Shown here: positions 1-64,000 of the stretch, one piece after another
How the letters are laid out: the number at the start of each line of letters is the position of its first letter
How positions within the stretch are numbered: position 1 is the stretch's first letter
Origin: Mytilus edulis
Lineage: Eukaryota
Length of the DNA stretch: 64,000 bases
Assembly (NCBI RefSeq): GCF_963676685.1
Contig: NC_092355.1
Location: forward strand, 36,518,001 to 36,582,000
Direction of reading: 5' to 3'
Notes under the pieces: model-generated
Databases searched by the model: none
The model's input: the letters and a program-made list of their open reading frames with translations, nothing else
Told to the model about the DNA's origin: nothing
Translations under genes and position numbers: made by a program

Positions 1-1437
1 ATAGACATACAATTTAAACATATTAAACAAACAACAGTTATAAAGAAACGCAATTTTCAAAATAGCTATCATAATCAATGTACAATTAAAAGTTACATAC
101 ACTAAAATGTATTATGTTAGTCATTGAAATTTAATACCAATGCCTTCAGTACATTTAGATCAACACAGCATTGTAAAATGTGATTATATTTCGGATAAAT
201 ATCGTACTGTTGCCCTTACTGCTTCACACGTTTTTGACATAGTCCATCATTCTGAAATGTATAATTATCCCCGTTTTATAAAATGAAATTATGTTGGAAA
301 TATTTCAGTATTACATTTTTTAATCTTAATTCATACTACAAAAATGTATACTATTCGCTTTTTGTTTGATTACGCATGTTAATTACAGCACATACTGTTT
401 ACAAACTTTCAGCAAATACAAAAAATCGTGTGACACGGTTATCAGTATTCGGAGCAAATATTTTCCAGACGATAAATATAACACGTAAAACATTAAAATG
501 CAAATGAACGAAAAAGAAAATGTTTTGTTTTAATTGATATTGTTATTGATAATTCCATGAACCTTGTTAATAATTTTTTTTAAAACATTGTTTACTTTGT
601 ATGTAAAAGCGTTTCACAACGAACGATTACATCTTAGTAATATGATCATAATAAAATTTGTTTGTATTTGAAACAAAACATTTTCGTTGCATATTTAAGG
701 CACTTACCCCATGCAGTTGCCGCACGTTAATCCGCTAAAAAATAATAGAAATCAAAATCAAAATCTAGTGTTATCACGAACTTTAGAATCGATGTTACCT
801 TATTTGTCCAATACGTGTAGACCGTTTTCTAAATTCTTGACAGAAAAAAAATTAATAATAATCAGTTCGGTAAGGGCCATATTTCGCTCCGATTATAAAA
901 TGTAATGTTACAAGATACAACAGGTTTTAAGTTGACTTGAATACACGTGGAAAAGTTAAATAGAAAAGGGGACCATTTTAGGCCCTTATCAAAACTACTC
1001 CTTTGTATTTCCAATTAAGTCACATTGAATCTCACTGACCTTTTATCAAACCGCATATTGGTCCAAATGATCTCAAATATGTTTAGTTTTGCTTTGTGCA
1101 CAATTAGTGATATTTGTGGGAGAAATACATGATTAATCCTATTATATCAGTGATGACCTTTAAAACATTACATTGTATGAAAATTTGTGCACCATATATT
1201 ATCCTTCCTTTCACATTATAATACTCTTTTGTACTTTTAAAATATACTTTTGAATCATAATATGTATCTTACTCTGCAGAAAACACGAATTGACTTGTTG
1301 ATAGCTACCCTGTGTAATTTTTGCTTTTAATTTTCAAATGATTGATCGTATTCACCAAAAGGGCATAACGATAGTATGCAGTAAACATGCAAATGAGAAA
1401 GAAATAAGCTTCCATTGCTATGCGCTCTTAATCTACC
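1..1437 (+). mobile_element. 3' end of a second copy of the Kolobok-like element (truncated by the window edge)
   Basis: Near-identical to 44169-45633 and ends ATCTACC|TTGA. Confidence 0.7.
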
Positions 1438-3219
1438 TTGAGAAATAAGTTAAAATAAGTTAATATGATTTAATGATTAATTTAGACGAATCAATCAATT
1501 GTGTTGCCTCGAGTGCTGGAAAAGGAAAATGAATGCATGTGTAATGTAGAGAAAAACAATATCGAGTCCTATATTGTAGACAATATAGTGATTGATCTTG
1601 TGTATGCATGTCAAGACTAGTTTTAAACTTCAAATATGGTGTCAACTTTATGGTTGTTATGCTAGTGGTCAACATCCAATGAGTAAATAATAATGATTGA
1701 AATACTTAAAAGGGAAAGCAATTTCTTTATTTAACAGTTTTTTCCGTGTATTGCATTGCAGTTAGAATTATAAATATTCCTCTTATTCAAACATGAACTT
1801 GATACTTACTAACTGATAAAAAAAAAGAATTGTTATTTTAGTGTGTTTACCATCACTGGTGAATTTTAAATATTTGTGTATTGCCTTGTCATGAATTGCA
1901 AAAAGGTATTTCACTTTTGATATTAAGGCTATATATAACAGATTATGCTACTTCATGTATTTTCATCTCCTAATTAATAAACTATGCTTGTTAGTTATAA
2001 AGATTCCGAAATATCTTTAATGAAATTCCACCAAAGTTTATATGCAATGCAAATAAATATGAAGTTTTAAAACAATCATTTGTATTGATTTAAATTGACG
2101 ACTGAAATAGCAACATATGTGTCGTTTAAAGAAACACTATTATCAACCAATGACGATAACAATAACGATATTTGTTCTTACAATGCATGTATGCTCGACA
2201 AACACATGTGTTATGCTTCAAATATGGTGTCAATTTTCAGTTGTTTCGTTTATGGTAAACGCCCGATGAGTTAATAAGTTGGCTTGTGGGCTTCATCGGA
2301 ACATTTCTTTCTGTGTGTAACCGTATACACTGTTATAGATAGTGCCTCACAGTTTAAGTAATACCATTATGGCCATATTATACAGTTTATCGGGGATACA
2401 TTGTCTCTTGAAATAGTAATGTTGATGTGTGATAATGATTACGAAATGTCTTAAATACATGTTAAGTTATCTATAATTTAATTTACAAATACTCCTATGC
2501 ATCAAACATCAACTTGCTACTTACAGACTGAAAACAAAGAATTTAAAAGTTGCATTATTCTTTTCACCATCGTTGAATCTTTTTTTATTAAGTTGTGTAT
2601 AGCTATGTCATGAATCGCAAAATAAGTATTGTTTTTTACTTTGCAGCTTTATAGAACAGTTGATGCTTGATTTTTATATTATAATTTTTGATCTTATGTG
2701 TGTTTGACAAAGATATTTGTGATGCTGCCAATAAGTTTTAAATTTTCTGTTCGTTTTGCTCGTGATCAACAGCCGATTAGTCAATAAGAAATCTTTATAT
2801 CTTATAAATTTATTTCTGTATGTAACCGTATTCCATTTTATAAATATTGGTAAAGTAATAACTGAATTGCCATATTATACAGTTTATCGGAAATACATTT
2901 TCTTTTTAAATAGCAATGTTGATGTGTGATAATGAAAACGAAATGTCTTTAATATATACATGTCCAACTATTGATATTTGCATCAAACATATAGAGTTTC
3001 CATGAAGCAGTCGTTGGTGATGTTTGAACTGCAAATTACATGTCTATCAAGTACAACAACACCATATAGAGCCATTTACTCAAAACATCATAAATGTTGC
3101 TCGTAGGTATATTTGACTAAACTGGTTTCAAGCTTCTAGTGTCAATTTGCAGTTCATTTTCCTCGTGGTCAACGGCCAAAAAGAAATGAATAATAATTGC
3201 AATATTAAGAGGGGAAATA

Positions 3220-3460
3220 GTTTTCAAAGGTACCAGGATTATAATTAAGAACACCAGACGCCCATTTCGTCTACATAAGACTTACCAGTGACGCTCATGT
3301 CTAAATATTTATAAAGGTATATAAAAATAGCATTGAGGAACTAACATTCAAAAAAGTTGTGCCAAATACGGCTTAGGTAATCTATTCCTGGGACAAGAAA
3401 ATCTTTAGTTTCACGAAAAAATCTAAGTTTTTTAAACTGGAAATGTATATAAATGACCAA
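3220..3460 (+). mobile_element. Interspersed repeat (CCAGACGC..TTTCGTCTACA..CAGTGACG family); also ~47415-47655, ~36800-36910 (reverse) and ~58545-58690
   Basis: Shared core motif in dispersed copies; it interrupts the tandem-unit consensus here. Confidence 0.65.
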
Positions 3461-6400
3461 ATAGTTATTATGTGTATTGCATTGCAATTCAAATTACAAA
3501 CACTTCTCTACATCAAACATCAACTTGCTACTTACAGACTGAAAAAAAAAATGTTACATTATTCTTTTCACTATCATTGATGATTTTTATAATGTTGTGT
3601 ATAGCAATGTCATGAATCGCTAAATGAGTATTTTTTTTTTACTTTTCAGCTTTATAGAACAGTTGATGCTTGTTTGTTTTAAAGATTCAAAAATGTTGTT
3701 ACTAAACTTCCAACAATTTATACATGCATTTAAATGACTATGATGTGTTGATGTAGCAAATATTTGTGTTGACTTGAATTGACAGCTGGAACATGTGGAA
3801 TAGCAACATATGTGTTGTGTTATGAAAACCCGTAATTAAGCAATGACGTAACACATCCTGATTTTTGATCTGATGTATGCTGGTAAAAGACATTTAAGAT
3901 GCTTCAAATACGTTGTCAATTTTCAGTTCGTTTCGCTAGTGATCAACAGCCGAACAGTACAAAAAAAAGGATTGAGCTCGTTATCAGGGAAATTATTTTC
4001 AGAATTAAACCAATACAATGTTACAGGTATTGCCTAGCATATTACCTAATATTCTTATGATCATATTATACAGTTCATCTTTTTTCTGTTGAACAGTAAT
4101 GTTGATGTGTAATAAGGATTTCGAAAATGTTTGTTATAATTGTCAAACTATTTCTATTGGCATTCAAATAATATGGTGTTTCGATGAATCAGAAATTTGG
4201 GTTGTCTTGACGACTTGAGCAACAACATAAATACATGTGTCATGAGGAGAAAAACAATATTCTATCAATGTATAACATTAGTTTTTTTCCATCATTGATA
4301 TATTTTTTTCATTTTGTGTATTGTAATGTTTTGCATTGCAAATTGAGTCTTTATTTATTTTTCCTTTAAAGCTATATAGAATAATTGATCAGAATTGAAT
4401 CTTCAATTGAATAAGTTACGTTTGTTTGCAATAAAGATTCCGATGTGTTTCTAATGAACTTCAAATAATTTATATATTATGCAATTATCGGAATTAAGTT
4501 TTCTTTTGAAATAGTAATGTTGATGTGTGATCAGGATCAATAAATGTCTGTAAATGTCTATAAGCTATTTCTATGAGCTTTACAAAATGTGGTGTTTTGA
4601 TGAAGCAGTCATTGATGTTACTTTGAAGACTTAAACAGCAACATACATGTGTGTGTAAAGTAGAGAAAATCTATATTAAGATATATACTGCAGACATCAA
4701 GTTTGTGAACTTATGTAAGCTTGACAAGACTGGTGTTATGCTTCAAATATGGTGTCAGTTATTTGTTCATTGTCCTCGCGGTCATCGGCCAATCAGTAAA
4801 TACTAGTTATTGTAATATTTGAAAGGGAAAACAATTTATTGTTCTAACAGCTATTACGTGTATTGCATTGCAGTTTGAATTATAAATACTTCTCTAATCA
4901 AACTTGAACTTGCTACTTACTGACTGAAAAAAAAGAATGTTACATTAGTCTGTTTTCAGCATCATTGATAATTTATAATGTTTATGTATTGCCATGTTAT
5001 GAATTTCAAAATGGATATTAATTTATTTTTCCATCAAAGTTACATGTATATAAAATTATTGATCAGAATTGAATCGTCCATTGAATGAGTTACGCTTGTT
5101 TGCATCAAAGATTTAGATGTGTTTCTAATGAACTTCAAACAATTTATATATTATGCAATTATCGGAATTAAGTTTTCTTCTGAAATAGTAGTTTTGATGT
5201 GTGATCAGGATTAAGAAATGTCTTTAAATGTCTTTAAGCTATTTCTATGAGCTTTACCAAATGTGGTGTTTTGATGAAGCAGTCATTGATGTTGCTTTGA
5301 AGACTTAAACAGCAACATACATGTATGTGTAAAGTAGAGAAATATATATTGAGCTATATACTACAGACATCAAGTTGGTGTTCTTATGTAAGCTTGACAA
5401 TAGTTATTGTTATATTTGAAAGGGAACACAATTTAACAGCTATTATGTGTATTGCATTGCAGTTTGAATTATAAATACTTCTCTAACCAAACTTGGACTT
5501 GCTACTTACGTACTGAAAAACAAACGAATGTTACATTAGTCTTTTTCAGCATCATTGATTTTTTTTATAATTGTTATGTGTTGTAGTGTAATGAATTTCA
5601 AAATGGGTATTAATTTATTTTACCATTGAAGTTATATAGAATAATTGATCAGAATTGAATCGTCCTTTGAATAAGTTACGCTTGTTTGTAGTAAAGAGTC
5701 CGATATGTCTCTAATGAACTTCAAACAATTTATATATTATGCAATTATCGGAATTAAGTTTTCTTTTGAAATAGTAATGTTGATGTGTGATCAGGATTAA
5801 GAAATGTCTGTAAATGTCTACAAGCTATTTCTATGAGCTTTACAAAATGTGGTGTTTTGATGAAGCAGTCATTGATGTTGCTTTGAAGACTTAAACAGCA
5901 ACATACATGTACGTGTAAAGTAGATAAAATCTATATTGAGAAATATACTGCAGACAATAAGTTGGTGTTCTTATGTAAGCTTGACAAGACTGGTTTTATG
6001 CTTCAAATATGGTGTCAGTTATGTGTTTATTGTCCTCGTGGTCATCGGCCAATGATGAAATAATAGTTATTAGAATATTTGAAAGGGAAGACAAGTTCTT
6101 GTTCTAACAGCTATTACGTGTATTGCATTGCAGTTTGAATTATAAATACTTCTCTAATCAAACTTGAACTTGCTACTTACAGACTGAAAAAAAGGAATGT
6201 TCCATTATTCTTTTTTAGCATCATTGATTATTTTATAATTCATATGTAATGCCATGCATGTAATGAATTTCAAAATGGGTCTTAATTTATTTTTCCATTC
6301 AAGCGATATAGAATACTTGATCAGAATTGAATCGTCCATTGAATAAGTTACACTTCTTTGCAGTTAAGATTCCGATATGTCTCTAATGAACTTCAAATAA

Positions 6401-6767
6401 TTTATATATTATGCAATTATCAGATTTAAGTTTTCTTTTGAAATAGTATTGTTGATGTGTGATCAATATTTAGAAATGTCTTTAAATGTCTTTAAGCTAT
6501 TTCTATGAGTTTTACAAAATGTGGTGTTTTGATGAAGCAGTCATTGGTTTTACTTTGAAGACTTAAACAGCAACATACATGTATGTGTAAGGTAGAGAAA
6601 ATATATATTAAGCTATTTACTGCAGACATCAAGTTGTTGTTCTTATGTAAGCTTGACAAGATTGATTTTACGCTTCAAATATGGTGTCAGTTATTTCTTC
6701 ATTTTGCTCATGGTCAACGGCCAATGAGTATATACTAGTTATTGTAATATTTAAAAAGGAAAACAAT

Positions 6768-7318
6768 AATATTTTCTCGCGGTTCGAAGTAAAGCGGGAA
6801 AATATTGTATTGACGTTATGGGTAATATGCGTATGATCCAATCAGAGGGGGGATTTAAATCCGGGTATTATGTATGTTTGATTTGTTTGTCACTTTCTAG
6901 CCGCCGTTCGTATGTGCATGACTTAAACTTAAGTCATAATGTATATATAGTTATATATTTTTGAAGTATTTTATTTTTGTTCAAAATTGTGTGTTCGTCA
7001 TCTCTCTCGTTATATAAGGTAAGGTCTGGCTACCTTTTTCCTGAGATAGGCTTGGCATTGTTGTCGGATACAGGTTTCCATTTTAAAAAAAATGGTTTTT
7101 CCTGGACGGCCTCTAATATCTGTGAGGGAAATGTTTTAGAAAATTTAAGAGAGAGTGTATAGAAGCATTGAGTTGCGACATGTTTATTATTTGTTGTTTG
7201 AAACAATATTGTATGTGTTATAATAAAATTACATCCGGCGTCCATCAAATACGGCGAGCGAGCGGCAAATTGATATTTGCGTTTGTGTTGTTTTATGTAT
7301 AGGCATATATAGTATAGA
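6768..7318 (-). mobile_element. ~550-bp insertion in the tandem array, Helitron-like
   Basis: Interrupts the unit consensus. The minus strand starts a|TCTATACT and has a terminal hairpin AATATTTTCTCGC..GCGGGAAAATATT at 6768-6806; no clean CTRR end. Confidence 0.45.
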
Positions 7319-9053
7319 TAATACTTTGTTATTCTAACAGCTATTACGTGTATTGCATTGCAGTTGAATTACAAATACTTCTCTAATCAAACTTGAACTT
7401 GCTACTTACATACTGAAAAGAAAAAACTAATGTTACATTAGTCTTTTTCAGCATCATTGATTATTTTATAATTTTTATGTATTGCCATGTAATGAATTTA
7501 AAAATGAATATTAATTTATTTTTCCATTCAAGCTATATAGAATATTTGATCAGAATTGAATCTTCCATTGAATAAGTTACGCTTGTTTGTAGTAAAGATT
7601 CCGATGTGTCTCTAATGAACTTCAAACAATTTATATATCGGAATTAAATTTTCTTTTGAAATAGTGATGTTGATGTGTGATCAGGATTATGAAATGTCTT
7701 TGAATGTCTATAAGCTATTTCTATGAGCTTTACAAAATGTGGTGTTTTGATAAAGCAGTCATTGATGTTGCGTTGAAGACTTAAACAGCAGCATACATGT
7801 ATGAGTAAAGTAGAGAAAATCTATATTCAGCTATATACTGCAGAAGTTGGTGTTCTTATGTAAGCTTGACAAGACTGGTTTTATGCTTCAAATATGGTGT
7901 CTGTTATTTGTTCATTGTCCTCGTGGTCATCGGCCAATGAGTAAATAATAGTTATTGTAATATTTAAAAGGGAAAACAATTTCTTGTTCTAACAGCTATT
8001 ACGTGTATTGCATTGCAGTTTGAATTATAAATACTTCTCTTATCAAACTTGAACTTGCTACTTACTTACTGAAAAAAAGGAATGTTACATTAGTCTGTTT
8101 CAGTATCATTTATTATTTTATATTTTTTATGTATTGCTATGTAATGAATTTCAAAATGGGTATTTAATTTTTGACATTGAGCTATATAGCACAGTTTATC
8201 AGAATGGTATATTATATTAAATACGTTATTCATGTTTTTTCGAAAGATTTCGATATGTCTTAAATGAACTTCAAACATATCAGATATGCATCAAAAGAAA
8301 TTTGATGTTCTGATGAAGCAATCATTTGTGTTGGCTTGGATTTCCGGCTGGAAAAACAACATATATTTCGTGTTTAGACGAATGATAATCAACCAATAAC
8401 GATAAACATAATAATTTCTGCTGTTATGTCTCTTTGACAAAGACATAAGTTGCGATTGTTTACATATGGCGTCAATTCTGAGTTCGTTATGCTCGTGGTC
8501 AATGGCTGATTGGTCAATAAGAAGGCTTGAGATCTTTATAGGATAATTTATATCTGTATTTAAATGTATGCAGTGTTAAAGGTATTTTCATTGATAACAT
8601 TATAGCCATATTATACAGTTTGTAAGAATGAAATTTACTTTTGAAATGTTGATGTTATATAAGGATTTCGATATGTTTTTAATAAAAGTCAAGCTTTTTT
8701 CATTTTATTGAAACAATATGATTTCTTGAAGAAGCAGTCATTTGTGTTGCCTTGAAGACTTGAACAGTATCATACATGTATATGTCAATTGGGGAAAAAC
8801 ATATTGAGCCATATACTATTATCATCATAGTTGTTGCTCTTATGTAGGCTTGACAAGACTGTTTTTATGCTTCAAATATGGTGTACATTCTTTGTTTATT
8901 TTCCTTGTGTGCAACGGCTATGGAGTTAATAAGTAGAATTGTAATCCTTCATTTTTAAAAAAGTTCATTTTTTAACCGAACATATAATTTCAGGTATTGC
9001 ATTGCAGTTTAAGTAAGAAATAATTCAACCTTGAACTTGCTACTTACAATCTG

Positions 9054-12000
9054 GCCCCGGCGCCATAAAACTTTTTTTTGCTGCGTAAAAAAATATTCTC
9101 AGAATGAATTATTTTACTCAGCTAAGAATGAGAAATTTTTTATCCGCCATAAAAAAATATTCTCAACGTTGAGAATATTCTCAGCTGAGATTTTTTTTTT
9201 CTCAGCTGAGTATTTTTTTCTCAGTGACGTAAGTGGTAAAATAGTTGTTTGAAAACTAAAACGTATACCAAACTTCTCTAAAACGCAGTTTTATCTCTTA
9301 AGAAATAATGTAAAACATTAAAAGAATCTATGATAGATAAGATGACAAGTAGCATTTAGTAGGCATCTGTAACCACAGTCTTGACAAAAAGTCACAGAAT
9401 ATAAAGTCGGCAAATAATTTGTGTTATTATAAAAAATATAGAACCTAATAGATATTATAAGAGAAAGATCTTGAAATACTTGAGTTATTTACCCGTATCT
9501 TCTTATAAATATGTATATATGTATATATATTTTTTTATATTTCTTTATTTAGATCTATATTTTGTATTTTTTTAAAAGATAAAATGCAATCTTCGTTGAC
9601 GTTTACGTGAAGAGTGCTTTCTTTCACGTCCGCACTTCTATCGAGTATGGCGTGCCAAATAAACATTTTGAAAAGATAATTATTACGGATCAATAACATA
9701 CATTATGTATTCAGACGACATAAGACAACATGTGACAATTTTAAGAGAAACAGAGCTGCTTTTTTCTCACATCTACAATGGAAAAAAAACAACCCAAAAA
9801 AACGACAAACCAAATATGTTTAAATCAATATGAAAGCCAGTAAATAATTTGAATCCGTTTTCAAGATATATGTAACTTTAATAATAATATAAATCTGATA
9901 CAGAATTTAACATGTTTAATACGATTTAACAATTATGCAAGTAGTCATAAAAATTGCTCTGCATAATGAGTTTAATATTATATTGCACAGGAAGAGAAAA
10001 TAAAAAGTACGACGTCGTGTGAGAAGGCATGGCATATATATTTAATGTCCATTACAGTTATTAACAACACCTTGTACAAATATTATTTTCGAAAATAAAA
10101 ACAGTTAAATAAAACAAACAAAACTATCCGATTTACGAGGGTCATGAAAAGGGGAGTAGGGGAAGATGTTCTATTTTTCTCTATTCGGTAAGAAATATTT
10201 TCTGTAAAATTCTGATCGTGCATATGGAAATTTCCTTCTGTATCATGATTTTGACATGATAAATGATTTGTCTGGATCAACGACATATGTATGACAACAA
10301 TACCCCCCCCCCCCGAATCTGTCACCTTACTACTGTACTGCACAAATGATACATTCCTGCATATCAATATTTTAACTAATATCTGTTTAAAACCAAACAA
10401 GGGGGGGGGGGAGGATTTTTTTTACTTTCTTTGTAAAACTTTTGATATCTAAGATAATAAATAGAAGATAGGATGACATAACATGTGGGTATATTTGATT
10501 TATACATGTATTTGGTTTAGTAGATATGAGGTACCGGTACTGCAATCTAATTGATGTACCAGTAGTAAATTGTAAAAATAAATTTAAGAGAGAAAAGACA
10601 TTGATAAGTCCAACTGTCCAAAAATATATAAAAAAATTGCATATCTATCATCTATGTTGGAGCATATATTTGAAATTTATTGGAAGTGAACAAAACACAA
10701 AAAAAAAAAAAAATCGAAAACAATGTAATTATCCGTCCTCGAGTATCAGTCAAACAGCCCTTACCAAAAAATGTTGTATTAAATTGCAATGAATTATGGA
10801 TCTTACAAAACTGGAACATAAGACGTAGTACTGTAAGCATGCTGGCGAACGTGAGCTCAGACTTTTTGACTCTGTATTTCTATTTAAAGTCATAATAAAC
10901 AAGTGACCGGTGAAAAATAATGTTATTCCAATTATTGAACAAATGCATACAAACATCATAAACTAAGTCTTCTGTGCACATTTTATATTTTTTTTCGCAT
11001 AAATTTCGTATAATCGTCAATTTGTTTTTCAATCGGTCAGTGTTGTAAAAATATAGCAGGTAATTAAAGTTCGTGTTTTGAAGCCGAAGTTTAACGATTG
11101 TCACCTGTTTGTCAACAATCCACCAAAAAGCATGGATATTGAGCACGTGTTTAACATGTACAATCAGATAATAGTTTATTTTAAGGACATTCATGCGTAT
11201 TGCGATCACCGGATTTTTACGAGATGGGTCACACGGAGGTCACTTTGCATACGGAAAATATGTCGGGGAATTGCTTCCTGGAAGGAAACAATTAGAATAA
11301 TGTAAACTTCTTCTTAATATGAACAAATTAAAGAATTTTCTTCAGAAAAAAGTATATGTACATAAGTTTTATAACGAAAACTATCCATTGAGTTATAAAA
11401 AACATATGCATTATTTTTTTTTAATTTGAGGTTTCTTATGACTTTAATTACCGTTAGTTGTTCATTTATAAATTTTGAAAAATCTAAAGAAACTGAGATT
11501 TCAACTCGGACAAAGTTGACCTTCGTCTCTTTGCCATATTTCTGATTTGTTGTTTTCAATTTGTTTTCCACTATTGCAGCGATTTTGTCAATGATCATAT
11601 TGGTCTGATCTCTGACACGAACTGTTTTATTATGGGGTAATGTTTGTGTAATTTCTGACACAATGCAGGAGAAGGATGTTATGTTGACTTTGTCTGTAAT
11701 AGTGGACGAAATGATACGTCAAGATTTGTTAACTCCTGATGCAAGATCGTGATTTTTTAGCAAAATACTGATGGTTATGGATGTACAGAAATTGCACTGC
11801 TTACGTACATCAATTGACCAATTCCGATTACGACCAGTTCAATATTTCACTCGTTTTACCTTATTCTTAATTTTTATATAAGAAAATTGTACATTTTAGC
11901 ACCCCATTTTTCAGTCTTTTTTCTCTTTCTTTTTTTTTTTGGCACATTTTTTCTTCGCCTCGTTTATGTGGGTAATTTCTAAGAAAGATCAGATATTCAA

Positions 12001-12629
12001 GCGTCAAGCGTTAAAAGTGAAGAATTATTTACAATGAGAAGCTGTTTAATTGGTCGCTTTTTTTGTAGTATCTTTTAAAATTTGGTAAGATTAATATGGT
12101 ACAACCAACTAACAAAGATGGGGTTATCAACTTACATTCTTAATTTTCATATGCTTTTACAGAATTATGAGACATATTTCAGTCGTTTTACCTTACTCTT
12201 ATTTTTTATGTAAAAAATGCACATTTAAGCACCCCATTAATCAGCTCTTTTAGACAACATTGATTTTGAGTATTCATCCTAAAAAATGTATGAAAAAAAT
12301 ATGTTAAGGAATAAAGATGTATATGTTCCTTTGGATAGAATTTGATTTAAGGTGATAAGTGAAGTTCTTCATTGCAAATTTTAACAAAAACACTATCAAC
12401 ATTTGTAATTTTATATCAAATTTCCTTAAAAAAAAACATTTAAGATTTTTTTTATATACTTAAGTATGGTTTTGGCTATACTTAAATATTTAAGAATATT
12501 CTTAACTTTGAGTAAGAAAATATCTGAGAATTTTTTTATGGCGGTGCATTTTGCTGAGAATAAAAAAATTGAGAAAATTCTCAGGCTGAGTAAAAAAAGT
12601 TTACTCAAATAGTTTTATGGCGCCGGGGC
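9054..12629. mobile_element. Non-autonomous PIF/Harbinger element (3.58 kb)
   Basis: 19-bp TIR GCCCCGGCGCCATAAAACT; 3-bp CTG (CWG) TSD at 9051-9053 and 12630-12632; subterminal CCGCCATAAAAAAAT/TTCTCAG repeats; the empty site caatCTGaaac is visible in the paralog at 51646-51656. Confidence 0.88.
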
Positions 12630-13266
12630 CTGAAACATTAGAATTTTATCATTGTTGATTTAATGATTTATTTTGGTATGCTCGAGGTCAACGGCCGACG
12701 GATAAATTTCAAAACCTGTCAGCTATTCTGTGTACATAGTTATCTATTCTGTGTAAACTAATCATTCAATCTTTCCTAATTCTTTTTAGAAATAAACAGG
12801 TTGATAGGTACTAATGCAGACAAGTAAATGATGATGTCTTTGGGTATGATGCTAAAACTATGCAAAAATTGACAGGTTTGCTATTAGAATATAAATGTAA
12901 AGCAGCATTTGTTTAATATTGTATCTTTCTTTAAAATTATCATCTAAACATTTATTTGCTTTCTTTTTGTTTTAGATGTGAACATCCTTAGTGTATGTAG
13001 GAATTACATACACCGGTAAAAAGCAGGTGTCTGTATATATATAAGAAGTGAAGACATACTACATGTTATTTGACTGTCCTTCACTACTGGTCTAGAGCAG
13101 ATAACAAATGCATAATATTATAACGAAATATGACAATATGACAACTTGCAGCGACAATGATCTATTTAACTATTAAGATGCACATGTATAAGTGAGGTTC
13201 ATATAAAATAGAAACATGGAGTTTACCTGGATGTTCTAATATTCAAGTTGAAATATAAGTACTTAC

Positions 13267-13296
13267 ATGGCGCTGAATGGTTGAATTTCTTCACGC
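13267..13296 (-). CDS. 30-nt phase-2/phase-2 exon (G-REEIQPFSA-I) of B-box gene 1
   Basis: Minus strand catttaag|GCGTGAAGAAATTCAACCATTCAGCGCCAT|gtaagt. Same length, splice sites and open frame in paralog 2 (52320-52349). Confidence 0.65.
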
Positions 13297-14737
13297 CTTA
13301 AATGATACATTATACAATTAAGTGATTTTTCTTTTTTTTTTCTTTACTTATTTAATTATATAAATATATGTATGTGTATTGTATGTAACAAAAAAGAAAG
13401 AAAACGTACTACAATCAATAATATCTAAGAGATTGCAAAATAAAACATAACTAACATGTCATAGATTGTTCAGTTCCGACTCACTAATCTTCTAGAAAAC
13501 TAACACAAAAAATTGAAATCTTAGGTTGTATTAACTCTTAAATACTTGAAGAAAAATATGTTCGAAATTTATCCAAACAAATTAGACCAATACGTCTAAT
13601 GTCTACTTTGCAATTACTTTATAGTTCGATGCTAATTTTATGCGGAAATGCCGACATGTATCTTAAACCGCATTTAATATCCACGAACAAACAGCTGCAG
13701 CAGGTAAGGCCCTAGAAGATTGACAATACAAAATATAAAATTGAGAATGGGAATTGGGAATGTGCCAAAGAGACAACAACCCTACCATAGAGCAGACAAC
13801 AGCAGAAGGTCCCTCTGGTATCTTTCGTGCCTCTTTTTTTTTTAACAAATACGTATTTTCTGAGTCCCAGATGTTCCTCGATTTTCTTTCTTAGACATTA
13901 AGAATCATCTCATTGTCATAGCAACTTTTTTATACATCGAGACTTACAATTGTCACAACGTCGATACCGAATTTGGTGTAACAATTAACATGATTAAAAA
14001 AAAACGAAAGGTTATGTATTTCAAATTAATAACATTGCATGTATCTTTCAATATTTTACGTTATATTGATTGGCGAACAGCAATTTCGTGGCCTTCTGAA
14101 ATTGAATTTTGTTACACAATGACATTTTTCAGTCATGATGACAAGAGGTCCCACAGGTAAATAAATAAAAACTTGATAGAAATCATGTTTTCATGATCCG
14201 TGCTAAAAAATGTAATTATAAGTATTGAATGCTTCTTTTTGTAATTCCATATGGTCGCAAAAGCGAGACCGTGCGCACATTTTTTTCAATGAAGAGCTTC
14301 TGCGCGCTTCATACAAAAACTACTTCGGTCAACGAATTTATACTTCAATGTAATTACAAAAAGAAGCATTTAATTCTGAAATAAATACTGTTCAAACAGT
14401 ACAGCATTTCAAACCTTCATATATATGTTACTTAAATACCTTTACCAATTCTCCTTATACATAAATAAATTGAATGTTTATTTTGTTCTTATTTGAGGAA
14501 TTTCAAGTGTTCAATTCATGTCTTCAACAATCGTACATTCTTAGTAGCATTGGTATTGATATGTATATATAATTTAGTAGGTATGCATATTAAATAGTGA
14601 ATCAATATAATGTACAATATCTAGTCAACTATAGAGATGAATGACTGAATAAAAGAATGTATTTGGTTGTGTGCCAATCTACAATAACTTTAACAGACAT
14701 GTTCACCATAACCCATAGCTAACAACATTATATTGTC

Positions 14738-15757
14738 CTGTCACAAATAAGATTGTTATGCTGAATGTTCTAAACGTTTTGTTTTGACACATCTTTATTC
14801 TATGAAAACTTCAGGATGTTATAGTCTAACTGCTTTATGTTGTGTTTATACATATGTATCTCCAGTCAAAATCATGGTACTTCATGGTATAGTTCATATG
14901 CGTGTCGCCGATCAATTAATACTCTCTTTAAGCATTCATTACGTCTCGTGCAAATGCCTTTAACTGTATGTTCATACACTTAATACATTATGTGCACACA
15001 ATTATTACGTTATGTGCAAACAACTTAAAGGTATTGTGCCAACATCGTTTACGTTATGTGCAAACACCTATTTCGTTATGTGTCAGTTTTCTCGTTTGAA
15101 TTGTTTTACATTGTCTTATCGGGGCCTTTTATATGCGGTATGGGCTTTGCTCATTGTTGAAGGCCGTACGGTGACCTATAGTTGTTAATTTCTGTGTCAT
15201 TTTGGTCTTTTGTGGATAGTTGTCTCATTGGCAATCATACCACATCTTCTTTTGTATACTATTTCATTATGTGCAAACACCTATTACGTTATGTGCCAAT
15301 GACGATTTCATTATGTGCTAACACCTATAACGTTATGTGCAAACACCTATTACGTTATGTATCACACCTATTTCATTATGTGCAAACACCTATTACGTTA
15401 TCTGCAAATACTTATTACATTATGTACAAACACCTATTACGTTATTTGCAAATTCCTATTAAATTATGTCCAAACAGATATTACGTTATATGCAAACACC
15501 AATTACGTTCTGGTAAACGCTGTTTGACACAGATTAGAATAAAAACGCATCAATGATATACGCTTTGAAAATTAAGAAAACTACAAGTTGGAGCTTTCTA
15601 AAAAGTTGTGGCTGCTTCGCTCCATCCTTATTTAAGGTAGTATGTGTGCATCGTTTTTTTGTTGATTTACTATTGGAAATGTGGTATTTTTAGATATTGA
15701 TTGATATAAAAATGTTTAGTTTTAAGGGGAAATTATGTTGTTTACTCTAAGAGTGTG
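14738..15757 (+). repeat. ~1-kb repeat with internal 22-bp minisatellite (ACACCTATTACGTTATGTGCAA)n; inverted partner at 27032-27839
   Basis: CTGTCACAAATAAGATTGTTATGC start; 22-mer array at ~14990-15510, interrupted by another repeat at ~15085-15255. Confidence 0.8.
15085..15255 (+). mobile_element. Interspersed repeat (CTCATTGTTGAAGGCCGTACGGTGACCTATAG family); also ~26810-26940, ~33160-33305, ~55560-55700, and reverse at ~22560-22665 and ~53770-54060
   Basis: Multiple diverged dispersed copies in the window. Confidence 0.65.
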
Positions 15758-17267
15758 ACATTGCGCATTGGTATTCGTGTCTCTTTGCGAATATGGCTGG
15801 TTATTCTTATTTAAGCTCTATTCATTTACAAGACATATCCATGTTCTGCATCCCAATCAAAAGGAAACAAACCAAAGAATTTAATAACATAGATGAGTTT
15901 TTGCTTTGTACATTATTTAATGAAAAACTTTGTTCATTTTGATGCCGATAACGTCATTTTAAGGGTGTCCCGCTGTTACAATTATTTGTGTGCTCGTCTT
16001 TGAAAACCAAGTATGGATCAATTGGATAGTCGAATGTAAAATAATTTTACAACTGTATTGTATACCTATAACGTAAAACGGCGTTATAAACATGTTTTAC
16101 TGTGAGGGAAGAAATATACATTTTTACTGCGAGGGAAGAAAAATCGTCAGAAGAGTTGCGTTGGGATAGGGAAGAGAACAAAAATGTCCCAATACGATGC
16201 TAAACTCGTACACAAACTTTCTGTCTTCGCTTTTATAAGATATAACGGATGAAAATGGATTTTAAAAATATCAGGAAATTTATACATGTTCTAACGAAGC
16301 TATTTGAAGTCATCATTAAGTAATTGCAGTCCTAGTTTTAAAACATCGTCAGTTTTCCCGTGTCCAATAAAATGTCCCGATGGACAAAATGACTCAAAGA
16401 ATAATTCAGAGGCTTTTTTTATAAACGAAATTCTATTATATATCAACTGTTTAAAAACTGTTATTTGATATGAATAGAAAATACATCTATTTTACTTTAC
16501 GATTAATATTATTTATTATTAAATAATACGATTAAAACAGCCCTAATACGGATAAATCGCCATGTGCAATACTGATAACGTTCCACTGTCGATATAAATC
16601 AAGAGCTCATATTGCTTTTCGAACAGGGCCAATACAGGACGTTTACTTCCGGTTTCAATTTTCCAACGCCATTACTTAACTTTGGGGATACATTTGTGTA
16701 ATCATAAAATAAAAAGGTTAAATGATGTGCAATGTTAACTTTTTTAACGTCTTGCAGTCTTGAAACGGAAATAATTCACAGCCTTTTCGAGTACGACTTT
16801 CTATTATTGACACTGCTGCATTTCCGTTAAGGTAAACAATCATCACATTCAAAACGCAGACGATCCAAGACAAAGTAAGAATAGTTAAACTGTCTGATTT
16901 ATTCTTCCCAGTTACTTTATATGTGCTACATAAAATGAATTGACGAGGAATCAGAAATTTCATCTGACAATGTTGACAAGAAATCCATGCATGATGATGG
17001 ACGTAAAAGCGAAAATCAGTGACGAGTTCAGATATGAAATGATTTCTGTATCCTCTTTACGGTAGGTCCTATATTTATTCTTATCGAAAAAATATGAATC
17101 TTACAAATGTGACAGTTCATACAAATTTGTCTTTTGAAATATTGACCGCTGATCACATTATGACACATATCAATGACATACATGTAACTCTGTAAGCTGG
17201 ATTCAAAGCAAGTCAGTATTTAAAAAATCATTGGCCCTGTAAACATACATTGTGAACAGATCATAAA

Positions 17268-17392
17268 TCATGTTATGGAGTGGTATTTGCGAAAAATACC
17301 AGTCAAGGGGCTGTGAATTTCCCTAGCCAACAAGGCGATGGAAATCGGTCCCAAGTTTCGTATTTTTCGCAAATACCACTCCACAACATGAT
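17268..17392. repeat. Imperfect inverted repeat (~32-bp arms)
   Basis: TCATGTTATGGAGTGGTATTTGCGAAAAATAC ... GTATTTTTCGCAAATACCACTCCACAACATGA. Confidence 0.8.
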
Positions 17393-17995
17393 ATATCTGT
17401 TTAATTACACCAAATAGTTAAGGACTAAAATTCTCTGTACAGGTGAAGTTGATTTTTTTCTTTTACTTGTAAGGTGTAATTCATAAACATGTTTATGCAT
17501 AATTTTGAGGATAAATAAGTGGATATTATCATAGAACCGTAGGAATTATGCATGTACTAATACGTGTTAGCTCTCTTTTTTATGTAACGTCACATCCGAA
17601 ACAAATTGGCGGAAATATGCCCGGGAGGGTAAAAAAGGAATATCCAAAATGACAAATAACATTGGTACATGTACATGTATTTGAGGCATATTCACCGGAA
17701 GTGGTGAAAAACAGGCAATTTGGTTTGAAATGAGGAAAAAATGTTAGAATATGCCAAAAATACACTGACTACCAAAGGTTGAACCAATCAAATTCTGGCA
17801 TTCTTATATTATGTGTAATTATGCATGTAATTCAGGATTCATTGCCAGTCCGTATTGGAAATATTGGCCCTATATTCACATCAGTGCCAGTCCGTATTGG
17901 AAATATTGGCCCTATATTCACATTTGATGTATGTAATACAGCATTCAGAACAAGTCTGTATTGAAAACGTTGGATTATTTAATAAAAGTGTTATG

Positions 17996-18125
17996 AACTG
18001 GCTGTTTCTGTATTGGCACTGGTATAGATTCTCGGTCAGCTGTATTGGCCCTCGACCCCGTAGGGTCGAGGGCCAATACAGCTGACCGAGAATCTATACC
18101 AGTGCCAATACAGAAACAGCCAGTT
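17996..18125. repeat. Perfect palindrome with 63-bp arms and a 4-nt loop
   Basis: 17996-18058 is the exact reverse complement of 18063-18125; loop CGTA. Confidence 0.95.
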
Positions 18126-18845
18126 AATAACACTATATTATTTACAGTGCTTACATAGCGCTTATCTAAATAAACATTTACTTTAAGCGCTTTACAGTGC
18201 ATAAAAACAATGATACAAGTACATATATATATATAAATAAACACAATTAACAAAAAATGATATGATATGTACTGTTGTTTGAGGTGCATATAGAAAATTT
18301 TAAACAATCTAAGATGTCCAATGATATGTCCCCATAATCGTAACTTTGCGTTCGCGTTATGATAACGCTAAATTGCATATGACTTTTCATGCATATCTGC
18401 ATTGAATGATTTCATGAAATGATCTGATCTAAAAAAAAACAAAAAAACTTATATATTTCTGAAATATAGATCTGCATTGTATCAAAGATTTAGGATGTCG
18501 AATTATTAAATGCGGATGCATCATAAAACATAATAAAGACAAACTCCGGGGTCATAAAAACGATAAGTTTACATATGATCACTCTCGTTTAAAAAAAAGC
18601 TAGATTTGAAACTGGAAATGCGATTAAAAGAAAGTTCATCGTTTAAATTCCTTATAGTCGGATTATAAACGATTCCAAATCAAACTATATACACACTCCC
18701 TTATGCCTAGCGTTGCTATTAAAAGAATCGAAGCTAAGACTACAAAATCTAATGAGAAAAAAAGTACTTCTTGATCATGTTGATTATGAACATTTCAGTA
18801 AATGTGCAATCTTTTTTTTTTTTTTTTATCTTAGCAACTCATTAA

Positions 18846-21087
18846 AGGTGTAATACCACCAAATCATGGTACGTCACATCCGGTTGCATACGAAAGTAGG
18901 CCTAAAAAAATATTCCCTTGAATTTGACAGTTGTAGAAAATTAACCCTGCATTTCAATGCACTTAAATTTTTCTGAGTCGTAAATATGTATGTTGGATGT
19001 CTGAAAGCATCATTCTTTTTTTATTTGATGGTCTTATAAAATATTTTGGAACGTTAAGGTTACGTAGTTACCAAAGCAGGTAACATGTAAATAACTGTGT
19101 AAAAATTGGGTTGTTTACTTCCGGCGATGATTATTTTCTTATATGCAATGAAATGTAGTGTGAAATTTTCACTGTATCACTGGAAAGGATTAAACTTTAC
19201 ACATGCAAAGTATTTTTTTGGTTGAAATAAAGGTAAATACTGTACAATTTTTTTAAAAGTGCCAATTTAACAAAGACTAATAGGGAAAAATCAATGGTGG
19301 TATTACACCTATTTAGGGAAACTACATATGCACTCGTGACCTTATTGTACTTTCATTTTTAAAAGTTATTAATAAACCAGTTCATACATTGTAAACATGG
19401 ACTATTCGGAATGGATTTAGACACAGAGAGCACGTTCGAGGTAAAATTGCATTGAAATGAGGGTTTACGGGTGTTTTCTAAGTCAAATGAGTGGACAGAC
19501 AAAGCTGTATTTAGTTTACTGTGTTAAATTTTAAATTACCCTGACAGATTTGTTTATACAACATGTGATTGTTTTTATTTCAGTGTTAACCATGTTCTGA
19601 AGAGCATTCTGTTGAAAAATCTCATATGTGAATTGGTCTGCAGATGACACTTCAGCATTAAAGTAAGTATCAACTATCATCATGTTTTTTTGGGTTTTTT
19701 TTGGCCGCAAAAGTTTACAATTTGCCATTGTGCCGTCTACATTTTGCACAGACAATAAATCATCTAAACACTTATTTGCCCTGGATTGATACACATCAGA
19801 ATCCAGTCTCACATACTTAAACTTTATAATTCTTACCAATTATTTTTTGTACCAGCATTCCAAGGGACATAACCCTTTTTAAAAACAATTTGAGGTATTT
19901 TTTTATTACTCTTTCTCCCCATTTTCTAATGTAAAATACAAGAAAGTGGACTCTTTGTGTAAATCTATTAGAAATATACTGTTATGAGTAAATAAAAAGA
20001 CTTTGATACCAGTAACAATAAATGATTGACTGAAAGGGAACCGTTATTTGTCACACTAGGCGAACAGACCAAAAACTTGAGTTACACATAAGGACTTATA
20101 GAAACTTCCATGTAGACTGTTAACATTTATAGAGACAGTTCTTTCAGCTAAAACACTTTAATTATTGATTTAACATTACATTTATTTCATTTTTGTGGGG
20201 AAATAATCACATTTGTTTTAATTTTTAGACAAAAGATATTAAGTTTTGATGAAAAAGGAAGGAAGGAGGGAAAAATGGACCAAAACAGACCAAAACAGAC
20301 CTTCAAATGAACTCTAAAAGGTGCAATAAAATTGTTTATCATCTTAAAGTTGTCTTTTGTATTCTATATAATTGTTTGAATGCATAGATCATGAGTTTAT
20401 GATCAGATATTAGTCAACACTGCATTTTATAATAATACACTGAAATTAGGATTTTTCGAAGAAATTAGACTGAAATTGCCGTAGGATATGGCCTTACATT
20501 ATAGTGATTTTCTCTGAAACTATAGCTCTGACTGAGACAAAACTTGACAGTTATGCTTGAAATAACTTGCAATTGGAGGGGAAAAAATTACATTAAGTTT
20601 ATTTGACATTTAGGTGTTCTTTAGGTGTAATACCACCAAATCATGGTACGTCACATCCGGTTGCATACGAAAGTAGGCCTAAAAAAATATTCCCTTGAAT
20701 TTGACAGTTGTAGAAAATTAACCCTGCATTTCAATGCACTTAAATGTTTCTGAGTCGTAAATATGTATGTTGGATGTCTGAAAGCATCATTCTTTTTTTA
20801 TTTGATGGTCTTATAAAATATTTTGGAACGTTAAGGTTACGTAGTTACCAAAGCAGGTAACATGTAAATAACTGTGTAAAAATTGGGTTGTTTACTTCCG
20901 GCGATGATTATTTTCTTATATGCAATGAAATGTAGTGTGAAATTTTCACTGTATCACTGGAAAGGATTAAACTTTACACATGCAAAGTATTTCTTTGGTT
21001 GAAATAAAGGTAAATACTGTACAATTTTTTTAAAAGTGCCAATTTAACAAAGACTAATAGGGAAAAATCAATGGTGGTATTACACCT
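18846..21087 (-). mobile_element. KolobokP-like element with long terminal direct repeats, internally deleted
   Basis: Two near-identical 465-bp direct repeats (18846-19310 and 20623-21087), each bounded by AGGTGTAATACCACCA..TGGTGGTATTACACCT. TTAA at 18842-18845 and 21090-21093. Minus-strand coding remnant in the interior (MGRKSNKKIPQIVFKKGYVPWNAG..YVRL..LLRP..H..C.GNL.F). Confidence 0.72.
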
Positions 21088-24000
21088 ATTTAAACAAAAC
21101 GTTTTACCCGAGAAATACTCGTATCTCATCAATAGTTCATCTATAAAAGAGAAGATGTGTATTATTTCAAATGGGACAACTCTCCTCCAAAAACAAAAAG
21201 GTCACCTAACGGCCTTTAACAATGAGCAAAGTATAGCTTACGATAATTTGTTTATCTACTGATCTACTGTGAGTAGAACAATCTCTATAAAGTAATATAT
21301 ACCTAGCAACATGTGTGTGAAAAAGATAATAACTTTTAGAAATAATGTGGTAAAATTGAGTTCATTTTCTCAAATAAAATTGCCTTTTATATATGCATGC
21401 GATGAGACTAGTATGCTAAACTTGACTTTTACATTAATCTGAGAGAGAAAGAACGAAAGAAAGAAAGAAAGAGTGTTAGTAGGTGTCCGACAAATATATT
21501 GGATTGCACACAACCATATAGCAGACTTCTGTGTATTCATTTACAGACACTCCAAACTCTTTCGAACAAAGGACCCCTTGCACTGGACTCATCTTCCAAA
21601 TTTCTTTATTTCAATATCTTTTAAAAGTATATACTTTGTGGGTAGTTTATTATTTTTTACATGAATTACTAATTTACAAAAGAAAGAGAGAGAGAACTCA
21701 AATTCTAATAGATAGGCTAAATTCAATCCGCTGTGCAAATGAATTAAAAACTGTTTTTAGAGACAACTTAAGGGAAAACAAAAATGTGGTTTCATATCAC
21801 TGGTTGTCTTTTACACGTTGAATCTATATATGAAATGCACTACATAGGGACCACTTAATGGTCTCATAACACAAGTTTTTGCTAAATGCAGGTGTTTTTT
21901 TTTCAGCAGGTTTAAATGCATAGATTTCAAATTGAGATCAAGTGTTCTTTAGGATGTCGTCATGATGTTAGTCTGTCAGGTAGATATTGGTCTATGTAAA
22001 CCGAGTTTTTCATTCTTGAAATGGCCGTATTCTTTAATGTCAATCATATTATAAAAAAATATGGATCACCTACCCTTGTTTAAGCTTTAGTTTGTGAAAA
22101 AATGTCTGAGGAAAATAAAGCTCGTTAAACATGTTTTCCGAAAACAAAAAACACTACGGAATCACCGTTCTCGTTTTCTTAATAAATCACAAAGTACATC
22201 AAATTATTGTAATTGTCATAGGTCAGATGATTTGGCCGTATGATTGCCAAAGACCATATGACATATAAGTTAGCAGTGAATTTCTAAAGGTCATTGTATG
22301 GTCTTTAACAATGAGCAAAACCTATACAAAATTTGTAAATCAATTTTTGAAATTAATTGCCCAATAAAACAATCCCGATTTAAAAATAGTAATCAATGAA
22401 AACATGTTGTTAAAAGTAAAATATTAGACCCTGACCAATCTTAAAATATTGAAAGTTGACAACGGCAGTATAAGAGCATGTCACAGTATTTCTTTTTCAA
22501 ACTTGATAGATAAACAACTATCCATTCAAATCACAATTTGTAAAAGTAAACAAGTATATTTCTAAGTACGGCCTTCAACACGGAGACTAGACTCACATTG
22601 AACAGCAAGCTATAAAGGGTCCCAAAATGACTAGTGTAAAGCAATTCAAACAGGAAAACCAACTGCTGATGCACAATTTACAAAGTTTTTCGTTAGGGAT
22701 TTTATATTAAAAAAAATACAATGTTAACACTATCCTTACAATCGTAATTGATGTTATGATTGTGGACTTATGTGAGAATTACAGTGTAATTGATAAAATA
22801 AATAATATGAATTATAATACTACTAGACTTTAAAAAAAAAGAATGCTACATGTTAAAAACAAAATGCAACCGCATTTCTTTACTGTTCTCTTTCATCTCC
22901 ATCAACTGGGTCATTGGATAGGTCGCCATAACTTGCATACATATTTATTCCATATGGTTTTTGAAGGCGCCGAATAAACCTTCTCAATTATAGACTTTTG
23001 TCGATGTCAGTACGTTGTGCCTGTTAAGACTATATTGACCGAGGAAGAAGATATTTTCCCGCTAACTTTTATCTTGTACTTTTTTAAATTAACAGGAAGT
23101 TTTGGCAAAATTAGGTCCCGAGCAACCCCCCCCCCCCTTTTCTTAATCAAATTGCATATAAAAACAAAAAATGTAGCTCTACCTTTTTAAAAATTCTGGT
23201 TCCGCCATTTTAGTAAACTGGGAGTTAGCTGGTAAATGTGTTTATGGAGCTCACACGGATGAACAAGAGGGTTCCGAAAATTTAAGAAAATTTCAAAAGT
23301 ATAACAAGTGAACATTCTTAACTTTTAATCAGTAACATGAAATTGACAGAAGAATTTAAGCTTTCACTTTCGTATTAAAATCTGTCCTAGTTTTTTTTTT
23401 TCGTTATATAGGTGTTTTTTTTTTAAAGAATTTTGCTTAAAAATGTTACGTCGATCTCAATGCGAACAAGAATTCATCAATATAAGAGGGATTCCGCACT
23501 TTGAGGATACTTTGGATTGAATCATATGTACTACATGCCTATCTTGCTGTTAATATATATTGTTCACGCTTTAACGGCAGCCGTGAAAAGAGGGAACGAT
23601 ATTTCTAAAAATGGCAATATTTGTCAAAACAATGTATATTTTAGAATGATAACATATAGATCCAATAGAATATATTTGTATGACATTTTGATATTTCTAG
23701 AGATAAGATTTCTCAGATGTCCAGCAAATCCCTTTTATGAACATTTAGCATAATTGTGTATTTAGCTATATTTATTGAACCATTCGCGTTCATAACTAAG
23801 AGCATCAAAGTTAACAGTAATACCGTATCCCGAAATAATATACATTGAATTTATGACTCAACCATTCGGAAAATAAGTATATGTTTCTCATTGATCATGT
23901 TGATGCGACGATATTCGTTGAAATTTTAAACAAAAAGATAAATTCATATCAACAACTGTGGAATGCTAAATTGATTATAAATATGATATATACATGTATA

Positions 24001-24660
24001 TATATATATATAATGTATGTACTTTGTCGGAAAACATTAAATTTATTTGTACGAGCTTTAGAAACAGGACTAAAAGTGAGGCATGCCGATATGTCTCCTG
24101 TTTCGCAGCGACTACAAATACATTTTAGATTTCCAACAATGTACATGTACTGTTTTTATCCTGTAATTCACCCTTCGAAATTGAGCATAAATCGTTTAAA
24201 TCCAATTCATTGTATCTGGTGTTTTTTTTTTTTAAATGAAACGCGGACCACGAAGAGGACCCAAAAATGAACTGTTACACAGAAAGAAATTTCCATATTA
24301 CCAATTGCTCAACATGGAAGCGGGTAACTGGAGACTTTATTTACAAATAATCAAAAAAATATCTGTATCATTCTTGATGACAGGTTTTGGATACGACTCA
24401 CAGTTACTAGGCCAAAAACAGATAAATCGAAGTCATTACCTAGAGTTTGCGGGCTTTAATTGCCAGTATGGCCAGTGAATGTGACCCAAAGCTGATCAAG
24501 CTTTTATTTAGAAGGAATATGTGTATGCGTCCTTTTTGTGGATTACAGGATAAATGCAGTTTTTAATATGTCAAAAAAGTTTTAAGAGAAAATGCAACTT
24601 TTTGATTTACCCTCTACCTGTCTTGTACATTTTAATCAATGAAAAAAAAAATCGGACCAA

Positions 24661-25174
24661 AGGAGTAGGTCCGGTAAAGACTGATTTTTGCCTCAAATTT
24701 CAGGTTCATCTGACGAAAGATTTTGACCACTTTTAAACACTTAAGTGTCTATTTTATTTGATTCTATTAATTTATGTGAAAGATTTTCACTGATTTTGTA
24801 ATTAAAAACGATCCGATTCAAGCTCAAATATGAAAAATCTACCAAATATGCCGAAAAATGACCCGTGTTCATCTTCAACCTTTATATATGTTATGTATTA
24901 TCATCAAATACAACTTACATTTTAATATTAAGGATGAACACGAAAAACCGTCTAAAATTATACTAAAATGCTAGAATTGTGAAGATTTCAGTGATTTAGC
25001 ATGCTTTTATGGTGCTAGTTCCCAATATATTTGCCATGTATTGTCAAAAACAGCCCATATGTATGTAGCAGAAGTACTCTGCTGTCCAAAAAATAACTAA
25101 AAGTTTACATATTAACAATTTTGTAAAACTGCTATATTTTGGGGCCAAAAAGGTGTCTTACCGGACCCTCTCCT
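24661..25174. mobile_element. ~514-bp MITE, Kolobok-like termini
   Basis: TIR AGGAGTAGGTCCGGTAA(A)GAC / GTCTTACCGGACCCTCTCCT; right flank TTGA. Confidence 0.65.
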
Positions 25175-25336
25175 TTGAGGTAGAGCCAACTTTCCCTAAT
25201 ATTTATGTCACAGAAGGGCCAGTTTAATATGTGCCGAACGAATAGAATTTATGATAAAGACAAGAAATACAAATATTTTTATGTCAATATCTCGATTTTT
25301 ATATAATATGATATGTCAGGAACATAGTTGATTACC

Positions 25337-25373
<37 letters not shown>

Positions 25374-26009
25374 AAAAACAACAAAGGATGAAAGAATGAC
25401 TGTAGGTAAACCATTAAAGAAAGGGTTGACTCTGTATCACAACAATGTGTGCACTTGGTACAATTCCATGCAGAAAATACGTTAACGTGTTTGTTACACA
25501 AGCCGTTCTAGTACAAACTGGTATAAGCTGTTGTCTGGTACATATAGACGGAACAGTGTAAAGATTGATTGTTTGTTGGATGCTTTACGCAGCATTAGCA
25601 CAACAAGGCTATATCGCGGTAAGAGCTAACTCGAATATTTTCTTTACAATTTAAAGCATATTCTATAATCAGACAAAAGGTCAATAAACTTAAATTCTAG
25701 ATTACAGCAAATTGATTTTGAAGATAACGTGATCAAAATTAAAATCGTTTCAGATATAATTTTAATATTTTATACATGTTATAATATATTCAAACTTCTT
25801 TTAAGAATGAAATAGTGTAAATATATAGATACATCCAGATTGAGGAAAACAACATCCCAAATTAAATGCGTCTGATATTTCTGGCTTCTTGTCATTAAAA
25901 CAAGAAACAAGAGACCGTTCTTGAAACAGATTAGCTGATGATTTATATCGGATAATTAGATAATTTGATGTGTATTGTATTTATATATAATTATATTGAA
26001 ACACCATTT

Positions 26010-26303
26010 GCATGCGCCACTTGCGCATGGGTATTTGGTTTTCTATGCATGAGTTATGTATTCGTTTGTCGGTCTGTTCGTCCGTCCGTCCGTCCGTTTC
26101 AGCTTAAAATTTTTGTTTAAGGTAATTTTTGATGAAGTTGAAGTCCACCCAACTTTAAAATAAGTACACATGATCCCTATGGTATGATCTTTCTAATGTT
26201 AATGCCAAATTACTAATTTTACTCCAATTTCACAATTCAGTAAACTTAGAAAATAAAAGTACGAATGGGGCATCCGTGTACTATGGACATGTACATTCTT
26301 GTT
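26010..26303. mobile_element. Single-monomer, opposite-orientation member of the same HINE-like family
   Basis: (GTCC)n microsatellite, one diverged monomer, and end GGGGCATCCGTGTA..ACATTCTTGTT, which is the reverse complement of 28531-28563. Confidence 0.7.
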
Positions 26304-27031
26304 TAACATTTTGTTAGTTTAGAGTTAAACAAAGCTATGCAACACATGTACAATACAAATCATCTATCAACATTAACACACTTTTTTAATACAAAACTAA
26401 TTTCAAATATATATAACTTAATGATTCATATTTTAATGCTTCGCAGGGGAATTAACAAACAAAATAAATATTGGTCTTGATACACAAAACAAAACAATAG
26501 TCTTGGCCTTGAGTATTGTAGGAATGCCTGCTCAAGGTATGATGTGACATATTTGAATGTACTATAATTAACATCCACCGGGTCATTAAAAAACATGATT
26601 TACCTAACTAATCAAATGCAAAAAAAGACTCACGGGAAAACGGCCCTACCTTTTTTTCTAAAATCTCTGTTAGTTTGCAAAAGTCTCAAATGAGAGGGAC
26701 GGGCCACCTCATCCTTCCTTTTCCTGGACACCCAAATGTCTCAACACGCCTTGTCAGGGACGGAGGAAAACGTAAGTCTTAGGAAGGTTATTCAGAACCT
26801 TTAAAATACCTGACTGTGTGGTACGCGCTATGCTCATTGGTGAAGGCCGTACGTTGACCTATCGTTTTTAATTTTTGCGTCATGCGGTCTCTTGTGAAGA
26901 GTTGTCATTTTGGCATTCATACCACATCCTCTTTTTTATATTATATTGTTACTTTCGGTTGAACTTATTGGAAACTAGAGTCGTGTCTGTATATTTATAA
27001 TTATTTTAATTTAAAAGCATGGATGTATAAC

Positions 27032-27839
27032 GCACACTCTAAAAGTAGGACAACTTAATTCCCCCTAAAAATCTAAATATTTATATAGCATTTTAACATC
27101 AATCAATATATAAAAATACTACATTTCCAATACTATATCAATAGCCCGATGCACTCACAGTACCTTCAATAAGGATATGTACATCGCAGCAGTCCACAGC
27201 GTTTTCGAATGCTCAAACTTGTAATTTTTAAAATGCATATCATTGATGCGTTTTGTTTTAATCTGTGTCAGAAAAACGTTTACCAGAACGTAATAGGAGT
27301 TTACACATAACGTAACAGTTGTTCGGACATAATGTATTAAGCGTTTGCAAATAACGTAATAGGTGATTGGACATACTGTAATAGGTATTTTCACATAACG
27401 TTATAGGTGTTTACACATAATGAAAAAGATGTTAAACATAACGTTATATGTGTTTGCACATAACGTTATACGTGTTTGTACACAATGTAATAGGCATTGG
27501 TTCATACCGTTATAGGTGCACATAACATAAACAATATTTATACAAAACCTATCAGTTGTTTGCATATAAGGTTATAAGTGTTTGCACATACTGTATTAGG
27601 TGTTTGAACGTAATGTAAATGCATTGCACATGACGTAATGAACGCTAACAGAGAATATTAATTGTTTGGCAAAACGCAAATGAACTATACCAATAAGTGT
27701 CATGTTTTTCACTGGAGATACATATGTATAAACACAACATAAAACCGTTAGACTATAACATCCTGAGGTTTTCATAGAACAAAGATGTGTCAAAACAAAA
27801 CGTTTAGAACATTCGGCATAACAATCTTATTTGTGACAG
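27032..27839 (-). repeat. Inverted copy of the 14738-15757 repeat
   Basis: Reverse-complement similarity, including the 22-bp minisatellite at ~27285-27610. Confidence 0.8.
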
Positions 27840-28530
27840 AACGAAATAAGTTACATGTTACTGACTTACTTAAAGGAAGAATAGACACAAAATAGTGAAA
27901 ATATGAAAGAATGTAAAGACGGTGGATCATAAAGTTAAAAGGTATTCATGGAATATATAGTTGTTACAGTATAATGTAATACCTATTGAACACAACAAAG
28001 ATTAGCAATGACATATCATACAAGTGTTTGACCAACCAATCAATTAATTTGACATAACACAGATATGTAGTGTCAGGAAATAAAGGCATCTGCACATAAC
28101 ATAAAGACGAAATTACAGGACGTAAAAGCAAAGCCACAACACTTATTAAATATTTACACTTTAAGACAGTTCCGGCGTTCCATAGAAAATGAAACAAAAA
28201 AACTGACGTGCATTTTTTTCTGCGTGGTGGCTTCTTCAAGGTATATTTTAAATACTGTTTACTACAATATTTTGACTAGCAAAACATTTCTAGAGTGGGA
28301 AAATAAGACGTAAATATCAATCTTTCGGAAAATTGTACCATTAATCGTTTCTTGGATAAATACACAATTAAAAACTTAATAAAATCTTGCAGTTAAACAG
28401 CTTTGAAACCGACTGAAAAGTTCAAAGTACAAACAAGCAATTGTCTTGAAAAATGAATATACAAAAGCAGATGCGTTATGTATGCCACTGAATGACAGGC
28501 ACAACATACAGATTGTGGAGACAGAACTTT

Positions 28531-29347
28531 AACAAGAATGTGTCCATACTACACGGATGCCCCACTCGCACTATCATTTTCCATGTTCAGTGGACCGTAA
28601 AAATTGGGGTCAAAACTTTATTTTGGCATTAAAATTAGAAAGATCATATCACGGGGAACATGTGTACTAAGTTTCAAGTTGAGTGGACTTTAACTTCATC
28701 AAAAACTACCTCGACCAAAAACTTTAACCTGAACTTTGCACTATCATTTTCTATGTTCAGTGGACCGTGAAATTTGGATCAAAACTTTAATTTGGCATTA
28801 AAATTAGAAATATCATATCATGGGGAACATATGTACGAAGTTTCATGTTGATTGGACTGTAACTTCATTAAAAACTACCTTGACCAAAAACTTTAACCTG
28901 AACTTTGCACTATCATTTTCTATGTTCAGTGGACCGTGAGATTGGAATCAAAACTTAAATTTGGCTTTAAAATTAAAAAGATCATATCATGGGGAACATG
29001 TGTACTAAGTTTCAAGTTAATTGGACTTCAACTTCATCAAAAACTACCTTCACCAAAAACTTTAACCTGAAACTAACACTTTCATTTTCTATGTTCAGTG
29101 GACCGTGCAATTGGGGTCAAAACTTTAATTTAGCATAAAAGTTAGAAAGATCATATAATGGGGAACATATGTACTAAGTTTAAAGTTGATTGGACTTCAA
29201 CTTCATCAAAAACTACTTTGACCAAAAACTTTAACCTGAAGTGGGACGAACGGACGGACAAACAGACGAACGGACAGACAGACGGACGAACGGACGTACA
29301 GACCAGAACACATAATGCCCCTCTACTATCGTAGATCGGGCATAAAA
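28531..29347. mobile_element. Helentron-associated (HINE-like) element carrying four ~170-bp satellite monomers
   Basis: Monomers (GCACTATCATTTTC.ATGTTCAGTGGACCGT...) start at ~28568, 28738, 28907 and 29077; (GGAC/AGAC)n microsatellite at 29245-29300; terminal hairpin ATGCCC..GGGCAT; absent in paralog 2 near 54150. Confidence 0.8.
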
Positions 29348-29602
29348 ATCAGTTGGTATTAAAACTATTGTCAGTTAAACACTTGATTAATGTATTTACC
29401 TGAACAATACTACTTCGAACAAAGGTATTTAAAAGAAGATACATATTACACTATACTAAGTTGTAGATTGTGCATGTTTTATTTAATGTCTAGTTCATTT
29501 CAATCATTTGTTACTTTAATGACGAGCTGTATCTTGTTATGTTGTATGTATTTATTTTGTATGATTAATAATATAAAGGATGAGCTGATTCTAATAACTT
29601 AC

Positions 29603-29617
29603 CCACAACCAGAACAT
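29603..29617 (-). CDS. 15-nt phase-2/phase-2 microexon (R-C-S-G-C-G) of B-box gene 1
   Basis: Minus strand ttatacag|ATGTTCTGGTTGTGG|gtaagt. Conserved with the same splice sites in paralog 2 (54409-54423) and in frame with exon 1. Confidence 0.72.
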
Positions 29618-30446
29618 CTGTATAAGTATCCATGGCGTTGCTCCTTTTTTTCAAGGACTGGTGCACAATTGCTATCAAAAAGATTTGATTTCTTTATGGT
29701 TTTTTTTAAATGTTTAAATAAATAATTCATTTTGAAATTATTTAATTCTATTTAAAAGTACTATGTAAAATCTGGGATTTTTTTTTATATAAAGGATAAA
29801 AGTACAGGTAAACACACTAATGTACAAAACTGTTGTTGTCATTTTTCAATAAAGTATAATGAAATACGAAACTATTATAGTTTCATAATATGTCTTATCA
29901 TTTAACAGTATGCTCACATTATATAAAATGTACATTTGGATATTTGAAATTTCTTCAATATTTGATAATGATGTTAACTTAAAAAAAACCACTCTTTTGT
30001 AGATGATAATTTTTTTCTATTACTCAATGTAAAGTGATAACTTGTATTATCAATGCATATACTGTTATGATTAATTGTGTTATCATTATGATCAATGCAG
30101 TTCTTATCATATGTTTTGTATAACTGCATGAGCTATTTTTTCATTACTTGTGGACGGTGTTATTCCGTTACTTAAAGCGCTTCATTAATTGGAAAACACT
30201 GTCTACGTCAGTAGTTACCGATATAGTTTATGTTACTTATAAAAAAGAACGTGTATTTTGGAGATATATTTAAAAAGAGTAGGTATGTTCCAAGCTTTCA
30301 ATCTTAAGTTGTGGTATGTGTATTTGTCAATCATTTCTTGCTATATATGAACTTTAAAAATAATGTCACTCAAAATTTTAAAGTTTTGCAAGGTTTATGA
30401 TGCAAACTGTATCAATTTAAAAGACATCGCATATTGTTATATTTAC

Positions 30447-31213
30447 CTAATATTATATGTCCCTATCATTTGTCTGATGTCATCTTCAGCTACAGATTTA
30501 CGACTAAATGATATTTTGGGAAACTTTGGAAGAGAATTTATATGTAGTTTGTCAATTTCTTCTTTCAGATTATTGATCTTTTGTACCAAATTTCCATCCT
30601 GTCGGGTCTTAGCTAGTTCTGTTCTCTTTCTGTCTAATGTCTGTACGGCTACAAGCTCGGATTTAGCATCAGCTAACATATTCATCAGCTTGTCTTTCTC
30701 CTTCTTGGATTGTTCTTTCACTAAAGTAATCATCTGAGCTACGGTTTCATCAACCATACGTTTAATCTTACCGCCTTCGTCGTTGATGGCTTTTATAACA
30801 GACTCAACAGAATTATCAAACGATATTAAACTATCCTCAATTTTCTTTATATTTTGATTTGCTTCATTTGTTGTGGCATGAATTTTCGTTTCGTTTTCCC
30901 CTTGTAGTTGAACGATGACATCGAAAATCTGGGAAAACGTATGCCCATTGTGTTTTCCTGTCACACAACGTGTGCATATCTGTGCATTACATGTGTTACA
31001 ATTTAAAGTCAATTCTTCTTTGTGTTCATTACATTTAGATTTACCTTCCGGGATAAGTTCGGAAGCTTTTTGAAACTGGTGGTTTCTCGATAACTTCTGT
31101 CTATTGTGTAGTAACTTACAATTTCCACAATAGTATTCTTCACAGTCAATGCAATAGTGTGATCCCGGGGCACTCACGCAAACCTCACATGTTTTAGACG
31201 CAGCTTGAGCCAT
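30447..31213 (-). CDS. Coding exon 1 of RING-less TRIM-like protein (B-box1, B-box2, coiled coil), paralog 1
   Basis: ATG at 31213 (MAQAASKTC). B-box1 CEVC..YCIDCEEYYCGNC..H..H; B-box2 CNEH..CNTC..ICTRC..H..H; then a long helical/coiled-coil region. The exon is 767 nt (255 codons + 2) and ends ATT AG|GTAAAT, a phase-2 donor, so the ORF-track stop is intronic. Confidence 0.92.
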
Positions 31214-31239
31214 TTTAAATTCGATCAAAATCACAGTTA

Positions 31240-31247
31240 TGACGTCA
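31240..31247. promoter_or_regulatory. Perfect CRE/ATF palindrome just upstream of B-box gene 1
   Basis: TGACGTCA 27 nt upstream of the ATG; motif match only. Confidence 0.25.
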
Positions 31248-34200
31248 GGTTATTGTAGTACATGCTAATGAATTCTAATTTTAAATCAAGTACAATAGAT
31301 AGTATATAAATCATTGACAAGATTGTAATTGAACAATTCAACCAATGTTTCTTTGTGTTATGCTCAAGTGAACCCTCAGTTAACAATGAATACATGTATT
31401 ATGCTAACAGACATTTTATATTGAACGTGTAATATGAGTAATCTTATATATTAACGTTTAAATACCCGTAGTGTGTTTTTTACAGGATATCACATGTTAT
31501 TTACCTAACTACGTATTTAAATATAGACGTTGTACTTGATTGAATTTTAAACATTTCTTAGTATCTGCATACTTTCCACCAAAAGATTAATTCATACGAT
31601 AAGATTATATATTAAAAATAATCATGTTAATGAAGTATTTCTAAATCGGTAGAAAAAATTTAAGACGATATATCATATGTGTATTCAAATAACATTCTAT
31701 AATTCACAAAATATCCTATCATTTAAGAGGTTTTTTTAACGTTTACACTTTTGGTAATAAAAGCTACTAATAACATTATGTAGAGACACTTTACTTATTG
31801 AAACGTCAATGAACATGGCAAATGTGCATTACTTTATGATTTCTTTGTCAACAAATGTTATTGATGTCGATCGAGAGGGCGCTTTATTTAGGAACTTTCG
31901 TAAGATTTTTATTACTATTTTAAGTATCTCAAGTTCCTGTACGTCTATTTTGCATGTGATCTTTCGAGGGCTGTCTGATTTCAGTTTTTTAATTTCATGT
32001 AGGTTATCCAAAATCCGTGACCACGTCCGATTGTTAAGTGGATCGTCTATTAGGCCGATCAGGATGTATAATTACGCAGGTACATCCGGTCGAAATGCAA
32101 ACGTTTACACCGACGTGTTTTTGCGTTAAAGAACAATTGTAAGCATTTTTGCTTGTTACCTGGTGAAATGGAGTAACTTTAAAATTTCGATGCATATTAA
32201 TAGGTTCATGATAAATATCAGTACGAAAATGTTGTATGTTAACAATGAGACAACTATGTACCAGAAAACAAAAAAAAACGTTGTAGTTAACAACTATAAG
32301 AAACCATACAGTCTTAAAAATAAACAAAACCTATACCACATAGTTATCAGATGCATGTTCAACGCTTGAATATACAAGTAGTACTATGAACTGAAAATAT
32401 TTTTTTTTATATGATAAATTGAACATGAGTATATATTCTTGTATTTCAGTTGATAAAATTTAGAATTTCGCATAATGAAGTCACCACTAACGAAATATTG
32501 TCTACAGCCTTTAATGTATGTAACATATTGAATGTTTGATAATGGAATTTAAATTATGCTACAGTTAGCACGGGATCATGTACACAACACAAATAAGCAT
32601 TTTCGTGATGTAAGATTTAAAGAGCATGTTACAATGGTTGTTGTTTTTGTGAACAAAATATCATGTCCACAAAATATGTGTAATAGAAAGCTTGCTTTAC
32701 AAATATTTGCATTGACTAATAACTAAACAAAATTCTATCATAGCAAAATATGGAAAAATTAAGAATTAGTTATGTAATAATAAACGGCCCGTATACAGAT
32801 ATGTTTGAGAAAGTTTTGTTAAAATGCCATAAAAACAGTGAATAAATAATGACCGTAAAGTTAACACCCGGTCCTTGATGTAATGAACAAAAATGATGAA
32901 ATTCATGGCTGATTATTTCAATCTTAAAGGATGTAACAACTATGAAAATTAGTCTACATATTCATAACACTACAGTAAATGAAGTTTGTCTTTATTTTTA
33001 AAAATACCAGTACTAGAGCAAGCGCACATTGAACAATGTGTCCACCTTTTTTTATAAAACAAAAACAGACATGGTTGTCGTTTATTGAAGTGGTTCATCT
33101 CGTTTCTCGTTTCAGTATTTTATATAGCTCAGACGGTTGCAATGGTTATAAACTAGTCTTTTGTGGGGCTTTGTATAACAAACTAGTCTGTGTGAGCCAA
33201 TGCTTCATGTTGAAGACCGTATTTTGACCTATAATGGTTAACTTTTACAAATTATGACCAGGATGGAGAGATGTCTAAATGGAACTCATACTGCATCTTC
33301 TTATATATATAAACAATGGAATGTATAGCAGACTTGAAAGCCAGATAAATATGTTTACTACACACAAACACGATTAACAGAAATATTACGCTTCAAAAGA
33401 GGTGGCTATGTATGCTTATAAGACACTAGCACTAGACATCAATATGCATATCTAATTTTTCATAAAGTTATATCACACACTCAGCTAAAATATACATTTC
33501 CGTTCAGTATCACATGAGAGTGCATTGTAATCATTTTCCATATGAAAATAATTGACATCTAATAACTAGGCAAAATATGTATCTGACAAAATGTCTGAGA
33601 AGTTGGAATACATTGTAAAGATAGAAATAATAAAAAATTTCAAATGATCATACATAGCTTTTAACAACATGAAATATATGTAAACAAATACAATTGGCGA
33701 ACTATACGACAATGACAACATTTGTTTCTATCTTTCGCAAACAAATAATCATTTAGACTTTCTGTTAGTGTTTGAAAAGCAACAGCATGCCCCGACTAAT
33801 TTGAAACATTAGAAGCAAACTAATTTTCATTATGTTACAATACATGCTGAATGTTGAAGCCGCTTGTCCTTGAAGTTATTGGTGATGAGTAAACTCACCA
33901 CTGGGTTGCCTCCTTAATAATTTTCGTCATTTAAAACAGTATCGGCACGATCACATGACTCGATATGCCTTAATTACTTAGCTTGTTGTTTGACTTTTGT
34001 CTCTAGAATAGACATGTTTACCAGCCATGGTAATGCCATGAAACGTGTTTTAACGAAACTGCAATCTACAAAAAAAAAGTTTAATTTGTTAATGTTATTT
34101 ATTTGTTTTAAATATATTGGGAGAATCTTCCATTCGTTGTATACATTGGAAAGAAGAACAGGTAGAATGAATAATTAAATATAGGTCTGGCTCTATTTCG

Positions 34201-35740
34201 GGGATCGAAAATCCTAAGTAGTTTGCAACAATGGAGGTTTGTCTCATTTAATATTTAATTATGAACATCTAAATTCATGATAGACACCAGAGTAAGGAGT
34301 TGGTATGCCGTACCCGCTGTTCATCTAAAAAACACCTAATTAGTGACAGCTGAATAAAAAAAAAATACGATAAAAGGGACAAATAAATTACGAGGATGAC
34401 TAGTATTGACGTCTCACCGTTCGCAATGTTTTGACAAATATAGCTAAGGTACAGCTGTAGTCTGTATTACTGGCATAGAAAATATATTGACTTTGTAAAG
34501 TACATGTACAAGGTTTGCTAAAAGTTTGTTTCTAGTTATGACACAATAAATGATAATCCATGTCTGCAAATGAAACAGTATACATGAAATGAATACTGAA
34601 CTCCAAGGTAAATTTTTAAAAAGTCAATGAAAACTAAAAGAAAATAAAACATGATCAACAAACCGATTGAGTTGAGAAAAAATGTTAATATTTTTGGTCT
34701 TGCAGGAAAACAAATGCAGACATGCAAAATAGATGTCTTAAGGTAGATCCCGACACTAAGGGAAGAAACCCAATTACGACTGGTTCCCTATATTTACGCG
34801 CGAATATGGCGCTTAGAAATCGGAGACCTGGGAACAGTTATATTGTCGTCTGGTAACGAGTAAACAACCGCGATGGCTCGTTTCCGGAAGAACGGGAAGT
34901 TTAACAGAAAAATAAACTTCGTACGGTCATCAAAGATGAAATACATGAACAAGATATGTACCGAGGACCATCCATATGGGAAATTTACTGACAATTTACA
35001 AGATGATCATGAGATTATAATTAATTGTGAACTTGACGTAGGAGCATCTGTAACTGTATTAAACGATCCATCGCACGACGACTGTTGGAAAGAAGGAAGA
35101 AGAGTAGTTGAATTGATTCACCTTGCTGAAAACCTCTTTTGTAAGATGTGCAACTGTCCTCTCCAATTACTGGATACTGTAGGGGAGCGGAAATACGGAC
35201 TCGGAAGCGTTTTGTACATTCCTTGCAGTAGATGCCAGCCATGCGACAGTGTTGAGACAGGAAAAAGGAATGGAAAAGGAGCATTTCTCGTAAATTCAAA
35301 AGCTGCAATTGGTAAGATTCATTTTATTTCAACACTAAAATTCAATGAGAAGGTAATTGCTCATCTCTGATTATAAATGAGTTTGTCCAATGCCTTCTCT
35401 ACTCTTTCTTAATCCCTTATATTGGCCTGGGCAAATAGGGTAGGGGGATATTTTGAAAGTGCTGCGTGCAGGGGAAGTGCTGTCCAAATTTTTTAAAGTA
35501 TGATTCATTCTGGTAACTATACCCATCTTGTCTGGCTTTGATGTGTTCAGAATAGAATATTTGTATTTCCCAAATTACGGCCACAGGGCCCATACCTTAC
35601 ATAAAGAGTATCAGATCAGATACAATTGATTTACAAATTACATAATTGGTAACAACTGAATATTTCTCCTTTGTCATAAAAAGAATCTGCATCAAGTTTA
35701 TTAAAATCTTTTCACTAAAAGCACTATGCTACTGAACGAC

Positions 35741-35867
35741 TAGTCGAAATAATTATGACGTCTTGAAAGGCTATTATACTTTTTTTTATTTGATGCCTTA
35801 CTTCGACGTACCGCGTCAAAGAAAAAAATTATAAAAAATTTTCAAGATGTCATAATTATTTGGACTA
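35741..35867. mobile_element. 127-bp MITE with 9-bp TSD (Mutator-type)
   Basis: TIR TAGTC(G/C)AAATAATTATGAC; TSD CTGAACGAC at 35732-35740 and 35868-35876. Confidence 0.75.
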
Positions 35868-37099
35868 CTGAACGACATATCTGTAGTGTTACTAGCCATG
35901 AATCCATTTTTCTAGATTAAACCAAAGCTTATGTTCTAGGTTCAAGACCAATCTGGGTCCATTCACTCTGATTCTTGATTGACCTACGACCCATTTTCTC
36001 TACTTCTTGTTCGCTTTAGTAGGTCCATTCACACTAATTTTTCTTAGCATACATGTATATTGTATTATATGATATCTAAGTTATTATTTGATGAAAGTTT
36101 CGCCAACTGTTGTGTTAAATGTTTTGCTGTATATTTTCTTTCATTTCATTTATATTTAATAATCAATCTGATGCAATTTTAAGATATTGTCTTAATTTTT
36201 AAATTGTTATCTTATAAGTGTGTGTGCTTTGTAAGTTTGCCCCCTTCAGTAATGTATTAGAGTCTTTTTTCATAATTCATTAAAATTAATGATTGACAGT
36301 GTCAAAAAATCCCAATAGTATGCAATATATGATCTTCAACAATGAGTTAAACATATTCTGTATAGTAAGCTAATTTGAAACACTTTTTTCAATTCGTTTG
36401 CCTTTTTTGAATCATGTTGTTTTCCAGCCTGAAACAAAATTACATCTGTATATGTACTTATGTGCTTAGCACTGAAAATGTAAATATATAAAACAACATC
36501 AAAATTCTGTATCATACTATGCTACCTTTTCAGGGATGATACATTGTACATGCAGGAATAGGGTCTACACATGTGAACAACTTTCTTTCTGGTTTAAATG
36601 TCCCTTCAGTCAATCCATCAACAATCAAGAAGAAAGAAAATGAAGTTGGAAAGAAAATACATGAAGCTGCCATTGGATCATGTAAAACAGTTCAACAGCA
36701 AGAAAAAAATTTAAGTAATGGAAAGGTAAGATTTTTTGGTTCATATACATTGTAGTAAGGTGCATAAAACAAGACTTTTCTTAAACTTTGTATAAATTGG
36801 CCTTTTTAACTTTTTTTGGATTCGAGCATCACTGATGAGCCTTTTGTAGACGAAACGCGCATCTGGCGTATATATATAATTTAGTCCTGGTATCTATGAT
36901 GGGTTTATTCACCTATTTCTTAACCCATTTCACTTGGATTTAATATCAAGTCTTGAATAATCTAGGTTTTTTTTAATATTATAAATCTAAATATAGTAAG
37001 ATAAGGTATAAGTGCCAATGAGACCACTCTCAATCCAAATAAACATGTGAAAGCTCTCTCACAAGAAAACAACCAATTACTGAAAAATGTAAGGGCATA

Positions 37100-38277
37100 C
37101 ACTACATAGATATAGGAAGATGTGGTGTAAGTCCCAATGAGACAACTATACATGTATTTATATTTTGGAATTTGGGGCCTATTGTTAAATTGTTGGACAT
37201 TGAGTTCCAAAGGGTCCAAAATAATACTTTATTTTTGTTTTTTTTAATCAAATATCTAATTATTGGGGTTAAGTGATATGCCAAATTAAGCTGTGTATTT
37301 CGATTTTTCAAATTGGTCCTCATTACTTTAACTTAGTATGCAGTTTTTTGAAGAAAAAAAAATATAAATAATTTATTTATTTATTTATTCTGTCCGTTTA
37401 TTTAGATTGAAGTCAGTTTCGATGGAGGATGGCAAAAGCGGGGTAGTGGCTGGCACTATGACAGCAATACAGGTATACAAATTATCATACTCTTAAAATG
37501 TGGACAACTGTTTTAGCTCTACTATTTTATTTCAATTCAAGATATCTTATTTCTTCAAACAAGAGAAAACAGCCTATGGACAAGTAATATGAAGAAATGT
37601 ATCAATAATCTGGGTTTCTCATATCTAACATCTATTAATGTACCTATTACACCAATGCTTGCTAACAACGAATTCATGACAAAATTCACTACATAGATAT
37701 AGGAAGATGTGGTGTAAGTCCCAATGAGACAACTCTACATGTATTTATATTTTGGAATTTGGGGCCTATTATTAAATTGTTGGACATTGAGTTCCAAAGG
37801 GTCCAAAATTATACTTTATTTTTGTTTTTTTAATCAAATATCTAATTCTTGGGGTTAAGTGATTTGCCAAATTAAGCTGTGTATTTCGATTTTTCAAATT
37901 GGTCCTCGTTACTTTAACTTAGTATGCAGTTTTTTGAAGAAAAAAAATATAAATAATTTATTTATTTATTTATTCTGTCCGTTTATTTAGATTGAAGTCA
38001 GTTTCGATGGAGGATGGCAAAAGCGGGGTAGTGGCTGGCACTATGACAGCAATACAGGTATACAAATTATCATACTCTTAAAATGTGGACAACTGTTTTA
38101 GCTCTACTATTTTATTTCAATTCAAGATATCTTATTTCTTCAAACAAGAGAAAACAGCCTATGGACAAGTAATATGAAGAAATGTATCAATAATCTGGGT
38201 TTCTCATATCTAACATCTATTAATGTACCTATTACACCTATGCTTGCTCAAATAAAACAACGAATTCATGACAAAAT
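37100..38277 (+). repeat. Tandem duplication of ~585 bp containing the 67-nt catalytic exon
   Basis: cactacatagatataggaagatg at 37100 and 37687; exon copies at 37406-37472 and 37991-38057 are identical. Confidence 0.9.
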
Positions 38278-40375
38278 TTTACAAGAACAGAATTCATATA
38301 TTACAAAATACAAATCACAAAGAAATGTTCTTTGATCAAAATTGTCCTATTTTAAAAATTATGACAAAAATCCAAAATGGAGGATGAATATATCAAACAA
38401 GTACTTAATAGCAAGTATAGAAATACACTTAGATTAATATCATATTTTATTAATCTGCATGCAATCATTTGACTTAAGAAAAATGTCCTTATAAATTAGT
38501 AATATGAACAATTTGAAGCTATAACATACAATATACTTATGTCAGTAGTGTATTCTTACAAATTAACCTATATATATTGATATATGTATAACTGCACATA
38601 TAATTGCACATTTAATTGTTCGAAATGTGCCCAATGAAATGCTTTGTAGTATTGTTTAATTGCTGCATCATTACTATTTTATGCTTGTTGTATGGGCCGT
38701 TGCCAAGTATTGTAATTAATGTTGTGCCAATAGAATATTTATATTTGTATTTGTATATCTGTTATTTTAGGATTGCAATTAAAGAGGAGATATTTACATA
38801 CAATAAAATTGTGAATGGAAATGGGGAATGTGTCAAAGAGACAACAACCCGACCAAAAAAAAAAAAACAACAGCAGAAGGTCAATAATCAGTTATGTTAG
38901 CATTTAATGTTCATGCCATTCAGTATTTAAAGCACAGTTTTAATCCGAATTTATAATATTTATAGGTCATACTAGTATGATTGGGTCAATCACTGGAAAA
39001 GTCATGGACTTCAGTCTTAGGAGCCGCGTCTGCAATGTATGTGAATACCATCAGCAAAGAAAAGAAATTGTTCCTGCACATGACTGTAGCAAAAATTGGT
39101 ATGGATCGAGCAAAGGTATGGAACCAGACATGGCTGTTGAAATGACCCACAACCTTAAAGATTCAGGATGCCAAATACAAGTGTTACATGCTGACAATGA
39201 TTCTACAACTACTTCTAGAATGAAAGTAGATTTTGATGACCTAGAAAAAAAGGATGACCAAAATCATGTTAAAAAAGGATTTTCAAAGAAGTTATATGAA
39301 CTGTCAAAGAAATTTAAAGAGTTGAAACACCCTGATGTCATCCCGTATATAGTGAGATGCTTTATGTATGCTGTCAAAGAAAACACTGGATCTGTGGAAA
39401 ACATTCAGCTAGCGTTGAAGAGAATGGTTTTAAACATATTTGGAGACCACATCTTGTGTGAAAATGCAGAATGGTGCACATATGCAAACGATCCATTCAA
39501 TTTTAAGTAAGATATTTTTAAATGCATGACAATGCAAGGACTGATATGGATAATTATAATAATTAAAATGCGGGTTTACCTAATACAAACACTAAATTGA
39601 CAATAAGACAAATCTCTATCCAGGACCTAAAACAGTTAATATAAGCAATTATAAATGTAAATCACATCATTGCCTTCAATGTGGACCCTTGACTCAAACC
39701 ATAAAGTTAGCCCTAAATGACCCCAAAATAAACAAACAACCAGATTCATGTAAAAAATTAGCAATGAAAAACAAATAAGTATATTATATATGTATATGCC
39801 ATGAGGCAATATCCACTGTTGTCATTCATGAAAATTGTGCATAATGAAAACTGCACTTGATTTGGACCAACTACTTGGTTCAGGCATAGCTTTTGCTGGT
39901 GATACTGGTTAAGTGAGTTGATACATACATCTTTAAATTCTAATTTGGTTTAAATTTTGATATTAGGTTCAGATGAATAAATTACAGATCATTTTCAAAA
40001 TTTAGTTATGTATACATGTATGACCTTTTTAATTATGCCCTTGATAATAACTACCGAGTGTTATTATTTTAAGGACCGGTCAATATGGCAATCAGCAAGG
40101 ACAAGTATCATATATGTAAAATTGCCACAAATTGTTGAAAAAAAAATACATGTTTGAACAATCATCCTTTTCATGTGGATACTAACTTTATTACTAGGTA
40201 TAGCAGTTTGCCAAAATAATGGTGAATGTTTGTCAACTGATGCCCTGAAACAGGAGTTAAGTGAAGTGGTTGGGAAATATGAAAGGAGGGCAAACATATT
40301 GCAGAATATGGGATCTACCCAGGCCAATGAAAATTTTAACCACATAGTTGCAAGCAAAGCTCTAAAATCAAGGTA

Positions 40376-41275
40376 CATTATTAGTTTAGTCAATCTAGCA
40401 TAAATTTGAACCCGAAAGTAATTGCAAGAGAAGATTTTTAAGTTTTAATCTTTAGCATTATACCCCAAATATACACAGAAAAAAGTCCCATAAAATCTAA
40501 CTTGAGTAAGACTGAAAAAATCACCATTTAAAACTCCTATGGAGATTTGCATTGAAAAAGGAGATAACTCTTGCAAGAAAAGGCAGAAATATCAATAAAA
40601 AATGATAACTTTACCGCTTCTATTCATTAGAATGTATTGATTCTTAATTTTTAGCAGTCTTTAGAGTATAACAAACAACTCTAAAGGTGTTTTCTTATCT
40701 TTAATCAAGCTATAATCTAGATTTTGTAATTCATTAGTTGAGCATTTATTGAATTTTTCAACATATCAAGGTAAAGAATCTCAAATTTAATCAAAATAAT
40801 TAAGCATGTATTCTTCTTTTTGTGGTTTAAAGTTTTTTTAGGTAAGTAATTTGCTGAAAAATTTAATATTCAGATATAAACAATACCAAATTTTAAACAT
40901 TATTTTTTTTGAATGGTCACAAAGCTTCAAATATGCATTTCTGCAATGAAAAATGCAACTACTCATAACACTTCAGTTATGTACATTTCATAAGCAGAAG
41001 ATTATATAATTTAGTCAAATACAAACTTATAACCCCCTCAAAGAACCATACTTAACATAACTTTCAAGAAAAACAACCAAAAACTGACCAAAAAAGACTC
41101 ATTTGTGCAAGAGTTATTGCCCCTTCCAATGTTAATTTCCATAAGAAATTAAAAATGCTAGATTTTATGGGACTTTTTTATGTGTATTTAAAGGGCATAT
41201 TGCTATAGATTAGAACTCAAACATTTTCTGTTGCAATTAGTTTGAGGTTAAATCTCAGTTTGACTGGACTATATG
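40376..41275. mobile_element. ~900-bp MITE with long imperfect TIRs and TA TSD (Tc1/mariner-type)
   Basis: TA|CA...TG|TA. Both arms share TAATTGCAA, AAAAAAGTCCCATAAAATCTA and ATAACTCTTGCA in inverted orientation. Confidence 0.7.
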
Positions 41276-41412
41276 TAAATTTTTGACATGATAATTTTAT
41301 AACTTTAATTTTATTGTTTAATTGTGTCAAATTAAATTCAGGATGTTTGATGATACATTTCATATTTGTTGTTCTGAAATTATTTATTTTTATTTATTTT
41401 TTTAAATTATGC

Positions 41413-41600
41413 TTTTTAGGTCATTTGTCCCAGAGGTCTAAGTGAGCTTTTCTCATCACTTGTTGTCCGTCATTGTTAACTTTTAACAAAAATATTCTCC
41501 TCTGAAACTACTGGGCCAAATTTAATCAAACTTGGCCACAATCATCATTCGGATATCTAGTATACAAAAATGTGTCTGGTGTCAAGGCCAACCAAGTTTA
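41413..41600 (+). mobile_element. Fragment of a Helentron-type non-autonomous element
   Basis: TTTTTAGGTCA..GTGAGCTTTTCTCATCACTT..GTCCGTC..TTCTCCTCTGAAACTACTGGGCCAAAT, a layout I recognise from mollusc HINE-like repeats. Confidence 0.5.
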
Positions 41601-44600
41601 TCAGTCACTTTATTATTCTATTGCCAACACAGTTTTGCACACACTAGGATCAACATCCTTTAGTAAGTGTTGACCAAACTTGGTACAGTATACATACTAA
41701 GTAACCTCATAAGTTCAAGATCAAAGGTAAGGTCAGAGAGTCGAATATTTACCCAGCCATGCTTTGCATTGCTCTTATTACACTGTCTTTTATATGAAAC
41801 AATTGTGTCAACTGTAAACAAACTTGGCATGTCCATAGTTTATAGATAGTATGGATCCACATTATTTCTATCTGTCATATTGTATATATCATTGGTGTAT
41901 TGTTAGGTAAAAGTTTTTCAAGGTAATTCATATTGAAAAATATAAAATTATGTTATCTCATCTGGTGACACATATATTAATTATACTTCAGGTCAATGAA
42001 GCATCACTTTTGTCTCCAGGGCAACATACCTTAAAACTAGCGAAGCAAATGGACAAAAGATTAGACAGACACAGAACTAACCAAAAAACCTCTCATTTCA
42101 AAAGAAGAAGGATTCAACTTCGAAAGTTGAAAAAAAGTCAGAATTCAGTTCACAGATTAAAGAAGGAACCACCTATGAAAATGAAACAGAAGTGAATGAT
42201 GCAATATCTGATATTCAGCAAATACCTTCTCGTCTTACTATAAATGATTCTGAAGAATTCATTATCTTTGATTTAGAAACAACAGGTTTATCTCGTAATA
42301 GTGACATCACACAGATTGCTGCATCAAGTGGGTCAAATATATTTCAAAGATATATAATGCCAAGATGTGAAATGACACACGAAGCAAGTAAAATCACAGG
42401 TCTGACATTTTCACACTCTACAAATAAAATGTACCTAAATGGAACCATAGTTCAGACTTGTGCTTTTGAACAAGCACTATTCGATTTTATTTCTTAAAAT
42501 TACAAAACAAACCTGTTCTTGTCGGACATAATATAACCAATTTTAATATGATGGTTTTGGAAAACAGATTAAGAGAATTTAGTTTGTTTGCTACATTTTC
42601 TGCTCATGTGAAAGGATTCATCGACACATTGAAACTTTCCAAGTGAGTGTTTCCAAAATATAAGGTTGGTAATTACAAGCAGCAGACACTTGTAAAGGAA
42701 GTATTAGGAACAGAATATCATGCCCATAATGCTAAAGAGGATGTTCTATCTTTGAAGGAACTTTTTTACCTGAAACTACGTGAAAATTGTACTGATGATG
42801 ATTTGCACCATGCTTACTTTTATAATTCTAGATTATCTTTGAAGCCTCTAGTCGATAAAAAAGTCATCAATACTTCAATATCTTTCAAATTAGCTAGAAG
42901 TGGAATTATTTTATCTCACTTAAAAAATGCAAAGACAAGAGACATTAATGGAATTAAAGTTATTTTGACAGAAAACAGAGTAAACAGTAAATATGTTGGT
43001 TCTATAATTCAGAGTCAGAGGAATAATACGTGACCTTTGATTGATAAAACAGAAATCAAAAGAATGTTGAATTTTTATGTGTGTTGGTACAGTACAGAAA
43101 CTGCCTTTAATTAGTTTCTTTCCAATTTCTTATATTAAAGAATTTCCACCTTAGCAAACATGATTAACCAAGCTAAACTTATAACATGTGTCCATTGATC
43201 CTTACTATGCTGTAGTACTTTTGTGTGTGGATGATTCAATTTTTTAATTCAATGTGTGCATGTTTGAATGGAAAAAAAATATGATAATTTGTATGTTGTT
43301 CTGGAAGTATGCTATTTTGTCATAAATGTGTATAGTTGACTTATTATGTGGTGCACAGTGTCCCAGTTTTTGTAGAAATAATTTACAGTCTATTTTAGGG
43401 GCTGTTTTGGTAATTAATTTACAATACAGTTATCCCCTTTTTCAGTTTTACCATGATAATTCAAAATGCCTAGCATAATTAACAAAAACATCTATTTTTA
43501 AAGACCTTTATCAATTTTGGTTAATTCTACATATAATCAAGACATTTTAAAATATAAGAAGTGTCAGGGTATATGCTACCTGAATTAATTGAGAGTTTTT
43601 TTCGCAGTATGTTGAACTAATGCATTCTTGTTCATTGAAGCACTATATTAATGTAAATGAATGTATCACCATTGTTAAAGATTCTACAGTATTGGACGAA
43701 TGAAGACCTTTACTAATCTGTAGAAAGCAGGACCATAAGAAACGATTCAGTTACGCATGCATTACAATATTTAGTCCATATTTAACATGTTAGTATCTTT
43801 TGTCTACATTTTCCTAGTCATGACATGTTGTATCCCTCTTTAAATTACTGCTTATTTTTATTATTATGATTTATTGCAAATAAAGTCTTTCGTCGATTTT
43901 TCTGTTGAATTTTTATTCATGTTTTATGCCATCTGATATTGATCGAGTATATGATTAGATGTAAGATAAGAGACACAGATTATAAAAAAGCAAACATTTT
44001 TTTTTTACTTTTTGCAAATCAACAATCCTGGATAATCTGATTGATTTAGTAGAAAATCACAACAAATATTCAATATTATGTATCTTTTATTATTTGTGAA
44101 ATATGAATTTCAGTAACCTATTGTAATGACATAAAAGTATCCTTTTTAATTCAAACTCTTCAGTAATTATAGACATACAATTTAAACATATTAAACAAAC
44201 AACAGTTATAAAGAAATGCAATTTTCAAAATATCTATCATAATTAATGTACAATTAAAAGTTGCATATACTAAAATGTATTATGTTAGTCATTGAAATTT
44301 AATACCAATGCCTTCAGTACATTTAGATCAACACAGCATTGTAAAATGTGATTATATTTCGGATAAATATCGTACTGTTGCCCTTACTGCTTCACACGTT
44401 TTTGACATAGTCCATCATTCTGAAATGTATAATTATCCCCGTTTTATAAAACGAAATTATGTTGGAAATATTTCAGTATTACATTTTTTAATCTTAATTC
44501 ATACTACAAAAATGTATACTATTCGCTTTTTGTTTGATTACGCATGTTAATTACAGCACATACTGTTTACAAACTTTCAGCAAATACAAAAAATCGTGTG

Positions 44601-46005
44601 ACACGGTTATCAGTATTCGGAGCAAATATTTTCCAGACGATAAATATAACACGTAAAACATTAAAATGCAAATGAACGAAAAAGAAAATGTTTTGTTTTA
44701 ATTGATATTACTCTGCTTAATATTTTTTTGTTATTGATAATTCCATGAACCTTGTTAATAAATTTTTTTAAAACATTGTTTACTTTGTATGTAAAAGCGT
44801 TTCACAACGAACGATTACATCTTAGTAATATGATCATAATAGAATTTGTTTGTATTTGAAACAAAACATTTTCGTTGCATATTTAAGGCACTTACCCCAT
44901 GCAGTTGCCGCACGTTAATCCGCTAAAAAATAATAGAAATCCAAATCAAAATCTAGTGTTATCACGAACTTTAGAATCGATGTTACCTTATTTGTCCAAT
45001 ACGTGTAGACCGTTTTCTAAATTCTTGACAGAAAAAAAAAATAATAATCAGTTCGGTAAGCAATGGTAAGGGCCATGTTTCGCTCCGATTATAAAATGTA
45101 ATGTTACAAGATACAACAGGTTTTAAGTTGACTTGAATACACGTGGAAAAGTTAAATAGAAAAGGGGACCATTTTAGGCCCTTATCAAAACTACTCCTTT
45201 GTATTTCCAATTAAATCACATTGAATCTCACTGACCTTTTATCAAACCGCATATTGGTCCAAATGATCTCAAATATGTTTAGTTTTGCTTTGTGCAAAAT
45301 TAGTGATATTTGTGGGAGAAATACATGATTAATCCTATTATATCAGTGATGACCTTTAAAACATTACATTGTATGAAAATTTGTGCACCATATATTATCC
45401 TTCCTTTCACATTATAATACTCTTTTGTACTTTTAAAATATACTTTTGAATCATATTATGTATCTTATTCTGCAGAAAACACGAATTGACTTTTTGATAG
45501 TTACCCTGTGTAATTTTTGCTTTTAATTTTCAAATGATTGATCGTATTTACCAAAAGGGCATAACGATAGTATGCAGTAAACATGCAAATGAGAAAGAAA
45601 TAAGCTTCCATTGCTATGCGCTCTTAATCTACCTTGAGAAATAAGTTAAAATAAGTTAATATGATTTAATGATTAATTTAGACGAATCAATCAATTGTGT
45701 TGCCTCGAGTGCTGGAAAAGGAAAATGAATGCATGTGTAATGTAGAGAAAAACTATATCGAGTCCTATATTGTAGACAATATAGTGATTGATCTTGTGTA
45801 TGCATGTCAAGACTTGTTTTAAACTTCAAATATGGTGTCAACTTTATGGTTGTTTTGCTAGTGGTCAACATCCAATGAGTAAATAATAATGATTGAAATA
45901 CTTAAAAGGGAAAGCAATTTCTTTATTTAACAGTTTTTTCCGTGTATTGCATTGCAGTTAGAATTATAAATATTCCTCTTATTCAAACTTGAACTTGATA
46001 CTTAC

Positions 46006-49000
46006 TAACTGATAAAAAAAAAGAATTGTTATTTTAGTGTGTTTACCATCACTGGTGAATTTTAAATATTTGTGTATTGCCTTGTCATGAATTGCAAAAA
46101 GGTATTTCACTTTTGATATTAAGGCTATATAGAACAGATTATGCTACTTCATGTATTTTCATCTCCTAATTAATAAACTATGCTTATTAGTTATAAAGAT
46201 TCCGAAATATCTTTAATGAAATTCCACCAAAGTTTATATGCAATGCAAATAAATATAAAGTTTTAAAACAATCATTTGTATTGATTTAAATTGACGACTG
46301 AAATAGCAACATATGTGTCTTTTAAAGAAACACTATTATCAACCAATGACAATAACAATAACGATATTTGTTCTTACAATGCATGTATGCTCGACAAACA
46401 CATGTGTTATGCTTCAAATATGGTGTCAATTTTCAGTTGTTTCGTTTATGGTAAACGCCCGATGAGTTAATAAGTTGGCTTGTGGGCTTCATCGGAACAT
46501 TTCTTTCTGTGTGTAACCGTATACACTGTTATAGATAGTGCTTCACAGTTTAAGTAATACCATTATGGCCATATTATACAGTTTATCGGGGATACATTGT
46601 CTCTTGAAATAGTAATGTTGATGTGTGATAATGATTACGAAATGTCTTAAATACATGTCAAATTATCTATAATTTAATTTACAAATACTCCTATGCATCA
46701 AACATCAACTTGCTACTTACAGACTGAAAACAAAGAATTTAAAAGTTGCATTATTCTTTTCACCATCGTTGAATCTTTTTTATTAAATTGTGTATAGCTA
46801 TGTCATGAATCGCAAAATAAGTATTGTTTTTTACTTTGCAGCTTTATAGAACAGTTGATGCTTGATTTTTATATTATAATTTTTGATCTTATGTGTGTTT
46901 GACGAAGATATTTGTGGTGCTCCCAATAAGTTTTAAATTTTCTGTTCGTTTTGCTCGTGATCAAAAGCCGATTAGTCAATAAGAAATCTTTATATCTTAT
47001 ACATTTATTTCTGTATGTAACCGTATTCCATTTTATAAATATTGGTAAAGTAATAACTGAATTGCCATATTATACAGTTTATCGGATATACATTTTCTAT
47101 TTAAATAGCAATGTTGATGTGTGATAATGATAACGAAATGTCTTTAATATATACATGTCCAACTATTGATATTTGCATCAAACATATAGAGTTTCCATGA
47201 AGCAGTCGTTGGTGATGTTTGAACTGCAAATTACATGTCTATCAAGTACAACAACACCATATAGAGCCATTTACTCAAAACATCATAAATGTTGCTCGTA
47301 GGTATAGTTGACTAAACTGGTTTCAAGCTTCTAGTGTCAATTTGCAGTTCGTTTTCCTCGTGGTCAACGGCCAAAAAGAAATGAATAATAATTGCAATAT
47401 TAAGAGGGGAAATAGTTTTCAAAGGTACCAGGATTATAATTAAGAACACCAGACGCCCATTTCGTCTACATAAGACTTACCAGTGACGCTCATGTCTAAA
47501 TATTTATAAAGGTATATAAAAAGAGCATTGAGGATCAAACATTCCAAAAAGTTGTGCCAAATACGGCTTAGGTAATCTATTCCTGGGACAAGAAAATCTT
47601 TAGTTTCACGAAAAAATCTAGGTTTTTTAAACTGGAAATGTATATAAATGACCAAATAGTTATTATGTGTATTGCATTGCAATTCAAATTACAAACACTT
47701 CTCTACATCAAACATCAACTTGCTACTTACAGACTGAAAAAAAAAATGTTACATTATTCTTTTCACTATCATTGATGATTTTTATAATGTTGTGTATAGC
47801 AATGTCATGAATCGCTAAATGAGTAATTTTTTTTTACTGTTCAGCTTTATAGAACAGTTGATGCTTGTTTGTTTTAAAGATTCAAAAATGTTGTGACTAA
47901 ACTTTCAACAATTTATACATGCATTTAAATGACTATGATGTGTTGATGTAGCAAATATTTGTGTTGACTTGAATTGACAGCTGGAACATGTGGAATAGCA
48001 ACATATGTGTCGTGTTATGAAAACCCGTAATTAAGCAATGACGTAACACATCCTGATTTTTGATCTGATGTATGCTGGTAAAAGACATTTAAGATGCTTC
48101 AAATACGTTGTCAATTTTCAGTTCGTTTCGCTAGTGATCAACAGCCGAACAGTACAAAAAAAAAGGATTGAGCTCGTTATCAGGGAAATTATTTTCAGAA
48201 TTAAACCAATACAATGTTACAGGTATTGCCTAGCATATTACCTAATATTCTTATGATCATATTATACAGTTCATCTTTTTTCTGTTGAACAGTAATGTTG
48301 ATGTGTAATAAGGATTTCGAAAATGTTTGTTATAATTGTCAAACTATTTCTATTGGCATTCAAATAATATGGTGTTTCGATGAATCAGAAATTTGGGTTG
48401 TCTTGACGACTTGAGCAACAACATAAATACATGTGTCATGAGGAGAAAAACAATATTCTATCAATGTATAACATTAGTTTTTTTCCATCATTGATATATT
48501 TTTTTCATTTTGTGTATTGTAATGTTTTGCATTGCAAATTGAGTCTTTATTTATTTTTCCTTTAAAGCTATATAGAATAATTGATCAGAATTGAATCTTC
48601 AATTGAATAAGTTACGTTTGTTTGCAATAAAGATTCCGATGTGTTTCTAATGAACTTCAAATAATTTATATATTATGCAATTATCGGAATTAAGTTTTCT
48701 TTTGAAATAGTAATGTTGATGTGTGATCAGGATCAATAAATGTCTGTAAATGTCTATAAGCTATTTCTATGAGCTTTACAAAATGTGGTGTTTTGATGAA
48801 GCAGTCATTGATGTTACTTTGAAGACTTAAACAGCAACATACATGTGTGTGTAAAGTAGAGAAAATCTATATTAAGATATATACTGCAGACATCAAGTTT
48901 GTGAACTTATGTAAGCTTGACAAGACTGGTGTTATGCTTCAAATATGGTGTCAGTTATTTGTTCATTGTCCTCGCGGTCATCGGCCAATCAGTAAATACT

Positions 49001-51649
49001 AGTTATTGTAATATTTGAAAGGGAAAACAATTTATTGTTCTAACAGCTATTACGTGTATTGCATTGCAGTTTGAATTATAAATACTTCTCTAATCAAACT
49101 TGAACTTGCTACTTACTGACTGAAAAAAAAAGAATGTTACATTAGTCTGTTTTCAGCATCATTGATAATTTATAATGTTTATGTATTGCCATGTTATGAA
49201 TTTCAAAATGGATATTAATTTATTTTTCCATCAAAGTTACATGTATATAAAATAATTGATCAGAATTGAATCGTCCATTGAATGAGTTACGCTTGTTTGC
49301 ATCAAAGATTTAGATGTGTTTCTAATGAACTTCAAACAATTTATATATTATGCAATTATCGGAATTAAGTTTTCTTCTGAAATAGTAGTTTTGATGTGTG
49401 ATCAGGATTAAGAAATGTCTTTAAATGTCTTTAAGCTATTTCTATGAGCTTTACCAAATGTGGTGTTTTGATGAAGCAGTCATTGATGTTGCTTTGAAGA
49501 CTTAAACAGCAACATACATGTATGTGTAAAGTAGAGAAATATATATTGACCTATATACTACAGACATCAAGTTGGTGTTCTTATGTAAGCTTGACAATAG
49601 TTATTGTTATATTTGAAAGGGAACACAATTTAACAGCTATTATGTGTATTGCATTGCAGTTTGAATTTTAAATACTTCTCTAACCAAACTTGGACTTGCT
49701 ACTTACGTACTGAAAAACAAACGAATGTTACATTAGTCTTTTTCAGCATCATTGATTTTTTTTATAATTGTTATGTGTTGTAGTGTAATGAATTTCAAAA
49801 TGGGTATTAATTTATTTTACCATTGAAGTTATATAGAATAATTGATCAGAATTGAATCGTCCTTTGAATAAGTTACGCTTGTTTGTAGTAAAGAGTCCGA
49901 TATTTCTCTCTTGAACTTCAAACAATTTATATATTATGCAATTATCAGAATTGAATTTTCTTTTGAAATAGTAATGTTGATGTGTGATTAAGATTAAGAA
50001 ATGTCTTTGAATGTCTTTAAGCTATTTCGATGAGCTTTACAAAATGTGGTGTTTTGATGAAGCAGTCATTGGTGTTGCTTTGAAGACTTAAACAGCAACA
50101 TACATGTATGTTTAAATTAGAGAAAATCTATATTAAGCTATATACTGCAGACATCAAGTTGGTGTTCTTGCTTAAGCTTGACAAGACAGATTTTATGCTT
50201 CAAATATGGTGTCAGTTATTTGGTAATTTTTCTCCTGGTTAACGGCCAAAGAGTAAACAATAGTTATTGTAATATTTGAAAAGGGAAACCAATTTCTTGT
50301 TCTCCCAGGTATTATGTGTATTGCATTGCAGTTTGAATTATAAATACTTCTCCAATCAAACTTGAACTTGCTACTTACTCACTGAAAAAAAAAATGTTAC
50401 ATTAGCCTTTTTCAGCATCATTGATTATTTTATAATTTTTATGTATTGTCATGTAATCAATTTCAAAATGGGTAATTAATTTTTGACATTGAGCTATATA
50501 ATATTGAGAATGGAAATGGGGAATGTGTCAATGAGACAACAACCCGACCAAATAAAAAACAACAGCAGAGGGTCACCAACAGGTCTTCAATGTAGCGAGA
50601 AATTCCTGCACCCGGAGGCGTCCTTCAGCTGGCCCCTACACAAATATATACTAGTCCAGTGATAATGAACGCCATACTAATTTCCAAATTGTACACAAGA
50701 AACTAAAATTAAAATAATACAAGACTAACAAAGGCCAGAGGCTCCTGACTTGGGACAGGCGCAAAAATGCGGCGGGGTTATATAGCACAGTTTATCAGAA
50801 TGGTATATTCTATTAAATGAGTTATTCATGTTTGTTATAAAGATATCGATACGTCTTTAATGAACTTCAAACACAATATATATGCAACAACAGAAAATTG
50901 ATGTTTTGATGAAGCAATCATTTGTGTTGGCTTGGATTTCCGGCTGGGACAACAACATATCTGTCGTGTTTAGACGAATAATAATCAACCAATAACGATA
51001 AACATAATAATTTCTGCTGTTATGTCTGCTTGACAAAGATATAAGTTGCGATTGTTCACATATGTCTTCCATTTTGAGCTCGTTATGCTCGTGTTCAATG
51101 GCTGATGAGTCAATAAGAAGGCTTGATATCTTTATAGGATAATTTATATCTGTATTTAAATGTATGCAGTGTTAAAGGTGTTTTCATGGATAACATTATA
51201 GCTATATTATACAGTTTGTCAGAATGAAATTTTCTTTTCAAATGTTGATGTGATATAAGGATTTCGATATGTCTTTACTTAAAGTCAAGCTTTTTTATTA
51301 TATTGAAACAATACGGTGTCTTGATAAAGCAGTCATTTGTGTTGCCTTGAAGACTTGAACAGCATCATACATGTATATGTCAATTGGAGAAAAACCATAT
51401 TGAGCCATATACTATTATCATCATAGTTGTTACTCTTATGTAGGCTTGACAAAACTGTTTTTATGCTTCAAATATGGTGTAAATTCTTTGTTTATTTTCG
51501 TTGTGTGAAGCGGCTATTGAGTAAATAAGTAGGATTGTAATTCTTCATTTGTAAATAGTTCATTTTTTAATCGAACATATAATTTTAGGTATTGCATTGC
51601 AGTTTAAGTAACAAATACGTCTCTTAATCAACCTTGAACAACTTACAAT
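46006..51649 (-). other. Array of seven putative 3-nt microexons of B-box gene 2
   Basis: ATT 51647-51649, TGA 50379-50381, TAC 49707-49709, TCA 49117-49119, TCT 47731-47733, TCT 46721-46723, TTA 46006-46008; all flanked by (T)nCAG-like acceptors and GTAAGT. Confidence 0.6.
50502..50778 (+). mobile_element. High-copy interspersed repeat (ATTGAGAATGGAAATGGGGAATGTGTC family); other pieces at ~13738-13810, ~38806-38885 and ~60480-61065 (reverse)
   Basis: Four dispersed copies in the window; this one is absent from the paralogous site at ~8185 and is flanked by TATATA. Confidence 0.75.
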
Positions 51650-52319
51650 CTGAAACATTAGATGTTTACCATTGTTGATTTAATGATTTATTTCGGTATG
51701 CTCGAGGTCAACGGCCGACGAGTAAATAATAACGGTTGCAATAATTTCAAAACCTGTCTCCTATTCGTGTATACTAATAATTCAACCTTCCCTTAATCTT
51801 TTGAGAAATAAAAAGATTGATATCTATTTAGAAATAAATGTAGACAAGTCAATAATGATGTCACTGTGTATGTTGCCAAAACTTTGATAGACTTGACATC
51901 AACACATTTTTGTAGATCAGCATATGTTAAAAATTGTATATTTCATGAAAATGATCTAAGTTCTCAAAACATGGATCGTCTTTCATTTTGTTTTTATTTG
52001 TGAACGCCGTTAGTGTATGTAGGAATTGCATTTTATTGAGTGATGCAATTGCTTAAGGAATAGCACGTGATGTGCAGTAAGCAAATCAGAATAAAATATT
52101 ATAATAAAACATACGTCTAATGTAGTATGTAGGAATAACTAAATAAAAACAGAACAACATAAAAACTAACAGCGGCAAGGAACTTTTTAAATATCAAGAT
52201 ACACACTTAAAAGTGAGGCTCATAAAAAATAGACACAATTAACTGTTTTGCATTTTGTTTTAAGAAGAATGAAGTTTACCTTTATATTCATATATGCAAG
52301 TAGAAATCAAAATACTTAC

Positions 52320-52349
52320 ATTTTTCCGAATGGTTGAATTTTCTCACGC
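52320..52349 (-). CDS. 30-nt exon (G-REKIQPFGK-I) of B-box gene 2
   Basis: Minus strand cttttaag|GCGTGAGAAAATTCAACCATTCGGAAAAAT|gtaagt; counterpart of 13267-13296. Confidence 0.62.
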
Positions 52350-53229
52350 CTTAAAAGATAAATTATACAATTAATTGATTTATACTTAAACTTGAACGAT
52401 ATAATATATGTTGGGGAAAAAAATCAAAATTTGAAAATCTGTAAAATACTCTATTTCTGATCATCGTGGTTTTTTTTATGTTTTTTTCTTTAATCATGTT
52501 AATCCTGTCCTAAAACTTATTGGATTATATTATATAAAAAGGTTCCATACGCGCTAATATGGTAATTTAACCTCTGACATCTAATAGAAAACACCATATA
52601 CAAGAGTACATTTAAGGATATTTTTCGAAGATCCAACGTATAATTCACGGAATTTAAGCGAATAAAGAACGAATAAGTAACAGGGCATCGTTTCAGCGCT
52701 TGGACGTGTGTTTTATCGCCAAAGGATTATTTCATCTCTAAGAAAATAGCTTTAACCAATTCCCTTTCAAATGATTGGGCAGAGCTTACGTTTTAATGTG
52801 CACAAGGACAGTCAATTTGAAGATGTGTCTGATATGATAGCCGTTAAAATTATACATGATTTATAATCACTATCAGTGTCACAAAACGGATATGCAATTG
52901 AACTATGTAAATGATATGGACGAATAACTGGATACTTCATTGATGAGTTTATCCCGACACACCTTTTGTTAGATGGAATGGTCTAAAATAAGCAAACCGG
53001 TTAAACCCCGTCAAGTCAAGTAAAATAAATCATGTCATAACACTAGAGACAAGATTAAAAATGGAAAATTTTTAAATTTGAAACATATAACACGTGATAC
53101 AAGCAAATAAGGCACCAGTTTTGAACATGTTGAAACGGGTACAGTCGTTCTTAAAGTTCATGTAATCTCTTGAAACAAAGAACTGTTACCAACGATATGG
53201 CTATAACGTACAAAAAGAGGGACACATTG

Positions 53230-53445
53230 TAAATTTTAATAAGCAATAAACACGAGATAGGCAACAAATAGGAAACAAATAAGTAATAAGAAATAAGTAA
53301 CGAATCGGTAACGAATTAGAATTAATAAACATGTAACGAATATGTAACGAAAAAGGAAAAAAAGAATAAGTAACAAATAAGGAAAAAGAAATAATAACAA
53401 ATAAATAAGGAATAAGTAACGAATGAATATTGAATAAGTAACGAA
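53230..53445. repeat. Low-complexity AATAAGTAACGAAT-type short repeats, probably transposon subterminal sequence
   Basis: Repeated TAAGTAAC/GTAACGAA motifs; a related motif occurs at ~52660-52680. Confidence 0.45.
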
Positions 53446-54408
53446 CTTGACGACACTCCCTCTCCCCCATTTTCAAAAGAAAAAAAAGAATGACGTGCAT
53501 CTTTTTTTCCTGTGTGGTGGCTTATACTGGGAATATATTTAAGTAGTGTTTACTACAATAATTTGACTAGAAAATTCATTTATAGTGTGAGAAAATAAAA
53601 CGTTAATATCAATCTTATAGAAAATTTACACAATAATCTTTTCTTGGATTAATGCACAATTTTAAACCCAATAAAATCTTGCAGCTAAACCTCCTTAAAA
53701 CCGGCTGAAAAGTTCAAAACACAAACCAGAAATTGTCTTGATAAACGAATATTCAGAGGCAGTTGAGTTGTGTATGCCAATAAGAAAACTTTCCACAACA
53801 GACCAAACGACACAGAAATAAACAGCTATTGGTTACAAAAGCGGCATTGAACAACGATCAAACACATTACGCATAGTCATCTATAAAAGGTCCCGACAGC
53901 ACAAATGCATGAAATGTAAGACAATTTAAACAAGAAAACTAACGGCCTTATTATTATAGAAACAAATGAATCAAAATACAATATGTAACATACCTACAAA
54001 CGGCAACCACTGATTAACAGGCTCCTGACCTGGGACAGACACATACATATAGATTGTGGGGATGTTAAATAAATGTATGTTTGCGGAACCCAAACCCTCT
54101 TCCTTACCTAGGACAGTTGTGTTACAGTACAATTATAAGACATAACTTTACAAATCAGTTGGTATTAAAACTATTGTCAGTTAAACTCTTGATTGATGTA
54201 TTTACCTTAACAATACTACTTCGAATAAAGGTATATACATGTAGATACATACAACACTTTGCTAAGTCGTAGATTGTGCATGTTTTATTTAATGTCTAGT
54301 TCATTTCAATCATTTGTTACTTGGATGATTAGTTGTATCTTATTATGTTGTATGTATTTATTGTGTATGATTAATAATCTAAAGGATGCGCTGTTTATAA
54401 GAACTTAC

Positions 54409-54423
54409 CCACAAGTAGAACAT
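54409..54423 (-). CDS. 15-nt microexon (R-C-S-T-C-G) of B-box gene 2
   Basis: Minus strand ttatacag|ATGTTCTACTTGTGG|gtaagt; counterpart of 29603-29617 with both Cys codons kept. Confidence 0.68.
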
Positions 54424-54797
54424 CTGTATAAGTATCCATGGCTTTGCATCTTTTTTTTCAAGGACTGGTGCACACTTGCTATCAAAAAGATTTGAGTTCT
54501 TAATGACTTTTTTTTATAAATGTTTAAATAAATAATTCATTTTGAAATTATTTAATTCTATGTAAAAGTTCTTTGTACAGGTAAACACACTAATGTACAA
54601 AGCTGTTGTTGTCATTTTTCAATAAAGTATAATGAAATACAAAACTGTTATAGTTTCATAATATGTCTTATCATTTAACAGTATGCTAACAGTATATTAA
54701 ATGTACATTTGGATATTAAAAATATTCTTCAATATTTGATAATGATGTTAACTTAAAAAAAAAAACTCTTTTGTAGATAATATTTTTTTCATATTAA

Positions 54798-55357
54798 AGT
54801 GGCTCGTGGGTACACAAATTTCAGCAAAAAAATGAACCTTTATTTTTTCATTACAAATTTTATGTGTTACACTATTAGTTATTACTTTAAAAGATGGTAA
54901 AAAAATCAACCCAAACAATCGATTGGGTTTGGCCCCAGATGACTTTTAAAATGTTTATATCATTGTAGAAGCTCCAAATTATCTCCCTTTGGTGCAAAAA
55001 TGCCATTTTTTGGCATTACATTTGAAATATCTTTTTTAGCTCATAGGTAACCTATATTTTTTATTTATGTTTTCATATAAGCTGTACATAAACTAAATAA
55101 TTGTAAAATTTAAGCGATTTCTGTAATTAGGTTATTTTTTTATTTCGATATTACCTCTATTTCTCCTATTAGTTCAACAGAAAGAAAGGACATTAACAAA
55201 AATGTTTGCTTCTTCCGGAGGCAGATTGTGAGCTTAAATAAACGGTGACCCCATTTTTTTTCAGTTTTCTTTGAGATATATGATAAAGTTCATTTATAAA
55301 AAAATATAGCGAAATCCTATATTAGAAAAAAAAATTGATTTATACCCAGTAGCCCCC
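54798..55357. mobile_element. 560-bp MITE with TTAA TSD (Kolobok-like)
   Basis: TTAA|AGTGGCTCGTGGGTA ... TACCCAGTAGCCCCC|TTAA; absent at the paralogous site near 30020. Confidence 0.75.
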
Positions 55358-56307
55358 TTAATCAATGTAAAATGATAACTTGTATTATCAATACATATAC
55401 TGTTATGATTAATTGTGTTATCAATATGATCAATGCAGTGCTTATCATATGTTTTGTATAACTGACATCATTATGTCAGCTTGTTCAATACAGTTTTAAT
55501 AATATAATTTAAGAATTTTTCGACTGCTTAACCATGTTAACAGACTGTTTATATATTCCGCTATTGTCATGTTTGGACCTTTTATACCTAACAATGTGAC
55601 GTGGGTTTTGCTCTTTGTTACAGACCATACAGTGACCTATAGTTTTGTCATTTGATTTCTTATTGAGATTTGTCAAATGAGCAATCATCCCGACTCTGCT
55701 CCTATAAAACATACAATATACATAACTGCATTTTTCATCAATACAAATAGTATTATGATTACCTGTGACGTGTGATGTTTTAAAATATAAAGTTGGTATA
55801 ACACAAGAGTTACTACTATGACGTTTTTCGTAAACCTGTTCACGCTTCTATACCAAAAACTCTTGAATTATTGAAAGACATCAGGTTTTGTTTTCGAATT
55901 TTAGTCAGTGATGATCTCAGTAATATTAGGCACCTATTTTTTTTAATTAGATGTTACCTTAAAGTTATATCGCTTAATACGTACGAGTGATATGCATGTA
56001 CAGTGAGAGCTATTTAGCTAGTTCTATTTTTTATTACTTTTGGAGGGTGTTATTCCGTTACTTAAAGCGTTTCATTAATCGATAAACTCTGACCACGTTA
56101 GTTTATTTACGAACGTGTTTAATTGGGATGTATTTAAAAAGAGTAGGTCTATTTCAAGCTTTCAATCTTAAATTGTGGTATGTGTATTTGTCAATGATTT
56201 CTTGCTATATCTGAACTTTAAATAATTTCACTCTAGAATTTAAAGTTTTGCAAGTTTAATAAGGAATCTGTATCAATTGAAAATACATCGCATAATTTTA
56301 TATTTAC

Positions 56308-57074
56308 CTAATGGTAAATGTCCCTATCAGTTGTCTGATGTCATCTTCAGCTACAGCTTTACGACTAAAGGATATATTGGGAAACTCTGGGAAGAGAATT
56401 TATAGTGAGTTTGTCAATTTCTTCTTTCAGATTATTGATCTTTTGTACCAAACTTTCATCTTGTCGGGTTTTATCTAGTTCATTTCTCTTTATGTCTAAG
56501 GCCTGTCCGGCAACAAGGACGGATTTAGCATCAGACAACATTTTTATCAGCTTGTCTTTCTCCTTCTTGGATTGTTCTTTCACTAAGGTAATCATCTGTG
56601 CTACGGCTTTATCAACCATACGTTTAATCATAATGCCTTCGTCAGTTATGGTTTTAATAACGGATTCAACAGAATTATCAAACGACTTCAAGCTTTCTTC
56701 AATCTTCTTTATATTTTGATTTGCCTCGTTTGTTTTGGCATGAATTTTTGTTTCATTTTCCACTTGTAATTTTGCGACTTCATCGACAAATTTGGAAAAT
56801 GTATGCCCTTTGTGTTTCCTGTCACACAATTGGTACATGCCGGTACATTGCATGTATTACAAAATAACGTAAATTCTTCTTTGTGTTCACTACATTTGGA
56901 TTTTCCTTCCGGGATTAGGTCAGACGCTTTTTGAAACTGGTGGTTTCTCGATAACTTCTGCCTATTATGTAGCAACTTGCAATTTTCACAATAATATTCC
57001 TCACAGTCTATGCAATATTGTGATCCAGGGGCACTCACGCAAACCTCGCATGTTTTAGACGCAGCTTGAGCCAT
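56308..57074 (-). pseudogene. Coding exon 1 of B-box/coiled-coil paralog 2, with two 1-nt indels (pseudogene or assembly error)
   Basis: Colinear with 30447-31213 and the same 767-nt net length. There is a -1 indel in a T run near 56815 and a +1 indel in a G run near 56390, splitting it into ORFs 56709-57095 and 56365-56853. It ends ATT AG|GTAAAT. Confidence 0.85.
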
Positions 57075-60000
57075 TGTGTACTCAATCAAAATCACAGGTA
57101 AACAGGTGATAGTATCACATGACAGTAAATTCTAAATTTAAATCAAGGACGATAACTAGTGAATGTAAATGATTGAAAAGATTGTATTTGAAAAATTCAA
57201 ACATTATGTCTTGTTTTATTTAAAAAAAAAAACTTAAATTTACAATAAATACATGTATTATATTAACGTACATTTAGTTATTGAACGTGTAATATGAACA
57301 TACCAACTTATCAACCGTTTAAATAGTCGAAGTGAATATTATACATGATATCACCTGTTATTTACCAAACTATGTATTTAAATGTAAACATTGTACTAAA
57401 TAGCATCCTTTATTTTGGTTAGCATGTGTATAGTTTCCACCAAAAGATGAACGAATAAGATAAGATATTACATGTGTATAATGAAAATAATGAATGATTT
57501 TAAAATCGCTTTTAAAATGATAAGACGAAATAACAAATGTTTATTATGTATCATTCTAAAATTAGTAAAATAAATAAAGCATAGCTTTTATGAGGTGTAT
57601 TCAAAGTTTAAACTATTACACTATAAATGTGATGTATAATATATACCAGTATCTTTAATTAACTCTGTATTATTTTCAATAATTAAATTGATTTTCACAT
57701 ACACATACTTAAAAATACAATAAAACATGACATTATGAACAAAACGTATGTAAGATCACAAATATATTTGTTGTAAAACAAGATAGTATTGAGGCTTCAT
57801 TAACGAAAAGAGGAAGTGTGGTAAGGATAAGAATGTATGTGATGTTGCAATGGCTAAAATATTACATGGTTTGTACAAACGTTGTTGTTCAGAAAATGGG
57901 TTTTTATAATGGTACTGTATTACAATGTTCTTCTCTGGATAGATTATCATGGACTGTCCACTAATGCATGTTTTCCTCTCATTGCAGGTTCACTTTCGGT
58001 TCATGGTAACAACCGAAGTATGAGTAACTCATTTGAAGATGTCATATAAGCAATAAAAGGACGAAATTATTACTGCGACCAAAAACCATTTGTGTGATCA
58101 TGTGGATAAATAAACATATTATGTGAAACGTCCAAAGAAATGATTTCAGCCTACCAGATCTAGCTTCAGCGGCGATAAGAGACAATATCATCTCACTGTT
58201 CTCCCAAACCGCATGTTAGACTCAAGATAACGTAGGGCACATACATGTCTAATTAAGACAAAGCATTGAACATGGATAAAGGGTGAAAATGAGTACGATT
58301 TACTTAATCAAAACTCCATGTTTACAACTCAACAAATAAAACCAAATGAATATTATAAGTTTAACACATCTGACTGATATCCCTTCTGGATCGCTGACAT
58401 CATTGCTCTGGATGAATTCGAATCAATACTCAATAGAGATAACACGGTAGCTTACTCTTGCGATCAAACAAAGAAGACTATGATCGCATTTTCTTGATTT
58501 AGCAAGTGTTTAACTATAGCATGTACAGGTAAGATTTGGTTTAGGTAAACTCATCATGTATACCATAACTGAAATTTTGTATTTTCTCCAGACGCGCGTT
58601 TCATCTACAAAACTCTCATCAGTGACGTTAACAAAAAGTTGAAAAGGTCAAATAAAGTACAGAAAGCACTGAGGACCAGAATTATTGTTTTAAGTCCAAA
58701 TTTGCAGACATTTGACCTTGACATCATTGTTCATGATTATTGGCTCTTTTGTAAACACATACTTTAATTATAGGTCGATTTAATATGGTTATTACATTAT
58801 ACTTTTGTGTTGATAAAGAATCAGAAAATGTAATCGTCAGTGACACAACTCCTCAAAAATGACATAGACATTAACAGATAACTCTCACCATACGGCAATC
58901 AAGAAAACGCAAAAATCATAAAACATAGTTAGACATAATGATCCCAAAACGACATATGTAAAATAATTTAAACTAGAAAAAAAATTTCGAGAAATATTTA
59001 CAAGATAATGAACATGATCATGATGATGAAGGATAACAAATATGCTATATACAAAAACGACAAAAACATAATTACAGGCTTCTCATTTGTGAGAGGCACA
59101 AACATAATGTGCGTGTTAAAATCGTCCTTCAAACAGATTTTAATCAGACCTTTTCCTCGAAACATAATCATTAATACTGGTAAATATTATAGAATATTGT
59201 TAGAAATGTCAATAAAAAATAATTAGGTCATGTTCAATTATATTTCGATTACACATAATATCTTGTATAACTCACTCCGATGGTTGTTTTCTTTTGTCTT
59301 TTTGATTTGATCATGCTGTGGCGAGAGAAATCAACGACATACGTATCTGTTTCATAAGTAGTTTGGACTTGTTTCAGAAATGGAAGCAGAACTGCCTAAA
59401 GTTTCTTTGTTTTTTATTTCACAAAATCAAGATGTGGTATATACTGTATGTCACAGTCTTCACAGTGTAAATCATTTCTATCTCGCCTTGACTATAATGT
59501 GATAACCGCATAGCTGGCGTCGACAATTTGTCAATGTTGAATTGATAAGATAAATGAACACATTATGTTTTTAATAATAATGTTTTTGTATGCAGTTGTA
59601 TAGCATAAGTAAATCTTGAAGGGAAAACATAAGGCTATGTCGACTGAATATTTTGAATAGTTCATATCAAAATTTCAAGTTGAACATGATTTGTTAAACA
59701 TGTATCATTGCAAATTTTTTTCTTGTGACTGTCAAGTCCTTAGGGTCATGTTCCTTTTGGGATTAGGTCAGTTTCTAATAAGCATTATACACATGTTAAG
59801 TAGTATATCATTGTAACACACATGGACATTATGTAGCTGTTTTTGTTTTTGTTTTTGTTTTTTTTTGGTGCTTCTAAGGCGATATTATTTTTTGAATGGT
59901 ATTTCTTTTTTTAAATTAACATCCAAATTATTAATGAAGGCAGCCATGTGTCTGTCTCCATGAATGAGTCATTTTCAATACACAACCTGTATAGCTTGCT

Positions 60001-62081
60001 ATGCACAATGCATTTTGTTCATTGTTATGTGTAAATAGTAGCTCATGGTGTTGCTTTCATCTAAGTTTCGTTTTGTTGCTGTTTTACTTTTCTACTACGC
60101 CATACGAGGAATAAAACAACGATTTTTTGTGAAAAAAGTGTGACATATTCGCCAAACGTAATTGTCGTGACGAAGTGCTGGGGATGAGAAAAACGTTATT
60201 TGTTATGTGCACCTACATGTATGTCCTAGCTCTGTGCCTTTCTAATTTGGTTAAAAGTGGAAAATATTCAGGATCATAGATGTTGATAATTTGTTTATTA
60301 ATAAGAAATATACCTAGCATATATTTGATGGATTACTTGTATTAGCAGTTGCCAAAGTCAGTTTATTTTGTTATTGATTCACTTATATGGTATATCTATT
60401 TGCATCGGAGATAAACACATTTATTCTAAAACCAGTTGTTGACATGACACGGGTTTGTTCTTCTGTTATATTTTATGGTGGTAAAATTCTTAACCCCTAA
60501 CGGGAGGGATTGTACTTAATATTCATATGTTGAAGACACACTATGTCAATCAGTTACATTTGGGTTATAGGATGACATGTCAGATACTGCTAGTAGTCCT
60601 TTGTTAATCAATATTTATGTATCAATGTCATCTTGTTTAGTTTCTTTTGTTCCCTATTCTGACATCGTACTCGGATGTATATATTTGTTGAACTGGGTTT
60701 TACTTTACGTATTCTTGTGTGTTTGGTTTCTTTTCTACATCGGCTAGAGTTAGGGGGGGGGTTGATATTTAAATACATTTTTTTTAAACCCGCCGCTTTT
60801 TTATCCTGTCCCAAGTCAGGAGCCTCTTGCCTTTGTTGTCTTGTTTGATTTTTAATTTTAGTTTCTTGTGTATAATTTGGAGTTTAGTATGACGTCCATT
60901 ATCACTGTATTAGTATACATATTTGGTAGGGCAGCAACTGAAGCACGCCTCCGGGTGAGGAAGTGTCCTGCTGCATCGCAAACCAATTGTTGGTCTTCAG
61001 ATGGTGTCTGCTCCTTGGTCAGGTTGTTGTCTCTTTGACACATTCCCCATTTCCATTCTCAATTTTAAGTAGATATCTTGGCAACGTTTCATAGAGTCAA
61101 GTAATTTAAGTCGAGTTGTTCGGTACCATCTTAATTCTCCTTTATCTGGTATTTAAAAGAGTAAGACTAATAATCATCTGAAGGACGCACGACCATCCGA
61201 GGTAGCATGTATGTACTGTACTTGTTCATTCCGTCAGTATTTCAGTAAATTTTCATATTCGGGTCTTTCTATTTAGTTTTTTTGCTTTGTTTATATTGTT
61301 TATTTGTTTTCCTTCTCTGTAACTTATTCGTATGTGTTATAGCGATTAAGATTATATCACTTTATTGACTTTTACACCCCTGTTTTTGACATGTTTGCCT
61401 ATTTTCACTGTTTGTTATATTCTTACATCGTTGCAACTAAAATGGAACTGTATGCGACTGCCATCAACGTGAGATATTTCGCTAGCTATTAAAACCGATA
61501 TTACATTTATTTGTTTGTTCAAATACACAATAATTTCGTATACGTGTTCATTTGTTTGAGCGAATAAATAAACACTTACAAAACAAGTTGTTTTGTTTGA
61601 GTGGCTACACATAAACATGTTATGCATGTTCGTTTGTCGGAAAATATAAAACATGAATATATTAGTATATATAGTCATGTGTTTGTCAGATAATCATTCA
61701 CATACTAAACTTGTTCATTTTTTTTTACCAAATGCACATACATATGTTTTGTTTATGAAACCATTTTTTAAGCGTTTGATATAGTCATTTGACAATGAAA
61801 TTTCTGTTTAAATTTTCCTCTGATTTCGGGATGTTCATTATTTTACGTTTTGATGCACATACATATTACACTGTTACTCCTAATATACAATTTATATTTA
61901 ACTTTTATGTTCACAGATAAAACTAGGCTTGGCCTTCAACTCACGGGAGCCGGGAATGTCCCTGTTTAAACCCTGTCTGAGATCTTAATAACTTATAACA
62001 TTGATAACGTGGCTTTTATAATAACGTATTCTATCATTAAATATTAATCAAGCATATAATTAGATATAAAATTCTTACGTA

Positions 62082-63000
62082 ATACCGCAGTCACACTATG
62101 CTACGATCGCACTATGATCTCTACAAAAAATGAAAATTTTGACGATCATATTGCAATCATGTAGAGAGCTTTAAGTTCGTAGTAAGATCGCAAAGGTCGC
62201 TGTGTCATCGTAGCGAGAGCGTAGCAAAAGTGCGATTCTAATGCGCTACGAACTCATAGCGACGATGCTACGACCTCATTACGATCATTACGTTTTCACC
62301 GCGATACAACCATGCTTCTACTACGACTTTATCACGTATTTTACCACGCTGTTCAAGACCAAAGTACGAGTTTTGCACGATCACTCACTCCTTATGACTT
62401 AACTACGTTCATACTACGACATTCCGAATTCTAGTCGTTTGCATTGTGATTGTCACATAAAATTTATGAAAGCTCTGGTTTTGCTTGATACATTAACGTC
62501 AAATGAACCATGGAAACACAAGACCACGAAGATGTAGAAATGCTTCTTTGGTCATTAACATAGATACAAAATCTATACAAACAGGCACTGATATTGTTAT
62601 TGAAAAAGCGAAGAAGAAGAATAAGAAGAAATCTTAGACGTCGTGGGTCCCAATAAGTTCATCTATTGTTATCGAACGAAAGAAGACTCCGGTTTGGAAA
62701 AATGATAAGTTGATGAACAAGTTTCCAATTGATTTGATCTTGATGGACCAGCAATATTATTAAGGTTGGAATGATCGGTCCGATATTACTACTGGATCAG
62801 GATTCGTATCAGAGGACCCTCTTTCTCTACCTCTTCCCCTAATACCACGCACACGAGTTATGGTAGATTTTGGTGGCATGACTTTGTTGTTTCCGTGAAA
62901 TCTACATATTATTGGTATATTGAACACGATGCTGATGTTAATGCTGAGAGCGTAGTAAGATTGCGGTATGCATAAATTATCAAGTTCATGATAAATAAAA
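62082..63000 (+). mobile_element. Degenerate PIF/Harbinger-like remnant
   Basis: CCGCAGTCACAC-type end with many (C)TACGA/TCGTAG subterminal repeats at 62085-62420, then a broken ORF METQDHEDVEMLL..LLLKKRRRRIRR resembling the basic N-terminus of Harbinger transposases. Right boundary uncertain. Confidence 0.45.
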
Positions 63001-64000
63001 AAATAAATCAAAATAAATCAAGTCAAACGTCCTCAACCCTCTAAACAATAGGTTAACAACTTGTATAATCAAAATAGAAAATCAGTTACATTTACAAACA
63101 TATAATTATAGTTATAAATTCCTTATCAGTTCCTACACTACACAAAACAACAATTTAAAAATGTTCCATTAATACGTTTGGGAAAGGGGGTACAGTTGTT
63201 CTCACGGCTTTATACATCTTCAATATGTTTCATCCATCTGTAATATATAAAGAAACTCGTTTTATACATTTTGTCTGTAATCTAAATGAATTCTACAAAA
63301 CCCTAAATTATTTGTATTTCTATTTGTTAAACATGTTAAATGTAATTAGTCAGGGGCATTATTTAAACAAGTAATTTTTTTTAGTTACTTATTTAGGTAA
63401 ATTTTGTTTTAAAAAATTACTCAATAGAGTTATTTTAGATTTCAATAGAAGCATGGACTAAATGTAGTTTTCATGAATTTTTACATCATTTTATATCATA
63501 AAATGCATAATTCACTAGATTTAAGAGGAGTATAGAGATAAAGGGTTACTTTAAAAATAATGACAAAAATATTACTTGAATAAGTTATTTTATTCATCTT
63601 TGAAAGAATTAATAATAACACTTATTTAAGGAACATATGTAATTGTTTTGGGTTACAAATTATAAATAACTTTAAGTCTTTAATTTCTATCTATTTCTAT
63701 CTGTCTATCTTCAAGATTTTTGAGGAAAATGATATTGTAATAGTCCCAAGATACCAATCCTTGACCCAAAGGCGTCGATATGAAACATAAGTGCGTCAGA
63801 AAGGCAATTAGTGTTCAGAAAGATTAGATTTTATATTTCATGGAGAAAATAACCAGATGACCGTGAAAATTTGTTAAATCTAGTAAAATTTAGTTGGACA
63901 CATATAAAAATAATATTTAGAAAAGTTACTTATATAAGTAATATCTAAAATAGCCTCCTTTTCAACATTACTTGTATAGGTAATTTTATATGTTACTTGT

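Follow-up and report, generated by a model that had tools for sequence, protein, structure and literature searches.

Results

Organization of the locus

The window, i.e. the whole stretch of 64,000 nucleotides of Mytilus edulis DNA that was analysed, contains two related B-box/coiled-coil genes on the minus strand, here called gene A and gene B, with a tandem array of very short splice cassettes downstream of each (Table 1). Gene A corresponds to the RefSeq protein XP_071142871.1 (P0083, 289 amino acids), which matches the window at 100%. Pfam recognizes the B-boxes of exon 1 (zf-B_box, 52 bits, ANCHR-like B-box, residues 13-102), and the coiled coil that follows them gives a TRIM_CC match under the cut-off of 30 (22.7 bits, residues 124-226). 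No RING domain was found in the gene A protein by Pfam, so the protein, which the original prediction had called TRIM-like, shares the B-boxes and a weak coiled coil with the TRIM proteins but is not a full TRIM.

Exon 1 ends in a phase-2 donor, as anticipated from the sequence. The 30-nt exon of the original prediction is real and is exon 3 of XP_071142871.1; a 69-nt exon 2 lies between exon 1 and this exon. The end of exon 3 is peculiar in that the stop (ATG TAA) overlaps a consensus donor (AT/GTAAGT); the tail REEIQPFSAM encoded here is the C-terminus of P0083. The array was correctly placed downstream of the B-box exon and on the same strand, but it is not adjacent to it. In gene A the two are 21 kb apart, because mobile elements of 13 kb and 3.6 kb have been inserted between them. 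The smaller element parts the 9042 cassette from its native acceptor; in other words, all nine cassettes expected in array A are present, but the first one in transcript order is cut off from its own splice site.

The region 44169-50482 is a segmental duplicate of window positions 1-6288 (97.5%). The array of gene B has been kept despite the frameshifts in exons 1 and 2.

Table 1. Features of genes A and B in the window (slashes mark splice sites).
Feature	Position	Strand	Description
Gene A exon 1	30447-31213	-	two B-boxes and coiled coil; phase-2 end ..ATT AG/GTAAAT at 30447/30446; 100% match to P0083 residues 1-255
Gene A exon 2	29603-29671	-	69 nt, phase 2 to 2; encodes (S)NCAPVLEKKEQRHGYLYRCSGCG; donor GG/GTAAGT; 100% match to P0083 residues 256-279
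Insertion in gene A intron 2	14728-27849		~13 kb; long inverted ends made of 22-nt repeats
Gene A exon 3	13263-13296	-	30 nt at 13267-13296 (G CGT GAA GAA ATT CAA CCA TTC AGC GCC AT), then G TAA; end CCATTCAGCGCCAT
Native branch point and acceptor of first cassette, gene A	12630-12643	-	TTCTAATGTTTCAG; homologous to gene B 51653-51666
Mobile element	9054-12629		3.6 kb; terminal inverted repeats GCCCCGGCGCCATAAAAC; CAG target duplication; inserted exactly at first acceptor
Array A	1804-9053	-	9 cassettes YAG/NNN/GTAAGT
Candidate terminal exon, gene A	224-251	-	TTTCAG/A ATG ATG GAC TAT GTC AAA AAC GTG TGA; entered in phase 2
Gene B exon 1	56307-57074	-	B-box/coiled coil; frameshift within B-box 2
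Gene B exon 2	54409-54476	-	frameshifted through 1-nt deletion
Gene B exon 3	52316-52349	-	REKIQPFGKM; stop inside AT/GTAAGT
Array B	46000-51652	-	7 cassettes; the first is 660 nt after gene B exon 3
Candidate terminal exon, gene B	44392-44419	-	same sequence as in gene A

Cassettes and repeat units

The pattern CAGNNNGTAAGT (CAG-NNN-GTAAGT) was matched 16 times, always on the minus strand of the window, against an expectation of 0.31; 100 shuffled sequences gave at most two. These are the nine and seven cassettes of the original prediction, and the triplets of the nine are as listed there. In transcript order, the cassettes of array A start at 9042 (ATT), 8060 (TAA), 7404 (TAT), 6175 (TCT), 5504 (TAC), 4915 (TCA), 3530 (TCT), 2519 (TCT) and 1804 (TTA). 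Those of array B start, in ascending order of position, at 46000, 46715, 47725, 49111, 49701, 50373 and 51641; the triplets of this array, counted from the exon-3 side, are ATT, TGA, TAC, TCA, TCT, TCT and TTA.

The cassettes are held by tandem units of about 650 bp, the size originally estimated, with a spacing of 586-720 nt or multiples of this; the units run head-to-tail and form higher-order repeats. In nearly every unit a branch-point-like CTAAT precedes a T-run and a CAG, and GTAAGT begins exactly 3 nt after this CAG. The splice consensus on the gene strand (CTAAT, T-run, YAG, 3 nt, GTRAGT) is seen in 63 out of 67 homologous sites, and also for 11 genes of the 41-Mb cluster described below; the variants are mostly TAG or GTGAGT, i.e. 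they still lie within the splice consensus. The distance from AG to GT is always 3 nt and the AG never abuts the GT. We note that this constant spacing is not significant in itself, since all cassettes descend from one. Read in phase 2, every cassette gives xxT NNG TAA, a layout that is found also at the end of exon 3 (NNG TAA GT). An AATAAA or ATTAAA is present in each unit.

When compared within the gene, the unit showed no homology to exon 2 or to introns 1 and 2; resemblance to it was confined to the ~100 nt that precede the first cassette and to the sequence that follows this cassette. Coding remnants resembling exon 3 or an "exon 4" were considered as well, and the weak CNTCN resemblance that was seen in the units was treated as chance. 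No Rfam match was found inside the units at E<=1, and conservation along the unit is limited to the cassette flanks, its middle part lacking any conserved block. A host array for snoRNAs or miRNAs was rejected on these two grounds.

Distribution in the genome

In the 1.37-Gb Mytilus edulis genome the unit occurs only in two clusters, both on the same chromosome and both made up of genes of a single B-box/coiled-coil family. More than 167 unit matches fall within C12 35.92-36.72 Mb (one is at 41.5 Mb), all of them on the minus strand and behind B-box exons of the same strand, from which they are 4-7 kb downstream in this interval. The strand preference is also seen with YAGNNNGTAAGTAGCAAGTT, which has 117 genome matches on the gene strand and 8 on the opposite one, as against 11 and 9 for the controls. 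In a transposed pseudogene copy on C8, both the cassettes and the terminal region are still present and lie on the strand of the copy itself. The comparison at sequence level extended to 30 array loci besides the window, and coordinates and short pattern matches served for the remainder of the cluster.

The number of cassettes per gene differs between the clusters: the genes of the window's cluster have an array of 3-12, those of the 41-Mb cluster have one. The B-box exons of the latter are about 68% identical to gene A in amino acid sequence, and all 11 listed genes have a perfect TTCTTTTTCAG/TNN/GTAAGTAGCAAG with six different NN.

These results bear out the expectation that the repeat is not a satellite unlinked to B-box genes. 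An ordinary genome-wide satellite was rejected, the unit being confined to the B-box family in a single orientation. A transposon or introner was likewise rejected: there are no copies outside the gene family, and the unit is without terminal repeats, its ends (GTAAGT.. and ..TTTCAG) not being inverted repeats of each other.

Conservation and variability of the cassette

The number of changes per column was counted on a tree of 29-32 units with about 680 columns. The most conserved stretch consists of the donor and the following 54 nt (35 changes vs 86 expected, P=3e-10); among all 12-mers of the unit, GTAAGTAGCAAG is conserved best. With units defined from the middle, the same stretch has 29 changes vs 86 expected (P=8e-13), and 31 out of 32 such units keep YAG-3nt-GTRAGT. 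The 50 nt before the acceptor have 47-53 changes vs 80 expected. It is conspicuous that the second and third positions of the triplet, henceforth NN, are the two fastest of all columns, with 10-16 changes vs a mean of 1.5. In other words, the splice signals change less than the background of the unit, in accordance with the original prediction, and the triplet between them is hypervariable.

Some of the C-to-T change at the third triplet position can be put down to CpG decay, but not the occurrence of all four bases at the second. NN is identical between the 97.5% duplicates of the window, which suggests that the NN diversity is not very recent. In the tail encoded by exon 3, it is the last residue that varies most (3.0 bits, 9 residues in 16 paralogues); 15 of the 16 fit NNG.

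Terminal exon and reading frame

Exons 1, 2 and 3 all end in phase 2, and the candidate terminal exon, which in gene A starts with AATGATGG, is also entered in phase 2. With both the exon-3 donor and the terminal exon in this phase, inclusions of 3 nt would keep the frame. When the triplets were joined and translated by a script, phase 2 was without stops in 11 arrays; phase 0 had many. The exon-3 donor is 6-13 kb from the terminal exon, with the array between them, and homologues of the terminal exon lie downstream of at least 10 arrays. A pattern search for the terminal exon of other paralogues, with an overly specific pattern, matched genes A and B only.

An annotated isoform pair of M. trossulus is informative here: X2 ends at exon 3, and X1 continues into a longer tail (RMMKRF..AVLK). 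A search of the genome with the 40-residue tail of P0111 as the query located a tail of this M. trossulus type just below three M. edulis arrays, and two out of three intact terminal exons sit behind defective copies of exon 1. An intact paralogue of the terminal exon is that at C12:36177765. Compared with the M. trossulus tail RMMKRFKRVKENLSPKYNQDVSNAVLK, the terminal exon of genes A and B is degenerate, with an early TGA and frameshifts. The long tail occurs in only one protein cluster among 5.8 billion; a search with the tail alone returned just this cluster. Residues encoded by the triplets were found in no RefSeq or other gene model of M. edulis, M. trossulus, M. galloprovincialis or M. 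californianus. The models end at the exon-3 stop or earlier, and annotation pipelines are unable to place exons of 3 nt.

Discussion

Interpretation of the arrays

The locus is a real and unusual array of splice cassettes that is linked to genes. It is plausible that the cassettes are used as microexons, and we put forward the hypothesis that the C-terminus would be built one residue per exon. From the sequence we infer splicing at these sites, retention of the triplets in the mRNA and their translation. The explanation we prefer, with a confidence somewhat short of even, is that one old splice cassette was amplified in tandem within the gene and that its copies would be spliced stepwise, giving in-frame triplets.

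In this explanation the family consists of small Mytilus B-box/coiled-coil/zinc-knuckle proteins in which an ancestral cassette multiplied inside the gene. The genes are laid out as exon 1, the 69-nt exon 2, the 30-nt exon 3, one cassette or an array, and a candidate terminal exon. When the exon-3 donor is left unused, translation ends immediately and yields the annotated form of 289 residues. If the donor is used, as the M. trossulus X1/X2 pair suggests, the transcript would pass through the array. An exon of 3 nt is too short for complexes on both sides, hence splicing would proceed from site to site in the manner of recursive splicing, and an ordered subset of in-frame triplets (NN+T codons) may be left ahead of the terminal exon. 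Alternatively, translation may halt at the TAA within an unspliced cassette donor. A more far-reaching version would make the array a combinatorial generator of variable C-terminal peptides, possibly of immune relevance: ordered subsets of the 3-nt microexons would be included, the NN+T codons are never stops, and the two free bases would be under diversifying selection. We regard this version as rather unlikely.

Several observations speak against the preferred explanation. The gene models end at the exon-3 stop or earlier, the long tail is known from a single protein cluster, and two intact terminal exons follow defective copies of exon 1. In the window there are, in addition, the transposon in the first acceptor of gene A, the frameshifts of gene B and the degenerate terminal exon of both genes. 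The transposon is also in accordance with a neutral tandem repeat, in which unequal crossing-over would have amplified a piece of the 3' flank or last intron that contained a cassette by chance, the motif being kept by descent and concerted evolution and the array being unused. The units are young (7-12% apart) and form higher-order repeats, the copy number of the cassettes is unequal between the 97.5% duplicates, arrays persist behind pseudogenes (gene B and the B-box copies at 36188052 and 36600467), and the annotated proteins stop before the array, all of which fits such an origin. Neutrality leaves unexplained, however, that compared with the rest of the same unit changes are 2-3 times fewer in the ~50 nt that flank the cassette on each side and about 8-10 times more numerous at NN, and that a perfect 30-nt frame surrounds the variable NN in the single-copy cassettes of the 41-Mb cluster. 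We consider it unlikely.

The cassettes could also be competent for splicing and non-coding, either as recursive-like waypoints in a long 3' intron or as strong U1 sites by which premature polyadenylation would be kept down where the sequence is AT-rich, with the triplets as a by-product; transcription would thereby reach the terminal exon or the next paralogue. The cassettes are laid out like the Drosophila ratchet points (bioRxiv 10.1101/006163), with a pyrimidine tract, then CAG and GTAAGT, and the polyadenylation-like hexamers of the units agree with a suppressing role. Moreover, in the RefSeq isoform X3 exons 2-3 of gene A are preceded by an exon 1 located at 36664577, so that the intron between them would be ~117 kb long and span three arrays; such chimeric isoforms may, however, stem from reads that were mis-assigned among paralogues. 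A spacer of 3 nt would keep the triplet in the mRNA, so that the frame would matter anyway, an acceptor is needless for a function of U1 only, and the hypervariability of NN is not predicted. On balance we find a non-coding role decidedly improbable.

There is only a slim chance that the cassettes are alternative last micro-exons, in which the exon-3 donor would be joined to one cassette acceptor and the cassette, its own donor left unspliced, would be read as (AT+T)(NNG)(TAA), giving a different C-terminal residue each time, with polyadenylation in the unit: the shared xxT NNG TAA layout of cassettes and exon 3, the variable last residue of exon 3 and the AATAAA in each unit suit it, but no ..SA-I-X tails were seen among the retrieved proteins, neither the GT after TAA nor ~50 conserved nt downstream would be required, and the TTA and TAG-type cassettes would produce stops.

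Should the cassettes be spliced, as in the preferred explanation, we would know of no earlier case of one-codon exons that have been multiplied in tandem and diversified. In exon size it would be an extreme, and one would have to ask how chains of 3-nt exons are dealt with by the spliceosome. Since neither standard annotation nor spliced aligners would detect it, similar architectures could be hidden elsewhere. Our literature search found no description of microexons in Mytilus. Even if the triplets are untranslated, the locus shows purifying selection that acts on the paired splice signals, and the two bases which these signals enclose change faster than the background. Its replication in about 30 paralogous genes makes it a natural experiment in splice-site evolution, alternative termination by a stop within a donor, and intron expansion by tandem duplication.

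Comparison with known systems

The closest counterpart in exon size is exon 4d of honeybee elavl2, a microexon of 3 nt that is sequentially spliced and adds one residue in frame (PMC8553928). It shares with the mussel cassettes the consensus AG and GT around 3 nt. The honeybee exon is, however, a single one with proof at the RNA level, whereas the mussel cassettes, which are candidate microexons, occur in 1-12 tandem copies per gene, are separated by repeat introns of 650 nt and have hypervariable content.

The ratchet points of Drosophila have a long pyrimidine tract and a CAG directly followed by GTAAGT, and are found in long introns (bioRxiv 10.1101/006163; Duff et al. 2015). Like the cassettes, they are conserved and on the gene strand, and they are intronic, as the cassettes would be. 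They differ in having zero spacer, so that nothing is left in the mRNA, and in being single; the mussel sites are tandemly amplified, with 3 nt that would be retained.

The micro-exon genes (MEGs) of Schistosoma encode secreted proteins, and the greater part of their coding sequence lies in symmetric exons of 6-36 nt, which do not repeat a single unit in tandem. Runs of tiny symmetric exons whose skipping varies the protein without loss of frame would be common to both systems, as is a link to fast-evolving gene families. In the mussel genes the exons would be of 3 nt and only the C-terminal tail would be affected, as 255 out of 289 gene A codons lie in a single exon.

Arrays that host snoRNAs or miRNAs (SNHG14, MEG8 type) also consist of tandem units of a tiny exon and an intron, the introns carrying a conserved small RNA. 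The likeness to the mussel arrays is in the tandem units and in the splice sites being the only conserved part among the exons; the mussel units lack an Rfam match and a conserved middle block.

Finally, tandem duplicated alternative exons of the Dscam/protocadherin type have exons of tens to hundreds of nt, which code for segments of domains and of which only one is selected each time (human cases in PMC9741552). Here, too, units of exon plus intron lie in tandem within the gene and the exon diverges faster than the splice signals, but in the mussel the "exon" is one codon.

Cassettes and gene models in the window

The observation of a cassette array, in which an acceptor, three bases (the triplet) and a donor recur in tandem units of ~650 bp, is confirmed and strengthened. 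The pattern CAGNNNGTAAGT has 16 matches in the 64-kb window, 16/16 on the minus strand, versus 0.31 expected (maximum 2) in the shuffled window, and the triplets found at the sites are those listed in the original prediction. Each cassette reads, on the minus strand, CTAAT, ~15 nt, a T-run, CAG, 3 bases and GTAAGTAGCAAGTT; the spacing is 586-720 nt or multiples thereof, within a direct-repeat family. Window positions 44169-50482 and 1-6288 are 97.5% identical copies, i.e. arrays A and B, which lie behind the two B-box/coiled-coil genes A and B, are recent duplicates.

Features of the window (/ marks a splice junction)
Feature	Position	Strand	Remarks
Array A	1804-9053	minus	9 cassettes (CAGNNNGTAAGT matches)
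Array B	46000-51652	minus	7 cassettes (CAGNNNGTAAGT matches)
Gene A exon 1	30447-31213	minus	phase-2 end, ..ATT AG/GTAAAT
Gene A exon 2	29603-29671	minus	69 nt; NCAPVLEKKEQRHGYLYRCSGCG; phase-2 end at GG/GTAAGT
Gene A exon 3	13267-13296	minus	G CGT GAA GAA ATT CAA CCA TTC AGC GCC AT, then G TAA GT
Gene B exon 1	56307-57074	minus	frameshift inside B-box 2, two overlapping ORFs (56307-57095)
Gene B exon 2	54409-54476	minus	frameshifted, 1-nt deletion
Gene B exon 3	52320-52349	minus	
Terminal-exon homologue, genes A / B	224-251 and 44392-44419	minus	TTTCAG/A ATG ATG GAC TAT GTC AAA AAC GTG TGA
~13-kb element	14728-27849		intron 2 of gene A; ~800-nt inverted ends, 22-nt tandem repeats, 84-89% complementary
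3.6-kb element	9054-12629		terminal inverted repeats GCCCCGGCGCCATAAAAC; 3-bp CAG target duplication
169-bp tandem repeat	28568-29303		4 copies, 89% identity; intron 2 of gene A, just below exon 2; followed by a (GGAC)n-like microsatellite
Probable mobile-element parts between genes A and B	34873-35370, 38977-39510, 42192-43033	plus	among these, Mutator-like transposase fragments (Pfam PF20700, E=2e-48) and ORFs with exonuclease (RNase_T) and PML_C matches

The 263-aa ORF of gene A (30443-31234, minus strand) encodes a pair of B-boxes and matches a coiled coil weakly; no RING was found in it by domain search. RefSeq gives its Mytilus relatives, 256-290 aa long, the names 'TRIM71-like' or 'TIF1-beta-like'. 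Two models of the family, P0096 and P0082, are fused to a TSP1-domain gene. A 100% match to the window comes from P0083, a 289-aa M. edulis protein (XP_071142871.1, isoform X2), which fixes the gene model as exon 1, a 69-nt exon 2 and a 30-nt exon 3 and corrects the one first proposed. The 30-nt exon of that proposal is real, but in the annotated protein it is the last coding exon, with a TAA stop inside the supposed donor AT/GTAAGT. Exon 1 lies 21 kb from array A because of two inserted elements: the ~13-kb one is probably a large DNA transposon, and the 3.6-kb one interrupts the first cassette precisely at its acceptor. Gene B, with frameshifts in exons 1 and 2, is a pseudogene. Though broken, it retains exon 3, the 7-cassette array, whose first cassette lies only 660 nt after exon 3, and the terminal exon.

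Genomic distribution

The ~650-bp unit has more than 167 matches in the 1.37-Gb assembly, all on the minus strand of one chromosome (C12) and, with one exception at 41.51 Mb, confined to 35.92-36.72 Mb. The closest B-box exons (~18 copies, 63-100% amino-acid identity) occupy the same interval, minus strand throughout, and every array there has one of them 4-7 kb upstream. The 20-mer YAGNNNGTAAGTAGCAAGTT, with at most 1 mismatch, has 117 gene-strand matches in the assembly versus 8 opposite (controls 11 and 9). Its exact matches are limited to this first cluster, another one of B-box genes, the second cluster, at 41.09-41.57 Mb (~68% identity in exon 1) and a transposed B-box pseudogene on C8, where both the match and the B-box copy are on the plus strand. 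A genome-wide satellite without a link to B-box genes, the counter-case named in the original prediction, does not hold, since the units occur only in B-box gene surroundings and on the gene strand.

The C8 copy (76735589-76751015, plus) consists of a stop-containing B-box exon, two cassettes ~5.5 kb downstream and a terminal-exon region ~15 kb downstream, all on its own strand.

Conservation and triplet variability

Parsimony changes were counted column by column on the tree of 29 aligned, non-redundant units (mean 1.5). Triplet positions 2 and 3 (NN), with 10-14 changes, are the top two of 677 columns, the next highest having 8. The most conserved 12-mer is GTAAGTAGCAAG. Changes number 35 versus 86 expected (P=3e-10) in the 54 nt that begin at the donor, fewer than in any 54-nt mid-unit window, and 47 versus 80 (P=5e-5) in the 50 nt preceding the acceptor. 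As these units had been chosen by their junctions, the test was repeated with 32 units anchored mid-unit. YAG-3nt-GTRAGT is kept in 31/32, NN are again the top two columns (16 and 15 changes), and 29 changes fall in the donor plus 54 nt, versus 86 expected (P=8e-13). The splice-site variants, usually TAG in place of CAG or GTGAGT in place of GTAAGT, stay within the splice consensus. The splice signals and the ~50 nt on either side change less than the rest of the unit. The unit alignment has no conserved mid-unit block and the mid-unit sequence no Rfam match, so a small-RNA host array is unlikely. In the second cluster, known from coordinates and short pattern matches, 11/11 listed genes have the cassette TTCTTTTTCAG/TNN/GTAAGTAGCAAG intact, with six different NN.

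NN are identical between units whose flanks differ by <2% and already random (0.7-0.8 per site) at 6-12%; we could not account for this by CpG decay or unequal crossing-over. The pattern fits either diversifying selection, the dinucleotide being one that would be coded, or some mutational process specific to the junction. In the short isoform the last residue, an NN+G codon before TAAGT, is likewise the most variable tail position among paralogues (3.0 bits), which alone could be relaxed constraint.

The 3' end and reading frame

In M. trossulus, exon 3 (..FEKIKPLSAT) is where the isoform P0032 (291 aa) ends, and its partner P0111 (331 aa) continues (..SAT/YSKTYMKCDICNG/RMMKRFKRVKENLSPKYNQDVSNAVLK), so that at least one paralogue has models in which the stop-overlapping exon-3 donor is used alternatively. 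The P0111 tail end is found in M. edulis at C12:36177765, 36587087 and 36349370, on the gene strand just below an array. By DNA similarity, terminal-region-like DNA also lies below five further arrays and the C8 copy; for most terminal exons the evidence consists of coordinates and short pattern matches. The homologue in genes A and B has phase-2 entry, an early stop and a further frameshift beyond.

With a phase-2 donor before and a phase-2 acceptor after the arrays, any number of 3-nt inclusions would leave the frame intact. In phase 2 there is no stop among the triplets of 11/11 arrays; phase 0 gives many TGA and TAA. A cassette donor left unspliced reads xxT NNG TAA and stops translation at once, in the layout seen at exon 3. 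The family tail (P0001-P0127) is a small CxxCG knuckle, ..H-G-x-L-Y-R-C-x-x-C-G/x-E-x-I-x-P-x-x-x-X. A second knuckle exon follows exon 3 in P0011, P0069 and P0111, which points to a modular 3' end whose every step has a stop codon within the donor.

One M. edulis gene has three RefSeq isoforms, X1-X3, with different exon 1 copies; these pair an exon 1 at C12:36664577-36665344 with exons 2-3 of gene A. That of X3 lies 117 kb upstream, its junction spanning three arrays and gene B. The pairing suggests transcription across the arrays, or may be an artefact of reads wrongly assigned among paralogues.

Interpretation

The original idea of a C-terminus built one residue per exon is unproven but consistent with frame, strand, linkage and conservation. 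The best reading, quite possible though short of an even chance, is that the cassettes are real splice cassettes: an alternative 3-nt microexon, present once between exon 3 and the terminal exon, would have been amplified into arrays in the first cluster, and splicing from the exon-3 donor, where that donor is used, would proceed through the sites one after another. Against a coding reading, the annotated proteins all end no later than exon 3, just one protein cluster carries the long tail, gene A has a broken first acceptor, gene B is a pseudogene, and the terminal exon of both is degenerate. A neutral tandem repeat would fit the pseudogene, the broken acceptor and the annotated protein ends, but not the conserved junction flanks; we consider it unlikely. 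A non-coding role in RNA processing seems more doubtful still, and alternative last micro-exons are improbable.

The arrays may be regarded as a variation on known systems, namely microexons, recursive splice sites and tandem exon arrays. A 3-nt exon with obligatory sequential splicing is documented in bee elavl2 (PMC8553928). Drosophila ratchet points (bioRxiv 10.1101/006163) have a like acceptor-donor layout, from which the mussel cassettes differ by the 3-nt spacer.

Follow-up and report, generated by a model that had tools for sequence, protein, structure and literature searches.

In Dscam1 and the clustered protocadherins, tandemly arranged exons encode whole domains and one of them is chosen per cluster, through competition between RNA pairings or through the choice of a promoter. 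Three-base exons are, to our knowledge, known only as isolated, conserved cases. Homothorax micro-Ex8 of Drosophila, cytohesin-1 and MAP4K5 illustrate that exons of 3 nt can be recognised and spliced, and that they change one residue (PMC7392893, PMC6314551, PMC8632122); each of these is a lone cassette that is deeply conserved and invariant in sequence. For the micro-exon genes (MEGs) of Schistosoma, exon sizes are given as 3-81 bp (PMC10526429), together with protein variation and accelerated evolution (PMC4350168). These genes consist nearly completely of microexons of mixed sizes and encode small secreted proteins. A different arrangement is represented by the ratchet points in long Drosophila introns, where a pyrimidine tract and AG lie beside GTAAGT, so that the upstream splicing step restores a donor (bioRxiv 10.1101/006163; PMC8605326). 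A ratchet point is a zero-nucleotide exon, leaves nothing in the mRNA and subdivides introns of tens of kilobases.

Here, we analysed a window of 64,000 nt from Mytilus edulis (GCF_963676685.1, contig NC_092355.1, positions 36,518,001-36,582,000 of the forward strand), in which a RING-less TRIM-like gene with two B-boxes and a coiled coil is present twice in tandem. TRIM-like genes of this kind are massively expanded in bivalves. Between the exons for two CxxC knuckles in the C-terminal tail, both copies carry an array of units in which an acceptor and a donor are separated by just three bases. With a probability that we estimate at roughly 0.55, these arrays are tandem 3-nt microexons, each of which would add one residue to a protein loop.

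The arrangement resembles the Schistosoma MEGs in its runs of very short symmetric exons, in introns that are far longer, and in that any exon could be skipped in frame. However, the mussel genes fall outside the MEG class, as the microexons are confined to the tail (256 of the ~300 codons of gene 1 lie in one 767-nt exon) and no leader is visible in the sequence. The mussel units would affect only a loop in the tail of an intracellular-type B-box/coiled-coil protein, every unit has exactly 3 nt, and the units are tandem copies of one ~650-nt repeat with no sequence relationship to MEGs. In contrast to the single 3-nt microexons, up to 12 units follow each other, and the coding dinucleotide differs among units and among paralogs. 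The stepwise logic of the ratchet points likely applies to the unit chain as well, but AG and GT are separated by three bases in every case, the 3-nt spacer would be retained, and the sites occur every ~650 nt and do not subdivide a very long intron. As in Dscam1 and the protocadherins, a gene from a diversified family contains tandem duplicates of an exon and of the splice signals that belong to it. A conserved RNA pairing was not found within the units using RNAalifold on 33 units (-12 to +75), and a candidate hairpin past the donor was rejected in the same comparison (-0.22 kcal/mol, no compensatory pairs).

Gene structure and proteins

The product of gene 1 is the RefSeq protein XP_071142871.1 (P0096). 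Exon 1 (30447..31213, minus strand; 767 nt) runs from the ATG to AG/GTAAAT (slashes mark exon borders) and comprises 255 codons plus 2 nt, ending in phase 2. It encodes the two B-boxes and the coiled coil and equals residues 1-256 of P0096; without splicing, its end reads AGG TAA. The protein scored 48 bits for Pfam zf-B_box (cut-off 24.1) and 33.3 bits for ANCHR-like_BBOX (cut-off 27), TRIM_CC stayed under its cut-off of 30 with 22.3 bits, and the Pfam search gave no RING match. A long helix spans residues 96-202 in the AlphaFold2 model, which was made for P0112, and by sequence inspection no hydrophobic leader is visible at the N-terminus, where a B-box begins directly (residues 9-46). With these features, the protein belongs to the RING-less TRIM-like B-box/coiled-coil class.

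The C-terminal tail is encoded by small, symmetric exons of 69 nt, 30 nt (linker) and 27 nt, all of them between phase-2 introns. The first CxxC knuckle, NCAPVLEKKEQRHGYLYRCSGC(G), is contributed by exon 2 (29603..29671, minus strand; phase 2 to 2), which is 69 nt long and present in P0096. The "15-nt exon" of the original prediction is in fact the last 15 nt of this 69-nt exon (29671-29603). Exon 3 (13267..13296, minus strand; 30 nt, phase 2 to 2) encodes REEIQPFSA plus AT, and the in-frame TAA within its donor is the RefSeq stop. P0096 reads exon 1, the 69-nt exon and the 30-nt exon ending with GCC AT/GTAAGT, in agreement with the predicted entry into the array in phase 2. In every paralog, exon 3 ends as NN/GTAAG(T/C)A.

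Gene 2 is organised in the same way on the minus strand. From about nt 258 to about nt 690, its exon 1 (56308..57074) does not follow the frame of gene 1, and its exon 2 (54409..54478; 70 nt versus 69) has an extra A in an A-run, which leads to a frameshift. Exon 3 (52320..52349; 30 nt) reads REKIQPFGK plus AT/GTAAGT. The residue sequence that had been proposed for the gene 2 array is consequently a formal one: its triplets are all present, but exons 1 and 2 are out of frame.

About 1.1 kb past each array we found the exon for the second CxxC knuckle, termed K2. In gene 1 (708..734, minus strand; 27 nt, phase 2 to 2), it is flanked by the acceptor ttttttag and the donor GTAAGTG and encodes (x)GLTCGNCM(G); the gene 2 exon (44896..44922, minus strand) is identical. 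K2 begins with C, which explains the Y that had been predicted in brackets after the last unit. Counterparts of 27 or 33 nt with CxxC occur in the paralogs N, M, H, F, D, C and B, a 27/33-nt phase-2 exon keeping CxxC lies downstream of the array in 10 gene copies, and the public proteins P0112, P0119 and P0011 contain a K2-type exon joined to exon 3. As K2 is conserved past the arrays, the units are located within a coding intron between two zinc knuckles. Beyond K2, neither a symmetric exon nor a homolog of the last exon of P0011 nor a conserved acceptor with a short ORF was found. AlphaFold2 models a beta-hairpin round the first knuckle of P0112 (pLDDT about 66-77), which would place the insertion point in the stretch preceding the second knuckle.

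Repeat units

On the minus strand, the units follow the pattern polyT-CAG/TNN/GTAAGTAGC, with nine units in gene 1 and seven in gene 2. They are part of a ~650-nt repeat that carries a near-perfect acceptor and a near-perfect donor just 3 nt apart. Gene 1 starts with ATT (9048..9050), followed by eight units (1810..8068), each reading polyT-CAG/TNN/GTAAGTA: TAA (8066), TAT (7410), TCT (6181), TAC (5510), TCA (4921), TCT (3536), TCT (2525) and TTA (1810). The units of gene 2 (46006..51649) are ATT (51647), TGA (50379), TAC (49707), TCA (49117), TCT (47731), TCT (46721) and TTA (46006). The triplets, the T-rich tract with CAG and the GTAAGTA flank were located where they had been predicted on the minus strand in all 16 units, and the flanking splice sites expected of a 3-nt cassette (pyrimidine tract plus AG; GTRAGT) are present in 16/16 units of the window. 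ATT is the first-unit type in seven such units across the paralogs.

Neighbouring units are spaced by about 590-1400 nt, across an interval of 5-12 kb (590-1385 nt for units 2-9 of gene 1), and the gene 1 array includes an insertion of ~550 nt at about 6770-7320. A 3.6-kb insertion (9054..12629, unstranded), a transposon with perfect 18-bp terminal inverted repeats and CAG on both flanks, separates the ATT unit of gene 1 from the pyrimidine tract, and due to this insertion the acceptor of the unit lacks the tract. The equivalent site in gene 2 is free of the 3.6-kb insertion.

With 3 nt each, the units preserve the frame inside the coding region between the phase-2 exon 3 and the phase-2 K2. 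Read in phase 2, none of 11 arrays contains a stop (six copies read through to K2), whereas phase-0 stops are found in 8/11. The stop-proof register of the original prediction is in line with these counts.

Conservation and variability

For the analysis of variability, we used 68 motif-selected units and a set of 79 units found by homology (HMM). Among the 68 units, the first triplet position (T in 61/68) has an entropy of 0.54 bits, the second of 1.93 bits and the third of 1.70 bits, in comparison to about 0.4 bits in the flanks. Across the 79 units, positions 2 and 3 rank first and second in diversity of about 235 columns (0.74 and 0.65; mean 0.22), as expected from the proposal that they vary more than their neighbours; other columns of the unit reach up to 0.58-0.64. 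The related claim that all units but the first start with T and that variation is restricted to positions 2-3 holds for the excess at the two bases NN, but has to be qualified for the T, which is absent in 7/68 units and deviates in 13/79, about the average of the flanks. The first T is merely not hypervariable, rather than specially fixed.

The hypervariable NN correspond to codon positions 1-2 in a frame that is set independently by the RefSeq protein. They remain the most variable columns in every divergence class of unit pairs: in these non-independent comparisons, NN differ in 52% of the pairs with flanks 3.9% different, and in 79% and 69% of the pairs with flanks 5-8% different, where the next column reaches 52%. 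In array K, near-identical TCC units retain the same NN, which disfavours a simple mutational hot spot. Nevertheless, NN could be just unconstrained sites between constrained neighbours.

The eight columns of the splice core are better preserved than any other part of the unit. AG plus GTAAGT is intact in 70/79 homology-found units, a count biased upward because the HMM was derived from the motif-selected units; for other 8-column windows, the median is 31 intact units and the highest count is 60. Deviation from the consensus amounts to 2.4% in the splice core and to 20.9% elsewhere in the unit.

Distribution in the genome

The 20-nt motif, with NNN left free, has 61 exact matches in the 1.37-Gb genome, and the reversed control has none. 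All but one of the 61 lie on contig C12, on a single strand and inside two clusters of the B-box gene family, and every array comes after an exon 3 of this family. The motif is neither a chance occurrence nor a dispersed repeat; it is confined to the B-box gene family. In the cluster at 35.9-36.7 Mb, arrays occupy the same in-frame position in >10 paralogs, and in the cluster at 41.2-41.6 Mb the motif occurs as single units, without a detectable K2 at the one locus read. The largest arrays hold 12 units, and the genes form a cluster of about 25 paralogs. A metagenome scan yielded no matches, a protein search with the two-knuckle tail as query returned one candidate, and the assembly contains no close M. 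edulis ortholog of P0011 (best match 86%).

Public gene models and RNA evidence

Public gene models show in part that the exon 3 donor and unit acceptors are used. P0037 uses the exon 3 donor. In the RefSeq protein P0093, exon 3 of gene K is joined to a unit whose donor has been lost by a 4-nt deletion; RefSeq P0004 has GDI at its end although the genomic sequence would give GDM-stop, as expected if a TTA/GTGAGT unit were spliced on, and P0036 ends with YIE, which fits a TGA unit. P0093, P0004 and P0036 all terminate within the unit without splicing onward, and their last exon may stem from ab initio prediction. The two annotated tails that reach K2 (P0112, P0011) join exon 3 directly to it, so that the whole array may be skipped, provided that these genes carry one. 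Every RefSeq model considered here stops at or shortly past the last alignable exon.

For paralog G, in which exons 1-3 and the first unit span no more than 6 kb, exons 1 and 2 with their joint are covered by RNA contigs; in the raw-read runs, this paralog is barely expressed. Depth is zero in the bin with exon 3 and its downstream flank, and there is consequently no support for the read-through 3' end implied by the RefSeq stop. A 3-nt unit between exon 3 and K2 was found in none of the inspected reads, contigs and proteins; in read mapping, pieces of 3 nt cannot be placed, and the paralog G mapping result is no evidence against unit inclusion. Two protein tails were considered as products of such units and rejected: the tail YTCSIDLN of P0037 is not a run of NNT codons but derives from an ordinary exon about 500 nt past exon 3, and the tail of P0094, a Logan transcript matching the M. 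coruscus protein P0033, looked NNT-like but is no evidence for 3-nt exons, as its end shows homology to sequence inside the repeat unit and the tail carries a second CxxC.

Discussion

The units are most likely genuine exons of 3 nt, and we infer that these exons are included in the mature mRNA. A strong acceptor (T-run plus CAG) and the consensus donor GTAAGTA, 3 nt apart, would define each unit, and splicing would proceed from unit to unit. Once the upstream exon is joined to a unit, TNN would stand ahead of an intact donor, which could then be used in the next step; such stepwise splicing would resemble recursive splicing, except that 3 nt are kept per step. In phase 2, the T would complete the preceding codon and NN would open the next one, and because of this register each unit would add one residue to the loop preceding the second knuckle and could never create a stop. 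Amplification and divergence of the units may then result in a loop length and sequence specific to each paralog. The broken upstream part of gene 2 and the damaged ATT unit of gene 1 speak against the microexon reading. A more far-reaching version, which we regard as tentative and rather doubtful, is a germline-encoded diversity device that uses the one-codon exons in varying combinations to produce many loop versions per gene; the about 25 paralogs would multiply these versions further.

Three other explanations have to be weighed against this chain of microexons. The units could be intronic decoys or way-stations that tune or compete with the splice from exon 3 to K2, with a mature tail that is always exon 3-K2. 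Direct joins of this kind exist in P0112, P0119 and P0011, the adjoining acceptor-donor pairs are reminiscent of the ratchet points in recursive splicing (bioRxiv 10.1101/006163; PMC8605326), and RNA evidence of inclusion was not found in the paralog G mapping. Nonetheless, we consider decoys unlikely: the regenerated donor lies 3 nt downstream, hence 3 nt stay in the RNA whenever a unit is used, the spacing of ~650 nt is much denser than the length of the intron requires, and the excess variability of NN, the codon-frame register and the absence of stops would be left unexplained. Even less probable, in our opinion, are alternative last exons, in which exon 3 would be spliced to one unit acceptor, the donor would stay unused and polyadenylation would occur inside the repeat. 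The protein would then end with NN+T, NN+G and the TAA of GTAAGT, with a different last residue per unit. Every phase-2 donor of these genes indeed holds an in-frame TAA, P0093, P0004 (I, stop) and P0036 (I, E, stop) end in this way, and the unit consensus has an AATAAA about 100 nt ahead of the next acceptor. But TAA would suffice for a stop, and yet conservation of the donor extends to G+1, G+5, T+6 and A+7; the AATAAA region belongs to the most weakly conserved parts of the unit (deviation 0.27-0.44), and neither the conserved downstream K2 nor the growth of arrays to 12 units is explained. Moreover, aligners are unable to place 3-nt exons, and a mis-modelled chain of them would likewise appear as models that end inside a unit.

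The least probable explanation, to which we give little credence, is a functionless tandem duplication of an ancestral microexon or of an exon-end/intron junction, with motifs that look intact because they are young or gene-converted. The units plainly arose from tandem duplication (75-98% alike), positions 1-6288 and 44169-50482 of the window are 97.5% identical, the gene 2 array is perfect despite its broken upstream exons, and a few units across the family have decayed (4-nt deletion, GTTAGT, or AT replacing AG). However, homogenisation cannot leave out precisely two neighbouring bases, nor can the young age of the copies account for their being the most diverged columns; likewise, the eight splice-core positions are kept ~9x better than the remainder of the same units, and the in-frame position is the same throughout the >10 paralogs at 35.9-36.7 Mb. 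Even if the units were not spliced in, two hypervariable bases inside the best-conserved 20 nt would still need explaining.

What is new in this locus is the multiplication of a 3-nt unit into arrays with as many as a dozen members, in which the coding bases vary and the splice signals are fixed. Should the units be spliced in, duplicating an exon would tune a protein loop by one amino acid per copy, and standard annotation as well as RNA-seq alignment would be blind to such exons. The arrays also represent a compact natural test bed for the action of the spliceosome on exons far under the steric limit. For the mussel itself, they may supply recognition diversity in a TRIM-like family that is expanded in bivalves.

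Gene structure and upstream exons

Exon 1 of gene 1, one of two tandem copies of a RING-less TRIM-like gene, is an open frame on the minus strand (31213-30447) encoding two B-boxes and a coiled coil, and relatives of its protein were found in Mytilus only. Gene 1 corresponds to RefSeq XP_071142871.1 (P0096), which combines exon 1 with a 69-nt exon 2 (29671-29603, minus strand; NCAPVLEKKEQRHGYLYRCSGC(G)) and the 30-nt linker exon 3 (13296-13267, minus strand; REEIQPFSA plus AT). The 15-nt exon of the original prediction is really the 3' end of the 69-nt exon, which leaves the phase unaffected. All three donors are in phase 2, each with an in-frame TAA (AGG TAA, GGG TAA and ATG TAA), and the RefSeq protein stops at the one within the exon 3 donor. 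All donors in these genes take the form G/GTAAGT in phase 2 (e.g., 30443-30446, 29599-29602, 13263-13266 and 704-707); an unspliced intron therefore always reads NNG TAA, and the stop built into each splice site accounts for the public models being cut off at 256, 279 or 289 residues. In all ten paralogs where exon 3 was located, it ends NN/GTAAG(T/C)A, a conservation that exceeds the needs of a stop codon.

Gene 2 carries two compensating one-base indels in exon 1 (56308-57074), which is out of frame from about nt 258 to about nt 690, and its exon 2 (54409-54478) has 70 nt owing to one extra A (A-run of 8 vs 7). Its exon 3, array and second-knuckle exon K2 are intact, with 97.5% identity to gene 1 over the 3' part. 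Gene 2 may be a pseudogene whose 3' half was converted recently.

Some public models depart from this architecture. In RefSeq isoform X3 (P0102), exons 2-3 of gene 1 are preceded by exon 1 of paralog L (G000:C12:36664574-36665344), which lies 117 kb upstream, with two whole gene copies and their arrays bypassed; either transcription reads through over this distance and splicing crosses between paralogs, or the junction is mis-assigned. In the paralog proteins P0109 and P0095, a thrombospondin-type-1-like cysteine-rich module (WSxGSQWSGC...) replaces the knuckle tail, pointing to alternative 3' exons at some places in the cluster. Between the gene copies lie plus-strand open frames (42192-43033, 34873-35370 and 38977-39510), one with a DEDD-type exonuclease-like motif (FDLETTGL), which are probably parts of mobile elements. 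A 169-nt tandem repeat (four copies, 28568-29240) lies just downstream of exon 2, and the 16-kb intron of gene 1 harbours a 22-nt minisatellite at 15259-15509 and 27287-27639 in opposite orientations.

Arrays of repeat units and their variation

The arrays are built from a minus-strand repeat of about 590-1400 nt, in which a T-run and CAG are followed by three bases and GTAAGTA. Nine such sites make up the gene 1 array (9050-1810, minus strand) and seven that of gene 2 (51649-46006, minus strand), and at each of them the triplet agrees exactly with the one originally reported. In self-comparison, positions 1-6288 and 44169-50482 are 97.5% identical, and the units among themselves are 75-89% alike. 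In gene 1, a 3.6-kb insertion (9054-12629) splits the ATT triplet from its pyrimidine tract/CAG, precisely at their boundary. It has perfect terminal inverted repeats of 18 bp (starting GCCCCGGCGCC) and a CAG duplicated at both ends, and resembles a DNA transposon with a target duplication of 3 bp. One gene 1 unit is broken up by a block of ~550 nt (6770-7320) that the other units lack, probably another mobile-element insertion. Inside the unit, at 50853-50897 and equivalently in other units, a degenerate copy of a peptide (...CLKFIKD) is retained. It matches FCQVCFAGTMKFIKEF, the second-knuckle end of P0094, a protein derived from a transcript and matched in exon 1 by P0033 of M. coruscus; the units may have originated from a duplication that took in an ancestral last exon.

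A 20-nt motif with the triplet left free had 61 matches in 1.37 Gb and none in the reversed control, and 60 of the 61 fall on one strand of contig NC_092355.1 (C12), in the two regions occupied by the paralogs (35.9-36.7 Mb and 41.2-41.6 Mb). The arrays of 14 paralogs were read, and a profile covering all 240 nt of the region, with motif-selected units as its seed, identified 79 units. Of these, 70 have AG+GTAAGT intact, against a median of 31 and a maximum of 60 for other eight-column windows, and deviation from consensus is 2.4% in the splice core vs 20.9% over the remainder of the unit. The two most diverse columns of the 79 units are triplet positions 2 and 3 (0.74 and 0.65; mean 0.22), which bears out the proposal that variation concentrates there, as they exceed all neighbouring columns. 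They also rank first in every class of unit pairs, although pairs are not independent: they differ in 52% of pairs with 3.9% flank difference, and in 79% and 69% at 5-8% flank difference, where the next column reaches 52%. G at position 3 is rare (2 of 68 motif-selected units). The supposedly fixed first T holds in 66/79 units, so its conservation is ordinary rather than exceptional. Seven units form a first-unit type with ATT, and a separate last-unit type carries TGT, TAT or TTA. The near-identical TCC units of array K argue that the two variable bases are not simply a mutational hot spot.

A second knuckle exon downstream of the arrays

Searching for a CxxC exon downstream of the arrays, we found K2, a 27-nt exon ~1.1 kb past the last unit with a strong acceptor, a GTAAGT donor and phase 2 in and out, which codes (x)GLTCGNCM(G) in both gene 1 (734-708, minus strand) and gene 2 (44922-44896, minus strand). 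Paralogs N, M, H, F, D, C and B have counterparts 27 or 33 nt long in which both cysteines are kept while the remaining residues vary, as is characteristic of coding exons. Exon 3 is joined to a K2-type exon in the public proteins P0112, P0119 (M. galloprovincialis) and P0011 (M. trossulus). This places the arrays within a coding intron and anchors the phase argument on the downstream side as well. In the proposed phase 2, all 11 arrays are stop-free (through to K2 in six copies), as against stops in 8/11 in phase 0, and the TA of the last gene 1 unit together with the C of K2 gives the tentative final tyrosine. A search for a further exon downstream of K2 found none. In an AlphaFold2 model of P0112 (pLDDT 67 overall and about 66-77 over the tail), the first knuckle lies within a beta-hairpin; the insertion point would then fall ahead of the second knuckle, in the segment running up to it, which is compatible with a small zinc-binding module without proving one.

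Splice-site use in gene models and RNA

Several public proteins use, or appear to use, the sites in question, all of them gene models rather than reads and each possibly partly ab initio. P0037, 100% identical to the assembly, uses the exon 3 donor and joins an ordinary exon 500 nt downstream. In array K, a 4-nt deletion removes the donor of one unit (TCT GTAGC; L017:8619-8653, G000:C12:36594619-36594653), and RefSeq P0093, a 148-residue 'uncharacterized protein', joins exon 3 of gene K to the acceptor of this unit and reads on, with the unit as its last coding exon. In gene K itself, the 5' part of exon 1 is missing and one base of exon 2 is deleted. For gene H, the genome reads GDM-stop vs GDI at the end of RefSeq P0004, which requires a splice after AT and fits a TTA/GTGAGT unit, giving ATT TAG; likewise, the end YIE of P0036 fits a TGA unit.

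In paralog G (L025), four contigs of RNA run X1 contain the exon 1-exon 2 joint, and exons 1 and 2 are covered at a depth of 40-135. The bin with exon 3 and its downstream flank has zero depth in 4/4 runs, a hole that proves nothing alone; these depths lend no support to an unspliced 3' end beyond exon 3. Exons of 3 nt are too short to be placed. Within the paralog G intron, L025:1316-1370 and L025:648-741 are covered very deeply by RNA (word depth up to ~14,000 in X1), with unlike sequence flanking on both sides; they were rejected as part of gene G and assigned to fragments of a dispersed, highly expressed repeat.

A proposed model of stepwise inclusion

Since such exons are too short to be defined across the exon, we infer a stepwise inclusion of 3-nt units in the mRNA. 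Exon 3 would be spliced to the acceptor of a unit, whose strong donor, three bases past the junction, would then serve the next intron, and the cycle would repeat along the array to K2. Each step would add TNN, its T completing the preceding codon and NN starting the following one, so that no combination of T-initial units could create a stop, while any donor left unspliced would yield NNG TAA, a clean stop.

Three other, less likely readings remain. Units could be alternative last exons using the built-in TAA, but this explains neither the conservation of the whole donor nor that of K2. They could also be intronic decoys absent from the mRNA, or a duplication without function; neither of these, however, accounts for a pair of hypervariable bases standing in frame register within the most conserved 20 nt of the repeat.

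Individual 3-nt exons have been described (PMC7392893, PMC6314551, PMC8632122), schistosome micro-exon genes contain runs of symmetric exons quoted at 3-81 bp (PMC10526429), and at Drosophila ratchet points acceptor and donor are juxtaposed (10.1101/006163). A full-text literature search for microexons in Mytilus returned nothing relevant. The mussel array falls outside all three classes, and stepwise inclusion would produce a loop whose length and residues are fixed by the array. The predicted tandemly amplified one-codon exon is a new variant on the microexon theme.
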